A stretch of 63,740 nt of DNA, counting the filler, from Ferroacidibacillus organovorans (GTDB lineage: Bacteria > Bacillota > Bacilli > Alicyclobacillales > SLC66), in NCBI RefSeq assembly GCF_001642725.1. It is 3 parts of 3 records of this genome, joined end to end, with 100 filler letters (N's around TTAATTAATTAA, not from the genome) between each part and the next. Parts side by side here need not be neighbours in the genome. Positions count along the whole stretch, not along the records: positions 47,909 to 63,740 come from NZ_LSUQ01000060.1; 2 more parts are not named here. One strand, 5' to 3'. The position numbers and the translations under genes are program-made. The notes under the pieces are model-generated. The model worked only from the letters and a program-made list of their open reading frames with translations, ran no database searches and was not told the origin of the DNA. Below, piece by piece: positions 1 through 63,740 of the stretch (the stretch's first letter is position 1; every line of letters begins with the position of its first letter).

Positions 1-2821
1 CGACAGAAGAGATTGCATCCTTCACGCGCATCGCGGACGTCGTCATTTCTCCCGCAGAAGTGGAAACGGCGTCACTCGTCTTTGCAAGCGCGGTCACCGC
101 GTGAGACAAGGTTTCGAATACGGCGGTTACTTCTTCCATTGCCTGTGTGCTCGCGGCGGCAGAGCGAAAATCTTCGCGGGCGCTTTGAACGGATTCTTCA
201 GCTTGAGCGCGAATTTCGCGAATCATCTTTTCGATTTTTGCGGTCGCTTCTCGCGAGTTTTCAGCGAGTTGTCGCACCTCATCTGCGACTACTGCGAAGC
301 CGCGCCCGTGTTCGCCTGCGCGTGCAGCCTCAATGGCCGCATTGAGCGCCAAGAGGTTTGTTTGCTCCGCAATTTCTTCTATGAGGCCGACAATCTGCCC
401 AATTTGTGCGGATTTGTCTTGCAAAGAAACGGTTCGCGTGACGCTGATTTCCGAGTTGGCCTGTAGCATTGCGATACGCTTTGCGGAGAGTGCAACATGT
501 TCCCGTCCCGTTTCCGTTTGTTCAACCAGTTGTGTCGCGAGTTTGGCAGTATCTGTCGTGTGACTGTGAACCGCTTCAATCAAGCGTGTGAGCGTCGAGA
601 TCTGCTCTTCAACGCGCAGCGTCTCTTGAGACTGGCGATCAGCCGATTCCGTGACGCGCGATGAAACCTCCGCGAGGTTCATGGATGCGCGTGCGATTTC
701 AGTGGTGGTTGAACCCAATTCCTGCGAAGAAGCAGAAAGTTCCTGGGCACTCGCTTGAATGACGTTCATCAGTGAAGAAACCGCTTCTCGCAATTTCTGG
801 AAAGACTCAGTCATCATACTTGATTCGCGGCTTCTCGGGATAATCCCGTGAAATGCGCGGAAATCGCCGTCACCCATTCGCTTTGCCCAAGCGACCAGTT
901 GTTCAAACGCCCGTGAAATCATCAGAGGCATGATCAGGCCAATCGCCAGTGAGATGAGTATGGTGATGATGCTCCCGATCAGTTCAATCAGGTTTGTCCG
1001 CGTCATAAAAGCCTCGTAATTTGCGAGCGATACGTTTCGGGAGTGTTCGGCAAGGCTGGTCATCTCTTGCAGCGGCGCGATCAGTGTTTCCACATTGATG
1101 GAGCGCCAGATTGAAAGAGCGGCTTTTTGTTGACCAGTTGCTGTGTCCATGAGCGCATTCCCGAATTGACTCTGATAATTGTTTAGCGCCGATTGAAACT
1201 CGCGCATATCTGCTCGCAGTCGCGCAGCATACTGTGCATTGGATGTTGCAATCGCTCGATTCACAGCCGCAACATCTGCATTGAGGAGAGCCAAGTCTGT
1301 CTGCTGGGTTTGGGCAGACGCTGCCTGGAGATTTCCCGTCGGGGAAATGATGTAGCGTGCCGAATCTTCGTCAAAGCGGCGCACCGCGCTTTTGAGTGAA
1401 AGCGCTGAGACGACCACCGGATCATCTTGTGTAAATATCGACTGGGCGCTCGCCTCAAGGTTCCCCGTCGCAAAATGAATCGATAACGTTAAAATTAAAT
1501 AGAGCGCGATAACAAAACTGAAACCACCGAATAAGTAAGCGCGAATCGATATTTTTAAGCCGCGCCCGTGTTCGCCTGCGCGTGCAGCCTCAATGGCCGC
1601 ATTGAGCGCCAAGAGGTTTGTTTGCTCCGCAATTTCTTCTATGAGGCCGACAATCTGCCCAATTTGTGCGGATTTGTCTTGCAAAGAAACGGTTCGCGTG
1701 ACGCTGATTTCCGAGTTGGCCTGTAGCATTGCGATACGCTTTGCGGAGAGTGCAACATGTTCCCGTCCCGTTTCCGTTTGTTCAACCAGTTGTGTCGCGA
1801 GTTTGGCAGTATCTGTCGTGTGACTGTGAACCGCTTCAATCAAGCGTGTGAGCGTCGAGATCTGCTCTTCAACGCGCAGCGTCTCTTGAGACTGGCGATC
1901 AGCCGATTCCGTGACGCGCGATGAAACCTCCGCGAGGTTCATGGATGCGCGTGCGATTTCAGTGGTGGTTGAACCCAATTCCTGCGAAGAAGCAGAAAGT
2001 TCCTGGGCACTCGCTTGAATGACGTTCATCAGTGAAGAAACCGCTTCTCGCAATTTCTGGAAAGACTCAGTCATCATACTTGATTCGCGGCTTCTCGGGA
2101 TAATCCCGTGAAATGCGCGGAAATCGCCGTCACCCATTCGCTTTGCCCAAGCGACCAGTTGTTCAAACGCCCGTGAAATCATCAGAGGCATGATCAGGCC
2201 AATCGCCAGTGAGATGAGTATGGTGATGATGCTCCCGATCAGTTCAATCAGGTTTGTCCGCGTCATAAAAGCCTCGTAATTTGCGAGCGATACGTTTCGG
2301 GAGTGTTCGGCAAGGCTGGTCATCTCTTGCAGCGGCGCGATCAGTGTTTCCACATTGATGGAGCGCCAGATTGAAAGAGCGGCTTTTTGTTGACCAGTTG
2401 CTGTGTCCATGAGCGCATTCCCGAATTGACTCTGATAATTGTTTAGCGCCGATTGAAACTCGCGCATATCTGCTCGCAGTCGCGCAGCATACTGTGCATT
2501 GGATGTTGCAATCGCTCGATTCACAGCCGCAACATCTGCATTGAGGAGAGCCAAGTCTGTCTGCTGGGTTTGGGCAGACGCTGCCTGGAGATTTCCCGTC
2601 GGGGAAATGATGTAGCGTGCCGAATCTTCGTCAAAGCGGCGCACCGCGCTTTTGAGTGAAAGCGCTGAGACGACCACCGGATCATCTTGTGTAAATATCG
2701 ACTGGGCGCTCGCCTCAAGGTTCCCCGTCGCAAAATGAATCGATAACGTTAAAATTAAATAGAGCGCGATAACAAAACTGAAACCACCGAATAAGTAAGC
2801 GCGAATCGATATTTTTTTCAA
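1..2821 (-). CDS. Methyl-accepting chemotaxis protein (3' end outside window; contains an in-frame 420-codon duplication)
   Basis: Not in the ORF track because it has no stop in the window. TTG at 2821 overlaps the cheA stop (TTGA), with GGAGG upstream. Reads [24 protein letters not shown] (TM1), sensor domain, TM2/HAMP, then the MCP signature [38 protein letters not shown]. Confidence 0.92.
297..2816. repeat. Tandem duplication, 2 x 1260 bp (297-1556 and 1557-2816)
   Basis: Lines from 301 and from 1561 read identically, and ORF-track entries recur with a 1260 offset (333/1593, 1193/2453). Confidence 0.97.
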
Positions 2822-5136
2822 ACGTAGGTCCTCCCGACCACTTCATCCATAAAGGCGTTTGCGTCAAGAATAAGAGAGACTTCACCATCCCCGAGAATCG
2901 TTGCGCCAGCAAAATAGGGAATCTTCTTCAGTTTTGCATCGAGCGATTTTAAAACAACCTCAAACTGCCCCACCAATTCGTCGACTGCGATGCCGACGAC
3001 GCGTTCGCCTCGGCTGACGAAGACGACATACGCGGATGACTCGCCATTCTCCTGGCCAAATACACTGCGCGCTCTGACGATCGGCACAACCTGCCCGCGC
3101 CAAACGACGACCTCTTTGCCGTGAAGCAGCCGAGTCGGCCCGAGTCGACCGGTCTCTGAAATACTTCCGATGGGGATGAGATAAGGGTCAATGCCTATGC
3201 GAACCATCAAACCATCCATGATGGCAAGCGTCATCGGCAGGCGAATCACAAACTTTGTTCCTCGCCCTTCTTCACTATACACATCGATCTTGCCTGAGAG
3301 CGCCTCGATCTTCGTGCGCACCACATCGAGGCCTACCCCTCGTCCAGAGAGATCGCTGATTTGGTCTGCGGTAGAGAAGCCTGACGCAAAGAGCAGTTGA
3401 TTGACCTGATGGTCTGTCAACACTTCATTTGAACCGACGATGCCTCGCTCGCGCGCTTTTCGCAGCACCTTTTCGCGCGGAATTCCTCCGCCGTCGTCTT
3501 CCACTTCAATAAATACGTGGTTTCCAGCTGCATAAGCGCGCAGCTCAATTCTCCCGACCGCCGGTTTCCCCGCGATCCGTCTCTTTTCAGCCGATTCAAT
3601 ACCGTGATCGAGGGAGTTTCTCAGCATGTGCAAAATAGGGTCGCCGATCTCTTCCACAACTGTGCGATCGAGTTCCGTAGATTCTCCCGTTACGACGAAC
3701 TCAATCTGCTTGTTTAAAGATTGTGCCGTATCGCGCACCATGCGGGGAAAGCGGTTAAATACGCTCTCGACGGGGATCATCCGGATCGACATGATCAGTT
3801 CCTGAAGTTCATTAGACAGTCGACTCATGTGATCGATCGTCTCACTGAGATCGTGGTGCATCACCTCAGTTCGAATCCGTTCGAGTCGCGTCTTATCGAT
3901 GACCAGTTCTGAGACCAGATTCATAAGATCGTCCAGTTTGCCAGTGTCGACTCGAATGGTACTGGTTTTACGTTTTTCGGTTTTTGCCGCCTCACCGCTG
4001 AATGACGCGATGAGATTTTCTCCTCGCGTCGCACCCTCGTCCGTTTTGAGCCACTCGCGCAACTCCACAAGACTCACTTCAAGGATGCTCTGGATGCGCG
4101 ATTGAATGACGGCGGCGCTATCTTCTGCGTAACAGACGAAGAGTACTTCACGATCCATCTCTTCGGCCTCAATTTTTGTGATGTGCGGTTCACAAAAGAG
4201 GAGGTGGTCATGACCGCCAACTGCTTCAAAGACCATAAACATCCGCGCCGCTTTCATGCGGCATGCCTCGGATAACCTGATCCCGACTTCAAGGACAATT
4301 TTATGCTCTTCGAGCACCTTGGCGATCACGGTGCGAACGTGCGGATCTTCGGTGATGTTTTGATTCTCTGGAAGCAGATTACCTGTTTTTTGGTAGGTTT
4401 CGCCTGTGAGCAGCCACTCGTGAATGGAGCGTGGGATGATTTCAGAAACGCTCACGAGGGTTTCTCCCACGTCATCCATTTCATCGTGTGTCGCAAGCAC
4501 TGCGGTAATCTCTCCGGAATAATCTCCCGCATCAAGGATTGTCGCGTCAGGTGTCGTCGAGAGTAACTGGTTTTGATCGATGCGCTGGAGCCATTGTTGA
4601 AAACGGGCGAGCGGCATCACACAATTTTTGTCAAAGCCAATCGTTATTTCAAAGACTCGGTATCCCTGGCGAATGGCCTCTTCGGCGACGGCACGTTCAG
4701 CCGAGTGCAGCGGACGCACAGGTTCAGGGACGGTCGCCGCTGCAGTGGACGTGGCGGCTGGTTCCTTGCGCGCGGCAGTCAGTGCGCGCAACACTTCGCT
4801 CACGTCCATGGCGCGCTCTTGACCTGACGATTCAATATCGTCAAGTAATGTTTCAAGATGATCGAGACCGTGAAGCAACGCGTCGACGACAGGCGTACTC
4901 ATTGCCAACCGCCCATTGCGCACATCGTCCAAAAGATTTTCTGCGCTATGCGTGATTTCCCCCATGCGCTGAAACCCCATCGTCATGGCCATTCCTTTTA
5001 TCGTATGTGCTGCGCGGAATATGGTGGGTATAACGCTAAGGTCGTTTGTTTTTTCAAGTCGCATCAGACCGTCGGACCAGGCCTGAAGATGTTCGCGCGT
5101 CTCGTCGACAAACATCGTTAAATACTCTACGCTCAC
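2818..5136 (-). CDS. cheA: Chemotaxis histidine kinase CheA (apparently two P2 domains)
   Basis: Hpt [12 protein letters not shown], dimerisation [21 protein letters not shown], HATPase [12 protein letters not shown]-terminal CheW-like domain. Confidence 0.96.
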
Positions 5137-5362
5137 AGGCTACACCTCGATAGGATAAAACGTCGAATCGAAACGAATCGTTGCAGATCTTGACTCATCC
5201 TAGTAATTCGCGTTAATGCCAGGTGTTTCCTGCTCATTCGTGATTTTTCATCGACAAAAAGGGACGTGCGAAATGGGAACCTGATGATGGGTTGAATGTG
5301 GGTATGGGATCGGTGCTGATCGCGCAAAATGAGGGTGCAATGAATCTGTGGGGGGATTTGGA

Positions 5363-5800
5363 ATGGTTTTTCGAAGCGTAGCTATTTTTCTTGTTTGGAG
5401 TGGCTTGTCTCTTGTGAATCGTGATCAAAACGTGGCGGTTGACAGAGGTGTAAACGCCACTTACAGTGCGAGTCGCACGTCTTACGCCATCTATGCGCAA
5501 GGAAAAAATGCGGCTCACACATTGACGTTGAATCTCGTTGCGCTGGATTACAAATATGCTCCAAAAACTTTGACGGTGAATCAAGGAACGCGTGTGACGG
5601 TTCAACTTTTTAATCGGGGTAAATCCATGCACAATTGGACATTGACAAGTGGTGTTTACACTGTAAGCACGCCAAACGTAAAACCTGGTCACGCGGAGAC
5701 CGTGACATTTATGGCGGACAAAAAAGGGGAATTTCCATTTTATTGCTCTGTGCGAAATCATAAAGAAATGGGTATGGTTGGGCAACTTATCATTCATTGA
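5363..5800 (+). CDS. Exported or membrane-anchored cupredoxin (type-1 blue copper protein)
   Basis: Hydrophobic N-terminus; HNWT His plus FYCSVRNHKEMGMVGQLII (C-x4-H-x4-M ligand loop). Start uncertain (5348 or 5363). Confidence 0.8.
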   Translation: MVFRSVAIFLVWSGLSLVNRDQNVAVDRGVNATYSASRTSYAIYAQGKNAAHTLTLNLVALDYKYAPKTLTVNQGTRVTVQLFNRGKSMHNWTLTSGVYTVSTPNVKPGHAETVTFMADKKGEFPFYCSVRNHKEMGMVGQLIIH

Positions 5801-5880
5801 TGACACGTAAGCCTTCACGTATAAACGCTACAACCATCGCAACCAAAATCAGATCGTCGTCAGGAATTGCCTCGCATCAA

Positions 5881-6036
5881 TCAAATCTTATCCTTCATCG
5901 CTTCAATGACCAACTGGTCGAGTTTTACAGACAGGTCTAGCAGTTTCGGATCATCGAGGCGATTTGTTCCGTTGTACAAGGTATCCATTTCGCTGCGAAT
6001 GGTGTCGATCGCAGCCTCTAACGTTGCTGTACTCAT
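5881..6036 (-). CDS. Spo0E-family aspartyl-phosphate phosphatase
   Basis: 51 aa with IDTIRSEM...DPKLLDLSVKLDQLV, matching the Spo0E S-x-x-L-D signature; AAGGAG upstream. Confidence 0.7.
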   Translation of the reverse strand: MSTATLEAAIDTIRSEMDTLYNGTNRLDDPKLLDLSVKLDQLVIEAMKDKI

Positions 6037-6275
6037 GAAGAATTCGTCCACTCCTTTTCGTTCGCTCGATCGTCTGCCCCCCACAAGATGGAATCCTCGA
6101 CGTATCGTTTGGCAACATCGTGATCCTACCATGTCACACCCCGTTTGTCATCGGCTTTATTGGAGTAATTCGTAAAATAAACTAAATTTATGTCCAAAAA
6201 AGTCGAAAAATCGAAAAAGGCAAAATCCCACAGGAGGCGATTCACCTTTTTCGACAGTTACAGCAGATCGATGTG

Positions 6276-6701
6276 CTATTGCACCTGTGACAGTGCATGC
6301 TGAACTTTTTGTTTGACGTCGTCCGTCGTGTGTCCTTCAATCTGTTGTCTTTCAATAAGTGTGACAAAGTTGCCATCTTTTAAAACGGCAATGGATGGTG
6401 ATGACGGTGCATACCCTTTGAAATAGGTGCGCGCTTTCTGTGTTGCTTCGACGTCCTGACCCGCGAAAACGGTCACCATGTGATCTGGCTTAGGGCCTTC
6501 AGCGATTGCCTGCGCCACGGCAGGGCGTGCAATTCCTGCGGCGCACCCGCAAATTGAGTTGACGACGCAAAGTGTGATTCCTTTTTCTGCAAAGGCGCTT
6601 TCTACATCATCAGAAGAGCGCAACTCCTGAAACCCAATCTCCGTGAGTTCTTTGCGCATTGGCTGAATAATTTCAAGAAAAATCGGCGAATCGTAAACCA
6701 T
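6276..6701 (-). CDS. Bacilliredoxin BrxA/BrxB family (YphP/YqiW)
   Basis: VVNSICGCAAGIARP CGC motif, TVFAGQD, PSSPS. Confidence 0.92.
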   Translation of the reverse strand: MVYDSPIFLEIIQPMRKELTEIGFQELRSSDDVESAFAEKGITLCVVNSICGCAAGIARPAVAQAIAEGPKPDHMVTVFAGQDVEATQKARTYFKGYAPSSPSIAVLKDGNFVTLIERQQIEGHTTDDVKQKVQHALSQVQ

Positions 6702-6803
6702 TGTGGTAACCCCCTGTTGTAACGTTTCATTAGATTTCCTTGCTTAAAGTATACCATACATGAAAAGAGCGTTCGTCTTTAGATGAAGTCACTTCGCATC
6801 TAC

Positions 6804-7436
6804 CTACGACTTCTGTCGGTTTGCCGTCACTTCTTTTTTCTTTTTTGTCCCCAATTTATTGCCTGCGCGATGAATGAAAATGTAGCCTACAACGAGGATC
6901 AGCACGCCTGAGATGACAAGGATCGGATGGGCAAAAAAGAGGTGGACGAGCGCTTTCCACTCCGTGCCAATCGTTGCGCCAAGAAGGACAAAGGCGGTGA
7001 CCCAGATGGCCGTCGAGATGAGACTGATGACAGCGAAAATCCACGGTTTCATCTTGTTTATTCCTGCGACGTAGACGATAATCACCCGAACACCTGCGAT
7101 AAAGCGTCCGAATAGAAGAATGGGTATCGAATAGCGTCGAAAGATGTCTTCGAAGCGATCGAGTTTCTCCTCCGTTAAACGAATCAGTTTCCCTACGCGC
7201 AGGAGAAGGGGGCGTCCAAGGAAAGAGCCAATGAGATACGCGATGACAGAACCTACAAACGAACCAATGGTGGCCGCGATGAGAAGAGGGATGAGTTTAA
7301 AATCCCCTTGGTGCCACATGACGCCAGAAATGACCAACGTGGTTTCGGCGGGAAATGGGATGAAAATAAACTCGAGAATCAATCCCACAAATACGCCTAA
7401 ATAGCCATAATGTGCGAGAATCGTATGTGCGGACAT
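6804..7436 (-). CDS. DedA family membrane protein
   Basis: LE..IPFPAET, FGRFIAGVR motifs, hydrophobic helices. Confidence 0.9.
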   Translation of the reverse strand: MSAHTILAHYGYLGVFVGLILEFIFIPFPAETTLVISGVMWHQGDFKLIPLLIAATIGSFVGSVIAYLIGSFLGRPLLLRVGKLIRLTEEKLDRFEDIFRRYSIPILLFGRFIAGVRVIIVYVAGINKMKPWIFAVISLISTAIWVTAFVLLGATIGTEWKALVHLFFAHPILVISGVLILVVGYIFIHRAGNKLGTKKKKEVTANRQKS

Positions 7437-7653
7437 GGTTCACCTTCCTATATTCCCCAGTCGATTTTACACGCGCTCTCGCGTGTTCTTCATCAAGAAG
7501 ACGCTGTGATGGGTCAAAAAGTTCAGTGCGCCGAAAACGTTCTTGATCATTTTCAAACACGTGGAGGTTGTTTCTGTAGTTTAGGGATGTCGCAGCGCCA
7601 CGTCAATGAAAATGGCGAATTTGCATAAAGTTCACAGTGGAGAAAGGCCGGTT

Positions 7654-7718
7654 TGTTATACTTTGCGTATCACGATCGTGATCACGATCACGATCACGAT
7701 GTGTTGATTGTCACGATG
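7654..7718 (+). promoter_or_regulatory. Extended -10 promoter followed by a TCACGA(T) repeat array upstream of glpD
   Basis: TGtTATACT at 7654-7662, palindrome TCACGATCGTGA at 7670-7681, then repeated TCACGA units to ~7717, before the GGAGG RBS. Confidence 0.5.
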
Positions 7719-7733
7719 AACGGAGGCTATCGC

Positions 7734-9473
7734 GTGCACCGAATACCGTTTTCTTATGAGAGCCGACAACAGCGAATCGATTATTTAGCAAACTCTCCGT
7801 TTGATCTCCTTATTATCGGTGGCGGGATTACGGGTGCGGGAATCGCGCGTGAAGCAGCGCTTTCGGGTCTTCACGTCGCACTGATTGAAGCGAAAGATTT
7901 TGGGAGTGGGACGAGCAGTCGCTCGACAAAGTTGTTTCACGGAGGTCTGCGCTATCTTGAGCACGCCGAGTTCTTGCTCGTGCGTGAAGGGGGCCGCGAG
8001 CGCGAGGGCATGCAACGTCTGGCACCTCATCTGGTTGAACCACTCCCTTTTTTATTGCCGATTTATCGCTCGATGAAGTATGGGAAGTTTGCGATGGGTA
8101 CAGCCGTCTGGCTGTATGATCGATTGGCACAAGTGGCGGCGGATGAACAGCGCGTGATTCTGTCAAGAGAAGAGGTATTGCAATCTGAGCCAGGTTTAAA
8201 TGAAGAAGATCTCACGGGCGGCATACGCTATCATGAATATCTGACGGATGACGCACGCTGTGTCGTTACGGTGATTCGTGCGGCGGAACAATTGGGGGCG
8301 TGCGCGCTCAATTATGCGCGCTGCGTGGGGCTTGTTGAGGGAGAAAAGGACGGCCTGATTCGCGGCGCGCGGGTGAATACTGAAGAAGGTGTCGAATTTG
8401 CGATACGCGCAAAGGTTGTTGTCAACGCGGCGGGGCCGTGGATTGAGTCTGTGCTCGCAATGGAGGGGGATGCCTCAAATGAGCAGAGTACGCCGCGCAT
8501 CCTTCACAGTCGTGGTGTGCACCTCGTTTTTTCGCGCGAGCGACTCCCGATTACCCATGCCTTTGCGATTCAGACTCCGGACGGACGGTTAATGTTCATT
8601 ATTCCGCGAGAAGATGTCACGTTTGTCGGCACGACGGATGAGGTATACGATGGTGAACTGTATCAACCGGGCATCCACGAGCGAGATGTTACCTATTTGC
8701 TTGATCTGCTCCACGGTCTGTTTCCAAATGCGCAGATCGTCGAGCAGGATATCATCGGTCAATGGTCTGGCGTCCGTCCGTTGGTGCTTGAACCGGGAAA
8801 GGAAACGAAGGACGTCTCGCGAAAGGATCAAGTCTCGATTGGGGCGCGTCACCTGGTGACGATCGCGGGCGGCAAGCTGACCGCGTGGCGTAAGATGGCT
8901 GAGGAGGTAATGGAGCACGTCTATGAAGTGATGGAACGGCAAGGGCATCCTGTCAATCCGTATCATCGGGAGCGCGCCAGTCGTCTCTCTCCTCTGGCGC
9001 CTCTTCCCGGCAGTTTGCAGATTCCCCCGAAGGGCGTGGCGGAGTGGGCGCAGTGCGAAATCGAAAAGATGGTTGAACGATACGCCATTGCGCGTGAGGA
9101 CGCGTTTTGGTTAACGCGACGTTACGGGGATGAGGCAGAAAGTGTTCTTCTATGTGCCAAGCGTACGAACGGGTTGGCGAGAGTGGAGCAAAACGTCCCT
9201 CTTTTAAAGGGAGAGCTTGACTATTTGATCGAGGTCGAACTCGTCTGTCATCTTTCTGATCTTGTTGTGCGTCGGACAGGTCTTGGCTATTTCGGTGGCG
9301 ACGCTGCAATGCGCGCGATATCGGCGATTGCCGATGCAATGGCGCAGCGTCTCGCGTGGGACGCGGCGCGCGTGAACGAAGAAATTGCGGCGTGCGCGGT
9401 GCAGGCGTATTGGGAAGAACGCGATTTGCGAGCGCAACGGCTCGGAACTCACGCACAGAGCATCACGGGGTGA
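7734..9473 (+). CDS. glpD: FAD-dependent glycerol-3-phosphate dehydrogenase
   Basis: DLLIIGGGITGAGIA, GTSSRSTKLFHGGLRYLE, GGKLTAWRKMAE; GTG start at 7734 after GGAGG. Confidence 0.9.
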   Translation: MHRIPFSYESRQQRIDYLANSPFDLLIIGGGITGAGIAREAALSGLHVALIEAKDFGSGTSSRSTKLFHGGLRYLEHAEFLLVREGGREREGMQRLAPHLVEPLPFLLPIYRSMKYGKFAMGTAVWLYDRLAQVAADEQRVILSREEVLQSEPGLNEEDLTGGIRYHEYLTDDARCVVTVIRAAEQLGACALNYARCVGLVEGEKDGLIRGARVNTEEGVEFAIRAKVVVNAAGPWIESVLAMEGDASNEQSTPRILHSRGVHLVFSRERLPITHAFAIQTPDGRLMFIIPREDVTFVGTTDEVYDGELYQPGIHERDVTYLLDLLHGLFPNAQIVEQDIIGQWSGVRPLVLEPGKETKDVSRKDQVSIGARHLVTIAGGKLTAWRKMAEEVMEHVYEVMERQGHPVNPYHRERASRLSPLAPLPGSLQIPPKGVAEWAQCEIEKMVERYAIAREDAFWLTRRYGDEAESVLLCAKRTNGLARVEQNVPLLKGELDYLIEVELVCHLSDLVVRRTGLGYFGGDAAMRAISAIADAMAQRLAWDAARVNEEIAACAVQAYWEERDLRAQRLGTHAQSITG

Positions 9474-9488
9474 AGGGGCGAAACAAGG

Positions 9489-9983
9489 TTGTCATCAGAA
9501 TGGATAGAAAAAGGCGATATGCTAAGAATGTTAGAAGGGTATGATGCGCGAGATTTAGAGATTGCACTTCGTGCGGCAGACGCGAACCGTCGCGCGCGCG
9601 AGGGAGAACTCTATTTTTTGCACCATCTATTTGGCGAGCAGTTTGACTGGGAAGCGATCGAAGCAGCGGGTGAGGTAGAGATCACGCTACCGATCAATCT
9701 GCTCGTGATGAATCCAGGCCAGATGGTGCACGGAGGCGTTTTGGCGCTGCTCTGTGACAATGCGATGGGCATTGCCAGCCACGCGCGCGCCATGCGCGAC
9801 GGTGTGACCGTTGAATTGACGGTACGCTATCACAAACCTGCGCGGGGCAGCAAGCTTCGCGCTGTCGGCCGTGTCATCTCGTCAGGCTCACACGTGAACA
9901 GCACACAGTGTGAGGTATATGACGACGCAGGGCAACTGGTTACATCGGCGACTGGAACCTTTTATCACAAGAAGCTGCGCTAG
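9489..9983 (+). CDS. PaaI-family hotdog thioesterase
   Basis: NPGQMVHGGVLALLCDNAMG motif. Confidence 0.85.
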   Translation: MSSEWIEKGDMLRMLEGYDARDLEIALRAADANRRAREGELYFLHHLFGEQFDWEAIEAAGEVEITLPINLLVMNPGQMVHGGVLALLCDNAMGIASHARAMRDGVTVELTVRYHKPARGSKLRAVGRVISSGSHVNSTQCEVYDDAGQLVTSATGTFYHKKLR

Positions 9984-9996
9984 TTGTCCGGCATGC

Positions 9997-10032
9997 AAAA
10001 AAGGCAGTACCCTCACGGGTACTGCCTTTTTT
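9997..10032. terminator. Bidirectional intrinsic terminator
   Basis: AAAAAAGGCAGTACCC-TCAC-GGGTACTGCCTTTTTT between convergent genes. Confidence 0.88.
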
Positions 10033-10043
10033 CACTTTTTGCA

Positions 10044-11231
10044 TCAGGCGTTTGTTGTAGATCCTACAGCCGTAGACGTCGTAGTGGTTGCGTTTACGGT
10101 TGGATTCTTTGCTTTAAAGACATGATTAAGTACGTTCGGCAGCTTGGCGTCGATTTTCTGCCCAATCGTGGTCACTTGCGTAGCGGTCAGGTGGCCACTA
10201 GCCTCAGCCTTGGCGAGGCGCGCCGCGACGAGCGCCTGTGCGTCAGAGAGTAGGGTACTGCTTGATACGCCTTGTGCAGTCGCAATCTGATTGAGCGATT
10301 GGCCTGCGCGAAGGTCGGCGCGCAGCGTCTTTGCGGGCAGCTTCAAATCGCTGGCGAGCCCTTTAACGAGATCCATCGGGCTGCCTGCAAAGCCGTGACG
10401 ATGCGCCCCCGTCTTATGCGCGCCCGGTTTAAAGGTGTGGGCGAGCAGGGTGGGCAGCTTGGCGTCGATTTTCTGCCCAATCGCGGTCACTTGCGTAGCG
10501 GTCAGGTGGCCACTAGCCTCAGCCTTGGCGAGGCGCGCCGCGACGAGCGCCTGTGCGTCAGAGAGCAGGGTACTGTTTGATACGCCTTGTGCAGTCGCAA
10601 TCTGATTGAGCGATTGGCCTGCGCGCAGGTCGGCGCGCAGCGTCTTTGCGGGCAGCTTCAAATCGCTGGCGAGCCCTTTAACGAGATCCATCGGGCTGCC
10701 TGCAAAGCCGTGACGATGCGCCCCCGTCTTATGCGCGTCCGGTTTAAAGGTGTGGGCGAGCAGGGTGGGCAGCTTGGCGTCGATTTTCTGTTCAATCGCG
10801 GTCACTTGTGTAGCGATCAGGTGGCCACTAGCCTCAGCCTTGGCGAGGCGCGCCGCGACGAGCGCCTGTGCGTCAGAGAACAGGGTACTGTTTGATACGC
10901 CTTGTGCAGTCGCAATCTGATTGAGCGATTGGCCTGCGCGAAGGTCGGCGCGCAGCGTCTTTGCGGTGATGTGAAGATCTGCCGCCAACGCCTTTGCGTC
11001 AACACCTCCCATGAATCTGTGATGCCCATGCATGCCGTGATGTCCGTGCCGGGCGTTGCTTGATTTTGTCGCAGTCTGAGAGGATGCAGTAGGCTTTGTC
11101 GTAGCTTGGTTTGACGCAGTCGACGTCGTCGAGGTGGAATTGGTTGCGGCGAACGCGCCTGCTCCTCCGAAACCGGCCGACCCGAGAAGAGCGAGTGCTA
11201 TCATGCTGATCGTGAATTTCTTTGAAGTCAT
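10044..11231 (-). CDS. Secreted helical protein with three ~105-aa repeats and His-rich linkers
   Basis: Sec signal (…GAFA|A), S/T-rich ends, HGHHGMHGHH, and three repeats of LRADLRAGQSLNQIATAQGVS…LAKAEASGHLTATQV. Confidence 0.85.
   Translation of the reverse strand: MTSKKFTISMIALALLGSAGFGGAGAFAATNSTSTTSTASNQATTKPTASSQTATKSSNARHGHHGMHGHHRFMGGVDAKALAADLHITAKTLRADLRAGQSLNQIATAQGVSNSTLFSDAQALVAARLAKAEASGHLIATQVTAIEQKIDAKLPTLLAHTFKPDAHKTGAHRHGFAGSPMDLVKGLASDLKLPAKTLRADLRAGQSLNQIATAQGVSNSTLLSDAQALVAARLAKAEASGHLTATQVTAIGQKIDAKLPTLLAHTFKPGAHKTGAHRHGFAGSPMDLVKGLASDLKLPAKTLRADLRAGQSLNQIATAQGVSSSTLLSDAQALVAARLAKAEASGHLTATQVTTIGQKIDAKLPNVLNHVFKAKNPTVNATTTTSTAVGSTTNA
10138..10966. repeat. Near-identical 315-bp intragenic tandem repeats (~2.6 copies)
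   Basis: GGCAGCTTGGCGTCGATTTTCTG recurs at 10138, 10453 and 10768. Confidence 0.93.
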
Positions 11232-11300
11232 GCGAATTCCTCCTTGATTTCTCTTTGATAGGGTGGATTTGGACGGGGCCCCGTCCGCTTCACATGGATC

Positions 11301-11333
11301 ATTGTGACTTGTATCGCTTAAAATTCTCTTGAA
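11301..11333 (-). promoter_or_regulatory. CiaR-like direct-repeat box and -10 for the repeat-protein gene
   Basis: Minus strand TTCAAG-AGAAT-TTTAAG, then 10 bp, then CACAAT. Confidence 0.55.
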
Positions 11334-11459
11334 ATTTACGTTTACATATTTTCTTTACACTTTGCGCGGCGACCAAGACAAGCATTGTGAAATGATGAGA
11401 AACGTGGGACGATAGTTCCGTGATTTTAATCGGAATTCAATCATGAAGGGGTATGATTT

Positions 11460-12161
11460 GTGAGACTGCTATTAATCGAAGATGAAGTACGCCTCGCTAA
11501 AGCGTTGCAACAGACCTTTTCTGAGCATCACTACATTGTGGATCTCGCGCATGACGGCGCGGTAGGGCTAGATCTCGCACAAACCGACACGTATGACATC
11601 ATCCTCGTCGACGTGATGCTGCCCACCATGAGTGGCTATGAGGTTGTTCGGAGACTGCGGAAAACGGGTCACGCGACACCGATTCTCATGCTGACTGCGC
11701 GCGACGCCGTGGATGATCGGGTGGAAGGGCTTGACGCAGGGGCGGATGATTACCTCGTAAAGCCGTTTGCGACAAAGGAACTGTTGGCGCGCGTAAGGGC
11801 GCTGAGCAGGCGTAGTGGTGAAATGCTCGATGTGGAAGAAGTCTCTGTGGGCGCCATCTCTATCGATTCCGTTTCCCGCTCTGTCTATGTGTCAGGAGAA
11901 CCTTACAGCCTGACCGGAAAAGAGTTTCAACTCCTAGAGCTTTTTATGCGCAATCCGAATCAGGTGTTGCCAAAGGAATTGATTCTCGATCGCGTGTGGG
12001 GCGTCGAGGCACCGATGGATCGAAACGCCGTCGAGATTTACGTTCATTTTTTACGAAAAAAGTTGGACAGAGTTCGCACAGAACGGCAGATTGAACTGGC
12101 AGAGATGCCGGTCATTGAAACGGTGAGGGGGGTTGGCTACGCGTTACGCGGGGGGAAATAA
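11460..12161 (+). CDS. OmpR/PhoB-family response regulator (CiaR-like)
   Basis: LLIEDE, DVMLP, GADDYLVKPF, winged helix IETVRGVGY. Confidence 0.93.
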   Translation: MRLLLIEDEVRLAKALQQTFSEHHYIVDLAHDGAVGLDLAQTDTYDIILVDVMLPTMSGYEVVRRLRKTGHATPILMLTARDAVDDRVEGLDAGADDYLVKPFATKELLARVRALSRRSGEMLDVEEVSVGAISIDSVSRSVYVSGEPYSLTGKEFQLLELFMRNPNQVLPKELILDRVWGVEAPMDRNAVEIYVHFLRKKLDRVRTERQIELAEMPVIETVRGVGYALRGGK

Positions 12162-12162
12162 T

Positions 12163-13575
12163 CTGTTTCGCACGGCGCGCATCAAAGTTACTCTGCTTTT
12201 GGTCGCCCTCTTGGTGGGGCTGTACCTCATCATGGCAGGGGGCGTCTATGTCTGGGTTCGGCAATCGACGCTTGCGAGTCTCGACAATGTTGTGCGCTTT
12301 GAATCGTTCTCGCTTTTGTCGCGGGGGGCATTTGTACGCTTGCTCATTGCGAATGTGCCAGCCCTACAGGTTCCGATTGACCCGATATTGCCACCCTTCT
12401 TTTTTGGAGGAAACGGTTCATCGCAAAGTGGTCAGGGGCAACCGCCCTTTGCGCATAGTTTGTCGACGCGTTTGCGGGATATGCTCGATCCAAATTTTGC
12501 GATTGCCGTGTATAGTCCGACACAAAAGCTGCTCTACAGTGTAGGCACATCGATTGGCACGCCTCAGTTGTCTTTTGTGGCGTCAAAAGGACAGTCCTTT
12601 TTTACGACGCAGTGGACAGATCACGGAAAAATTTTGTTGCGCACCATGACGGTTGAGATTCGCAGGGGCGGCAATCTGCTCGGTTTCTTGAGCATCGGTT
12701 ATAATGCTACGCGGGAACTGACCGTTCTCTCACGCTTGATCCACATTCTACTTGTCGTCGGCATCGGCGGCGCGCTGCTCGCTTTGCTAGGGAGTTTTTA
12801 TGCGTCCGGTCGGGCGCTGTCGCCAATCGCGCGCTCTTGGGAGCGTCAACGGCAATTTGTCGGGGATGCATCCCATGAACTGCGAACGCCGCTCGCCGTG
12901 ATTCAATCAAACCTCGACATCGTCCTCACCCACGCGCACGAAGGTGTGATGGATAACCTTGAGTGGCTCAATAACGCAAAGGCTGAGGCGCGACGTTTGA
13001 CGCGTCTGACGGAAGATTTACTGACACTGGCGCGCGCCGATTCCACAATGACACCGCTTCGCAATGAGCGAGTGGATCTGCAAAAAATTGCCGAAGGCGT
13101 GCATGACGCGTATGCGATCTACGCAGAGAGCAAAGACATTCAGTTCCTACTCGAACGGTCTGCGGACGATGCGTATGTGACGGGCGATGCGGATCGACTG
13201 CATCAATTGTTTGTCATTCTTCTTGACAACGCGATCAAATATACGCAAGAGGGTGGGCGCGTCACTCTAAGAGAAGAAGTGACAAAGGGAACGATTGTGG
13301 TCACTGTAGAAGATTCGGGCATCGGCATTGACAAGAGCGAGCAAGGGCTCGTCTTTGAGCGGTTTTATCGGAGTGACGTGGCGCGCGAACGCGAGACGGG
13401 TGGATTGGGTCTAGGTCTCTCGATTGCCAAGTGGATCGTCGAAGCGCATCGTGGGCGCATCAGCGTAGAGAGCACGCTCGGTGTGGGCACGACGTTTCGT
13501 GTCACGTTACCGCGCGCGGCAGGCGTACACCAAGCGGTTGAACAATCGGATACTTCGAGGGTGGATTACAAGTGA
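12163..13575 (+). CDS. Membrane sensor histidine kinase (CiaH-like)
   Basis: Two TM segments, RQRQFVGDASHELRTPL H-box, LLDNAIKY, GGLGLGLSIA. Start probably CTG at 12163 (ORF track gives 12133). Confidence 0.9.
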   Translation: MFRTARIKVTLLLVALLVGLYLIMAGGVYVWVRQSTLASLDNVVRFESFSLLSRGAFVRLLIANVPALQVPIDPILPPFFFGGNGSSQSGQGQPPFAHSLSTRLRDMLDPNFAIAVYSPTQKLLYSVGTSIGTPQLSFVASKGQSFFTTQWTDHGKILLRTMTVEIRRGGNLLGFLSIGYNATRELTVLSRLIHILLVVGIGGALLALLGSFYASGRALSPIARSWERQRQFVGDASHELRTPLAVIQSNLDIVLTHAHEGVMDNLEWLNNAKAEARRLTRLTEDLLTLARADSTMTPLRNERVDLQKIAEGVHDAYAIYAESKDIQFLLERSADDAYVTGDADRLHQLFVILLDNAIKYTQEGGRVTLREEVTKGTIVVTVEDSGIGIDKSEQGLVFERFYRSDVARERETGGLGLGLSIAKWIVEAHRGRISVESTLGVGTTFRVTLPRAAGVHQAVEQSDTSRVDYK

Positions 13576-14954
13576 CGAATCGTCTGATAGTATGGTTACA
13601 GTTGGTTCTCATCGCACTCGGCATCGCTACGTTTTTCATGCGTAAATCGAAGAGATCTGCGCGAGGCGAAGATTTCTATCGCATGCGAGAAGAGATTTCG
13701 CAGGAAATTGCGAACGAGTTATCGAAACAGCGGGTAGAAGACGCGCAGCAGAGCGCCGTGTTTCGCCAGGAAATTTCCACCATCGGCTCAGAACTGAGAC
13801 AGACGGTTGAAGCGCTCTCGCAGCAGATGCAGCGAACGGTTCAAGCGGGGTATCAGCAGTTGGCGGAAGCGCTTGAGCGATCGTCTGCATCCGCTCGCCG
13901 GGAACTCGCAGAGCAGAGTGAACGTACGCTGCGCCAGACGGATGAGCGACTCGCGTCGCTGCAAGGCACGGTGGATGAAAAACTTCGCTTTTTGCAGCAG
14001 AGTAACGAGCAAAAGCTTGAGCAGATGCGCCAGACCGTGGATGAGAAGTTGCATGCAACGCTCGAAAGGCGCCTTGGCGAATCGTTTCGCTTGGTCTCAG
14101 AGCGACTTGAACAGGTGCATAAGGGGCTTGGCGACATGCAGACCCTCGCGCATGGGGTTGGCGATTTGAAGCGCATGATGCAAAGCGTGAAAGTCCGCGG
14201 TACGTGGGGGGAAGTCCAGCTTCAAGCCTTGCTTGAACACGTATTGACCGAAGGTCAGTATGCGCGAAATGTTCAGGTGACCGAAGGATCGGCGGAACGT
14301 GTCGATTTTGCAATTCGTCTTCCGGGTCGATCTTCCTCGGACGAGCCGGTATGGCTGCCGCTTGACAGCAAGTTTCCTCTGGAAGACTATCAACGCCTCG
14401 TCGAGGCGCAGGAGACGGCTGATCTTGCGCGGATGGAGGAAGCGGGCAAGGCGCTTGAGCGCCGCTTGCAGCAGGAGGCAGGATCCATCGCTGCAAAATA
14501 CATACACCCTCCTGCGACGACAGACTTTGCGTTACTCTTTTTGCCTACAGAAGGTCTCTATGCCGAGGCGATCAGGCGTCCTGGATTGGTCGAGCGTCTT
14601 CAGCGGGATCATCGCGTGGTCATAGCAGGGCCAACGACACTCGGCGCGCTGCTCAACAGTCTGCAGATGGGATTTCGGACGCTTGCGATCGAACAGCGGT
14701 CCACAGAAGTTTGGAAGACGCTTGGTTCAGTGAAAACGGAGTTTCAGAAATTCGGCTCCATTATCGAAAAGGTAAGGAAGAAAATGGACGCTGCGAGCAG
14801 TGAGTTTCACGGTGTGGAAGTTCGCACACGCGCGCTGCAGCGGGCGCTGCGCGCGGTTGAGGAGTTGCCTGTGACGGAGCACACCGCGCCGTCCGTTGAA
14901 CTTCAAGACCTCGTTGACGATGAGGACCACGGTTTGGTTTTTGATGAAGAGTGA
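13572..14954 (+). CDS. rmuC: DNA recombination protein RmuC
   Basis: N-terminal TM, coiled coil, RGTWGEVQL, RVDFAIRLP, LPLDSKFP, FALLFLPTEGLYAE. Confidence 0.93.
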   Translation: MTNRLIVWLQLVLIALGIATFFMRKSKRSARGEDFYRMREEISQEIANELSKQRVEDAQQSAVFRQEISTIGSELRQTVEALSQQMQRTVQAGYQQLAEALERSSASARRELAEQSERTLRQTDERLASLQGTVDEKLRFLQQSNEQKLEQMRQTVDEKLHATLERRLGESFRLVSERLEQVHKGLGDMQTLAHGVGDLKRMMQSVKVRGTWGEVQLQALLEHVLTEGQYARNVQVTEGSAERVDFAIRLPGRSSSDEPVWLPLDSKFPLEDYQRLVEAQETADLARMEEAGKALERRLQQEAGSIAAKYIHPPATTDFALLFLPTEGLYAEAIRRPGLVERLQRDHRVVIAGPTTLGALLNSLQMGFRTLAIEQRSTEVWKTLGSVKTEFQKFGSIIEKVRKKMDAASSEFHGVEVRTRALQRALRAVEELPVTEHTAPSVELQDLVDDEDHGLVFDEE

Positions 14955-15023
14955 ACTTTTTATGCGATCCACACTTGCCATGAATGAACGGTTGTAGAAT
15001 ACATCGGGTTGGAGGTTAACACT

Positions 15024-16628
15024 ATGAAATTTGATTCTCTCACATATCCGTTCGCATCGCGACGAAGCGTGGTCTACGCTGAAAAAGGCATGGTTGCAAC
15101 AGCTCAGCCGCTCGCGGCGCAGGCAGGCCTGCGCATTTTGATGCAGGGGGGCAACGCAGTCGATGCGGCAATTGCGACGGCCGCGTGTCTGACGGTTGTT
15201 GAACCGACTGCAAACGGAATTGGTGGTGACGCGTTTGCGATCATCTCGGTAAACGGAAAACTGCACGGTTTGAACGCGAGTGGATACGCTCCCAATGGCA
15301 TCTCACGTGAAGAGGTGCGCGCGCGCGGTTTTGAGAAGATGCCTCATCTCGGCGTCTTGCCGATCACGGTTCCCGGCGCACCCGCCGGATGGGTTGAGAT
15401 GTCGCGGCGCTTTGGCCGCTTGTCCCTTGAAGAAGTGCTTCAGCCGGCGATTGACTATGCGCAGAATGGCTATCCTCTCTCTCCAGGCGTCGCGCATGAC
15501 TGGTCACGCGCGGCAAAGTCGTATGGCGCGTCGAGCGACAAGGCGGTTGCGTCGTGGGGAGAGACGTTTGCGCGCGGTGGATTTCAAGCGAAGCCAGGTG
15601 AGCGCGCGTATCTGCCTGATCATGCGGCAACCCTTTTGAGCATCGCGAAAACGGCGGGGGAGAGCTTTTATCGCGGTGAACTCGCCGAAAAAATGGCGGC
15701 GTTTGTGCAAGCGCACGGCGGTTTCCTCACGCGTGATGATCTGGCGACGTACGCCCCAGAGTGGGTGGATCCGATTGGTGCGACGTATCGCGGTCACACC
15801 GTTTGGGAGATTCCTCCAAACGGGCAGGGCATTATCGCACAGATGGCGCTGCGCATCCTCGATTCGTTCCTCTTTGCGGAGTTTGGCTCAGCGCATACGG
15901 TTCACGTCCAGCTTGAAGCGATGAAGATGGCATTCTCGGAGGGACTCCGCGAGATCAGCGATCCGCGCGCGATGCGGGTGTCGATCGAATCGCTGCTGTC
16001 TGACGCGTTTGCCCAGTCGCGTGCCGCGCGCATTCGCGAGTATGCGCAAGATCCAGACCCCGTGACACCGCACCCAGGTGGGACGGTCTACCTCGCGACG
16101 GCGGACGGTGACGGCCAGATGGTCTCGATGATCCAAAGTAATTATATGGGTTTTGGTAGCGGTGTCGTCGTACCTGGTACGGGGATCTCCATGCAGAATC
16201 GCGGACACACGTTCTCCCTTGATGAATCTCACGTCAATCGCTTAGAGCCTGGCAAAAAAACGTACCACACGATCATTCCCGGATTCTTGACAAAAGGCGA
16301 TACGCCAATTGGGCCGTTTGGCGTCATGGGCGGATTTATGCAACCGCAAGGGCATGTTCAGGTGATCATGAACACGCTCGATTTCCACATGAATCCGCAG
16401 GCGGCGCTCGACGCGCCGCGCTGGCAGTGGACGGCGGGAAAGTCGGTTGACGTTGAACACACAATGCCGGCGCACGTGATCGAAGACTTGCTGCGGCGCG
16501 GGCACGACGTGCGCGTGCAACTCGCCGGTCGCAACTTTGGGCGCGGGCAGATCATCTGGCGTGACGAGCACGGTGTGTTTTGCGGCGGGACGGAGGCGCG
16601 TGCAGACGGCCAGATCGCGGCGTGGTAA
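15024..16628 (+). CDS. Gamma-glutamyltransferase family protein (YwrD-like)
   Basis: GGNAVDAAIA, EIPPNGQG, nucleophile GGTVYLATAD, GVMGGFMQPQGH. Confidence 0.92.
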   Translation: MKFDSLTYPFASRRSVVYAEKGMVATAQPLAAQAGLRILMQGGNAVDAAIATAACLTVVEPTANGIGGDAFAIISVNGKLHGLNASGYAPNGISREEVRARGFEKMPHLGVLPITVPGAPAGWVEMSRRFGRLSLEEVLQPAIDYAQNGYPLSPGVAHDWSRAAKSYGASSDKAVASWGETFARGGFQAKPGERAYLPDHAATLLSIAKTAGESFYRGELAEKMAAFVQAHGGFLTRDDLATYAPEWVDPIGATYRGHTVWEIPPNGQGIIAQMALRILDSFLFAEFGSAHTVHVQLEAMKMAFSEGLREISDPRAMRVSIESLLSDAFAQSRAARIREYAQDPDPVTPHPGGTVYLATADGDGQMVSMIQSNYMGFGSGVVVPGTGISMQNRGHTFSLDESHVNRLEPGKKTYHTIIPGFLTKGDTPIGPFGVMGGFMQPQGHVQVIMNTLDFHMNPQAALDAPRWQWTAGKSVDVEHTMPAHVIEDLLRRGHDVRVQLAGRNFGRGQIIWRDEHGVFCGGTEARADGQIAAW

Positions 16629-16687
16629 GTGCTTGATCGCGGCTTGATCGCGGTGCCGTGCTCGTTCAGATGACTTTGTCGGTCGTC

Positions 16688-17428
16688 CTAGTCAGCGGAA
16701 CTCTGGCTGCGTGCATACGTGCAGCAGGTTTTTAGCGGACATGCTGTGCAGAGCGGGCGGGATGCGCGGCACACCTGACTGCCCAATTGATCGATCAAGG
16801 CGTGGTAGCGATTGTAGAGAAGAACATCTGCTGGGAGACGCTCCATGAAGAAGGAACGCCACGCCTCATAGGTATCGCGCTCCGGCCCGATCGCGATACG
16901 TCTCATGATGCGCTTGGTGTAGCTGTCGATAACGAAGGAGGGCAGTTCTGCAGCGTAGAGAAGGATGTCGTCGGCGGTCTCCGGGCCGATTCCCGGGGCG
17001 CTGAGGAGATGCCTTCGCAATTCGATTGCGTCGCGTGCAAACAACCGATCGAGATCGTCGCCACACTGCGCCTCGATCCAGAAGGAAAACGCTTGCAAGC
17101 GAGCGGCTTTGCTTTGATAGAAGCGGGTCGCTCGTATGCATGCGGCGAGTTCGTCAAGCGGCGCCTCACGCAGTGCGCGGAATGTGAATCCGAACCGCTC
17201 GCGCACGAGATGGAGTGCAGTCACAGTATTTTTCCACGATACATTTTGAACGAGAATCGCCCCAATCATCATCTCTTCACGTGACGCGGCTGGCCACCAG
17301 TTTGGATCACCGTAATGAGCGAGGAGCTTGTGGTAGAGTTTGTGGAGCAGATCGCTTTGCGCGTTCGCGCTCACAGCGTGCGACGCGGCATGATCTGCGC
17401 ATGGTTGTAGTGATTCATGATAGGGCAT
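16688..17428 (-). CDS. HhH-GPD endonuclease III-related DNA glycosylase
   Basis: GAILVQNVSWKN, LLSAPGIGPETADDILLYA, FVIDSYTKR, C-x6-C-x2-C-x5-C FeS motif. Confidence 0.87.
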   Translation of the reverse strand: MPYHESLQPCADHAASHAVSANAQSDLLHKLYHKLLAHYGDPNWWPAASREEMMIGAILVQNVSWKNTVTALHLVRERFGFTFRALREAPLDELAACIRATRFYQSKAARLQAFSFWIEAQCGDDLDRLFARDAIELRRHLLSAPGIGPETADDILLYAAELPSFVIDSYTKRIMRRIAIGPERDTYEAWRSFFMERLPADVLLYNRYHALIDQLGSQVCRASRPLCTACPLKTCCTYARSQSSAD

Positions 17429-17557
17429 CGCCCACACCCCGCTTTCTCGAATGACAGAGTTTTGAGCAAAATTTCCTTTATCATCCACCAAAAGTTTTAA
17501 GGAATGTTTATAATAGTCTCATGGGCAGGCATCTTACTTTCGATTGAGGGGGTGCAC

Positions 17558-18337
17558 ATGATGACAGGTTCGGGTCTGGGTCCTAACAAGCGAGGCGTTA
17601 TGCCTTCTTTTGCAAGCGTAGAAGAGGAGCGTCGTCACCGCAAAGAGCGGTTGGCGGGCGCTTTTCGTTTATTCTCGCTCTTTGGATTTAATGAAGGTGT
17701 TGCAGGCCATATCACTGTGCGTGATCCTGAACATCGCGATCATTTTTGGGTCAATCCGTTCGGTATGCATTTTGGCCACCTCCGAGTTTCTGATCTTTTG
17801 CTCGTAAGTCATGACGGTCAGATCGTAGAAGGCAAAGGTGCGCTTAACGCTGCGGCGTTCGCCATTCACTCGCAGGTTCATCTGGCGCGACCTGACGTGA
17901 TCGCCGCAGCCCACGCGCACTCTGTCTATGGCAAAGCGTGGTCGAGTCTCGGACGTCTGCTCGATCCGATTACGCAAGACGCGTGCGCGTTTTATGAGGA
18001 TCACGTCCTCTTTGATGATTATACTGGCGTTGTGTACGATCTTGAAGAAGGAAAACGCATTAGCGCGACGCTTGGGACAACAAAAGCGGCAATTCTGCGC
18101 AATCACGGGTTGTTAACGGTGGGACAAAGCGTCGATGAAGCAGCTTGGTGGTTTATCACGATGGAGCGATCGTGTCAGGCGCAGTTGCTTGCAGAAGCGG
18201 TTGGTGAGCCAGTCTTGATCGATCCCACCTATGCAGCGCTCACCGCACAACAAGTGGGTTCTCATCAAGCAGGATGGTTCAGTTTTCAACCGCTGTGGGA
18301 CAAAATCTCCCGTGAGCAGCCTGATCTGTTCGAGTGA
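17558..18337 (+). CDS. Class II aldolase/adducin family protein
   Basis: GHITVRDPE, IHSQVHLARPDVIAAAHAHS, LRNHGLLTVG. Confidence 0.9.
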   Translation: MMTGSGLGPNKRGVMPSFASVEEERRHRKERLAGAFRLFSLFGFNEGVAGHITVRDPEHRDHFWVNPFGMHFGHLRVSDLLLVSHDGQIVEGKGALNAAAFAIHSQVHLARPDVIAAAHAHSVYGKAWSSLGRLLDPITQDACAFYEDHVLFDDYTGVVYDLEEGKRISATLGTTKAAILRNHGLLTVGQSVDEAAWWFITMERSCQAQLLAEAVGEPVLIDPTYAALTAQQVGSHQAGWFSFQPLWDKISREQPDLFE

Positions 18338-18352
18338 GCCAAGGAGTCGCCA

Positions 18353-19603
18353 ATGAATGCTGGCACGTCTGTCCTGTTAAATTTTTTGATCATTATCGTA
18401 TTGGTTTTTGTCGATTATTTCATGGTCCAATCCTTTTCACGCTTGCGCGAAAAGGAGACTACGGTGCGCACGATTCGCTCACTGGTGACGATCATGTTCT
18501 GCATTCTCGTCCCGATCTCGATGAAAGGGTCGCTCGACTACAATTTTGAACTTGTCCCGCTCCTGATCGGGTCGCTCTACTCAGGTGTCGAGGCGGCGGT
18601 GATACTCTTTGCGGCGACGCTCGGGATGGAGTGGATTTTGGATGGCGTCGCCCACGCAACCGGTTTTGCTGTGGCGGCAGTGGTACTCTTCCCGTTCGTC
18701 GCGGCACTTTCGGATTTTTATCTCAAACGGAGGTTGATTTGGCGAAACGTTCTTTTCATTGCGCTGTTGGCAGGCGCAACGACGCTACACGTTGCGATTC
18801 TCAGGCGAGTGACAGGGATTCGCGAAACGGATTACCTCTATCTGATGCTCTTAAACGTGGCAGTCGGCTGGGTCAATATGATGCTGGTGGAAATCTTTAG
18901 CGAACTCACGCGTATGAGAGAGCGTATCTTCGGCTATGAGAAATTGTCGTTTGCGCGCGAACTGGCCGCGGCATTCGCTCATGAGATTCGCAATCCGCTG
19001 ACTGTGGCCAAGGGGTTTGTTCAGCTTTTGCGAGAGACGCCTGTCCATCAGGAAAAACATCATGCGTATCTCACGTTGGTCGAAGAAGACTTGGCTCACG
19101 CTGAACAGATCATTAATGATTATCTGGTCTACGCCCGACCTGAACTGGCAAGTATGGAAGAAATCGAAGTTACGGCAGAGCTTCGCCACGTCTCGGATCT
19201 CATGTATTCCTATGGTGTGGGGCATGGCGTCAATGTGACAGTGTACCTCCATTGTCCGGAAACGTATATCATTGGCGATCGCGGAAAACTCTATCAGGCG
19301 CTGATTAACATCATGAAAAATGGCATTGAGGCCATGAGTGAGGGCGGTACGTTGACGGTGCGCCTTTCACGCTTAAACAGACAGCTTGCGATCGCCATTC
19401 AGGATCAGGGAGTGGGGATGACGGATGAGGAAGTAAAGCGGCTAGGCATTCCATTTTATTCAAACAAGGCGAACGGAACAGGACTCGGCATGATGGTATC
19501 CTACTCAATCATTGAAATGATGAAAGGGCAGGTACATGTGATGAGTGAAAAAGGTGTGGGTACCGTTTTTACCATTTTGTTTCCAATTGCGCGTGAAGGG
19601 TGA
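18353..19603 (+). CDS. Orphan multi-TM histidine kinase (sporulation KinB-like)
   Basis: About six TM helices, LAAAFAHEIRNPLTVAKGF, NIMKNGIEAM, GTGLGM. Confidence 0.85.
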   Translation: MNAGTSVLLNFLIIIVLVFVDYFMVQSFSRLREKETTVRTIRSLVTIMFCILVPISMKGSLDYNFELVPLLIGSLYSGVEAAVILFAATLGMEWILDGVAHATGFAVAAVVLFPFVAALSDFYLKRRLIWRNVLFIALLAGATTLHVAILRRVTGIRETDYLYLMLLNVAVGWVNMMLVEIFSELTRMRERIFGYEKLSFARELAAAFAHEIRNPLTVAKGFVQLLRETPVHQEKHHAYLTLVEEDLAHAEQIINDYLVYARPELASMEEIEVTAELRHVSDLMYSYGVGHGVNVTVYLHCPETYIIGDRGKLYQALINIMKNGIEAMSEGGTLTVRLSRLNRQLAIAIQDQGVGMTDEEVKRLGIPFYSNKANGTGLGMMVSYSIIEMMKGQVHVMSEKGVGTVFTILFPIAREG

Positions 19604-19607
19604 TGGC

Positions 19608-20396
19608 ATGGAAGAACTACAGGTTTCGCAGCTCGATGGTGTGCGCCTCATTACGCTGAATCGGCCGGAACGGTTGAATGCGTTGCACGAAGCGTTGGCT
19701 GAAGAGCTCGTAAAAACGCTGGACGAAGCATCCCGTGATGACCAGGTGCGCGTTGTCGTAGTAATAGGGACTGGAAGGGGATTTTGCGCGGGTCTCGATC
19801 TCACTTCGCATACGTTCGAAGAAAGGGGACAACGGTCTCGCTTTGAGCGGCTTGATCCGCTGGGCTTTGTAGGACGTCAGGCGCTCGCGGTGACAGCGTG
19901 TGACAAGCCGGTGATCGCGGCGATCAACGGGATTGCCGCCGGTGCGGGTCTCGCTCTCGCTCTCGCGTGCGATCTTCGCTACATGGCAGACGATGCCACG
20001 CTCACGACGGGATATATTCGGCGGGGGTTGTCGCCTGACGCGGGGGTGACGTACTTTTTACCGCGGCTGTGCGGGATGACGGATGCAACGGAGCTCATCA
20101 TGACCGGGCGCACGGTGACGGCGAATGAGGCGAATGGGCTGCGCATTGTAAATCGCGTGTTTGCGCGCGCGACGTTCCAGGAAGACGTCATGAAGATTGC
20201 GCACGAACTGGCGGCGGGTCCACCACTCGCCTTGACGCAGTCAAAGCGGTTGCTCGCAGGAACCTACGATCATTCTCTCGCGGATCAACTCAAACTGGAA
20301 TGGACAGCGATTCACGAATGTTTTGCGTCTGAAGATGTAAGAGAGGGTGTGCGCTCTTTTCTCGAAAAGCGTCCGCCACAGTTTACAGGAAATTAA
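19608..20396 (+). CDS. Enoyl-CoA hydratase/isomerase family protein
   Basis: ITLNRPERLNAL, FCAGLDL, KPVIAAINGIAAGAG, FLEKRPPQF. Confidence 0.9.
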   Translation: MEELQVSQLDGVRLITLNRPERLNALHEALAEELVKTLDEASRDDQVRVVVVIGTGRGFCAGLDLTSHTFEERGQRSRFERLDPLGFVGRQALAVTACDKPVIAAINGIAAGAGLALALACDLRYMADDATLTTGYIRRGLSPDAGVTYFLPRLCGMTDATELIMTGRTVTANEANGLRIVNRVFARATFQEDVMKIAHELAAGPPLALTQSKRLLAGTYDHSLADQLKLEWTAIHECFASEDVREGVRSFLEKRPPQFTGN

Positions 20397-20418
20397 TTTT
20401 TTAGCATGAGGTGAACGG

Positions 20419-21249
20419 ATGAATCAGGTGCTGGAGCAAACATTTACTGGGAAAGTCGCGTTGGTGACAGGTGGAGGAACGGGAATTGGCAAAGGGATTG
20501 TAAAGGAACTGGCGGCGCGCGGCGCACATGTGATCATCGCCAGTCGCTCGCTGGAAAACTTGGCGCCAACCGTCGCAGAGGTTTCGGCGGAAGGAGGATC
20601 GATCGAGGCGCACATCTTGGATGTGCGAAACACCGATCAGATTGAGGCGCTGTTAAAGACGATCAAACAGACGCGCCACGGGGTGGATTTTCTCATCAAT
20701 AATGCGGCAGGGAATTTTCTCGTTCCTACGCGCAAGCTTTCGTATAACGGATGGAAGACGGTTGTCGACATTGTGTTAAACGGTACGTTTTATTGTACGA
20801 AAGTTTTTGGCGAAGACATGATTGAGCGCGGTGAAGGCGGGAAGATCATCAACATCGTAGCGACATACGCCTGGCACGGTTCGCCCGGCGTGGTGCATTC
20901 GGCGGCTGCAAAGGCAGGGGTTGTCGCCTTGACGCGCTCACTGGCAGTTGAGTGGGCGCCTTATCATCTGCAAATCAATGCGATTGCGCCAGGTCCTATC
21001 GAGGGTACAGGCGGGCAAGAGCGCCTGTTTCCAAGCGAGGTTGTTGAGGCAGTGCGTCAATCGATTCCCGCCAAACGGCTCGGGCAGACGCGCGAGATCG
21101 GCCTAGCCGCAGCCTTTTTGCTCAGTCCCGACGCCTCCTTTATCACGGGAGAAGTTCTGACGGTCGACGGCGGCGCGTGGCTTGGCAAAGGAATGTTAGA
21201 GAAGTTTGCGGATGTGCCAACCTTTCGCGGCGGTGCGCCCACAGCCTAA
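20419..21249 (+). CDS. SDR oxidoreductase, 2,4-dienoyl-CoA reductase-like
   Basis: TGGGTGIG, INNAAGNF, HSAAAKAGV, NAIAPGPIE. Confidence 0.85.
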   Translation: MNQVLEQTFTGKVALVTGGGTGIGKGIVKELAARGAHVIIASRSLENLAPTVAEVSAEGGSIEAHILDVRNTDQIEALLKTIKQTRHGVDFLINNAAGNFLVPTRKLSYNGWKTVVDIVLNGTFYCTKVFGEDMIERGEGGKIINIVATYAWHGSPGVVHSAAAKAGVVALTRSLAVEWAPYHLQINAIAPGPIEGTGGQERLFPSEVVEAVRQSIPAKRLGQTREIGLAAAFLLSPDASFITGEVLTVDGGAWLGKGMLEKFADVPTFRGGAPTA

Positions 21250-21291
21250 CCGACAGTGGGCTGAACACGCTGGACATTTCTACGATGCAGC

Positions 21292-22338
21292 TTAATCGTG
21301 TACCTTTTCGCGCGCGTGAAGCGGTGCGGCATTTCGTCCACTGCGCACAGCCATCAGTTCAGAAAGGATACTGACGGCAACCTCCTCCACGGTTTCGCTG
21401 CCAAGATCAAGACCGACCGGTGCGTGAAAAGGACCGTCGGTAAGCGACAGCTGCTGTGTTTCCAGCATCTCTCTGGTTCTTGAGAGGGGACCGAGCACGC
21501 CGATATAGCGAGGATTCGCGCGCACGGCCAGCGCAATTGACGCCTCATCGCGGGCTTGGTGGTGATTCATGACGACCCAAAACGCGTCGTTAAGCGTCGC
21601 TGGATCAACCGTGTCTGCTTCGGTCACCTGATGATTCGCATCAGGAAAGCGCTCCGCTTGGTTGAACGCGCGACGCGGATCAAGAATGGTCACCGCAAAT
21701 CCGGCTTGTTGCGCCATGCCGCATAGTGGAATCGCATCGTGGCCTGCGCCGCAGATGACAAGGTGTTCAGGCTTTCGCATCGTGTCGACATAGTATGTTT
21801 TTTGTTCTGCCGTGACGCATTCGGCGCGCGTTCTTGTCTTTTCGCGCAGGCGTCCGCACTCGATCACCTCTGGTACCAAAGGGCCCTCAGCATAGATCAG
21901 ATTGCCGCCTGAGAGGATGGCGCGGGAGCCGATTGGCAATTCCATGACCATTGTGACAGGGTAATCGCCGTCGAACGCGTCAAAGAGCGATTGATAGAAT
22001 GGGTCATCCTTCCGGACAGGCCATACCATGATCTCGACCATGCCTTTGCAGCCGATGCCAAGACTCCAGAGTTCATTCTCGCGCAAGTCGTACTTGCACA
22101 AACGCGGTCTACCATCGCTCATCGCTTCCAGCGCATAGTTTAGCAGATCACCCTCGAGGCATCCGCCGCTCAATGTGCCGTACATGGATTCGTCTTCCGC
22201 TATCATCATTTTTGCGCCAGGCTGCCGATAGGCCGAGCCGACGACGGACGTTATCGACAAAAGGCAAGCAGACTGTCCTCGCGCAAAAACTTCCTTGATG
22301 CGCGCAGCGATCGCGCGAGCCTCCAAGAGTCTGGACAA
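21292..22338 (-). CDS. XdhC/CoxI family molybdoenzyme maturation factor
   Basis: GSAYRQPGAKM, GTLSGGCLE, LGIGCKG, ICGAGHDA, APVGLDLG. Confidence 0.88.
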   Translation of the reverse strand: MSRLLEARAIAARIKEVFARGQSACLLSITSVVGSAYRQPGAKMMIAEDESMYGTLSGGCLEGDLLNYALEAMSDGRPRLCKYDLRENELWSLGIGCKGMVEIMVWPVRKDDPFYQSLFDAFDGDYPVTMVMELPIGSRAILSGGNLIYAEGPLVPEVIECGRLREKTRTRAECVTAEQKTYYVDTMRKPEHLVICGAGHDAIPLCGMAQQAGFAVTILDPRRAFNQAERFPDANHQVTEADTVDPATLNDAFWVVMNHHQARDEASIALAVRANPRYIGVLGPLSRTREMLETQQLSLTDGPFHAPVGLDLGSETVEEVAVSILSELMAVRSGRNAAPLHAREKVHD

Positions 22339-22389
22339 GATACACGCCTCTTTTCGTCATGGCTTACCTGAATGCGATCGAAAAATTCG

Positions 22390-23325
22390 TTAAGAGGTGA
22401 CGCTTTGTGCATCGTACGTGGCCTTGCAGTTTGACGAACAAAATCCATCATGCTCGTCGAGGCAGCGGTCACAACACAGATGCTGATTGTGGCAAAAATC
22501 ATATTTGCAATTGATGAACCGCTCGGTTGGCGTCTCGCAGTGGTGACAGCGGCCGACGATGACCTGATCCTCTGTATGATTGATCGGGACAGATTGCCGC
22601 TCGTCAAACACATAGCACTTGCCGTCAAACCGTGCACCCTGTGTGGCTTCATCTTTACCGTACGTCACGATCCCGCCTTCGAGTTGCGCGACATTCGTAA
22701 AACCTGCCTCAAGCAGGTAGGCGGACAGTTTTTCACAGCGAATCCCGCCTGTGCAGTACGTGAGCAGTGGGCGATCTTTTGGAATCTTCAGGTGTTCATC
22801 AATCCATGCCGGGAATTCGCGAAACGTGCTCAAATCGGGACGAATCGCACCGCGGAAGTGACCGAGGTCATACTCGTAATCGCTGCGACCGTCAAGGATG
22901 ATCGCGTCAGGCTGATTCATGGCGTCAAGCCACGCTTTGGGCGCGAGTCGGATCCCTGTCTTTTGTGTCGGATCGATCGGCACGGGAGAATCGAAACGAA
23001 CAATTTCATTGCGAAACTTCACGCTCATTTTGGGAAAGGCGTGATCGGAGGTCGCGTCTATTTTGAAAACCATCGATTGAAAACGGGGATCTGCGCGCAT
23101 CGCATCCATGTACGCAGTCGCCTGTTCGCGCGTGCCAGAGACGGTTCCGTTGATTCCTTCCGGAGCGATTAAAATGCGCCCTTTTAGCGAGAGATCCTTG
23201 CATAGATTGCGCTGCTCGTCCATGAGTGCAAGTGGGTCTTCAATCGGTGTAAAATAGTAGTAGAGAAGGATCATATAGTCCTGCTCTGCAGCGTTTTCCA
23301 GTTTGCTTGTCGTCACAGTCATCAT
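22390..23325 (-). CDS. trhO: Rhodanese-related tRNA uridine(34) hydroxylase (TrhO/YbfQ family)
   Basis: LLYYYF, KGRILIAPEGINGT, YCTGGIRCEK, GKCYVFDER. Confidence 0.85.
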   Translation of the reverse strand: MMTVTTSKLENAAEQDYMILLYYYFTPIEDPLALMDEQRNLCKDLSLKGRILIAPEGINGTVSGTREQATAYMDAMRADPRFQSMVFKIDATSDHAFPKMSVKFRNEIVRFDSPVPIDPTQKTGIRLAPKAWLDAMNQPDAIILDGRSDYEYDLGHFRGAIRPDLSTFREFPAWIDEHLKIPKDRPLLTYCTGGIRCEKLSAYLLEAGFTNVAQLEGGIVTYGKDEATQGARFDGKCYVFDERQSVPINHTEDQVIVGRCHHCETPTERFINCKYDFCHNQHLCCDRCLDEHDGFCSSNCKATYDAQSVTS

Positions 23326-23427
23326 GTCGTTCCTCGCTTCTCTGCAGTTGAACACAGGATTTGCACTGTGTTCTGTCACACCATCGTACCAGAATTCCAT
23401 AGAAACGAAAACGAGAGGATGGAATGA

Positions 23428-24063
23428 ATGAAACAAATGCCATTTCAGTCGCGCCGGAAAGTACTTTATCAAACGATGAGGGAAGGGGATCTGCTCGTCT
23501 TGTTTGCGGGGGCAGCCGTCCATCGCTCGGCAGACGCGCACTACCCGTTTTCGGTGAATCGCAATTTCTATTACCTCACGGGAATCGACGCGAAAGACGC
23601 ACGGTTGGTCGCAGTCAAAACAGGGCAGGAAATTCGCGAGACACTGTACATCGCAAGACCGGATCCGGAGCGTGAAAAGTGGGACGGGTACATGCTTACG
23701 GCAGAACAGGCGAAAGACGGATCAGGCATGGAGCGAGTCCATTTTCTGGATCAGTGGTCGGCGGCTGAGGCGGAGTGGCTGATTCACGATCATGTAAAGA
23801 CGATTCTCCTGGATCTCGAACCGCTCCATCCGGCACACGTTCACACGGATGCGCGCCACTACGCGAACGAAATGGTTGCGAAACATCCCTATCTGAGGGT
23901 TGATACGATTCACGATCAGCTTTGGAAGTTGCGTACGGTCAAGGATGAGGTAGAGATTGACGCGCTGCGCCAGGCGATTGCGATCACGCACGAGGGGCTC
24001 TCGCATATGCTTGCAGGCTTTAAACCGGGAGTGCGCGAATACGCCTTGCAAGCGCGCTTCGAC
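23428..24063 (+). CDS. Xaa-Pro aminopeptidase (N-terminal part, cut by contig end)
   Basis: AMP_N-like YPFSVNRNFYYLTGI, then LRTVKDEVEI…PGVREY; runs into the N gap. Confidence 0.8.
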
Positions 24064-24163
24064 NNNNNNNNNNNNNNNNNNNNNNNNNNNNNNNNNNNNN
24101 NNNNNNNTTAATTAATTAANNNNNNNNNNNNNNNNNNNNNNNNNNNNNNNNNNNNNNNNNNNN
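24064..24163. other. Artificial contig linker (N + TTAATTAATTAA + N)
   Basis: 100-nt spacer with an all-frame stop insert. Confidence 0.97.
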
Positions 24164-24995
24164 GGGAATTGGCACGACGAGAGGACCCGGTGAAACGCAG
24201 TTGGAGACGGATCGCCGAAAAATTCGTCGAGAAATTTCTGATTTGAAGCGCATCGTTACTGCAGAAGGGGAACGACGCCGGGAGAATCGCCGCCGCCGCA
24301 AGCGGCAAGGGGTGTACTCGATTGGCCTTGTTGGTTATACAAATGCTGGCAAGACGACGCTTCTACAAAGAATCTCCAAGCGCTACGGTGAACGGGAAGT
24401 GCGTAGTGGAAATGACCGCATTTTTGACACGCTCGATTTGACAAGTCGCCGCATCACGTATGAAGGTCGAACATGGGTAGTGACGGACACGGTCGGGTTT
24501 ATTCGCGCACTGCCACACCATCTCGTCGACGCGTTTCGCGCGACGCTTGAAGAGGCGATCGACGCGGACGTGCTACTCCACGTGGTCGATGCGCAGGATG
24601 ATGATGCGAGCGCACAGATGAGCACGGTGTATCACGTGCTCGACAAAGAATTAAAGAGTGTGGCGCCTGTCATTACGGTGTTGAATCAAAAAAGAAATTC
24701 ACCGCTTGCGGTTCACGGTGATCCGAAAGCAAAGCGCGTCGTTGCTGGGGATGTAACAGATGAAGAGACGCTTGCTAAGCTTATGCGCGTAATTGACGAA
24801 CTGCTTGGTGTGCGCGTTCATCTCCGCCTGCGCGTTCCTTCTGAGCGAGGCGATCTGATTGCCCGCGCGTATCGCTCAGGTTTTGTAGAAAATATGAGTG
24901 ACGAGGCGGATTCGTTTCACTTTGATCTGCAAGTCGACGCGCGCGACGCGTCTCTGTTTTTGCCGTTTGTTGAGAGTGCCTATTCTGCGGAGTGA
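24164..24995 (+). CDS. hflX: GTPase HflX (5' part lost in gap)
   Basis: GIGTTRGPGETQLETDRR, GYTNAGKTT, FDTLD, DTVGFIRALPHHLVDAFRATLEE; syntenic with ynbB-glnRA. Confidence 0.9.
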
Positions 24996-25021
24996 GTTAG
25001 CTTTGACGTGTTGTCAGGAGT

Positions 25022-26272
25022 GTGAGCATGGTACTTGAGGAACGGCGCGCCTTATGGCGCGCGATTGAAAATGAGATTGCCCCCCAGTGTGCACAAATTG
25101 ATGAATTGGTTGATTTCAATCAGGAAAAGGTGTTGAACGCGTTTCAGGCGGCGCACCTTTCCGATGCGCATCTTTTCGGATCGACCGGGTACGGATACTC
25201 CGACCGGGGACGCGAACAGCTCGATTACGTTTTTGCGCGAGCGTTTGGCGCGGATCGGGCGATTGTTCGCGCGAGCATCGCCTCGGGAACGCACGCGCTT
25301 AGTATCGCGTTTTTTGGCTTGCTGCGTCCGGGAGATGAACTGCTTTACGCGACGGGTGAGCCTTACGATACGCTCGCTCCAGTCATCGGACTGCGCGGAA
25401 AAGGCATGGGTTCGCTGCGTGAGTTTGGTGTGACCTTCAATTCCGTTTCACTCACTGAAACTGGCCATCTTGATCTGGCGGGAATTCTCGCCGCGGTGAA
25501 ACCGCAAACGAGGGTAATCGCGTTTCAGCGCTCGGCTGGCTATGCGTGGCGGCGCGCGCTATCGATCGCAGAACTTCGTTTGGCGTTTGCGGCGCTCCGG
25601 CGCGCGCATCCACATGTGTTCGTACTCGTGGACAATTGCTACGGTGAGTTTACAGAAGAAAAAGAGCCGACAGATGTAGGCGCTGATGTCATTGTAGGGT
25701 CACTGATTAAAAATCCGGGTGGGGGCATCGCTCCGACTGGAGGCTACATCGCCGGGACAAATGAGGCGATAGAGATGATCAGTTATCGCGTCACAGCGCC
25801 TGGAATTGGCAGTGAGGCGGGATCGTATGAGAATTATCGCTTATTTTTTCAAGGGTTATATCTCGCGCCTCACGTGGTTGGACAAGCGCTGAAAGGGTCG
25901 GTGTTTGCGGCTGCGCTGCTCGCGAAAAATGGGTATTCATGCGAACCGGCAGCGGATATTCTTCCGCGCGATCTCGTTCTTAAAATAAACCTGAAAACGC
26001 CAGAGCGACTGCTCGCGTTTTGTCGCGCGATTCAGGCGAACTCTCCGATTGACGCGCACGTCAGGCCTGAACCGTGGGCGATGCCTGGGTACGAAGATCC
26101 GGTCATCATGGCGGCAGGCGCTTTTGTACAGGGCTCTTCCCTTGAATTGTCGGCAGATGGACCTTTGCGTTCACCTTACACGGTCTATCTGCAAGGTGGA
26201 CTGACGTATGCGCACGTTAAACTTGCCGTGACGGCAGCTGTCGATGCGATGTCGTCGGGAAACCTTACATAG
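25022..26272 (+). CDS. YnbB-like PLP enzyme (methionine gamma-lyase / aluminium-resistance family)
   Basis: STGYGYSDRGR, VDNCYGEF, GSLIKNPGGG, YLQGGLT. Confidence 0.9.
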   Translation: MSMVLEERRALWRAIENEIAPQCAQIDELVDFNQEKVLNAFQAAHLSDAHLFGSTGYGYSDRGREQLDYVFARAFGADRAIVRASIASGTHALSIAFFGLLRPGDELLYATGEPYDTLAPVIGLRGKGMGSLREFGVTFNSVSLTETGHLDLAGILAAVKPQTRVIAFQRSAGYAWRRALSIAELRLAFAALRRAHPHVFVLVDNCYGEFTEEKEPTDVGADVIVGSLIKNPGGGIAPTGGYIAGTNEAIEMISYRVTAPGIGSEAGSYENYRLFFQGLYLAPHVVGQALKGSVFAAALLAKNGYSCEPAADILPRDLVLKINLKTPERLLAFCRAIQANSPIDAHVRPEPWAMPGYEDPVIMAAGAFVQGSSLELSADGPLRSPYTVYLQGGLTYAHVKLAVTAAVDAMSSGNLT

Positions 26273-26314
26273 CCCTAACTTGAGATTGACCTGTCTTGGG
26301 ATGGGTGATACATT
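26253..26314 (+). promoter_or_regulatory. glnRA promoter with GlnR/TnrA-type box
   Basis: cGTCg-GGAAACC-TTACA (26253-26269, near TGTNA-N7-TNACA), then TTGACC (26286) and 17 bp to TG-n-TACATT (26309). Confidence 0.6.
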
Positions 26315-26347
26315 GTGATCAGAAGGAAAAGGTTCGGAGGTCCATGA

Positions 26348-26755
26348 ATGGATGACGCGACGAGGAGAAATCTGGCTCTTTTTCCAATCGGAATCGTACA
26401 GCGATTGACCGATTTGACGGCGCGACAAATTCGTTATTATGAACAAAATGAATTGATTCATCCTGAGCGAACGGATGGAAATCAACGATTATTTTCGTTT
26501 AACGATGTTGAACGGTTATTGGAAATTAAGAGCCTAATCGATAAAGGACTCAACATCGCTGGGATCAAGGCGATGATTCATAAAAATGACCCTGGTCAGA
26601 CGGGCGCGATTCAGCGACCGGAAGCGACGCCGGAGCTTACAGATACGCAACTGCATGAACTGCTCATGCGAGAAATTTCGGAAGGGCAAGACTATCCGGG
26701 AGTAAAAACGTCGATGATTCAGGGTGAATTGTCTCGCTTTTTTCATAAATCCTAA
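26348..26755 (+). CDS. glnR: Glutamine synthetase repressor GlnR (MerR family)
   Basis: LFPIGIVQRLTDLTARQIRYYE…QRLFSFNDV; C-terminal QGELSRFF; directly upstream of glnA. Confidence 0.93.
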   Translation: MDDATRRNLALFPIGIVQRLTDLTARQIRYYEQNELIHPERTDGNQRLFSFNDVERLLEIKSLIDKGLNIAGIKAMIHKNDPGQTGAIQRPEATPELTDTQLHELLMREISEGQDYPGVKTSMIQGELSRFFHKS

Positions 26756-26773
26756 CCTAAAAGGGTGAACGTT

Positions 26774-28111
26774 TTGCAGCGCTCGTACACGAGAGACGAT
26801 ATTCGTCGCATGGCTAAAGAGCAGGATGTGCGTTATTTACGCTTGCAATTTACCGATCTGCTTGGTGTCATTAAAAATGTGGAAGTGCCAATCAGTCAGT
26901 TGGAAAAAGCGCTTGACAACCGGATCATGTTTGACGGTTCTTCGATTGAGGGATTCGTGCGCATTGAAGAATCGGATATGTACCTCTATCCGGATCTGTC
27001 AACCTGGCTCGTATTTCCTTGGCAGAGCGGAGGTGGAAGCGTCGCTCGGTTGATCTGCGACATCTACCTACCGGACGGTAGTCCATTTCCTGGCGATCCG
27101 CGCGGTATCTTGAAGCGCGCGCTTGCCCACGCGGAGCGACTCGGTTTCACCTCGATGAACGTGGGGTCTGAGCCGGAGTTTTTTCTCTTTAAAATAGATG
27201 AAGCGGGAAACGCCACGACAGAAGTGAATGATCAAGGGGGTTATTTTGATCTGGCGCCAGTCGATCTTGGAGAAAACTGTCGACGAGAGATTGTATTGGT
27301 GCTTGAATCGCTCGGCTTTGAGATTGAGGCGTCCCATCACGAGGTAGCACCCGGTCAGCACGAAATCGACTTTCGCTATACAAGTGCGCTTCAGGCGGCC
27401 GATCAGATTATGACATTTAAACTGGTTGTCAAAACGGTGGCGCGGCAGTTTGGATTGCACGCAACGTTTATGCCAAAGCCGCTGTATGGTGTAAACGGCT
27501 CAGGCATGCATTGTCATCAGTCGCTCTTTATTGGAAGCAACAACGCGTTTTATGATGAGGTGGATGAACTTGGGCTGAGTCAGACTGCACGCCATTACTT
27601 GGCAGGCATTTTATATCACGCAAAAGGATTCACTGCGATTACCAATCCAATTGTCAATTCGTACAAACGACTTGTGCCGGGCTATGAGGCACCTTGCTAT
27701 ATCGCGTGGTCGGCTAAAAACCGCAGTCCGCTCGTTCGTATTCCGGCAGCCCGCGGCGTCTCGACGCGACTTGAGTTGCGCAGTCCAGACGCGGCGACCA
27801 ACCCCTACCTCGCGATCGCATGCATGCTTCGCGCGGGGCTTGACGGGATTGAGCAAAAACGCATGCTGCCACTTCCTGTGAATCGCAACATCTACGTGAT
27901 GAATGAAATGGAGCGCGTTCGCTCAGGCATCCTCAGCTTGCCTTCAAGCTTACGTGATGCGTTGGATGATTTGGCGAATGACGATGTTATTCGCGACACC
28001 CTTGGAGAACACGCGTACCGTCATTTTTATGAAGCGAAGATGATCGAGTGGGATATGTTTCGAACGACGGTTCATCCGTGGGAGAGAGAGCAGTATCTCT
28101 CGCTGTATTGA
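26774..28111 (+). CDS. glnA: Type I glutamine synthetase
   Basis: [53 protein letters not shown]; likely TTG start. Confidence 0.97.
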
Positions 28112-28178
28112 GCGAAACGTATGAACGGGCATTTCCCGTTTTTAAGGATGGAGTGAGACGTGTCACATCCTTTTTTTC

Positions 28179-28225
28179 TGAACTCAAAGAGACAGGGGGC
28201 AGCACCCCCTGTCTCTTTGAGTTCA
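28179..28225. terminator. Long perfect hairpin between convergent glnA and lexA
   Basis: TGAACTCAAAGAGACAGGGGG-CAGCA-CCCCCTGTCTCTTTGAGTTCA, 21-bp stem. Confidence 0.7.
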
Positions 28226-28251
28226 AAGCGATTGGCTTTTTCCTGACATCC

Positions 28252-28860
28252 TTAAAAAAGATTGCGATAAAGCCCGATCACTTTTCCGAGAATGGTTACT
28301 TGATTAAAAAAGAGAGGCTGCATGGTTGCGTTTTCAGGTTGCAGTCGAATGCGTTCTTGTTCTTTAAAGAATCGTTTTACCGTTGCCTCCCCTTCATCAG
28401 ACATTGCGACAACGATATCTCCGTTGTCAGCCGTTTGCTGCCGCTTCACATACACGAGATCTCCGTCAAGAATGCCCGCATCCACCATGCTTTCGCCACT
28501 GACGCGAAGTGCGAACAATTCGCTCGCTGTGCGGTGGTAGGGAGGGATGGGCAAATAATCTTCAACCTCTTCGATCGCTGTTATCGGCAATCCTGCAGTC
28601 ACGCGCCCCACAAGTGGCACGCCGACAATGGGCACGGACGTTTCATCGACAATCTCTATGGCGCGCGGTTTTGTCGGATCGCGTTTAATCAATCCGCGAT
28701 CTTCGAGTTTAGCGAGATGCGCATGGACGGTCGACGTGCTAGAGAGTCCCATCGCCTCTCCAATCTCGCGCACAGAAGGTGGATATCCCCGCTTTGAGAC
28801 GACCTGCTTTAGATAAATCAAAATCTCATCTTGTTTTCTTAATCCGTTGATTCTTGTCAA
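28252..28860 (-). CDS. lexA: SOS repressor LexA
   Basis: [23 protein letters not shown] (Ala-Gly cleavage site), GESM, ATVKRF. Confidence 0.96.
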
Positions 28861-28970
28861 GGAGAGAGCTCCTTTACGATTTCACACGATCATTGTCAGA
28901 ATTACACTCGATTAGAATATACAAATCTGTGTGCTTTCAGGTAAATTATATCATGAATGGGTACATCACT

Positions 28971-28984
28971 CAAACGTGTGTTCG
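28971..28984. promoter_or_regulatory. LexA (Cheo) box
   Basis: CAAACGTGTGTTCG versus CGAAC-N4-GTTCG, upstream of lexA. Confidence 0.7.
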
Positions 28985-29302
28985 ATGCGCAACGCGAATG
29001 ATAGATATGGAAGAGGAGGGAGCGCGATCGTCTATTTCTTGTGTTGGTGCCTTGCGCTGTCTACACTCTCCTTTTTTCTTATGCTGTATGATAAACGCGC
29101 GTCAAAACGGCGTAAACGTCGAAGAATTCGCGAGCGCACTCTGCTCCTGCTCACTGTGGGAGGTGGCGGATTAGGGACGTGGATTGCCATGAGGGTATTT
29201 CACCACAAAACAAGGCACACCTCGTTTCGGATTATGGCGCCTGTCAGTTCAATCGGGTGGACGGTACTCGCACTGTACCTTCTCGATCGAGGCATTCTAT
29301 GA
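28985..29302 (+). CDS. DUF1294 (YsdA-like) membrane protein
   Basis: YDKRASK…RIRERTLLLL…GGGLG…FHHKTRH; start uncertain (ATG 28985 or ATC 29027). Confidence 0.8.
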   Translation: MRNANDRYGRGGSAIVYFLCWCLALSTLSFFLMLYDKRASKRRKRRRIRERTLLLLTVGGGGLGTWIAMRVFHHKTRHTSFRIMAPVSSIGWTVLALYLLDRGIL

Positions 29303-29322
29303 GGCGTATAAAGCGCTGCGCC

Positions 29323-29355
29323 TGTCAGGATCTTGTCAGCTTTTCGGGCGATAAT
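29323..29355 (+). promoter_or_regulatory. OmpR-type direct-repeat box and -10
   Basis: TGTCAG-GATCT-TGTCAG, then 10 bp, then GATAAT. Confidence 0.55.
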
Positions 29356-29388
29356 GCTTTTGTTGAAGTTTGCGTTGAGGTGATTGTC

Positions 29389-29661
29389 ATGGGTATCGCT
29401 TGGAACCGAATTCCACTTCTAGCCGTCGTACTGGGCATTGGCCTTACAGCCGGATTAACGTATGCTAAGAGTGGAATTGGGTATGTTCCACTACCGCAGA
29501 CGGCGCAGGGATCACAGGCGTCAGCAGCTACACAACCGCTCCTTTTGGATATCGAAAGGATGCAGCAGCAATTGAGCGCGTTACAAACCAATTACCAATC
29601 CCGTATTCAACAATTGGCGAGTGAGGGACTGATTCAACTTCAATCGTCAGGGCAGAATTAA
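29389..29661 (+). CDS. Small membrane-anchored Gln-rich coiled-coil protein
   Basis: GAGGTG RBS; N-terminal TM, then IERMQQQLSALQTNYQSRIQQL. Confidence 0.65.
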   Translation: MGIAWNRIPLLAVVLGIGLTAGLTYAKSGIGYVPLPQTAQGSQASAATQPLLLDIERMQQQLSALQTNYQSRIQQLASEGLIQLQSSGQN

Positions 29662-29693
29662 GAGACGGGCGAAGCGCTGAGAGGTTGAGCCTT

Positions 29694-30053
29694 ATGAAAA
29701 AGACGAACAGGGTGTCACGCGTTTTAAGTCACAGCATGTTGTGGGGGATCATCGTCGTCGCCTTTTTAACGACGTATCAGTTGGGCATCAGCGCCGTAAC
29801 CCCTATGATCCATGCGATTCAAGCGAATAAAAACGGGAAAAGCGCGACGAGTTCTGCGCAGTATCGACAGTTGTCACAAACGGACAAGGCGCTACACGCG
29901 CAGTGGAATAAAGACGTCGCGTTTATTCAGTCTGTGAATGCGCAGCTTCGCTCAGCGGGACTTCCAACAGTACCCATCTCTGGACAGGTTGTCACTGCTC
30001 CCGCCGCAGTCGCTGCAGCTCCCCCTGTACAGGCGACGACAAGTGCTTCATGA
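29694..30053 (+). CDS. Membrane-anchored protein with coiled coil, Pro/Ala linker and C-terminal ATTSAS
   Basis: Single TM, helical segment, APAAVAAAPPVQATTSAS end. Confidence 0.7.
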   Translation: MKKTNRVSRVLSHSMLWGIIVVAFLTTYQLGISAVTPMIHAIQANKNGKSATSSAQYRQLSQTDKALHAQWNKDVAFIQSVNAQLRSAGLPTVPISGQVVTAPAAVAAAPPVQATTSAS

Positions 30054-30080
30054 GGGGGCTTTGAAAGGATCAATTTAGAG

Positions 30081-30731
30081 ATGAAATCATTAGGGACTGT
30101 TCTATATACTGGATTCTTTAGTGTTTTGTTCATCGCGCTTGTTGTTTTCGCAACGCATACAAATGCGGGCGCCTATGCCCGGATGACGCCCTGGCTGCTC
30201 GCGCGCGCAGCCGGAATTACCGCGTATGTATTAATGACCGTCCTCGTGCTTTTTGGTTTGATTTTATCCAGTGCACCAAATAAAGAGGCGTTAAAAGGAA
30301 CGAAATATCTTTTGCCGATTCACAGGCTCTTGAGCCTGTTTCTTATTTATTTTTTAGTGATTCATGTGGTGTCCTTACTCCTTGACGCCTATGCGCATGT
30401 CAATGTGGTGGGAGCGCTCATTCCTTTTACCGCAGGGTATCGTCCGCTCTACGTTGGAATCGGCACGCTCGCGCTTTACGCGACAATCTTCATGGGTGGC
30501 ACGGCGCGCTTTACGCGTATTCTGCCGCGCGGCAGATGGCTGAGCGTACATCGCGTTGCACTTGTCACATGGGTTTTATCCTTTTTACACGGTGTGATGG
30601 CAGGCAGTGACAGTCGCTCGCTGACGATCCTCTATCAGGGGAGTCTGCTCGCAGTCGTTGCCATGGTCATTCTTCGCTATGTTTTTGTGAGCAGTCGCCG
30701 CAATCGAGATCAAGCACGCGGTCGTCTCTAG
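30081..30731 (+). CDS. Ferric reductase-like transmembrane (MsrQ-like heme b) protein
   Basis: WLLARAAGITAY and four His in TM helices (IHRLL, VIHV, WLSVHR, FLHG). Confidence 0.78.
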   Translation: MKSLGTVLYTGFFSVLFIALVVFATHTNAGAYARMTPWLLARAAGITAYVLMTVLVLFGLILSSAPNKEALKGTKYLLPIHRLLSLFLIYFLVIHVVSLLLDAYAHVNVVGALIPFTAGYRPLYVGIGTLALYATIFMGGTARFTRILPRGRWLSVHRVALVTWVLSFLHGVMAGSDSRSLTILYQGSLLAVVAMVILRYVFVSSRRNRDQARGRL

Positions 30732-30742
30732 GGAGGATCATC

Positions 30743-31432
30743 ATGCCGAAAATATTACTCGTCGAAGATGATGTCGAACTGGCAAACGCAGTCATAAGCC
30801 TGCTCGTCGAAGAAGGGTTTGACGCGGATTGGGTGCAGGATGGTGACGAGGCGTTGCACGCCGCACGTTCAGGCGCCTATGATGTCGCTCTCATGGATGT
30901 GATGATTCCGTCGCGTGACGGCTTTTCTGTCATTGCGCGCCTGCGCAAAGAAGGGGAGCGCCTACCTGTCATGATGTTGACAGCGCGTGACAGTCTGTCC
31001 GATCGGGTGCGTGGTTTAGAGACGGGTGCAGACGATTATTTAGTTAAGCCGTTTGCCGGCACAGAATTGATCGCGCGGTTGCGCGCACTTTTGCGCAGAG
31101 TCGGCGGTCAAGAGTGGGATGACCCTGATTTGTTGACATATGGCCCCCTCAGTTTTTCCGTCAGTGCGCGCGAACTGACGATTGAGAACACTGGGGAATT
31201 CGTTGTTCTCCCCCCCAAAGAAGCGGTTCTTCTTGAAATGTTTTTGCGTCATCCAAACCGCATTTTGACACGTTCTCAACTGATGGATCGCGTGTGGGGG
31301 TTTGAAGGGGATGTACTTGAAAATACGCTGGAATCCTACGTGTCGAGGCTTCGCAAACGATTGGAGAATGAAGGATGTCCCACGATACAAACCATTCGCG
31401 GGCTAGGGTATCGTCTGCAGAAATTACCCTGA
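30743..31432 (+). CDS. OmpR-family response regulator
   Basis: ILLVEDD, GADDYLVKPF, IQTIRGLGY. Confidence 0.93.
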   Translation: MPKILLVEDDVELANAVISLLVEEGFDADWVQDGDEALHAARSGAYDVALMDVMIPSRDGFSVIARLRKEGERLPVMMLTARDSLSDRVRGLETGADDYLVKPFAGTELIARLRALLRRVGGQEWDDPDLLTYGPLSFSVSARELTIENTGEFVVLPPKEAVLLEMFLRHPNRILTRSQLMDRVWGFEGDVLENTLESYVSRLRKRLENEGCPTIQTIRGLGYRLQKLP

Positions 31433-32736
31433 TCAGGGCGCAGCGCCTTCGACTTGCGCTCGTCAATGCGATTGTACTTTTGATGATCTGGTCGATTCTC
31501 TCTGTTTTTGTCTATATCCTTGTGGTCAATCAGACGTCGAGTACGCTTGACCAGCGTTTGGTAACCTACGCTGAACGTTTGCGCGAGACGTTTATCCATT
31601 TCCCTCTCTCAGAGCCTGGATATGAAGAACGTCTCTCTACACCGCCTAAGGTTGGGCAGACGACATTTGTCCCGTATCTTCACGAATTAAATGAGATTGC
31701 GGGTTCCGATCATGCGTTTCAGTGGGCGGTATGGCGCGCAAAGGATTGGAAACTGCTTTCAAACGGCGATGTCACGCCGCCCCTTGAAAGCGCTCTATTG
31801 ATTGACGCCAAAAAAAGTGATGTCAAAGGCTTTTTCAATCTTCACGTAGGCGGGCAGACGTATCGCTGCATGCAAATCACTTCTCATCATACAGGGCTTG
31901 TCATACAAATTTTTGAAGATGTGAGCGCACAGCGCGAAGTGTTTCAACGCTTGCTGATCATACTCTTGTTTGGAGGCGTCGCGGCGGCCATTCTCTCTAT
32001 CTTAGGGGGATACTCCTTGGGACTGTGGACGCTTCGTCCCCTCATGGCCGCGCGCAGAAGGGAGCGAGAGTTTACGGCCGATTTGTCACACGAGTTGCGT
32101 ACACCGCTTACGGTTATGGCCACCAATCTGGAACTTCTGTTGCGCCATGTCGACGAACCGCTTGCGCAACATTTACCGTGGATTGAAGGAATTTACCGGG
32201 AAACGAAGCGGATGACGCGGATGACGGAAGAGATTTTGGATATGGCTCGACTTGAGTCGGGCGGATTTGTGGAACTCGTGGATATCGATGTGTCTGAACT
32301 TGCGGATGAAGTTTTTGCGCTCTACGAGCCGGTCGCAGTAGAAAAAGGTCTTGCGCTGACGGTTTCCCTTGAAGAAGCTGTTCACTGCATGGGGGATCGA
32401 ACGCGCTTGCGGCAAATTCTTTTTATTTTGTTAGACAATGCGATTAAATACACAGATCAAGGTACGATTGTGCTGCAAACGCAAGTGCGAGGAAATTTTG
32501 CGGAGATCATCGTCCGCGACACGGGGATTGGCATCCGCTCGGAAATCTTACCGCGGGTTACAGAGCGCTTTGTTCGGGGAGAACCGTCACGCCAGCGCAC
32601 GACATCAAGCGGGTTGGGTTTATCCATCGCGAGCCGCATTGTCGAGGCGCACCAGGGGCGCCTCATCCTCAAGAGCACGCCTGGCTCGGGTACGGAAGTC
32701 AGAGTGCGCTTGCCAAAAGGTTCTGCATACGCTTAG
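31429..32736 (+). CDS. Sensor histidine kinase
   Basis: Two TM segments, FTADLSHELRTPL, LLDNAIKY, SSGLGLSIA. Start probably CTG overlapping the regulator stop (CTGA). Confidence 0.9.
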   Translation: MIRAQRLRLALVNAIVLLMIWSILSVFVYILVVNQTSSTLDQRLVTYAERLRETFIHFPLSEPGYEERLSTPPKVGQTTFVPYLHELNEIAGSDHAFQWAVWRAKDWKLLSNGDVTPPLESALLIDAKKSDVKGFFNLHVGGQTYRCMQITSHHTGLVIQIFEDVSAQREVFQRLLIILLFGGVAAAILSILGGYSLGLWTLRPLMAARRREREFTADLSHELRTPLTVMATNLELLLRHVDEPLAQHLPWIEGIYRETKRMTRMTEEILDMARLESGGFVELVDIDVSELADEVFALYEPVAVEKGLALTVSLEEAVHCMGDRTRLRQILFILLDNAIKYTDQGTIVLQTQVRGNFAEIIVRDTGIGIRSEILPRVTERFVRGEPSRQRTTSSGLGLSIASRIVEAHQGRLILKSTPGSGTEVRVRLPKGSAYA

Positions 32737-32979
32737 AAATAGCGCGCTTGTCACGCATCCGTTGCATATTCGACGGATGACTGGGTTCACAGCGCGAGGT
32801 TGGCGTGATAGAGTAAAGAAAGACCTCATGTAAACGCTGCCAACTATTCTAATGATTCGAGAAAATTGAATGGTTTTAAACAGCTGAGCCCCATACGATA
32901 GATTTACGCTATGGTGTCACCGATGCATTCTGAGATTGAAGGTCTTTATTCTTGATAGGGTGTGGGAGGGTACGCTTTA

Positions 32980-33933
32980 ATGATTGAAGAAGGACAAATG
33001 TCTCACGGTTTTCGATTATATGCAGGGTCATCCCATCAAGCGTTGGCCAGTCAAGTGGCTCGCGAATTGTCGACGGATTTGGGCTCTGTCCATTTGTCCC
33101 AATTCAAAAGCGGTGAACTGTACGCTCACTTTCCAGAGAGTGTGCGCGGGGTCGACGTTTATCTCTTGCAGTCGTTTAGTCCGCCGATCAACGATCACTT
33201 TGTCGAGCTTCTGCTCATGATCGACGCGTTGAAACGCAGCTCTGCTGGACGCATCAATGTCATCATTCCGTACTTTGGTTATGGTCGACAAGAAAAGCAG
33301 GGGGAGGCTCGTGAGCCGATTTCTGCAAAGGTTTTGGCGGATGTCTTGACAACCGTAGGCGCCCACCGCGTAATTACCATTGATCTTCACGCTGCGGCGA
33401 TCCAAGGGTTTTTTAATATTCCGGTAGACCACCTCAGTGCGCTCTCTGTGCTCGCCCAGGAAGTGCGCGCGATGAATCTCGTAGACGCGGTGGTGGTTTC
33501 TCCTGACGCAGGCAGGGCAAAAACGGCCGAAAAATTTGCCGCAATGCTTGATTTGCCCATGGCGATCATGCACAAGGGTCGACCGCAACATAATGAAGCT
33601 GTGATTACGCATTTGATTGGTGATGTCAAAGGAAAAACGCCGATTGTGATCGAAGACATTATCGACACAGGGGGCACGATTGTTCAGGTGGTAGAGAACT
33701 TGCTGGCAATGGGCGCGCGTCCGAACGCCGTTCTCTGTGCAACGCACGGCGTCTTCTCATCTCCGGCAGAGATTCGATTAAAACATACAGGAATCGCACA
33801 GGTTCTGGTGACAGACAGCCTCCCACTGCGATCCGAGATGAAAGGATTGCCAATCAAGGTGTTACCGATTGCCCCGCTGCTGGCAGAGGTGATCGGGCGC
33901 GTCCACAACAACCAAGCGCTCAGCTCGATGTGA
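32980..33933 (+). CDS. prs: Ribose-phosphate pyrophosphokinase
   Basis: IPYFGYGRQ, DLHAAAIQGFF, VVSPDAG, EDIIDTGGT. Confidence 0.93.
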   Translation: MIEEGQMSHGFRLYAGSSHQALASQVARELSTDLGSVHLSQFKSGELYAHFPESVRGVDVYLLQSFSPPINDHFVELLLMIDALKRSSAGRINVIIPYFGYGRQEKQGEAREPISAKVLADVLTTVGAHRVITIDLHAAAIQGFFNIPVDHLSALSVLAQEVRAMNLVDAVVVSPDAGRAKTAEKFAAMLDLPMAIMHKGRPQHNEAVITHLIGDVKGKTPIVIEDIIDTGGTIVQVVENLLAMGARPNAVLCATHGVFSSPAEIRLKHTGIAQVLVTDSLPLRSEMKGLPIKVLPIAPLLAEVIGRVHNNQALSSM

Positions 33934-34104
33934 ATGACGAAGTGCCAACAATGCGTTGGCACTTTTTGATATCTATTTCCTATCAATCAGTCGCGCGATG
34001 TATATTGGACGGTCTTGCTTCTCCGTGCGTAAAGTTAGAAGAAAGAAAGCGCATTCACAGTTGTTTTGTGAATACGACCGATCAGACTGGGACGGGGCGT
34101 GCGA

Positions 34105-35406
34105 ATGGAGAATCCTTTTGAGCTCGCGTTGATGACAATCGTCAGTCAGGAGTATGTAAAAAAACACATTGTTCACGGTACATCACGCTGGGTTGCATCG
34201 CCAGGGACGATGGAGGAAGTGGTCTCCCTTGTGCGTTTGGCGAGTGAGTATGGGAAATCGGTTACACCGATCGGTGCCTTGCGGCGACTAGGCACACTTT
34301 TTAAAGACGGGCAAGCGGAGCTGTGGATTGAGACGGAGCGACTGTGCTCGATCATCGAGTATTCCCCAGAGGATATGGTCATCACGGTCGGCGCAGGAAT
34401 GCGTCTTTGCGATTTGCAACATGAACTGTTGAAGTTTAATCAGTTTTTACCGGTGGATCCAATTGGAGACGTTGACGAAACGCTGGGAGGCATCGTCGCT
34501 ACAAACGCGTGGGGTCCGTCGCGGGCACTTTACGGAACGCTACGCGATCACGTTATCGGCACGCGCACGGTCTTGGCGAATGGAGATGTGGTTCGCACAG
34601 GTGGACGCGTTGTAAAAAATGTAGCGGGTTATGATCTCACCAAACTGCTGGTCGGCTCATTTGGTTCGCTTGGCGTGATGATCGAAATTACACTCCGTGT
34701 GCGGCCGTATCCGACGCAGCGAACAGTTACGCTTCTCTCGGGTTCTGTCGCAGATGTGGATCGCGCGCGCGCAGAATTGATGGACGCTACGCTGATTCCA
34801 AGTGTGTTTGAGTGCGTGAATACATCTTTGGCGCGCACATTGACGTCTTCGCCAGGCACTCACGGTGCGCTAGACACTGGTTCACCACTGACGCTTGCTG
34901 TAGGCTGCGATGAACCTGTGGAGGGAACCGCGTTTCAAGAGGGTGTTCTGCGCGCATGGAGTTCGTCTTATTCTCTTGAAATTCTGACGTTCACGCCCGA
35001 GCAGACCGCCGTGTTGTGGGAGGACTATCACATGACACTGCGCACGGCCGCGACCGTACTTCGCGTGCAGGGAAAGCCGTCTACACTGATCGAGATCGCG
35101 GGTACGCTTCTCGCCGCTGTGAATCAGGAACGGATGTGGTTGTCTGGGTGTATTCCTGCAGGTGTTCTGCGCTTGTTTTTTGCGGCAGACGATGACGCCG
35201 TGGCACTTGTGACAGCGTGTGTTTCGCACCTCACAGCGTGTGGATTGTCTCTCCATTACGAAAAGCTACCCACTGACCATCACGATTTTCCAAGCGTTTC
35301 TCAGGAAATCGCCATCCCGGATTCCAAACAAACCGTTCACCGACTGATCTACCAAGCGTTTGATCCCGCGGGACTCTTTTCTTCAACGCGGTTAGGAGGT
35401 GCGTGA
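34105..35406 (+). CDS. glcE: FAD-binding oxidase, glycolate oxidase GlcE-like subunit
   Basis: TLGGIVATNAWGP, GGRVVKNVAGYDLTKLLVGSFGSLG, FDPAGLF. Confidence 0.75.
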   Translation: MENPFELALMTIVSQEYVKKHIVHGTSRWVASPGTMEEVVSLVRLASEYGKSVTPIGALRRLGTLFKDGQAELWIETERLCSIIEYSPEDMVITVGAGMRLCDLQHELLKFNQFLPVDPIGDVDETLGGIVATNAWGPSRALYGTLRDHVIGTRTVLANGDVVRTGGRVVKNVAGYDLTKLLVGSFGSLGVMIEITLRVRPYPTQRTVTLLSGSVADVDRARAELMDATLIPSVFECVNTSLARTLTSSPGTHGALDTGSPLTLAVGCDEPVEGTAFQEGVLRAWSSSYSLEILTFTPEQTAVLWEDYHMTLRTAATVLRVQGKPSTLIEIAGTLLAAVNQERMWLSGCIPAGVLRLFFAADDDAVALVTACVSHLTACGLSLHYEKLPTDHHDFPSVSQEIAIPDSKQTVHRLIYQAFDPAGLFSSTRLGGA

Positions 35407-36737
35407 TGAGCACACAAAGTGAGTCGATGCTGCGACAGACTTCATTCCCTTATGCGGACGCGCCAGAGAAAGACAAATATTCGGTTTGTGTGCACTGTGG
35501 CTTTTGCCTTGAAGTGTGCCCCACGTACCAGGAACAATCCAATGAAAGTCATTCGCCAAGAGGACGGGTCTACCTGATTAAACTCGCGTCCGAAGGGCTA
35601 ATTCCGCTTGATGAAGGTGTCATCTCTCCGGTCGAGACATGCCTTGATTGCCGCGCGTGCGAATCGGTTTGTCCGTCAGGCGTACAAGTTGGGGCTTTAA
35701 TTGAAGAGGCGCGCGGCCAAGTGTTCCTTGCACGCTCCGAGCAGAAAAGAGCGTCTGGCATGCAAGCGCTTTTTCTGCGCAGCGTTTTTCCACATCCGGC
35801 GCGTTTGCACACGCTGGGGAGTCTCATGCGCTTTTATCAGCGCTCTGGAATTCAGCGCTTGACACGCGGCGTCGGGTTGTTGCGCGTCTTGCCTGTGGCG
35901 ATGCGGGAAATGGAAGGCGTGTTACCAGAGGTCAGCGCACGCAGGGCGCTCACAAATCTTCCTGAGCGCATTCCTGTAAAAAACCCTAAAAGAAGTGTAG
36001 GACTTTTTACAGGATGCGTAATGGATGTCTTGTTTACGCCGATCAATGAGGCGACGGCGCGCGTCTTGACAAAAAATGAGATCGAGGTGCGCGTTCCCAA
36101 GCAGCAGCTTTGTTGCGGTGCGCTTCACGTTCATGCGGGCGATCGCGAACAGGCGAGAGAGCTCGCAAAGACGAATATTGAGGTTTTTTTGGATGCGGGT
36201 GTTGAGCGCGTTGTCATTAACGCGGCGGGGTGTGGTGCGGCGCTCAAGGAATACCCTGAATTGTTTAAAGATGACCCTGTATGGCACGAAAAAGCTGTTG
36301 AATTTTCATTACGTGTGCGTGACATCTCTGAACTTTTAGTGGAAGAGGACTTTGTAAAACCACAAGGGCACGTTGAGCGACGCATCACGTACCACGACGC
36401 GTGCCACCTTTGTCACGCACAGGGGATTCGCGCGGAACCGCGCTTGATTCTACAGTCGATTCCAGGTGTCACACTTATCCCTCTGCCCGATTCTGAGCGC
36501 TGTTGTGGGAGCGCCGGAATTTATAATTTGACACAACCGGAGATGGCTGAAAAACTTCTGGAACGAAAAATGGATGACCTTCCAAAAGAGATTGATGCGG
36601 TTGTGATGGGAAACCCAGGGTGTATGTTGCAGATTCGCTTGGGTGTTAATAGACGCCAGCGAGATCTTGACGTACTGCATACGGTAGAATTGCTCGACGC
36701 TTCTTACCAAAAGGAGGACGTCGCACATGGTAACTGA
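35403..36737 (+). CDS. glcF: Glycolate oxidase iron-sulfur subunit
   Basis: CVHCGFCLEVCPTY, CLDCRACESVCPSG, two CCG domains. Confidence 0.85.
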   Translation: MMSTQSESMLRQTSFPYADAPEKDKYSVCVHCGFCLEVCPTYQEQSNESHSPRGRVYLIKLASEGLIPLDEGVISPVETCLDCRACESVCPSGVQVGALIEEARGQVFLARSEQKRASGMQALFLRSVFPHPARLHTLGSLMRFYQRSGIQRLTRGVGLLRVLPVAMREMEGVLPEVSARRALTNLPERIPVKNPKRSVGLFTGCVMDVLFTPINEATARVLTKNEIEVRVPKQQLCCGALHVHAGDREQARELAKTNIEVFLDAGVERVVINAAGCGAALKEYPELFKDDPVWHEKAVEFSLRVRDISELLVEEDFVKPQGHVERRITYHDACHLCHAQGIRAEPRLILQSIPGVTLIPLPDSERCCGSAGIYNLTQPEMAEKLLERKMDDLPKEIDAVVMGNPGCMLQIRLGVNRRQRDLDVLHTVELLDASYQKEDVAHGN

Positions 36738-38208
36738 ATATGTATTACGTAAACTTGAAGAGATTCTCGGGGCGTCAAACGTTCACGCGACGCCGGGACA
36801 AGTGAAGGCTTACGAGTGTGACGGGTATGTAGCATTCAAATCCCTGCCGGGCGCAGTCATTTTTCCGCAGTCGACCGATGAGGTATCACACGTTCTAAAA
36901 CTATTTAGCGAGCAGCGTGTTCCGTATGTGGCGCGCGGGGCAGGAACTGGACTCAGCGGTGGGGCAACACCGACGCGCGGCGATGTGGTGATCAGTCTCG
37001 CGAAGATGGATCAACTGCTATCCCTGGATTTAGAGAATCATCGAGCGGTTGTCCAACCGGGTTTTGTCAACTTGGAGTTGACAAAGCGGGTGGCGGGAAA
37101 ATCGTTTTATTATGCGCCAGATCCATCGAGTCAGTCGGTCTGCACAATTGGCGGTAATTTTGCAGAAAACGCCGGTGGATCTCATTGTTTGAAATACGGT
37201 GTGACCACCAATCACGTGACTGCGGCGACGATCGTGCTTCCTGATGGAGAGATCGTCGAAGTCGGTTCATCCTTTGGGGATGAAGACGGGCTTGATCTTC
37301 TCGGCCTCTATGTTGGTTCGGAAGGGACGCTTGGCATCGCGACGGAGATCACGGTAAAAATTCTCAAAAAACCTCAAGCCGTTCAGACGATCATGGCATT
37401 GTTTGATCGGGTCGAGGACGCTTCGGCGAGCGTTTCTGGATTTATTGCGGCAGGCATCATCCCGGCCGCCTGTGAGATGATGGATCAACTCGCGATGCAG
37501 GCGGTTGATAAGAGTCGCTACCACGTTGGCTATCCGAGTGATGTGGAAGCGGTGCTGATTGTCGAAGTCGACGGACTTGAAGCGACTGTGCGCGCGCTCT
37601 CTAAGCGCGTGATGGATGTGTGTACAGAAAACCACGTGCGCGAGGTGCGCTCCGCAAAGAGCGAGGAGGAGCGCGCGCTCTGGTGGAGCAGTCGAAAAAT
37701 GGCGTTCCCGGCGATTGGAAGGATCTCGCCGGATTATATGGTGCAAGACGGTGTGATTCCTCGCTCGCGATTGGCGGAAGTGTTGAAACGGATTGAAACG
37801 ATCAGCCAAACGTCAGGGTTGCGTATCGCAAACGTCTTTCACGCGGGGGATGGGAATCTCCACCCGTTGATCTGTTATGACAGCAAAAAGGGAGAGACGG
37901 ATATCGCACAGGATGTGGGGAGACAGATCCTCGAATTGTGCGTGGATGTCGGGGGAAGTATCACGGGTGAGCATGGTGTGGGGATTGAAAAAATTGCGGA
38001 GATGCGGTACCAGTTTTCGCAAGAAGAGCTGACACTTCAGCAGGCGATTCGTGATCAGCTCGATCCAAAAGGGCTGTGCAATGCTGGGAAATTGATTCCC
38101 ACACCGTCGCGCTGCATGGAGATGAAGGGTGCCGCAAGTCCGAGCGTGAGTTCTCTGGAACAAATTCTTAGCGCGTCTGGATCTCCTCAGGCGCGTTTGG
38201 CAAGGTGA
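36727..38208 (+). CDS. glcD: Glycolate oxidase FAD subunit
   Basis: RGAGTGLSGGA, APDPSSQ, HAGDGNLHP, GEHGVG. Confidence 0.85.
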   Translation: MVTEYVLRKLEEILGASNVHATPGQVKAYECDGYVAFKSLPGAVIFPQSTDEVSHVLKLFSEQRVPYVARGAGTGLSGGATPTRGDVVISLAKMDQLLSLDLENHRAVVQPGFVNLELTKRVAGKSFYYAPDPSSQSVCTIGGNFAENAGGSHCLKYGVTTNHVTAATIVLPDGEIVEVGSSFGDEDGLDLLGLYVGSEGTLGIATEITVKILKKPQAVQTIMALFDRVEDASASVSGFIAAGIIPAACEMMDQLAMQAVDKSRYHVGYPSDVEAVLIVEVDGLEATVRALSKRVMDVCTENHVREVRSAKSEEERALWWSSRKMAFPAIGRISPDYMVQDGVIPRSRLAEVLKRIETISQTSGLRIANVFHAGDGNLHPLICYDSKKGETDIAQDVGRQILELCVDVGGSITGEHGVGIEKIAEMRYQFSQEELTLQQAIRDQLDPKGLCNAGKLIPTPSRCMEMKGAASPSVSSLEQILSASGSPQARLAR

Positions 38209-38212
38209 TCGA

Positions 38213-39349
38213 ATGCGCATTGTGATTGCGCCCGACTCCTTCAAATCTGCGTGTTCGGCAGTCGGTGTGGCGCATGCGCTGGCGCGCGGCTGTCGGTTGG
38301 CGTATCCGGATGCGCAGATTATCGAACTGCCACTCGCGGACGGTGGTGAAGGGACGAAGGATGCGCTGATCGAAGCGACAAAAGGACGCGCTGTATCGAT
38401 CGCTGTACGTGATGCCTACTTGTATCCGCTAGATACAGAATTTGGGATACTCGGCGATGGGAACACTGCGATTTTAGAGTTGGCGAGTGTGTGTGGACTA
38501 CCGCTGTTAGCAGAAACGGAAAGAAATCCGCTGGAAACTTCAACGTTTGGATTTGGTCTCATGCTACGCGAGGTGTTACGTCAAGGGTATCGAAATATCC
38601 TGGTGGGACTCGGAGGGAGCTCAACGAACGACGGAGGAGTCGGCTTTCTAATGGCGCTTGGCGCATCCTTCCTTGACGAGCACGGAGAATCAATCGATCC
38701 GCGCGGCAAGAGCCTGCTCAAGATTGCGGCTGTCGATTTTTCAGAGCTTGATCCACGAATCAAGGATGCGAATATCACGGTGTTGTCTGATGTAGACAAT
38801 CCACTCCTTGGAATGCGCGGCGCGACGCGTGTGTATGGACCGCAAAAAGGTGCATCACGCACGGCGATTGATCAACTTGAAGCGGGGATGGAGAAATTCT
38901 CATCGCTCCTTGAAGCGACGCTTCAAGGAGGATGGTCACATACTGCGGGAGCGGGTGCCGCTGGAGGGATGGGATTCGCGCTGCTTGCGCTCGGAGCGCA
39001 CCTTACGTCTGGCGCCTCTTATATCGCAAACGTCGTGGATCTGCGCGAAAGGATCAAAACCGCGGATGTGGTTCTCACTGGTGAGGGACAATCGGACGCG
39101 CAGACAGCGTACGGGAAGCTTCCCGGACTGGTTGGCTTGATCGCGGCGGAATACTGCAAACCCGCGTTCTTACTCTCCGGTTCACTCGGTGACGGGTACG
39201 TAGAACTCTACGATCGATTCGCAGGAATTCGCGCCATCCAACAAAAGCCGTCGTCGCTTGCAGAATGCCTAGCACACACAGAGCGGTATCTGGAAGCGGC
39301 GGCTTTTGATGTGATTCACTCGTTTAAAGCCAATAGAGTCAAGGCGTGA
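38213..39349 (+). CDS. Glycerate kinase
   Basis: MRIVIAPDSFK, ADGGEGT, GLGGSSTNDGG, TGEG. Confidence 0.92.
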   Translation: MRIVIAPDSFKSACSAVGVAHALARGCRLAYPDAQIIELPLADGGEGTKDALIEATKGRAVSIAVRDAYLYPLDTEFGILGDGNTAILELASVCGLPLLAETERNPLETSTFGFGLMLREVLRQGYRNILVGLGGSSTNDGGVGFLMALGASFLDEHGESIDPRGKSLLKIAAVDFSELDPRIKDANITVLSDVDNPLLGMRGATRVYGPQKGASRTAIDQLEAGMEKFSSLLEATLQGGWSHTAGAGAAGGMGFALLALGAHLTSGASYIANVVDLRERIKTADVVLTGEGQSDAQTAYGKLPGLVGLIAAEYCKPAFLLSGSLGDGYVELYDRFAGIRAIQQKPSSLAECLAHTERYLEAAAFDVIHSFKANRVKA

Positions 39350-39398
39350 CACACAAAGTGCCTTGGTTGCGTGAAAGAACATGATCAATCAGGGTGTA

Positions 39399-41018
39399 TT
39401 ACGCGCTCTCTGGTTGTTTGCTTTCTGATTTTTGGCGATCCGAGATCTGTACCTTACCTAAGAACAAGGTGAGAACAGTCCCTAAGAGAACAAAGACGAG
39501 TCCGACAAGAAACACGCTGTGAAGTGATTCGACAAGCGCCTGTTTGATTGCGGGAACGACGTCACGGATGAAAACGACTGGCATTTTGCTGAGCGCGACT
39601 GGATTGAGCAGGGAAGAGTAGAGTCCCTGCGCATTCGTTTGAATCATGGCTTTCAGACTGCTGACCAGTGGATTGTTTGGAGCGTGATCAAGAAAGGGTC
39701 CAACGTTTTTTGTGAGGAGTGAACTCGATGTGCTGTTGAGTACAGCTCCTAGAATGGTCATGCCAAACGTTCCGCCGATGGAGCGAAAGAATTGACTGGA
39801 TGACGTAACAACGCCGAGATCGCGCTTTGGAAAACTCTCTTGCAAGGCGGTTGTCAGAATCGGCAAGACAAGTCCCATGCCAAGTCCCAGAATGATCATC
39901 TCGCCGGAGACGGTCCACGCAGTAGAGTGGAGCGTAAGCATCGACAGGAGCAGAAAGCTTACGGCCATGATGATCATACCGAGCGCTAATTGGAGCTTTA
40001 CCCCAAGCTTCATGACGAGGCGACCTCCGAGAATGCTCCCAACGATCATCGTGATCATCATCGGAGTCATCGCGGTTCCAGAGGCGGCAGGGCTTACGCC
40101 GAGAATTCCTTGAAGGAAGAGTGGTACGAACATGATGGAGCCGAACATGCCGACGCTCATCAAGAAACCGATCCCATTGATCAGGCTGAACACCTTGTTT
40201 TTGAACAAGTGAAGCGGAAGGATCGGTTCAGACGCTCTGTTCTCAATAACGCCAAAACTGACCAGTGAGACAATGGATAGCGCAAAGAGCGACAAGATCT
40301 GCCAGGAGAGCCACGGTTCATTTTTTCCGCCAAAAGTGAGCGCGAGAAGAATGCTGACGACACCGATGATCATGGTAACGATCCCGGCGATGTCAAACTT
40401 CACAGTAGCTTTGCGCTCGTGGCGGTGAAGCCCCAGTGAGATGAGAACGACGGCGATTGCCGCAACGGGAAGGTTAATGTAAAAAACCCAGCGCCAACTG
40501 GATGCGTCGACAATCCAGCCGCCAATTTGTGGTCCGATGACCGAAGAGAGCCCGAAGATGGCGCCAAAGATTCCTTGCCACTTTGCGCGCTCCTTGCCTG
40601 TAAACATATCGCCGATGATAATCATGGCCATCGGCATCATTACGCCGCCGCCAATGCCTTGAAAGCCGCGAAAGAGAATCAGTTGTCCCATGGAACCGGA
40701 CATGCCGCTGAGCGCTGAACCGATCATAAAAATTAGAATGCCTGTCACATAGACGACTTTGCGTCCCAACAGATCAGCCAGTTTTCCAGCGATCGGGACA
40801 ACGGTCGTGGAAGTCAGCATGTAGGCGGTTGTCAGCCAGGTCATATAGGAGAGTCCGCCTAAATCACCGACAATGCGCGGCATGGCTGTTCCCACGATGG
40901 TCTGATCAAGTGCCCCGAACAGCATGGCGATGAGAAGACCTGAGATCAGGATACCGCGATGCTTAATTCCGGCTATCGGCGCGGATGAATCGATAGAAGT
41001 GGCATCGACGCTTGACAT
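39399..41018 (-). CDS. DHA2-family MFS efflux transporter
   Basis: ALDQTIVGTAMP, GKLADLLGRK, WRWVFYINLP, many TM helices. Confidence 0.92.
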   Translation of the reverse strand: MSSVDATSIDSSAPIAGIKHRGILISGLLIAMLFGALDQTIVGTAMPRIVGDLGGLSYMTWLTTAYMLTSTTVVPIAGKLADLLGRKVVYVTGILIFMIGSALSGMSGSMGQLILFRGFQGIGGGVMMPMAMIIIGDMFTGKERAKWQGIFGAIFGLSSVIGPQIGGWIVDASSWRWVFYINLPVAAIAVVLISLGLHRHERKATVKFDIAGIVTMIIGVVSILLALTFGGKNEPWLSWQILSLFALSIVSLVSFGVIENRASEPILPLHLFKNKVFSLINGIGFLMSVGMFGSIMFVPLFLQGILGVSPAASGTAMTPMMITMIVGSILGGRLVMKLGVKLQLALGMIIMAVSFLLLSMLTLHSTAWTVSGEMIILGLGMGLVLPILTTALQESFPKRDLGVVTSSSQFFRSIGGTFGMTILGAVLNSTSSSLLTKNVGPFLDHAPNNPLVSSLKAMIQTNAQGLYSSLLNPVALSKMPVVFIRDVVPAIKQALVESLHSVFLVGLVFVLLGTVLTLFLGKVQISDRQKSESKQPESA

Positions 41019-41040
41019 TTGAATTCTCCTCTAAAATCGT

Positions 41041-41505
41041 TTATACGTCCGCTCCAGACAAAATCTGTTCTAAATTCATCGCGGCGCTCGCGTCTGCCAA
41101 TTTCTTGAGCGTGGCAAGAAACCTAATGCGCTCTTCATCCGTCAATTGGGTGAGGCAATACTCGACGACGCGTTTGCGTACTTCTAAAACCTGTGAAAGT
41201 TTGTCACGGCCTTCTGAGGTAAGATGGATAAGTACCACGCGACGGTCTTTATCATCGCGCGTGCGCGCCACGTAATTGTGTTGCTCAAGTCGATCAAGCA
41301 TGACGGTGATCGCGCTCGGGTTTACTTCAAGTTTGTCGGCCAAGTGTGACACGGTGCAGTGCTCATCCATTTGAATAAAGTGAAGCATGAACACCTGTCC
41401 AGGGGTTAATCCGAGGTGGACGCGTGTGAATAAATGCGGCCCTAAATTATGCATGAGGACGCGAAACGATTCATCGAAGGCTTGCTGATCGGATAGAAGG
41501 TTGAT
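41041..41505 (-). CDS. MarR family regulator
   Basis: LTPGQ…SAITVMLDRLE…DRRVVLIHLT; start either ATG 41454 or ATC 41505 after AAGGAG. Confidence 0.88.
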   Translation of the reverse strand: MNLLSDQQAFDESFRVLMHNLGPHLFTRVHLGLTPGQVFMLHFIQMDEHCTVSHLADKLEVNPSAITVMLDRLEQHNYVARTRDDKDRRVVLIHLTSEGRDKLSQVLEVRKRVVEYCLTQLTDEERIRFLATLKKLADASAAMNLEQILSGADV

Positions 41506-41636
41506 TGTGATTCACTCCTTCACGGTGAAGCAGTCGGACAATTTATTTCACCGTTGAATTATACAATACGATGATATTTATACTATGAAATTAAATGATC
41601 TGTGTCAAGAGGGATTGAGAAGAAGGGGTGTGCGAG

Positions 41637-42779
41637 TTGAGACGCAAGTTTTTGCAAATCACTGCGGGCATAGCGATGGCTTCAGTTGCACTTTCTGGAT
41701 GTGATACACCCAATGCTGTGACAAAACCTGGAGCAGCGTCAAAACAAGTTACGTTGATACCGGCGTCTTCCAGTGTTACGCCGACAGAAATGACAGGTGT
41801 ACCAGGTGCCCTATATTCGATTCAAACTTGGCCGTTTAAAGGAGCAATTGCACCGAATTACGGTACAAATCAATCCGTAAAGACATACACGGCAAATGGA
41901 TTTACTCTGGCTGGTGCCCATTTTAGGTGGCCAATCACGGATCGAAACCCAAAGGACTATATTCTTGTTCCGACAACAATCCATGACGAACCCTTTCTTG
42001 TTTGGTGCCATTTATCACCTGTACTTGATGTTGGTAAGCCTGAAAATGGAAATTTTGGATACGCCTCAAATCAGCAAAAACCGACCGGCCCGTCGCAAAT
42101 GTGGATGACGCCTTGGCATGCCTATGGCGGGTTTTTGAATCGCGGTGCGATTCTGATCACGAATGATCTACCGCCTGCGTTCTCATCTACGGGAAACAGC
42201 ATATTTCCTTTAAACCCCAAGAATCAAACCATGCAGTCTCTCGCAGGAAGCGCGTGGACAGGGTGGTTTCAGTGGGGGAAAGTCGCTCACTCCTTCCGAG
42301 TGCCTGCGCCAAAGCCACCCGTGGCGTTGACGGTTGCCTACCCGGGGAGCCTCGCGCCAGCCTATCAAGGGGTGATTTTGACAATGAATACATCCGTCCT
42401 TGGAGCGAATCAAGGGGATGCGTCAAATTTGTATTATGTAAACTTAGCAAAACATAGGATTGTTGGATTGGCGAGTTTGACAAACGGCGGTGGAATGTTT
42501 TCTGCCATGCGAATAGTTTCGGGAATGGTTTTTACGTATTCCGCAACAGACTTGACAAGCAGTGGTCATACTCTTGCGGCAGCCTATGTGTACAACGAGG
42601 CGACTGGAAAGAGGACTACACTCAAATTGATGGATAGGTTGATACAACAAAATGGATTTGATCATTGGCGTATCCGCGGCAGCAAAATCTACGACGCAAA
42701 TCATCAATGGATGGCAAACCTAAACTTGCCAATGTCGGTGGTCGGCGAACCGTCAGCCGCAACCTTTGGCATTAAATAA
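41637..42779 (+). CDS. Hypothetical lipoprotein with twin-arginine-like signal
   Basis: MRRKFLQITAGIAMASVALSG|C (RRxFL plus lipobox); no family recognised. Confidence 0.7.
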   Translation: MRRKFLQITAGIAMASVALSGCDTPNAVTKPGAASKQVTLIPASSSVTPTEMTGVPGALYSIQTWPFKGAIAPNYGTNQSVKTYTANGFTLAGAHFRWPITDRNPKDYILVPTTIHDEPFLVWCHLSPVLDVGKPENGNFGYASNQQKPTGPSQMWMTPWHAYGGFLNRGAILITNDLPPAFSSTGNSIFPLNPKNQTMQSLAGSAWTGWFQWGKVAHSFRVPAPKPPVALTVAYPGSLAPAYQGVILTMNTSVLGANQGDASNLYYVNLAKHRIVGLASLTNGGGMFSAMRIVSGMVFTYSATDLTSSGHTLAAAYVYNEATGKRTTLKLMDRLIQQNGFDHWRIRGSKIYDANHQWMANLNLPMSVVGEPSAATFGIK

Positions 42780-42803
42780 GTGTCAATTCTGCCTGTTAAT
42801 TTT

Positions 42804-42831
42804 ACGTCCGATAATATACATTATGTTAACA
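42804..42831. other. dif: XerC/XerD dif recombination site
   Basis: ACGTCCGATAA-TATACA-TTATGTTAACA, an 11-6-11 architecture close to Bacillus dif (ACTTCCTAGAA TATATA TTATGTAAACT). Confidence 0.8.
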
Positions 42832-42857
42832 AAAATAAAGAACGTGGCGGTGTAAAA

Positions 42858-42871
42858 TGAACGTATGTTCT
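42858..42871. promoter_or_regulatory. LexA box
   Basis: tGAAC-GTAT-GTTCt, perfect GAAC-N4-GTTC core. Confidence 0.55.
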
Positions 42872-42872
42872 T

Positions 42873-42916
42873 CAATCAAAAGGTTGCTCCTCCGATGGAG
42901 AGCAACCTTTTGATTG
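42873..42916. terminator. Bidirectional intrinsic terminator
   Basis: CAATCAAAAGGTTGCTC…GAGCAACCTTTTGATTG inverted repeat between convergent genes. Confidence 0.8.
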
Positions 42917-42945
42917 TGTTTTGATTCGTGTCCAAGGAATAGATC

Positions 42946-44034
42946 TCAGTCTGCGTCTGAAAGATGCAGGCGCGCCATGTATTCCTCTTTGTTCCGAAAT
43001 GATCGCTCGCGGATGTACCGTACCTTTTCTTCCTTTTCTCTACGTGTTCTCCCCTTCAAATTCATCCCTGCGGCCATCATCAGGAGCGCGATTGGCACGG
43101 CTGAATTTGGATCTGTGGCCACACCAGAGAAAAGCTCCCCGAGTCCCTGCCCAAACCACCACTCAAACGCAAGCCACAGAATGGAGAGCCAATCAATCCA
43201 CAGATGGCGCCAATTGTGCCACCATGCCATTCCGAGAAATAGCATGTACACAGTGAAGAACGCATTCCAGGCCACCGGGTTCCGATAGACCAGATCAACA
43301 AATCCGAACAGTGGACCGGCGAAAAAAACGGGCTGTGTTGCCGTGGCCGTCGATGCGAACTGCCCGGCCAGGTTCAACGCATTCCAAAAAGGCGGGGACG
43401 TTTGGAATGCGGCTCCGGCAAAAAACAAGAGCGCCACTGATTTGCGTGCAGTTCTTATTGCCCTGCCTTCCATCCATCCATCGAGTCCAAAGAGCAAAAG
43501 AGCAGACATCAGTGCATAGACGAAGGCTGATCCCGGTCCTCCGGCAATAAAGCTGGTACCCGGTGCGAAGATTCCGCCGAATGCTTCGCCGAACGCCCAC
43601 ACGATCAGACTCCAGACCAAAGACGCCCTAGTTCCCAGTCTCTGCACGTATTCCCACTTTGAAAACAGGGCTGCGCCTACAGAAAGCTGCACAAGGGTCG
43701 CCAGCGCGTTCCACAGAGGATCAGCGGTGCCCCACAAGCCATAAAGTGTTTCCAGTGCGTGGCGCAATCTATTCGGCTCACCTGTTAGCATCGGTCGCAA
43801 AACCTCCTGCAAAAAGCGAGCAGAAAACATCGCTGGCTGAGCTTGGAGAATGCCGTCTGTGATCCACAAGGATGCCAGGCTTAACCGCAGGAAATTTCGC
43901 GCCTTTAGAGACACGACCGGGGACACGGATGGAATGCTCTGGTTTGGAAGATAAATCAGCAAAATAGCCAGAAACATCACACCACCTACCGTAAACGCGT
44001 TGAAGACCGTTCCTGTCCCCGTGCTCACTTGCAT
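42946..44034 (-). CDS. Polytopic membrane protein associated with the oxidase cluster (possible assembly factor)
   Basis: LWITDGILQAQPAMF, WAFGEAFGG, WWFGQGLG…TDPNSAVP (internal pseudo-repeat); GGAGGG RBS. Confidence 0.55.
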   Translation of the reverse strand: MQVSTGTGTVFNAFTVGGVMFLAILLIYLPNQSIPSVSPVVSLKARNFLRLSLASLWITDGILQAQPAMFSARFLQEVLRPMLTGEPNRLRHALETLYGLWGTADPLWNALATLVQLSVGAALFSKWEYVQRLGTRASLVWSLIVWAFGEAFGGIFAPGTSFIAGGPGSAFVYALMSALLLFGLDGWMEGRAIRTARKSVALLFFAGAAFQTSPPFWNALNLAGQFASTATATQPVFFAGPLFGFVDLVYRNPVAWNAFFTVYMLFLGMAWWHNWRHLWIDWLSILWLAFEWWFGQGLGELFSGVATDPNSAVPIALLMMAAGMNLKGRTRREKEEKVRYIRERSFRNKEEYMARLHLSDAD

Positions 44035-44122
44035 CCCTCCCCTTTCAATTCCGTGAATCTTCACGCTACAATTTTCTCGGAACGGAAGTTCTCTGTCGCC
44101 TCTCCTACTCGAAAATCTCCAA

Positions 44123-44374
44123 TCAGGCTTCTTTGAACAGATTCTCATGAGAGATCGTCGTAGTACCGGACTTGCGCACTCCCGGCTGCAGGTCAGGCGT
44201 GTTGTCCACATCAACATCGACGGCGAGCCGAATGAACAGACGCCATAGATTGCCAATACTCAACACCACGAAAATCCACCACGACAGATCCCACCAGGTC
44301 GGCAGGCCGACACTCGGCATCCAGTGCGGCGGAAACTGCGGAAAAAATCCAGTCGTCCCAGGCATGGGAGGCAT
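44123..44374 (-). CDS. Small membrane protein, possible oxidase subunit IV-like
   Basis: AAGGGG RBS; 83 aa with one TM (WWIFVVLSIGNLW); directly downstream of subunit III. Confidence 0.5.
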   Translation of the reverse strand: MPPMPGTTGFFPQFPPHWMPSVGLPTWWDLSWWIFVVLSIGNLWRLFIRLAVDVDVDNTPDLQPGVRKSGTTTISHENLFKEA

Positions 44375-44422
44375 ATTCCAGACACCCCTTTATCATCGGG
44401 CCAAGATAACCCGAATCTATAT

Positions 44423-44992
44423 TCAGACAATGTACAGCACGACATACACCACGACCCAAGCCAGTGTGAGATACTGCCAGAAGAGTACTGGCATCTCCAG
44501 TCCCCAGTGATTGTCAGTGCGAAATTTCTCAAACCGAGGTCGCAGCGAGGTGGACCACAGTGCCGCCGCGCCCACGAACAGTTCCAGGTACATCAGTCCA
44601 GACAGGGCGTAATACGACTGCCCATAGGAAGACCCAGGGGCCAGCCTAGAACTCGCCCACTCAACAAATCCGCCGATGAGGATAAGCGTTCCGACGATTG
44701 CACCGAACCGAAGTTGCCGCCGTGAAGCCTGAAGTTCTCCCTTGCGAAAGAGCGAGAGCGACGAACGCGCGTGAAATACGCTTCCGACCATGAGAATCGT
44801 AAGCGCCATCGCTAACCACTGATTTACCTGGGACGGAACGGCACCCGGAGCCATGAGAAGTTTTGTCATGATCAGCGTAAAAAAGTAGACGGTGTTTGAC
44901 GCCACTACCAGCCAAAAACTAAAGCGGTACGCCCGCAGATCCTTCCAGTCGAGAGAACGCGCTTCATTCGCCTCTTTTCCTACTGCCATCAT
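44423..44992 (-). CDS. Heme-copper oxidase subunit III
   Basis: FWLVVAS, YGQSYYALSG, FWQYLTLAWVVVYVVLY C-terminus; overlaps the subunit I stop. Confidence 0.75.
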   Translation of the reverse strand: MMAVGKEANEARSLDWKDLRAYRFSFWLVVASNTVYFFTLIMTKLLMAPGAVPSQVNQWLAMALTILMVGSVFHARSSLSLFRKGELQASRRQLRFGAIVGTLILIGGFVEWASSRLAPGSSYGQSYYALSGLMYLELFVGAAALWSTSLRPRFEKFRTDNHWGLEMPVLFWQYLTLAWVVVYVVLYIV

Positions 44993-46217
44993 CGCTCATC
45001 CTTTCCTGCTGCTGCCTCTTTGTGTCTCTTCTGTCTGCGCGCCAAGGCCTTCAGCGTCTCAGCCTCAAACAGAGGCAATTCGGGATCGGCGGCCCCATAA
45101 CGATAGAAACCGTCCGCCACCACCGGAATCTCGCTAAAATTCTCAACAGGCGGAGGAGATGATGTGATCCATTCGAGGGTCTTTGCATCCCAGGGGTTTT
45201 CGGCGGCCGTCACACCTTTCACCCATGAGATGGCCATATTCCAGAACGCGATGATAAACCCGATGCCTAGCAGAAAAGCACTCACAGAAATCCACAAGTT
45301 CTGATTCGCCAGATAGGCGGGATACTGAGCTACCCACCTGTTCATCCCGTGTAGTCCCACGAGAAACATCTGCAAAAAAGTCGCATTGAAGAAGACAAAC
45401 ACCAAGAGAGCGCCGAGCTTTCCCCACCGCTCGTTATACATTTTTCCTGTGATTTTTGGAAACCAGTAATACAGCGCCCCAAGCCAGGCGAAGATCATTC
45501 CTCCCAAAAAAGTAAAGTGAAAGTGCGCCACGACGAAAAACGTATTGTGTAGGGCTAGGTTGGCCGGCACGTCTGCAAGGAAAAATCCGGTCAATCCACC
45601 GATTGTAAAGTTGAACATACTTGCCAACACATACCACATCGGCGTGTTGAAACGGATTCGGCCATTCCACATTGTTCCAAGCGCCGAGAGAAACATGACG
45701 CCAGTCGGTATCGACACCGACTCTGTGAAGAACGAAAACGGAATCATTTCAGAGTTACGGATGCTTGTGAACATGTGGTGCGCCCAGACCATGGAGCTTA
45801 ACACCGCCAAAAATCCGAGAGCGGTAATCACATATTTTTTTGCAAATAGCGTTTTACGCGACATGACGGAGGTAATTTCGAGCCATACGCCCCACGCTGG
45901 AAGCATCACGATGTAAACTTCGGGATGGCCGAACAGCCAGAACAGACTCTCCCATGCTAGCGCATACCCTCCGTGTGGATTGAAAAAATTCGTTGGAATC
46001 ACGCGATCGAGTAGTCCCATCACCATGCCGGTCTGTATCTCCGGCAGCCAGATCATGCTCATGATCGCGACTGCGACTTGCGACCACGCGAAAACGGGCA
46101 TCCGACCCCAGGTCACTCCAGGCGCGCGGCGATAGATCATCGTCACGAGTAGATTCAGCGAAGTGATTAAAGACGACATACTCATCGCAAAGATTCCGAG
46201 ATAATAAAAACATTCAT
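44989..46217 (-). pseudogene. Heme-copper oxidase subunit I, 5'-truncated
   Basis: FWLFGHPEVY, VWAHHMF and VVAHFHF are present. Recognisable homology begins only near helix IV (~46217); helices I-III and subunit II are absent. Confidence 0.8.
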
Positions 46218-46564
46218 GATCCGGATTAATCGCAGGCTATTATGAAAATATCGTTTCTACCTCTTGATTTATTTCCAACTTCCAACAACAATTAAATTTG
46301 AACCCGATCAGTTCCGCAGATTTTGTGGTGGTCATACCCCGTAAAAAAAACCGAATGGACAACCCTCGAAGCACAGGCTATTGGACATACAGTCCGGGTA
46401 AAAAATTTTCTTTAATTCGGGTTGTCTTCTGGTTCAATAGACACTTTGATTGGAGGAGTCAATCTTGATAGAGTCTGTCTTGGAGAAATGNGATGTTAGG
46501 CTTTAGTGGTGGACACAGCGAATCGAGAGTGTGAAAATAAGTAAATCGATTCGAGGTGTTTATA

Positions 46565-46858
46565 TTGGCAAAAACAACAAGATACAGCCCGGAATTTAAA
46601 TTGAATACGGTGAAAATGATTTTGGAGGAGGGGCGGGTCGCCTCTCAGGTTGCACGGGATTTGGGCATTTCCGACAAGACATTATACGGCTGGATAGCGC
46701 AGTATAAAAACGACCCAAAGCATCCTTTTGTCGGATCTGGTTATCTGAAGCCGGATGCGCAAGTAACGCGGGATTTGGAGCGGGAAAATCGTGAGTTGAA
46801 GGAGGAGCTAGAGATTTTAAAAAAGGCGCTGCGCATCTTCAGCAAAGACCGGAAGTAA
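46565..46858 (+). CDS. IS3 transposase OrfA
   Basis: RYSPEFK…VARDLGISDKTLYGW, leucine zipper ending EILKKA; A AAA AAG at 46819-46825. Confidence 0.9.
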   Translation: MAKTTRYSPEFKLNTVKMILEEGRVASQVARDLGISDKTLYGWIAQYKNDPKHPFVGSGYLKPDAQVTRDLERENRELKEELEILKKALRIFSKDRK

Positions 46859-47736
46859 GGTATCAATTCATCTACGATCACCGCTTCGACTATTCGGTTC
46901 AGAGGATGTGCAAAGTGCTTGAGGTCTATCGAAGCGGGTACTATGCATGGGTTAAGCGCCCTACTAGCGAGCGTAAACATCGTCGAATAAATCTCACCCG
47001 ACGTATTCATCAAATCTTTCTTTCCTCTCGCCGTTTATACGGGAGTCCAAAGATAATGCGGGTGTTGCGAGACGAGGGTATACGTGTTGGGCAGAAAACA
47101 GTGGCTCGTATCATGCGGGAGAACGGGCTGAAAAGCCGTACGGTCCGCAAATATAAAGCGACAACCCATTCCAAACACAATCAGCCCGTGGATGACAACG
47201 TGCTGAATCAGACGTTTGCGGCGGAGCGACCAAACCAGGTGTGGATGTCGGATATTACCTATGTCTGGACCATTGAAGGATGGCTCTATGTCGCAAGTAT
47301 CATGGACTTATACACACGAAAAATTGTTGGATGGAAAGCTGACTCACGTATGACCAAGGAACTCGTGATTAGTGCACTAGACGATGCGTACAAGCGGGAA
47401 AAACCGGTTGATGGTGTGTTGCATCATTCGGATCGAGGCAGCCAGTATGCATCAAAAGAATACCAAGCTCGGCTGAAAGAGTACAAGATGAAAGGCAGCA
47501 TGAGTCGCAAGGGCAACTGTTACGACAATGCTTGCATTGAGTCATTCCATAGCGTCATTAAACGCGAGCTCATACATTTAGAGATGTACAAAACGCGCAA
47601 ACGAGCGCAAAGAGACATCTGGGAGTACATCGAGATTTGGTACAACCGTTTGCGGATTCATTCTTCGATTGGATATAGGACTCCCGTACAATTCCAATCT
47701 ATGTATTTTAAACAAGTGAACAAAAAGGCTGGCTAA
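46819..47736 (+). CDS. IS3 transposase OrfB (rve DDE), reached by -1 frameshift
   Basis: The -1 frame is open from the A6G site; WMSDITY, HHSDRGSQY, DNACIESF. Confidence 0.9.
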   Translation, partial: KKGAAHLQQRPEVRYQFIYDHRFDYSVQRMCKVLEVYRSGYYAWVKRPTSERKHRRINLTRRIHQIFLSSRRLYGSPKIMRVLRDEGIRVGQKTVARIMRENGLKSRTVRKYKATTHSKHNQPVDDNVLNQTFAAERPNQVWMSDITYVWTIEGWLYVASIMDLYTRKIVGWKADSRMTKELVISALDDAYKREKPVDGVLHHSDRGSQYASKEYQARLKEYKMKGSMSRKGNCYDNACIESFHSVIKRELIHLEMYKTRKRAQRDIWEYIEIWYNRLRIHSSIGYRTPVQFQSMYFKQVNKKAG

Positions 47737-47808
47737 ATCCAAAGCTCTGCACGTCAGACTATTTTGGTATTCTCTGTTCGGGGTGTCTACTCTATTGACT
47801 TAATATCA

Positions 47809-47908
47809 NNNNNNNNNNNNNNNNNNNNNNNNNNNNNNNNNNNNNNNNNNNNTTAATTAATTAANNNNNNNNNNNNNNNNNNNNNNNNNNNNNNNNNNNN
47901 NNNNNNNN
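47809..47908. other. Artificial contig linker
   Basis: N + TTAATTAATTAA + N. Confidence 0.97.
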
Positions 47909-47994
47909 TTGATGATGAGTTGGAACACCTCGGTGATCACAGCGTCGAGGATGAATTGCAGGCATTAAAGGCAAAACTGGCTAATAAGGAGTAA
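47909..47994 (+). CDS. C-terminus of a PspA/IM30 family protein (partial)
   Basis: DDELEHLGDHSVEDELQALKAKLANKE* is a typical PspA tail. Confidence 0.6.
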
Positions 47995-48050
47995 AAAGGG
48001 CTGCATGCCACTCGAAGCGAACGCAAACGGGTGGCATGGCAACCTTTCAC

Positions 48051-48281
48051 TCAGGAGAGCTGAGACCCGTTCGGTTCACTTCCCGGGGGCGGCATACGAC
48101 CTTCGGAAAAAGCCGGGTTTTCGTCTTTAAAGCGTGAAACCACCTGTTGGTTCTCTTCCCACGGCGTCACCTTTCCAGGTTTATCGTGCGGATAGAGAGA
48201 AGCGCCATACGGGCCTTCTGGAAACTCCTCGTGCATGAGCGTTTCCCAGACGTTCGTGATGTAGCTCAATTCAGCGGACAT
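48051..48281 (-). CDS. Small conserved Bacilli hypothetical protein
   Basis: EEFPEGPYG…TPWEE motif. Confidence 0.55.
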   Translation of the reverse strand: MSAELSYITNVWETLMHEEFPEGPYGASLYPHDKPGKVTPWEENQQVVSRFKDENPAFSEGRMPPPGSEPNGSQLS

Positions 48282-48400
48282 GTCTGATTTTATCTGCAAG
48301 GTGTTTTTGCGCAAAAAAATCGTTCCTTTCAGTTGCATTTACGGCTAGTTTATCCAATGATGTATGAAACGAAACCATGGGTCGCACTGGAGGTGAATGG

Positions 48401-48838
48401 ATGAATCCACTGGTTTGGATTGTTCTCGGTTTGGGAATGGGCGTTATTGAACTTTTTAGCACGACGTTTGTCTTGATGTGGATTGCAGTCGCGTCTGTGG
48501 TGACTGGATTGCTCTCGTTCTCTATGAAGCAACTCGGAGAACAAACGGCTATCTTTACAATTCTTGCAGCACTCCTGCTCCTATTGACACGGCCGCTCGT
48601 GAAGCGGTGGCGTGATCGAAAGTCTGGATTTCAATCACACATCTCCGAATTGGTGGGTGAGCGCGGGGTGGTGATCTCGCGAATCGACGCTGGAAAAACG
48701 GGAATGGTGCGCGTCGGCAGTGATGTGTGGAGCGCGCGTTCGGCGTCCACTCAAGACGTCTATGATCCGGGACAATGGGTTGAAATCATGGAAGTTAGAA
48801 GTTCTCTTCTCGTCGTCGGTCCTCGAAAATCCTCCTAA
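48401..48838 (+). CDS. NfeD family protein
   Basis: TM N-terminus, GMVRVGSDVWSARS OB fold; upstream of an SPFH gene. Confidence 0.88.
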   Translation: MNPLVWIVLGLGMGVIELFSTTFVLMWIAVASVVTGLLSFSMKQLGEQTAIFTILAALLLLLTRPLVKRWRDRKSGFQSHISELVGERGVVISRIDAGKTGMVRVGSDVWSARSASTQDVYDPGQWVEIMEVRSSLLVVGPRKSS

Positions 48839-48857
48839 GCGAACGGAGTGATTCATC

Positions 48858-49817
48858 ATGCTAGGTCAAGAGATTGTTCTGATTGTTTTGTTAATCCTCG
48901 TTGTTTTGGTCGTTCTTCGGTCCATTCGCATTATTCCACAACAGCAGATCGCCATTGTTGAGCGACTGGGCAAATACCATCGCTCTCTGTCGGCCGGGAT
49001 CAACCTGATCTTTCCTTTCATTGATCGCGTTGCGCGCAGGCTGGATTTAAAGACACAGCAAGTGAGCATTCCGACGCAAGAGGTCATCACAAAAGACAAT
49101 GTAAAAATCCGCATTGATACGGTCTTTTTCTATACAGTTATCGATCCTAAGCAAGCCACGTACAACATCTTTGATTTTGTTCAAGGTATACAGAACATCA
49201 CAGCGTCAAATATTCGACAAGTGGTCGGCCACATGGAACTGGATGAAACGCTTTCCGGGCGCGATCGAATAAGCTTTGAACTGCGTCAGTCTCTTGACGA
49301 GGTGACGGAGACCTGGGGCGTACGTATTGATCGCGTCGAGGTGGTTGACATTCATCCACCGATCGAAATTCAGGCGTCGATGGAAAAACAGATGAAGGCG
49401 GAGCGCGAGAAACGTGCGAACATCCTGCAAGCAGAGGGGGAGCGACAAGCGGCGATCTTGCGAGCAGAAGGGGAGAAGCAGTCGATTATCCTGCGCGCGG
49501 AAGCTGACAAAGAAGCAAACATTCGCCAGGCGGAAGGCTTACAACAGGCACTGATTCTTGAGGCGAACGGACAGGCAGAGAGTTTGCGATTGATCGCAAA
49601 TGGCGAGAAGCAGCGTATCCAGATGTTGGTTGAGGCGGGGCTTGATGAGCGTGTGCTCGCGTTTCAGTCGTTTGATGCGCTGAAACAGATGGCGCAGGGT
49701 ACGGCGAGCACGATCTTTGTTCCGACCGACGCAGTCGGTGTTTTAGGCTCACTCGGCGCGATTGCAAAGGTGTTCCAAACGGCATCGACACAAACGTTTG
49801 ACACTTCAGAATCATGA
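48858..49817 (+). CDS. SPFH/stomatin-like protein
   Basis: VERLGKY, QEVITKDNV, MEKQMKAEREKRA. Confidence 0.92.
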   Translation: MLGQEIVLIVLLILVVLVVLRSIRIIPQQQIAIVERLGKYHRSLSAGINLIFPFIDRVARRLDLKTQQVSIPTQEVITKDNVKIRIDTVFFYTVIDPKQATYNIFDFVQGIQNITASNIRQVVGHMELDETLSGRDRISFELRQSLDEVTETWGVRIDRVEVVDIHPPIEIQASMEKQMKAEREKRANILQAEGERQAAILRAEGEKQSIILRAEADKEANIRQAEGLQQALILEANGQAESLRLIANGEKQRIQMLVEAGLDERVLAFQSFDALKQMAQGTASTIFVPTDAVGVLGSLGAIAKVFQTASTQTFDTSES

Positions 49818-49857
49818 GCGAGAGGCGTTACGCCTTTTCACGTAAGGAGCGAAAGCT

Positions 49858-51636
49858 TTGGAATGGACGCGCTTTAAAGAGAAACTCGCGCTGATTCCCG
49901 AGCGTCCTGGTTGCTATTTGATGAAGGATGAAACCGGTAAGGTCATCTATGTCGGCAAGGCCAAGGTGTTGCGGAATCGGGTGCGCTCCTATTTTACCGG
50001 GAGTCATGATGGAAAAACGCAGAGGCTCGTCTCACACATTCGGGATTTCGAGTACATCGTTACGGACACGGTTTCTGAGGCGCTCGTTCTTGAGTGCAAT
50101 TTGATCAAACATCACACGCCGCACTACAACATCTTGTTAAAAGATGACAAGACGTATCCGTATATCAAGATCACACGCGAAACGCATCCGCGACTTGAAA
50201 TTGTGCGAAAGGTGCAGAAGGATCGGGCGGCCTATTTCGGTCCGTATCCAAACGGTGGCGCGGCCGCAGAGACCAAACAATTGCTCGATCGTTTGTATCC
50301 GCTGCGCAAGTGTAAAACCTTAAAGCCAAAAGTCTGCCTCTACTATCACATTGGGCAGTGTCTTGCCCCTTGCGAGTTTGAGGTAAACGAGGATGAGTAT
50401 CAAAAGATCTCCCGGGAAATCAGCGAGTTTTTACAGGGCGGGCATCAGCGCATCACAGATGAGTTGGTGAAGCGCATGGCCTTTGAAGCGGAGCAGATGA
50501 ATTTTGAGCGCGCGGCGGAATTGCGTGATCTGATTGCGCAGATTCACGCAGTGATGGAGACGCAGAAGGTGACACTGCCCGATCGCGTCGATCGCGATAT
50601 CTTTGGCTCCTATTCGCATCAAGGCCATCTCAGTATTCAGGTGTTCATGATGCGCGGTGGTAAGTTGGTGGAGCGATCCGCGACCGTCTTTACACATTAC
50701 GGTGACGAATCGGATGACTTAACCTCCTACATTACGCAGTTTTACCAGGACAATCCGGATATTCCAAAAGAAGTATGGCTTCCTGAAGGGGTAGACGCAA
50801 CGGGGCTCGACGCCATTTTGCACGCGAAGGTGTTGACTCCCAAGCGCGGAAAAAAACATGAACTCGTTGAGCTGGCGTGCCGCAACGCGCGGATTGCCCT
50901 CGAAGAGCGTTTTCGCCTGCTTGAAAAGGATGAGAGCCGCACCGTCAGCGCGATGCAGGCACTCGGAGAAGCGCTTGGGATCGACGCCCTCCATCGAATT
51001 GAAGCGTTTGACAATTCAAATACGCAAGGCACAGACCCGGTTGCCGCGATGGTGGTCTACGTCGATGGTCAAGCGGTACCAAAAGAGTATCGCAAGTATA
51101 AGATCAAGACGGTGGAAGGACCTGACGACTATAAAAGCATGCGTGAAGTGATTCGTCGCCGCTATACGCGACTGTTGCGCGAACAACAACCGCTACCGGA
51201 TCTGATTATGGTGGACGGTGGGCGGGGGCACATTACTGCGGCGCTTGATGTGCTGGAAAATGAGTTATCCATTCAAACGCCTGTTTGCGGCTTGGCAAAA
51301 GACGATCGGCATCGCACCTCTCAACTTTTTCTCGGCGATGATTCGGAGCCGATTCGACTGGATCGTAACGCCCCGGCGTTTCATCTCTTGACGAGAATTC
51401 AGGATGAGGTGCATCGATTTGCGATTACCTTTCACAGAAACACGCGCGGGAAAAATTCGCTTCAAAGTTTACTCGATGAGATCCCGGGTGTTGGTGAGGC
51501 GCGTCGCAAGCATTTGTTGCGCCATTTTGGATCGCTTACCGAGATGCGACAAGCGCCAATCGAAGAATTTCGCAAAGCGGGTGTCGGAGATCGATTAGCA
51601 AAGCAGATCAAGGCGCATCTCGCGAGCCTTTCGTGA
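49858..51636 (+). CDS. uvrC: Excinuclease ABC subunit C
   Basis: PGCYLMK…YVGKAKVLRNRVRSYF, RIEAFDNS, DGGRG, IPGVG. Confidence 0.96.
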   Translation: MEWTRFKEKLALIPERPGCYLMKDETGKVIYVGKAKVLRNRVRSYFTGSHDGKTQRLVSHIRDFEYIVTDTVSEALVLECNLIKHHTPHYNILLKDDKTYPYIKITRETHPRLEIVRKVQKDRAAYFGPYPNGGAAAETKQLLDRLYPLRKCKTLKPKVCLYYHIGQCLAPCEFEVNEDEYQKISREISEFLQGGHQRITDELVKRMAFEAEQMNFERAAELRDLIAQIHAVMETQKVTLPDRVDRDIFGSYSHQGHLSIQVFMMRGGKLVERSATVFTHYGDESDDLTSYITQFYQDNPDIPKEVWLPEGVDATGLDAILHAKVLTPKRGKKHELVELACRNARIALEERFRLLEKDESRTVSAMQALGEALGIDALHRIEAFDNSNTQGTDPVAAMVVYVDGQAVPKEYRKYKIKTVEGPDDYKSMREVIRRRYTRLLREQQPLPDLIMVDGGRGHITAALDVLENELSIQTPVCGLAKDDRHRTSQLFLGDDSEPIRLDRNAPAFHLLTRIQDEVHRFAITFHRNTRGKNSLQSLLDEIPGVGEARRKHLLRHFGSLTEMRQAPIEEFRKAGVGDRLAKQIKAHLASLS

Positions 51637-51723
51637 ATACAGTCTCGCTTGAAGAGGTTGGATGATTTGACAGAGTGAATCGCGTGTGGTAATGTTCGAT
51701 CACAACTTAAAACGATTGTTTTA

Positions 51724-51839
51724 CTCTTATCGAGAGTGGCGGAGGGACTGGCCCTTTGAAGCCCGGCAACCTTCCAGCGCCTACATGGCCTGGATCGGTG
51801 CCAATTCCAGCAGGACAACTGTGTCCTGAAAGATGAGAG
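51724..51839 (+). ncRNA. SAM-I (S-box) riboswitch
   Basis: CTCTTATCGAGAG…GAGGGACTGGCCC…GCAACC…GGTGCCAATTCC…GAAAGATGAGAG upstream of metX; TTGACA-17-TAATGT promoter in front. Confidence 0.95.
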
Positions 51840-51858
51840 GGTAACCTTGGCGAAAACT

Positions 51859-51887
51859 GGGCTCCCTCTGTGTGAGGGGGTCCTTTT
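51859..51887 (+). terminator. Riboswitch expression-platform terminator
   Basis: GGGCTCCCTC-TGTGT-GAGGGGGTCC-TTTT. Confidence 0.65.
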
Positions 51888-51908
51888 CGCATGGAGCAGG
51901 AGAGAGTG

Positions 51909-53021
51909 ATGATAGAAATGAGTGAGAATCTACAAGACCATGCCTCCTCAGCGCTCGTGTCAGTCGGTGCGGTGAAGCTCGAAAACGGTGAAACGTTAAA
52001 CAATGTTGTCGTTTATGTCGAGTGGGTCGGTGATCTATTGCGCCATCGCGAACAGGCGATTCTCTTGTGTCACGCGCTCACAGGCGATGCCCACGCGTTT
52101 GATACAGCAGAAAAGCCGGGCTGGTGGGGACCTCTGATTGGGGCGGGACGGGCGCTTGATACGGAGAGGCACGTCGTTCTTTGTATGAATGTCCTGGGCG
52201 GGTGTTCGGGGACGACCGGGCCGCTCTCGATGTGTGACACAACGGGTCAACCCTATGCAGGCCAGTTTCCCGAGATTACGATTCGCGATATGGTGCGCGT
52301 TCAACATCTCGCATTGTGTGCGCTTGGGATCACTCGCCTTTACGCGGTGCTCGGCGGATCGATGGGGGGGATGCAGGCGCTAGAGTGGGCGTGTAGCTAC
52401 CCTTCTTTCGTATTGCATGCGGTCGTATTAGCCGCTCCACTTGTATTCTCTGCCATTGCCATCGGTTACAACGCGGTGATGCGCCAAGCGATCGAGCGAG
52501 ACCCAGCGTTTCATCAGGGCGATTATGGACGTTACGGCGTAATTCCTAAGGACGGCTTGACGGTTGCACGGATGCTCGGCATGATCACCTATCGTACAGC
52601 GTCGTTGTTTGAAGAGCGATTCGGTCGATCAATCAGTGATTCGGGGATGCTTGAAGTCGAACGCTATCTCGTCTATCACGGCGAGAAATTGGTTAGTCGA
52701 TTTGACGCAAACAGTTATCTGCGCCTATTAACAGCGATGGATGGGCATCATTTGGGGCGTGATCGCGGTACACTTGCGGATGCGTTCGCACGCATCACAG
52801 CGCGCGTCACACTGGTCGGTATTCAAGATGATCTGCTTTATCCTCCGGACTCGATCAGACTCGCTGCTTGTGCGGCGCGTGAAGCGGGGGTTGACGCAGT
52901 CTATAAAGAAATAGCTAGCGTCTACGGACACGACGCATTTTTACTAGAGTTTGAACAATTGGATGAGATATTTCGCGACGCACTCGCGCGCGCCGTTCCA
53001 CGTAACACAATCGCGCGCTGA
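51909..53021 (+). CDS. metX: Homoserine O-acetyltransferase
   Basis: CHALTGDAH, GGSMGGMQALEW, RFDANSY, YGHDAFL; start uncertain (51891-51918). Confidence 0.9.
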   Translation: MIEMSENLQDHASSALVSVGAVKLENGETLNNVVVYVEWVGDLLRHREQAILLCHALTGDAHAFDTAEKPGWWGPLIGAGRALDTERHVVLCMNVLGGCSGTTGPLSMCDTTGQPYAGQFPEITIRDMVRVQHLALCALGITRLYAVLGGSMGGMQALEWACSYPSFVLHAVVLAAPLVFSAIAIGYNAVMRQAIERDPAFHQGDYGRYGVIPKDGLTVARMLGMITYRTASLFEERFGRSISDSGMLEVERYLVYHGEKLVSRFDANSYLRLLTAMDGHHLGRDRGTLADAFARITARVTLVGIQDDLLYPPDSIRLAACAAREAGVDAVYKEIASVYGHDAFLLEFEQLDEIFRDALARAVPRNTIAR

Positions 53022-53050
53022 GTGCTCTTTATGATTTAGGAGGTCGTATA

Positions 53051-54394
53051 GTGATGATCGATCAACCGCGCGTTGTTCGCATTGGGCTTCTCGGTCTGGG
53101 AACCGTTGGGGCAGGCGTCGTCAAATCGTTAAAAACGAACCATCAGCCGATTTTTGAGAAAACGGGCTGCGACGTACAGGTTGTTCGCACACTCGTTCGC
53201 GATCCTGACAAAGAGCGCGTTGTTCGCTTGGACAGGGAAGCGCTTACGACCGATGGACTGGAGATTGTGCGCGATCCATCCATTGACATTGTGATTGAGG
53301 TGATTGGCGGAATTGAACCTGCTCGGACGTTGATTCGCGAAGCACTGCGTCACGGCAAGCACGTCATTTCTGCCAATAAAGAACTGATCGCCAAAGATGA
53401 AGGCGCGTTGATCGCATACGCAGAGAAACACGGGTTAAGGTTGATGTATGAGGCAAGTGTCGGCGGTGGTATTCCCATTGTGCGCATGGTGGAGACGTAT
53501 TTGACAGCAAACCGTGTATACGCCATACGCGGCATTCTAAACGGTACATGTAACTATATCCTGACACGTATGGAGGAAGACGGTCAATCCTTTGCGGAGG
53601 CGTTGCGCGACGCGCAGTCGCTCGGTTATGCAGAGGCCGACCCGGAGAGTGATGTGGAGGGATTTGACACGGCTTACAAGTTGTCGATCCTTGCCAATCT
53701 CGCCTTTTCTGTTCCATCAAGCGTCGCCGCGATTGATCGTTTTGGCATCACAAAACTGCAGAGTGACGATTTGAGCTTGGCTGCACGCGTTGGGTGTACG
53801 ATCAAATTGATCGGCGAGGCGCGCGTATTAGAAGACGGCACGGTTTTGCAGAGCGTAACGCCGAGAATGATTCCGCGTGCGGATTCTCTGGCTAGCGTGC
53901 GCGACGTATTTAACGCCGTAACGATTACGGCTGACGTGGTCGGAGAACTCTCATTTATGGGGCGCGGTGCGGGTGAACTGCCGACGGCGAGCGCGATCAT
54001 TGAGGATTTGACGGAGATCTTGCGCAGCCCTGTTCCACGTGTTCGGCGTGATCAGTACAGGCATACTGTGTCTGTGTCAAAAAGCGGAGTTACATCGATG
54101 GATGAACGATCATCTCGGCACGTTAAGGGATACATCCGAATGTCCACTTCAGAGCAGATTTTTGATCTCTTGTTTCAGTACGCGCAAGACGTTCGCGTTG
54201 TATCCGGGGCAGATGAGGTTGATGGTGAGAGCGCAGCGCACTGCTTTGTCTGTGGCGTACCGGAACAGGTCTGGTATGAGCAGGTGTTACACCATGATGC
54301 ACTGCAACTCGCCATCCCTTATGATGGAGTGTGGCCGCCTCCTAATAGTGTGGTGGTCGGGCAAAAAGAGGCGCAGATTCATTTTCGCGTCTGA
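53051..54394 (+). CDS. hom: Homoserine dehydrogenase
   Basis: GLLGLGTVG, EASVGGGIP, GILNGTCNYIL, GYAEADP, GAGELPTASA. Confidence 0.93.
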   Translation: MMIDQPRVVRIGLLGLGTVGAGVVKSLKTNHQPIFEKTGCDVQVVRTLVRDPDKERVVRLDREALTTDGLEIVRDPSIDIVIEVIGGIEPARTLIREALRHGKHVISANKELIAKDEGALIAYAEKHGLRLMYEASVGGGIPIVRMVETYLTANRVYAIRGILNGTCNYILTRMEEDGQSFAEALRDAQSLGYAEADPESDVEGFDTAYKLSILANLAFSVPSSVAAIDRFGITKLQSDDLSLAARVGCTIKLIGEARVLEDGTVLQSVTPRMIPRADSLASVRDVFNAVTITADVVGELSFMGRGAGELPTASAIIEDLTEILRSPVPRVRRDQYRHTVSVSKSGVTSMDERSSRHVKGYIRMSTSEQIFDLLFQYAQDVRVVSGADEVDGESAAHCFVCGVPEQVWYEQVLHHDALQLAIPYDGVWPPPNSVVVGQKEAQIHFRV

Positions 54395-54502
54395 GCGTGG
54401 AATGAATCTGCTGTGTTTTCTTGACAGCCGCTTTCGACTATCGCTACAATCATCCATGTAACCGTACACTGAGCGGTCGCTCGGTAGAGAGGGGGCGTTG
54501 AT

Positions 54503-55120
54503 TTGGCAAGTGCGCCAGTCAACCGCGATTATCTATTTCGCAGGCTTCATACGTTGTCAGGTGTTATCCCTGTTGGTCTGTTTTTGATTGAGCATCTCAT
54601 CACCAACTCGACTGTGACGATGGGGGCAGGCGCGTATAATGCGGCTGTCAATACGATTCAACATATTCCCTACTTGCATGCGGTTGAATTTTTGTTTATT
54701 TTTCTGCCTCTTATTTATCACGGGGTGTTTGGCTTGTATGTCGCGTACACGTCAGGCTATAACCCTGTACAGTACACGTGGTTTCGCAATCGCATGTTCG
54801 CACTGCAACGCATCACGGGCGTTATAACGTTTATTTTTATCGTGTATCATCTCTGGACAACCCGTTTTAGCGGGAGTGCCCCGAGCTTTGCGTTTGTGCA
54901 CCATCTCGTGAGTCAGCCGTTCACGTTCTGGTTTATGATGATCGGTGTCGTGTCGGCGACATTTCACTTTGCCAATGGCATGTGGTCGTTTCTGGTGCAC
55001 TGGGGCTTTACCGTCGGCGCGCGCGCGCAACGCGTTTCTGCGATTGTCATGATGACGCTTTTCTTGATCCTGGCGTTTATGGGCGTTGATTCAATCATCA
55101 CGTTTGCGTATGCGGCGTAA
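54503..55120 (+). CDS. sdhC: Succinate dehydrogenase cytochrome b558
   Basis: RRLHTLSGVIP, YHG, QRITG, FHFANG. Confidence 0.93.
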   Translation: MASAPVNRDYLFRRLHTLSGVIPVGLFLIEHLITNSTVTMGAGAYNAAVNTIQHIPYLHAVEFLFIFLPLIYHGVFGLYVAYTSGYNPVQYTWFRNRMFALQRITGVITFIFIVYHLWTTRFSGSAPSFAFVHHLVSQPFTFWFMMIGVVSATFHFANGMWSFLVHWGFTVGARAQRVSAIVMMTLFLILAFMGVDSIITFAYAA

Positions 55121-55156
55121 CGGTTTGGAACTGCATAAGGTATTGGAGGAATCGAG

Positions 55157-56914
55157 ATGGCATCGCAACGGATGATCGTTGTCGGCGGTGGACTTGCAGG
55201 GCTTATGGCGACGATTAAAATCGCTGAGTCTGGAACGTCCGTCGACCTGTTCTCGATCGTTCCCGTAAAACGCTCTCACTCCGTGTGTGCACAGGGTGGG
55301 ATCAACGGAGCGGTTAACACCAAAGGTGAAGGAGACTCGCCTTGGGAGCATTTTGATGACACGATTTATGGTGGAGATTTTCTCGCGAATCAACCGCCTG
55401 TTCTCGGCATGTGCGAAGCGGCGCCAGGCATTATCCATCTGCTCGATCGTATGGGTGTCATGTTCAATCGCACGCCTGAGGGACTGCTCGATTTTCGTCG
55501 CTTTGGCGGTACAAAGCATCATCGCACGGCGTTTGCCGGGGCGACGACAGGTCAGCAACTGCTCTATGCGCTGGATGAACAGGTGCGCCGCTATGAGGCG
55601 GCAGGGCTCGTCAACAAGTTTGAGGGCTATGAGTTTATTTCGGCAGTCATTGACGACGATCAGGTCTGTCGCGGAATTGTCGCACAGAATTTGCGCTCGA
55701 TGGAGATTCAAGCGTTTCGCGCAGATGCGGTGATTCTGGCGACCGGAGGACCTGGCATCGTGTTTGGCAAAAGCACGAACTCGATCATCAATACGGGTAC
55801 GGCCGCGTCTGCAGTCTATCAGCAAGGCGTTACGTATGCGAATGGCGAGTTTATTCAAATTCACCCTACGGCGATTCCCGGCGATGATAAACTGCGTCTC
55901 ATGTCTGAGTCGGCGCGCGGTGAAGGCGGTCGCGTCTGGACGTATAAGGATGGGAAACCGTGGTATTTCCTTGAAGAAAAATATCCGGAGTACGGCAATC
56001 TCGTGCCGCGCGACATCGCGACGCGGGAGATTTTCTCTGTGTGTGTGGATCAGAAACTCGGGGTCAACGGGGAGAACATGGTTTATCTTGACGTGTCACA
56101 CATCCCCGCATCGGTGCTCAATGTAAAATTGGGCGGGATTCTTGAGATTTATGAGAAGTTTGTCGGTGACGACCCGCGCAAGGTTCCGATGCGCATCTTC
56201 CCGGCTGTGCACTATTCGATGGGCGGAATTTGGGTCGATTACGATCAAATGACAAACATTCAGGGACTGTTTGCCTGTGGCGAGTGTGACTATCAGTATC
56301 ACGGGGCGAATCGCCTCGGCGCAAACTCGCTGCTCTCCTCCATCTACGGCGGCATGATCACAGGGCCGTCTGCTCTGCGGTACGCAAAAGGACTGCGCAA
56401 GGGAGCGGATCAGGTGCCAGCTTCCGTCTACGAGGCGGCGCAACAGCGGGAACAGGAAAAGTATGATGGGCTCTTGGCGATGCGCGGGACGGAGAACCCC
56501 TACGTGATCGGACGTGAACTCGGACAGTGGATGACCGATAATGTGACGGTTGTTCGCTACAATGACCGATTGCAAAAGACGGATGAAAAGATTCAAGAGT
56601 TGATGGAACGCTACAAAAAAATCAATATGGCGGACACGTCGCGGTGGCAGAATCAAATGGTGCCTTATACGCGTCAGTTGTGGAATATGTTAGAACTGGC
56701 GCGCGTGATGACGATTGGCGCGCTACTGAGGAATGAGAGCCGCGGGGCTCACTATAAACCAGAGTTTCCAAATCGCGATGACGAAAACTTCCTGAAAACC
56801 ACCATGGCGGATTGGACGCCGGACGGTCCGCGCATTTCGTATCAGGACGTGGATGTATCCCTGATTCGACCGCGCGAGCGACGCTATGATGTCAGTAAGG
56901 AGGCGACGGTGTAA
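55157..56914 (+). CDS. sdhA: Succinate dehydrogenase flavoprotein
   Basis: RSHSVCAQGGIN, QIHPT, HYSMGG, HGANRLGANSL. Confidence 0.97.
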   Translation: MASQRMIVVGGGLAGLMATIKIAESGTSVDLFSIVPVKRSHSVCAQGGINGAVNTKGEGDSPWEHFDDTIYGGDFLANQPPVLGMCEAAPGIIHLLDRMGVMFNRTPEGLLDFRRFGGTKHHRTAFAGATTGQQLLYALDEQVRRYEAAGLVNKFEGYEFISAVIDDDQVCRGIVAQNLRSMEIQAFRADAVILATGGPGIVFGKSTNSIINTGTAASAVYQQGVTYANGEFIQIHPTAIPGDDKLRLMSESARGEGGRVWTYKDGKPWYFLEEKYPEYGNLVPRDIATREIFSVCVDQKLGVNGENMVYLDVSHIPASVLNVKLGGILEIYEKFVGDDPRKVPMRIFPAVHYSMGGIWVDYDQMTNIQGLFACGECDYQYHGANRLGANSLLSSIYGGMITGPSALRYAKGLRKGADQVPASVYEAAQQREQEKYDGLLAMRGTENPYVIGRELGQWMTDNVTVVRYNDRLQKTDEKIQELMERYKKINMADTSRWQNQMVPYTRQLWNMLELARVMTIGALLRNESRGAHYKPEFPNRDDENFLKTTMADWTPDGPRISYQDVDVSLIRPRERRYDVSKEATV

Positions 56915-57696
56915 TGGCAATTTCAGAACAGGAAGCTGCGGAGAAGCGATCGCCAAAAACCGTTCATCTCATCATCGAGCGACAAGTGTCGGCTGACGCC
57001 GCGCCTTATACAGAGGAATTTGAAATCGCTTGGCGCCCGGGTATGAACGTAATTGCAGCGCTCATGGAGATTCAGCGCAATCCGGTAAACGCAAAAGGAC
57101 AAGATACGAATCCGGTTACCTGGGAGTCGAACTGTCTAGAAGAAGTTTGTGGCGCGTGCACCATGGTGATTAATGGGAAACCGCGTCAGGCGTGCTCGGC
57201 GCTTGTTGACAAGTTGACGCAGCCGATCCACTTGAAACCGATGCGCACCTTCCCGGTGGTTCGCGATTTGGTGGTGAATCGCTCGCGCATGTTTGAAACG
57301 CTCAAGCGTGTCAAGGCGTGGGTGCCGATCGACGGTACGTACGATCTGGGTTCGGGTCCACGCATGGCAGAGTCGGAGCGACAGTGGGCGTATGAGCTCT
57401 CAAAATGCTTTACGTGCGGATCATGCGTAGAGGCGTGTCCGAATGTGAATGAAAAGACTCACTTTATCGGTGCTTTTGCCATCTCGCAGGCGCGACTCTT
57501 CAATACACACCCGACAGGTGCCATGCATAAGGAAGAGCGTTTTGAGGCGATGATGGATGAAGGCGGGATTCATGAATGCGGCAACTCGCAGAATTGCGTC
57601 CAGGTCTGTCCGAAGGGAATTCCACTGACAACGTCGATTGCGGCGATGAATCGCGATGTCAATCGACACGCCTTTTCTAGTTGGTTGAAAAAATAG
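56914..57696 (+). CDS. sdhB: Succinate dehydrogenase iron-sulfur subunit
   Basis: CLEEVCGAC, CFTCGSCVEACP, CGNSQNCVQVCP. Confidence 0.96.
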   Translation: MAISEQEAAEKRSPKTVHLIIERQVSADAAPYTEEFEIAWRPGMNVIAALMEIQRNPVNAKGQDTNPVTWESNCLEEVCGACTMVINGKPRQACSALVDKLTQPIHLKPMRTFPVVRDLVVNRSRMFETLKRVKAWVPIDGTYDLGSGPRMAESERQWAYELSKCFTCGSCVEACPNVNEKTHFIGAFAISQARLFNTHPTGAMHKEERFEAMMDEGGIHECGNSQNCVQVCPKGIPLTTSIAAMNRDVNRHAFSSWLKK

Positions 57697-57703
57697 GCAT
57701 GGC

Positions 57704-57739
57704 AGAAAAAAGGTCCTTCGCGAGAAGGACCTTTTTCTT
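57704..57739. terminator. Bidirectional intrinsic terminator
   Basis: AGAAAAAAGGTCCTTC-GCGA-GAAGGACCTTTTTCTT. Confidence 0.87.
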
Positions 57740-57772
57740 GTGGGCGGGATAGAGTCCCGATCTGCAGGGTGG

Positions 57773-58669
57773 CTAATTCTTTTTTGGTTGCCACAAATCG
57801 GCGAGACCGTCACCAAGGTAGTTAAATCCGAGGACAGCAATTGCGAGTGTGAGCCCCGGAAAGATGGCGAGCCAGGGTGATGTTGTGATGTATCCCTGCG
57901 CGGTGTGTAACATAGATCCCCAACTCGCGGCTGGCGGTTGTACGCCGAGACCGAGATAGCTGAGCCCAGCTTCCGCGACCACCCCACTCGCGAGACCGAG
58001 CGTTGCCTGAACAATGATCGGAGTTAAGATGTTTGGAAGAATATGCACAAAGAGAATCCGCGTCGTTCCGGCGCCGATCGTAACGGCAGATTGAACATAT
58101 TCAGAACGTCTTTGAACAAAAACTTGGGCGCGAACAATACGGACAAATCCTGGAATAAATCCAAAGCCGATGGCGATCATCGCGTTTCCGAGCCCACTGC
58201 CTAGCACCGCTCCGATGACGAGGGCGAGGATGAGGAAGGGAAAGGATTGAATGGAGTCCATCACGCGCATGACAAACCACTCGTCAAACGCCCCCCCGAT
58301 GTAGCCCGTCAATAGTCCGATGAGAATGCCAAAAAACAGGCCAATACCGACGGATGCCGCAGAGACTTCGAGCGAGGTTTGAGCGCCATAGAGAACGCGT
58401 GAGAAAAGATCTCTGCCTAACTCATCCGTGCCAAACCAGTGCGCGCTCGACGGTGGTTGAAGAAGCGCCATGAAATTGATCTGATTGGGTGGATACGGTG
58501 CGAGTACTGGCGCAAAAACGCCGGCGACGACCATCAGTAGCACGATGAGCGCGCCGATCATGAAGGAGGGGTTGCGCACCATTCTCCCTAACGTGCGATT
58601 TTTACGGACTTTTTTTAATGGCGCGGTCGTCTCGGCAGGTGTGACGGATTCTGTAGTAATGTTCACCAT
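57773..58669 (-). CDS. Peptide/nickel ABC permease (DppC/OppC-like)
   Basis: HWFGTDELGRD, HILPN, LGDGL. Confidence 0.92.
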   Translation of the reverse strand: MVNITTESVTPAETTAPLKKVRKNRTLGRMVRNPSFMIGALIVLLMVVAGVFAPVLAPYPPNQINFMALLQPPSSAHWFGTDELGRDLFSRVLYGAQTSLEVSAASVGIGLFFGILIGLLTGYIGGAFDEWFVMRVMDSIQSFPFLILALVIGAVLGSGLGNAMIAIGFGFIPGFVRIVRAQVFVQRRSEYVQSAVTIGAGTTRILFVHILPNILTPIIVQATLGLASGVVAEAGLSYLGLGVQPPAASWGSMLHTAQGYITTSPWLAIFPGLTLAIAVLGFNYLGDGLADLWQPKKN

Positions 58670-58672
58670 GCT

Positions 58673-59629
58673 CTATCCTTCCCCTCGCGTCATGCGAATC
58701 CGCGGATCGATAAAGCCGTAACACAGATCTGTCGCGAGATTTACTAGGATGACGAGAAGGGCGGCGACGAGGGCGCTGCCTTGTATCGTCGTATAGTCAC
58801 GACTAAAGATTGCATTGACTAAAAGGCTGCCAAATCCCGGGAGTGAGAAGATCGTCTCTGTGATGACAAGGCCGCCAAGGAGTCCTGCGATTTGTAGACC
58901 GCTTTGCGTAATCACGGGCACAAGTGCGTTTTTCAGCGCGTGCCGCAGGATGATTCGGTAACCGCGTATGCCTTTTGCGCGCGCCGTGCGCACAAAGTCT
59001 GCATCGAGCACTTCGGCAAGGCTTGCCCGCGTCATGCGCAACAAGACGGCCGCTTCGCGGATTCCGGTTGCCAAAACAGGGAGAAACATGGATTGTAGGT
59101 TTTGGCCTACGTTTTGTGTCAGTGGAACATAACCTGACGATGGGAAAAGGTGGAGCCGGACGGTAAACGCAAAAAGCAGCATGATGCCGAGCCAAAAAGG
59201 CGGGATGGAAAGCCCGAGCGATGTCGCAAATGCGGCGACGAGATCTGCAAACTTCCCACGTTTGATGGCGGATAGAATGCCGAGCGGAAGTGCGATGATC
59301 ACGGCGAACAAAAACGTCCCAATCGCCAATTCGATCGTTACTGGCAAGCGCTGTTCGATGAGCGTGGCCACCGCAATCTGATTGGAGAGAGACAACCCCA
59401 AATTGCCGTGAAGAACGTTACCAACCCAGTCCAGATACTGCACGATCAATGGTTTGTTCAATCCCAACTGCTCGCGCAAAGCCGCGATCGCGCCAGGTGT
59501 TGCATCCTGCCCGAGGATGACGCGGGCAGGATCTCCTGGAATGAGGTGAATGAGACTGAAGACCATGACACTGACCAGAAAGAGGACGGGTAGCGTGAGA
59601 AGAATTCGTCGCGCGAGGAAGCTACCCAT
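58673..59629 (-). CDS. Peptide/nickel ABC permease (DppB/OppB-like)
   Basis: PGDPA, RTARAKG, RHALKNA, IDPRIR. Confidence 0.92.
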   Translation of the reverse strand: MGSFLARRILLTLPVLFLVSVMVFSLIHLIPGDPARVILGQDATPGAIAALREQLGLNKPLIVQYLDWVGNVLHGNLGLSLSNQIAVATLIEQRLPVTIELAIGTFLFAVIIALPLGILSAIKRGKFADLVAAFATSLGLSIPPFWLGIMLLFAFTVRLHLFPSSGYVPLTQNVGQNLQSMFLPVLATGIREAAVLLRMTRASLAEVLDADFVRTARAKGIRGYRIILRHALKNALVPVITQSGLQIAGLLGGLVITETIFSLPGFGSLLVNAIFSRDYTTIQGSALVAALLVILVNLATDLCYGFIDPRIRMTRGEG

Positions 59630-59641
59630 CGTTACACGTCC

Positions 59642-61204
59642 TTACGACAACGTTGCAACGCGAATCAATCCGTCTGGCACATAGTTGAAACCGTGGATGG
59701 ATGAATTGAACGCAAGCACGTTGTTAGGATGGTACAAAAAGATGTACGGTGAATCGTGGTTGATGATCGCGACTGCTCTCTCATAGAGATTCGCGCGTTG
59801 CGTCATATTCGAAACGGTGCGCGCTTGATTGAGCAGCGCGTCGACTTGCGGATTGCTATAGTTTGATGAATTCAAAGGCGCGCCAGTGTAGTAGAAGGAG
59901 TAGATGTTTTGATCAGGGTCGAGGCGACCACTCCAGCCGAGTGCGAGTGCTTGGAAGTTTCCATCAGAAGAGTTGTTTAAAAGTGTCCCGAAATCCAATT
60001 GTTGAATGTTCATTTTGATGCCGTACGGCTGAAGCATCGCCTGCATGACCTCGGCGAGTTGTACGTTGATCGGACTGTTCGCGGTTTGCATTGTAAATGT
60101 GAATCCGTGTGCTTCGCCGCCGCGCTTTAGCAGCGCGCGAATTTGTGCCGGATTGACGTTTGGCGGGGTGTCCTCAGCTTTGCGATAGGCAGGGGAGGAC
60201 GCACCGAATGGACTGTAGCCGGGACTCGCCGATCCTTTTAAGACGGCGTTTACGAGCGCTTGGCGATTGATTGCGTAATTGACGGCTTCGCGCACAAACA
60301 GATTGGTAAACGGCTTTGCCTTCACATTCAGATAAACGCCTTGATAGCCAAAGCTAGGTTTGTTGATCACCGTATAGCCAGGCGTTTTTGCAAGTGTCGC
60401 AATCTGTTGCGGCGGCACGGTATCAATGATTTGGACTTCATTCGATTGTAGATTCAGGAGTTCTACGTTTGGATCGGTAAAAATTTTGTAGACGACTTTT
60501 TGGAAATGGGGCAATCCTTTCATCCAATAATGTGGGTTTTTGACGAGCGTAATGCTCGATCCAATGACGCGGGATACATACTCATAAGGGCCTGTTCCGA
60601 CGGGGTGATTGAGGAAGTTCGCGCCCTCTTTTTTTACCGCAGTCGGTGAAACCATCATCCCAGCTCGTCCAGACAACACGTTGAGGAGCGGGCTGAACGG
60701 TTTTGACAGTTGAATCGTAAGCTTATAGGGACCATCGACAGTAACTTTTGAGATGAGTGACAAGGAGCTGTGGCGCGGTGAGATTTTCAGCATGTCGCGT
60801 TCAAGATTGAACTTTACTGCAGTGGCGTTAAACGGCGTTCCGTCTTGAAATTTCACGCCTTTTCGAAGGGTGATGGTGTAGGTCAGTCCATTTTTAGAAA
60901 TGACTGCGCCTGTGGCGAGATCGTTTTGCAATTTTCCTGCTGCATTAATCGTAAAGAGTGAATCGTAAATGTTGACCATGACCTGGCGATCAACCAATGC
61001 GCTAGAGAGGCTGGGATCCAGTTTCGGTGGATCGGCGCTGAGTCCAATCGAGAGTGTTGACAGAGCACTTGAGCGCAATGCGGAAGCATGGTGAGCGGTG
61101 TGTGTGTGGGCGCTTGCGAATGCCGGGAAGCTTGTGGCGAGTGAGAGTACAGTCGCCGCAACGGCAAGGCCAGTGCGCTTGCTGTACGTCATGGATCGTT
61201 TCAT
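59642..61204 (-). CDS. ABC substrate-binding protein, family 5
   Basis: LRKGVKFQDGTPFNA, PVGTGPY, VREAVNYAINR; Sec signal without a lipobox Cys. Confidence 0.9.
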   Translation of the reverse strand: MKRSMTYSKRTGLAVAATVLSLATSFPAFASAHTHTAHHASALRSSALSTLSIGLSADPPKLDPSLSSALVDRQVMVNIYDSLFTINAAGKLQNDLATGAVISKNGLTYTITLRKGVKFQDGTPFNATAVKFNLERDMLKISPRHSSLSLISKVTVDGPYKLTIQLSKPFSPLLNVLSGRAGMMVSPTAVKKEGANFLNHPVGTGPYEYVSRVIGSSITLVKNPHYWMKGLPHFQKVVYKIFTDPNVELLNLQSNEVQIIDTVPPQQIATLAKTPGYTVINKPSFGYQGVYLNVKAKPFTNLFVREAVNYAINRQALVNAVLKGSASPGYSPFGASSPAYRKAEDTPPNVNPAQIRALLKRGGEAHGFTFTMQTANSPINVQLAEVMQAMLQPYGIKMNIQQLDFGTLLNNSSDGNFQALALGWSGRLDPDQNIYSFYYTGAPLNSSNYSNPQVDALLNQARTVSNMTQRANLYERAVAIINHDSPYIFLYHPNNVLAFNSSIHGFNYVPDGLIRVATLS

Positions 61205-61388
61205 TGTGGACCCCCTATTGGTCGATGTATTCTATGCTTTCTGTTGGTTCTGGTTAAAAGATAGCATAGAATTCGCGAATTTGTCCAAGCAATGTTACGA
61301 GAATAGACAAGATTTGCGTCTAATTGACCGTTTTGCGTATCTTTGTTGAGGGTTATGGATTGTGGTTGCCCATTCTGCGCGGGTTCCT

Positions 61389-61418
61389 GCACGCAAGAAT
61401 TTCGGCCCTCATACAATA
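61389..61418 (+). promoter_or_regulatory. Sigma-K-like promoter of gerE
   Basis: GCAC-N17-CATACAATA matches the sigma-K consensus AC…CATANNNT. Confidence 0.6.
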
Positions 61419-61477
61419 CCGTAACTGTATCCCTGCACCTTGTGCTTGATGGATAAATGCAAGGAGGGATAGCGCCA

Positions 61478-61648
61478 GTGTCAGCGGGAAGGGAATACCG
61501 CATGAAATCGCTGCTGACCATACGAGAACGAGAGGTCTTTGAGTTATTGGTTCAGGATAAAACGACTCGAGAAATCGCGGAAATCTTGTACATCAGCGAA
61601 AAGACCGTGCGGAATCATATCAGCAATGTGAGATGGGCAATGGGGTGA
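61478..61648 (+). pseudogene. gerE: 5' portion of sporulation regulator GerE (split or truncated)
   Basis: LLTIREREVFELLVQDKTTREIAEILYISEKTVRNHISNV is nearly identical to GerE, then RWAMG* replaces MQKLGVKGRSQAVVELLRMGELEL; strong AAGGAGG RBS; native uvrC-sdhCAB-gerE synteny. Confidence 0.88.
61616..61635. mobile_element. Putative attL of a gerE-intervening element
   Basis: Imperfect palindrome CATATCA-gcAAtg-TGAGATG centred where GerE homology ends. Confidence 0.5.
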
Positions 61649-61697
61649 AATGAAGCGTCATGCTGAGACGGGCAGAACTAGGCCACGCGGAGCTTAC

Positions 61698-61756
61698 TTG
61701 ACGTCGGGATTTTACTCGACTATGATATCGATAATCGTGAATATCGACGACGATGA
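61698..61756 (+). promoter_or_regulatory. Sigma-A promoter and probable ArsR operator
   Basis: TTGACG-17-TATGAT, followed by two ATATCGA…TGA units with 16-bp period. Confidence 0.6.
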
Positions 61757-61813
61757 ATGTCGGTGGTTGTGAATAGGGGGGATGACTTGAAAGGGAACGA
61801 TTTGGAGGTACAA

Positions 61814-62233
61814 ATGGATCAAGAATTGTTGCGCGCGCGACTGAGTGCGCTCGCCGATCGAAGCCGCTTTCACATTTTGCAAATCATGGCCAACGGCGCG
61901 ATCGGTTCGTGCTGCGACCGCATAGCGGCGTATGAAAACGGTTGTTGTGTCGCGGATGTGGTGGCTGAAACAGGGCTAGCGCAACCGACGGTGTCTCATC
62001 ATTTAAAGGCGCTTGAAAAGGTGAATCTTGTGCGACGGGAAGTGCGCGGGCCGTGGACGTGTTATTTTCCTAACCCAGAAGCGATTGAAGAGATTTCGCA
62101 CGGCTTGCGCGGCTCTTTGATCCTAAAGCGTAAGGATCAGAATGAACATGGGAATCGGGATATCGTTTTGTCAGACTCTTTTTTCGATGAAGAGAAACGC
62201 TGCGCGGAGCTGAAGAACGGCTGTTGTACATAA
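61814..62233 (+). CDS. arsR: ArsR/SmtB-family metalloregulator, Cys-rich
   Basis: ALADRSRFHIL, CCVADV, QPTVSHHLKAL; GGAGG RBS; upstream of arsB. Confidence 0.85.
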   Translation: MDQELLRARLSALADRSRFHILQIMANGAIGSCCDRIAAYENGCCVADVVAETGLAQPTVSHHLKALEKVNLVRREVRGPWTCYFPNPEAIEEISHGLRGSLILKRKDQNEHGNRDIVLSDSFFDEEKRCAELKNGCCT

Positions 62234-62322
62234 TTGCGCAGAGCATCAACGAAGGAAGAAGACCCGTTCACAGAACAAATCATTCGATACGTATTAAGAT
62301 CAATATCCTAAGGAGTCACTGC

Positions 62323-63615
62323 ATGATCTATCTTTCCATTGGCGTTTTTATCGCCACGCTCATCTTTGTCATCTGGCAACCTCGAGGGTTATCCATCGGT
62401 TGGAGTGCGTTTGGCGGGGCTGTCCTCGCACTGCTGCTTCATATCGTCACATTTTCTGATGTTTTTGTCGTCACGTCGATTGTATGGGACGCGACGCTCG
62501 CATTCGTTGGGATAATTATATTCTCAACCGTCCTTGATCGCATCGGTTTTTTTGAGTGGGCCGCTCTCAAAATGGCGGTTGCCGCAAAGGGGGATGGGCG
62601 AAAGGTCTTTTTCTTTGTCATCTTGCTCGGGGCGATCGTCTCTGCGTTTTTCGCGAATGACGGTGCCGCGCTCATTCTCACGCCGATCGTGCTTGAGAAG
62701 GTGAAGTTGCTAAAATTCGATACGAAAAAAATGCTACCATTCATCATGGCGAGCGGCTTTATCGCAGACACCACATCGCTTCCCTTTGTGACGTCAAACC
62801 TTGTAAACATTGTTTCGGCCGATTATTTTCATCTCGGTTTCGTAACGTATCTTCTGCACATGGTAATCCCTGATCTCGTTTCACTTTGCGCAAGCATGCT
62901 CTTTTTGTACATCTTCTTTCGACGCGACATTCCGACGTCGTATAATCCAGGCGATCTTCCCGACCCGCGTCACGCGATTGTCCACGAAGGCATGTTCAAA
63001 GCGTCGTGGGTGATTCTTGTTATTCTGCTCTTTGGATACATTCTCACGGAACTGTTGCATATTCCTGTCTCATCCGTTGCGGGACTCATCGCGATCGTCT
63101 TTCTTATCGCAGGTGCACGGGCCAACGTCATTCAACCGTGGCGTGTCATCAAAGACGCGCCGTGGGCGATCGTCGTCTTTTCCATTGGAATGTACGTGGT
63201 GGTGTACGGGTTAAAGAACGCAGGGCTTACGGCATTGCTCGGTCACGTCATCCGCGCAAGCACGCACGGAGGTCTCTTTGCGGGGACGTTGGCCACCGGG
63301 TTTATCGCCGCGCTTCTTTCATCCGTGATGAACAACATGCCAACGGTGATGATCGATGCGCTTGCCATTCACGCATCTGGCGTGACTGGGGTGATGCAAC
63401 ACGCATTGATTTATGCCAATGTGATCGGTTGTGATCTCGGGCCAAAAATCACACCCATTGGTTCACTCGCCACGCTTCTTTGGTTACACGTGCTCCGCCA
63501 AAAGGGGATCACGATTCGGTGGGGCAACTACTTTCGCACAGGACTCCTCCTCACGGTACCCACACTTTTTGTCACGCTCTCGGGACTTTACGCGTGGAGT
63601 CTTTTCATTCATTAG
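62323..63615 (+). CDS. arsB: Arsenite efflux pump ArsB
   Basis: [49 protein letters not shown]. Confidence 0.93.
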
Positions 63616-63632
63616 AAAACGGAGGGAACATC

Positions 63633-63740
63633 ATGCAAAAAAAAATAATTTATTTTTTGTGCACTGGGAATTCGTGTCGCAGTCAAATCGCTGAAGGGTT
63701 TGCGCGGCACTTTGGCGGAGACCGATTGGTGGCCTACAGC
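63633..63740 (+). CDS. arsC: Thioredoxin-dependent arsenate reductase (partial)
   Basis: [25 protein letters not shown]5R P-loop; runs off the window. Confidence 0.9.

Follow-up and report, generated by a model that had tools for sequence, protein, structure and literature searches.

The gerE gene of Ferroacidibacillus organovorans is split in two by a 12.6-kb island carrying a large serine recombinase, arsenic resistance and vitamin-pathway genes

The gerE gene of Ferroacidibacillus organovorans is split in two by a 12.6-kb island. The island measures 12,621 bp and is probably a non-phage, gene-intervening element of the gin type, inserted at the codon for Asn in a conserved Ile-Ser-Asn stretch of gerE. 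We further infer that it can excise, when and in which cell type it would do so, and what part a small open reading frame (ORF) would play. The window analyzed here, a stretch of 63,740 nucleotides, consists of three contigs separated by N spacers; the gerE break and the ars genes of the window lie entirely within the third (contig C60, window 47909-63740), the end of which is also the end of the window.

A first-pass annotation of the window had placed gerE after uvrC and sdhCAB, equipped it with a sigma-K-like promoter and a ribosome binding site, and reported that its similarity to GerE stops abruptly after ...RNHISNV, at a palindrome centered on an AA dinucleotide. The two loci are indeed upstream, but they are not immediate neighbors, as one hydrolase gene and hom stand between uvrC and sdhC, and three minus-strand genes of an opp-like ABC transporter stand between sdhB and gerE. 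The promoter, the ribosome binding site, the abrupt end and the palindrome are all present as described:

49858-51636: uvrC, upstream of gerE
54503-57696: sdhCAB, upstream of gerE
61391-61418, plus strand: predicted sigma-K-like promoter of gerE, with AC (61391-61392), 17 nt and CATACAATA (61410-61418)
61478-61630, plus strand: gerE 5′ segment, GTG and 51 codons to ...RNHISNV, in agreement with intact GerE from relatives as far as the break
61603-61648, plus strand: attL, with gerE coding sequence as its left arm, the core AATGT at 61625-61629 (central AA at 61625-61626) and the end of the element as its right arm (GAGATGGGCAATGGGGTG...)

The promoter is read from the sequence by its likeness to the sigma-K consensus, and its function is predicted accordingly. 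It is followed by the ribosome binding site AAGGAGG (61461-61467) and a probable GTG start at 61478, which is also present in the sister species (genome G001). The 51 codons match those of intact genes and the last 24 are absent at this location; correspondingly, the Pfam GerE profile aligns to the 5′ piece over positions 2-42 of 57 only. Past the break at 61630, the open frame continues into the element as RWAMG and reaches a stop codon at 61646-61648. The imperfect palindrome at the break is formed by CATATCA (61616-61622) and TGAGATG (61629-61635), which surround the AA at 61625-61626.

The missing 24 codons are located on a different contig of this assembly (G000:C40:10516-10596), where they read N-V-M-K-K-L... 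up to the stop codon, after which come a hairpin and a run of T. The 3′ piece has the same orientation as the 5′ piece when arsC is used to connect C60 with C40, and the two pieces can be rejoined in frame. Together they sum exactly to the intact GerE of relatives, that is, ...RNHISNV followed by MKKLNVKGRSQAVVELVRLGEIQI. A search of the genome with the Pfam GerE profile yielded, above noise, only the two pieces and four genes of response-regulator size, with no second gerE in the assembly. The first-pass annotation had interpreted the break as the left end of a gin-like element and had pointed to a 3′ half of gerE, a recombinase and a matching attR downstream of the window, and to the lack of an intact gerE, as the tests of this view. 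The interpretation has held up: the 3′ half, the recombinase and attR were all found on C40, no intact gerE was found in the assembly, and the insertion lies at the very codons used by gin.

The element extends from window position 61627 to the end of the window and continues over C40:11-10517. C40 starts with the remainder of arsC and overlaps the last bases of the window by 10 bp; thus, the ars operon in the window and the recombinase on C40 are the two ends of one element. The order and spacing of C60 and C40 are borne out by G001, which carries the same island and has the whole region on a single contig of 318,792 bp. The two species are colinear here, with C60 13898-15813 corresponding to L073 4526-6440 in G001, and C40 6-11010 to L073 6455-17485. 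The components of the element follow one another in the order attL, arsR-arsB-arsC, thiC, a cobalamin riboswitch with cob genes, a 72-aa ORF, the gene of the large serine recombinase (LSR), attR and the gerE 3′ piece.

The attachment sites attL and attR have the core AATGT in common, with AA at the center of symmetry and within the Asn codon of the conserved Ile-Ser-Asn of gerE. The element-side arm of attL is an inverted partner of the attR arm at 14 of 22 positions, a value that none of 2000 shuffles reached. Such inverted repeats about the central AA occur at the ends of all nine elements tested, with 12-16 matches among 22 positions compared with about 6 in shuffles, and the observed value was reached by between 0 and 12 of 2000 shuffles. 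Judged by this symmetry, the two element ends look like the arms of an attP site. The element thus combines a short att core present at both ends with a recombinase gene of its own, located inside the element beside attR.

The annotation had also noted a new promoter and arsR-arsB-arsC shortly after the break, both of which are recovered here, and had described the cargo as arsenic resistance. The latter is correct as far as it goes, but the cargo also includes thiC and five cobalamin genes:

61698-61726, plus strand: putative sigma-70-like promoter before arsR, TTGACG-17-TATGAT, 10 of 12 consensus matches (consensus match only)
61814-62233, plus strand: arsR, ArsR/SmtB metalloregulator of 139 aa (Pfam HTH_5, E 1e-10; NCBIfam NF033788, 59.4 bits, cut-off 55)
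62323-63615, plus strand: arsB, ArsB-type arsenite efflux pump of 430 aa (Pfam ArsB, E 7e-177; NCBIfam NF011980, 647 bits, cut-off 457)
63633-63740, plus strand: arsC, thioredoxin-type arsenate reductase, first 36 codons, continuing at G000:C40:1-322
On C40, minus strand: thiC, preceded by a TPP riboswitch
On C40: cobB-cobQ-cobO-cbiB-cobD, after a cobalamin riboswitch

An ArsR/SmtB repressor, an arsenite pump and an arsenate reductase are therefore encoded together, forming one unit by gene order. The arsB gene is present in a single copy in the assembly. For arsC, the Pfam LMWPc profile is matched at positions 1-22 in the window and 35-143 on C40, and the C-terminal 106 residues alone score 154.7 with TIGR02691, for which the cut-off of 174.3 is set for the whole protein. 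The thiC, cobB, cobQ and cbiB genes in the element are the only copies in the genome. No transfer, replication or phage genes were detected among the element ORFs in Pfam and NCBIfam scans.

The recombinase is a 538-aa LSR encoded on the minus strand of C40, approximately 300 bp upstream of the gerE 3′ piece and on the opposite strand to it. It comprises a Resolvase domain (residues 4-156; Pfam, E 1e-26), a Recombinase domain (PF07508, 178-297) and a zinc ribbon (PF13408, 311-373). The Ser of its YVRVST motif and the flanking Arg are invariant in all seven orthologues, and the frame is intact, with all domains present, in both F. organovorans and G001; judging from these features, the recombinase looks active. 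Among phage proteins, its closest relatives are Paenibacillus larvae phage integrases, with 31% identity across 96% of the protein. In a phylogenetic tree, all 25 rows of LSRs whose genomes carry a split gerE fall on one side of a single branch (support 95/87); of the seven remaining rows, six are from genomes where gerE is intact and one is from a genome without a gerE match. The tree left out seven paralogue loci (L064, L066-L070 and L072), the N-terminus of which was missed by the motif pattern. The LSRs in this single clade come from many Bacilli families; two host families are interleaved in the tree, where a row from the family of F. organovorans pairs with an Alicyclobacillaceae row (support 99/94).

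The closest known counterpart is gin of Bacillus cereus ATCC 10987, which also splits gerE and does so at these Ile-Ser-Asn codons (Abe et al, 2017; PMC5595907). There, the place of crossover was found by experiment to lie at Ile-Ser-Asn, with AA as the predicted cut site (PMC5595907). As gin is described, both elements are non-phage islands with an LSR and a presumed crossover at AA amid an imperfect inverted repeat, and an accessory small protein of no known family is needed in gin and suspected here. They differ in size and content: gin has 28.6 kb and 31 genes (PMC5595907), including three serine recombinases (girA, girB and girC) and recJ, which all gin elements share, and a restriction-modification system, whereas the 12.6-kb element described here carries metabolic and resistance cargo only, and Pfam and NCBIfam scans of its ORFs found one recombinase and no RecJ. 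Moreover, the accessory protein GirX of gin has 42 aa and is encoded in the BCE4620-4625 region, whereas the candidate here has 72 aa and its gene abuts the recombinase gene. The host order, Alicyclobacillales, is different as well.

Another point of comparison is skin of Bacillus subtilis, which is excised by the LSR SpoIVCA and reported to carry arsR, an arsenite pump and arsC, as does the present element (PMC12607644; PMC6957869). The first-pass description of the cargo as skin-like is accurate for this gene set but not for the pump, which is of the Acr3 type in skin (PMC12607644) and of the ArsB type here. According to the same account, skin is a 42-kb phage remnant in sigK, in contrast to the present island in gerE, in which phage genes were not found (PMC12607644). 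A skin-like island of 6.2 kb is also present in a sigK-like gene on contig C17 of the F. organovorans genome.

SPbeta is an active phage of 134 kb. Located in spsM of B. subtilis and served by the integrase SprA and by SprB, it has a recombination unit ordered attL - rdf - int - attR, and spsM is rejoined in sporulation, as we propose for gerE here (PMC6957869). In SPbeta, the integrase is described as constitutive and only rdf as sporulation-controlled (PMC5595907), whereas the small ORF and the recombinase gene here look like one operon.

This small ORF encodes 72 aa on the minus strand, immediately before the LSR gene. [quoted passage not shown] The protein matches no known family in Pfam and NCBIfam scans, and a profile search identified eight related proteins, all unnamed or 'hypothetical' and all from this order. 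Its evolution is rapid: compared with G001, 34 of 71 aligned codons carry non-synonymous changes. A confident AlphaFold2 model (mean pLDDT 77.9) predicts a beta-hairpin and a long helix, and a Foldseek search of the PDB with this model gave no matches at E ≤ 0.001 (best E 2.6). Given the gene arrangement, we regard the small protein as a candidate directionality factor of the LSR.

Between attR and the small ORF, F. organovorans and G001 share 91% identity. This stretch includes a TTGACA hexamer, which could form a vegetative promoter with a long spacer. A pattern search detected a CATAC-type -10-like motif 17-54 nt before the small ORF in five of the seven elements, and in the remaining two a -10-like motif, GCATAC or GCATAT, can be recognized by eye. 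No convincing -35 element was found in the stretch, and a sigma-70 scan returned zero sites before the small ORF. It is possible that the CATAC motif, short as it is, marks a mother-cell-type promoter.

In spore-formers, such gene rejoining occurs in the mother cell (PMC5595907; PMC6957869), and a corresponding course of events can be envisaged here. Growing cells and the forespore would retain the element, so that gerE would be off and the cargo would be passed on. The mother cell would express the small ORF and the LSR gene, probably from a mother-cell-type promoter that lies within the element next to attR. Directed by the small protein, the LSR would then recombine attL with attR at the central AA, which would free a circle and restore a gerE of 75 codons behind its sigma-K-type promoter.

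The sister species allowed us to ask how the split gene has evolved. The element DNA of the two species is 77-79% identical, and its divergence equals that of its flanks; together with the colinearity of the two islands, this points to long vertical descent. In the gerE 3′ piece, eight base changes affect seven codons, all synonymously and none non-synonymously, which indicates that the split gene is still in use. The 5′ piece differs at 3 of 153 bases, with two synonymous codons and one non-synonymous codon in 51. The gerE codons have thus changed almost only synonymously next to an element that has diverged considerably, which argues for protein-level selection on both pieces while the gene is split.

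These observations bear on the possibility that the element is a general integrative mobile island that uses gerE as its att site and excises for transfer or randomly, rather than by a program in the mother cell, so that only the few cells losing the island would regain gerE. Conserved genes are frequent targets of serine integrases, the cargo varies widely among species, and the TTGACA hexamer upstream of the small ORF would be in line with such a lifestyle; the interleaving of two host families in the LSR tree, with the well-supported pairing mentioned above, also fits some horizontal spread. However, transfer, replication and phage genes were not found among the element ORFs, the colinear island has diverged as much as its flanks in two species, and the purifying selection on both gerE pieces needs regular rejoining. 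We therefore consider a mobile island of this kind unlikely, and prefer the gin-like element that is excised in the mother cell.

Even less probable, in our view, is that gerE is dead, with the island fixed, its excision lost, and an organism that sporulates without GerE or not at all. Against this, the ratio of synonymous to non-synonymous codon changes is seven to zero in the 3′ piece and two to one in the 5′ piece. Promoter, ribosome binding site and the terminator-like hairpin with its T run have been retained, as have the symmetry of the element ends and the LSR frame with all domains in both species, and the host possesses the spore-former genes spo0A and spoIVA as well as sigK-type genes. 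A dead gene would agree with the assembly being without a second gerE and with excision having no direct trace in assembled contigs, in which rare forms are dropped. In four sequencing runs, every contig has the element integrated, and neither joints nor loose ends were reported at 61625-61630, an outcome that is neutral on excision for assembled contigs of this kind.

An assembly artefact, either the chimera at 61630 raised by the first-pass annotation or a wrong pairing of C60 with C40, can practically be dismissed: the window is itself concatenated from contigs and the element is spread over two that overlap by just 10 bp, but the break sits 2.1 kb inside C60 and not at a contig joint, the attL junction lies within single contigs from two independent metagenome studies (run X5, a contig of 4,196 bases spanning 60800-63740; run X6, a contig of 10,578 bases spanning 60800-62317), and G001 has the whole element in the same order on one contig, with the C60-C40 joint exactly where the overlap predicts it.

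The gin-like element of F. organovorans belongs to a widespread group. Among the 39 Alicyclobacillales genomes with a gerE match, 12 have the gene split at this codon, and the same codon is split in at least 17 other genomes in a sample of 401 Bacilli species. The cargo is purely cellular and differs among these elements, and their recombinases belong to one LSR clade throughout. The combination of a split gerE with arsenic cargo had been put forward as new to this lineage. Our literature search found no report of gerE-splitting elements in Alicyclobacillus or its relatives; but the novelty is smaller than supposed, because gerE-splitting elements of this recombinase clade are common in the order and beyond. 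This distribution suggests that the splitting of gerE is an old and common phenomenon and not an oddity; what stands out here is that metabolic genes without a second copy are carried as cargo, and that the gerE-splitting family is so widespread.

We tentatively suggest, as an idea that may well prove wrong, that the LSR unit at the gerE Asn codon has been present in spore-forming Bacilli for a long time, mostly by inheritance, and serves as a docking bay for germline-only cargo, in which the cargo turns over and the unit and its site stay fixed, and that in this genus the sole thiC, cobB, cobQ and cbiB with their riboswitches have made the island indispensable and unlosable. If so, the island would be essential to host metabolism because it holds the only copies of these genes in the genome, and the cargo would remain in growing cells and spores but be removed at a set time from the chromosome of the mother cell. 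Vitamin-pathway genes present in single copy would then reside, together with arsenic resistance, on DNA set for discard in one cell type. The elements offer a natural series for how serine recombinases hold one target site over long times, as well as a family of candidate directionality factors without database names. In these acidophiles, automated annotation will label gerE a pseudogene even though sporulation is probably normal.

The element that splits gerE in Ferroacidibacillus organovorans (assembly G000; 98 contigs, 3.03 Mb, 96.8% complete) is a member of the sporulation gene-intervening element class. It starts in contig C60, at the end of the window, and continues on contig C40. Synteny across the N spacers at window 24064-24163 and 47809-47908 (177 N in all) is not valid, as these are contig joins. 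The window contigs and the sites around the 5' piece of gerE, with promoter, ribosome-binding site and start codon read from the sequence, are as follows:

1-24063: contig C38
24164-47808: contig C39
47909-63740: contig C60, which holds the whole gerE finding and whose last base is the last of the window
61391-61392 (AC) and 61410-61418 (CATACAATA), spaced by 17 nt: sigma-K-like promoter of gerE
61461-61467: strong ribosome-binding site of gerE
61478: GTG start of gerE
61698-61726: sigma-70-like site, downstream of the break

The first-pass annotation described this locus accurately in most respects. The promoter, which resembles the sigma-K consensus, and the strong ribosome-binding site are both present, and the reading frame equals the intact GerE of relatives over 51 codons, through ...RNHISNV, where the match had been said to end; five foreign residues and a stop follow, and the Pfam GerE profile aligns over positions 2-42 of 57 only. 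The reported palindrome places an AA (61625-61626) between CATATCA and TGAGATG at the break, and the sigma-70-like site is followed, as proposed, by arsR, arsB and the initial 36 codons of arsC. The location after uvrC-sdhCAB needs correction: both are upstream, but uvrC and sdhC are separated by a hydrolase gene and hom, and sdhB and gerE by an opp-like ABC transporter encoded on the opposite strand. A SAM riboswitch (93 bits; window 51724-51839) precedes the hydrolase and hom genes. Self-comparison of window and assembly also revealed a perfect 1,260-bp tandem duplication (window 297-1556 and 1557-2816, 100% identical) and a repeat set at window 10138-10966 (96-98% identical, ~315 bases apart).

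The 3' half of gerE, the serine recombinase and the matching attR that the annotation had predicted elsewhere in the genome were all found on C40. A whole-assembly search identified a 28-residue open frame (C40:10510-10563) that matches Pfam GerE positions 38-55 and reads ...N-V-M-K-K-L-N-V-K-G-R-S-Q-A-V-V-E-L-V-R-L-G-E-I-Q-I-stop, with a GC-rich hairpin and T run after the stop. About 300 bp upstream, on the opposite strand, lies a 538-aa protein whose Resolvase, Recombinase and zinc-ribbon domains identify it as a large serine recombinase (LSR). C40 starts with the remainder of arsC (LMWPc profile positions 35-143), and its first 10 bases repeat the last 10 of the window. In the sister species G001, the whole region occupies a single 318,792-bp contig, colinear with C60 then C40 and with the joint exactly at the place predicted by the overlap. 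Overlap and colinearity thus yield an element of 12,621 bp from one central AA dinucleotide to the other. From left to right, it is arranged as follows:

attL, then arsR, arsB (ArsB type) and arsC (thioredoxin type)
minus strand: thiC, behind the TPP riboswitch
C40:2252-2359: TPP riboswitch
C40:2554-2740: cobalamin riboswitch, then cobB, cobQ, PduO-type adenosyltransferase, cbiB and CobD-like decarboxylase (260 bits, under its cut-off of 290.55)
C40:8593-10209, minus strand: LSR gene
C40:10216-10431, minus strand: 72-aa ORF, its stop 3 bases ahead of the LSR start codon
attR, and beyond it the gerE 3' piece and ynfA

Some 1.5 kb beyond the gerE 3' piece, on its downstream side, lies a c-di-GMP-I riboswitch (66 bits; C40:12076-12171, minus strand). 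Genes for phage functions, conjugation or replication were not found in the element, and the G000 assembly (96.8% complete) contains no second copy of arsB, arsC, thiC, cobB, cobQ or cbiB; CobS and CbiC, which serve further B12-pathway steps, are encoded on other contigs. By comparison, thiC and gerE are 0.8-0.95 Mb apart in G022 and G026, both closed genomes of Alicyclobacillaceae.

AATGT is common to attL and attR, and the element-side arms form an inverted repeat centred on AA, with matches at 14 of 22 positions for G000 and 16 of 22 for G001. This symmetry recurs in all nine elements tested (12-16 of 22 positions, versus ~6 in shuffles). The central AA is part of the Asn codon in Ile-Ser-Asn. 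For gin of Bacillus cereus ATCC 10987, the original report places recombination within 9 bp encoding exactly Ile-Ser-Asn 47-49, with AA as the predicted cut site (PMC5595907). The gin-like character proposed at first pass is borne out by the shared site, the LSR and attR, and the element probably works like gin. It is not gin itself: gin has three recombinases and recJ, whereas the gerE element has one recombinase and no recJ, and the two differ in cargo and in the candidate accessory protein, which is also otherwise placed. The suggested likeness to the B. subtilis skin cargo holds for the presence of an ars operon but not for its pump, which is of the ArsB type here and of the Acr3 type in skin (PMC12607644).

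A small ORF adjoins the LSR in seven of seven clade elements examined (20-56% identity). From attR to this ORF, G000 and G001 share 91% identity, and the interval contains CATACCGT and CATACAGT, respectively, which resemble the -10 of mother-cell sigma factors; similar motifs precede the small ORF in five of seven elements by pattern and in two more by eye. Elements of this class usually have such an ORF beside the recombinase gene, as an rdf-int unit (PMC6957869). Given this layout and the conserved motif, expression of both genes in the mother cell is expected; the LSR would then recombine attL with attR, releasing a circle and restoring gerE.

The pattern of change between G000 and G001 is not that of a gerE dead since before the two species separated. 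The 3' piece (26 codons) shows eight base changes, all synonymous; in the 5' piece (51 codons), two codons differ synonymously and one by a Glu/Asp exchange. Of the LSR codons, 224 are identical, 157 differ synonymously and 157 non-synonymously, and the 72-aa ORF gives 25, 12 and 34; overall identity is 77-79% in the element and 80-85% in the flanks. G000 also has spo0A, spoIVA and a gene that scores as sigK. Contigs of four sequencing runs contained the integrated form only.

Among 41 genomes of the Alicyclobacillales (G000 included), 39 have a gerE match, which is intact in 27 and broken at the Asn codon in 12 (9/17 in the family of F. organovorans, 3/22 in the other family). Eleven of these 12 genomes contain both pieces; the twelfth is 60% complete. 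Ten of the 12 encode a clade LSR (46-73% identical). Among named records, the LSR adjoins a gerE 3' piece in Sulfoacidibacillus thermotolerans Y002, Alicyclobacillus fodiniaquatilis, A. acidiphilus and A. mengziensis (L080, L082, L085 and L086). Elements range from ~4.1 to ~33 kb, with cargo as varied as a sulfocyanin-domain protein, amino-acid permeases, a LysR regulator, a class A penicillin-binding protein and a glucuronate-utilisation cluster.

Among 401 Bacilli species sampled, the clade profile (E <= 1e-70) detected LSRs in 61 genomes, G000 included. Outside the order, the best GerE match was only half strength in 28 of 44 such genomes, and 17 of these were confirmed as split: ten by reading the 3' piece next to the LSR, and seven by a 5' and a 3' piece that are kilobases from each other or on different contigs, the LSR lying between the two or next to the 3' piece. 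A maximum-likelihood tree of 32 LSRs places the 25 that come from split-gerE genomes together on one side of a branch (support 95/87, recovered in 96% of bootstrap trees); those of the order group in a 100/100 subclade, where members from the two host families interleave. One genome of another Bacilli family (G287:C1:5558304-5582098) has one 5' piece and two 3' pieces (5558304 and 5563188, ~4.9 kb apart), with a recombinase between the 5' piece and both 3' pieces, and may carry two tandem elements.

The nearest phage relatives of the LSR are integrases of Paenibacillus larvae phages (~31% identity over 96% of the length; records H1-H15, e.g., Likha, Xenia and Shelly). G000 contains many additional serine recombinase genes: tblastn with the LSR gave 14 further matches, 12 spanning >280 residues, including three on C22 and two on C41; the other contigs concerned are C72, C69, C46, C43, C56, C15 and C68. 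Outside the window, a sigK-like sigma factor gene (C17:34688-41592) is also split, into a 5' piece matching TIGR02846 positions 9-122 and a 3' piece matching positions 110-226. The intervening ~6.2 kb, a skin-like island carrying metabolic cargo, encode a 503-aa serine recombinase, a LacI-type regulator, and the binding protein and two permeases of a sugar ABC transporter. An uninterrupted gene passing the sigK cut-off lies at C81:3192-3854.

Literature searches turned up no paper describing elements of this kind in the order. The gerE element is of interest for its single-copy vitamin-pathway cargo with riboswitches, for its descent common to two species and for the unreported breadth of the gerE-targeting recombinase clade.
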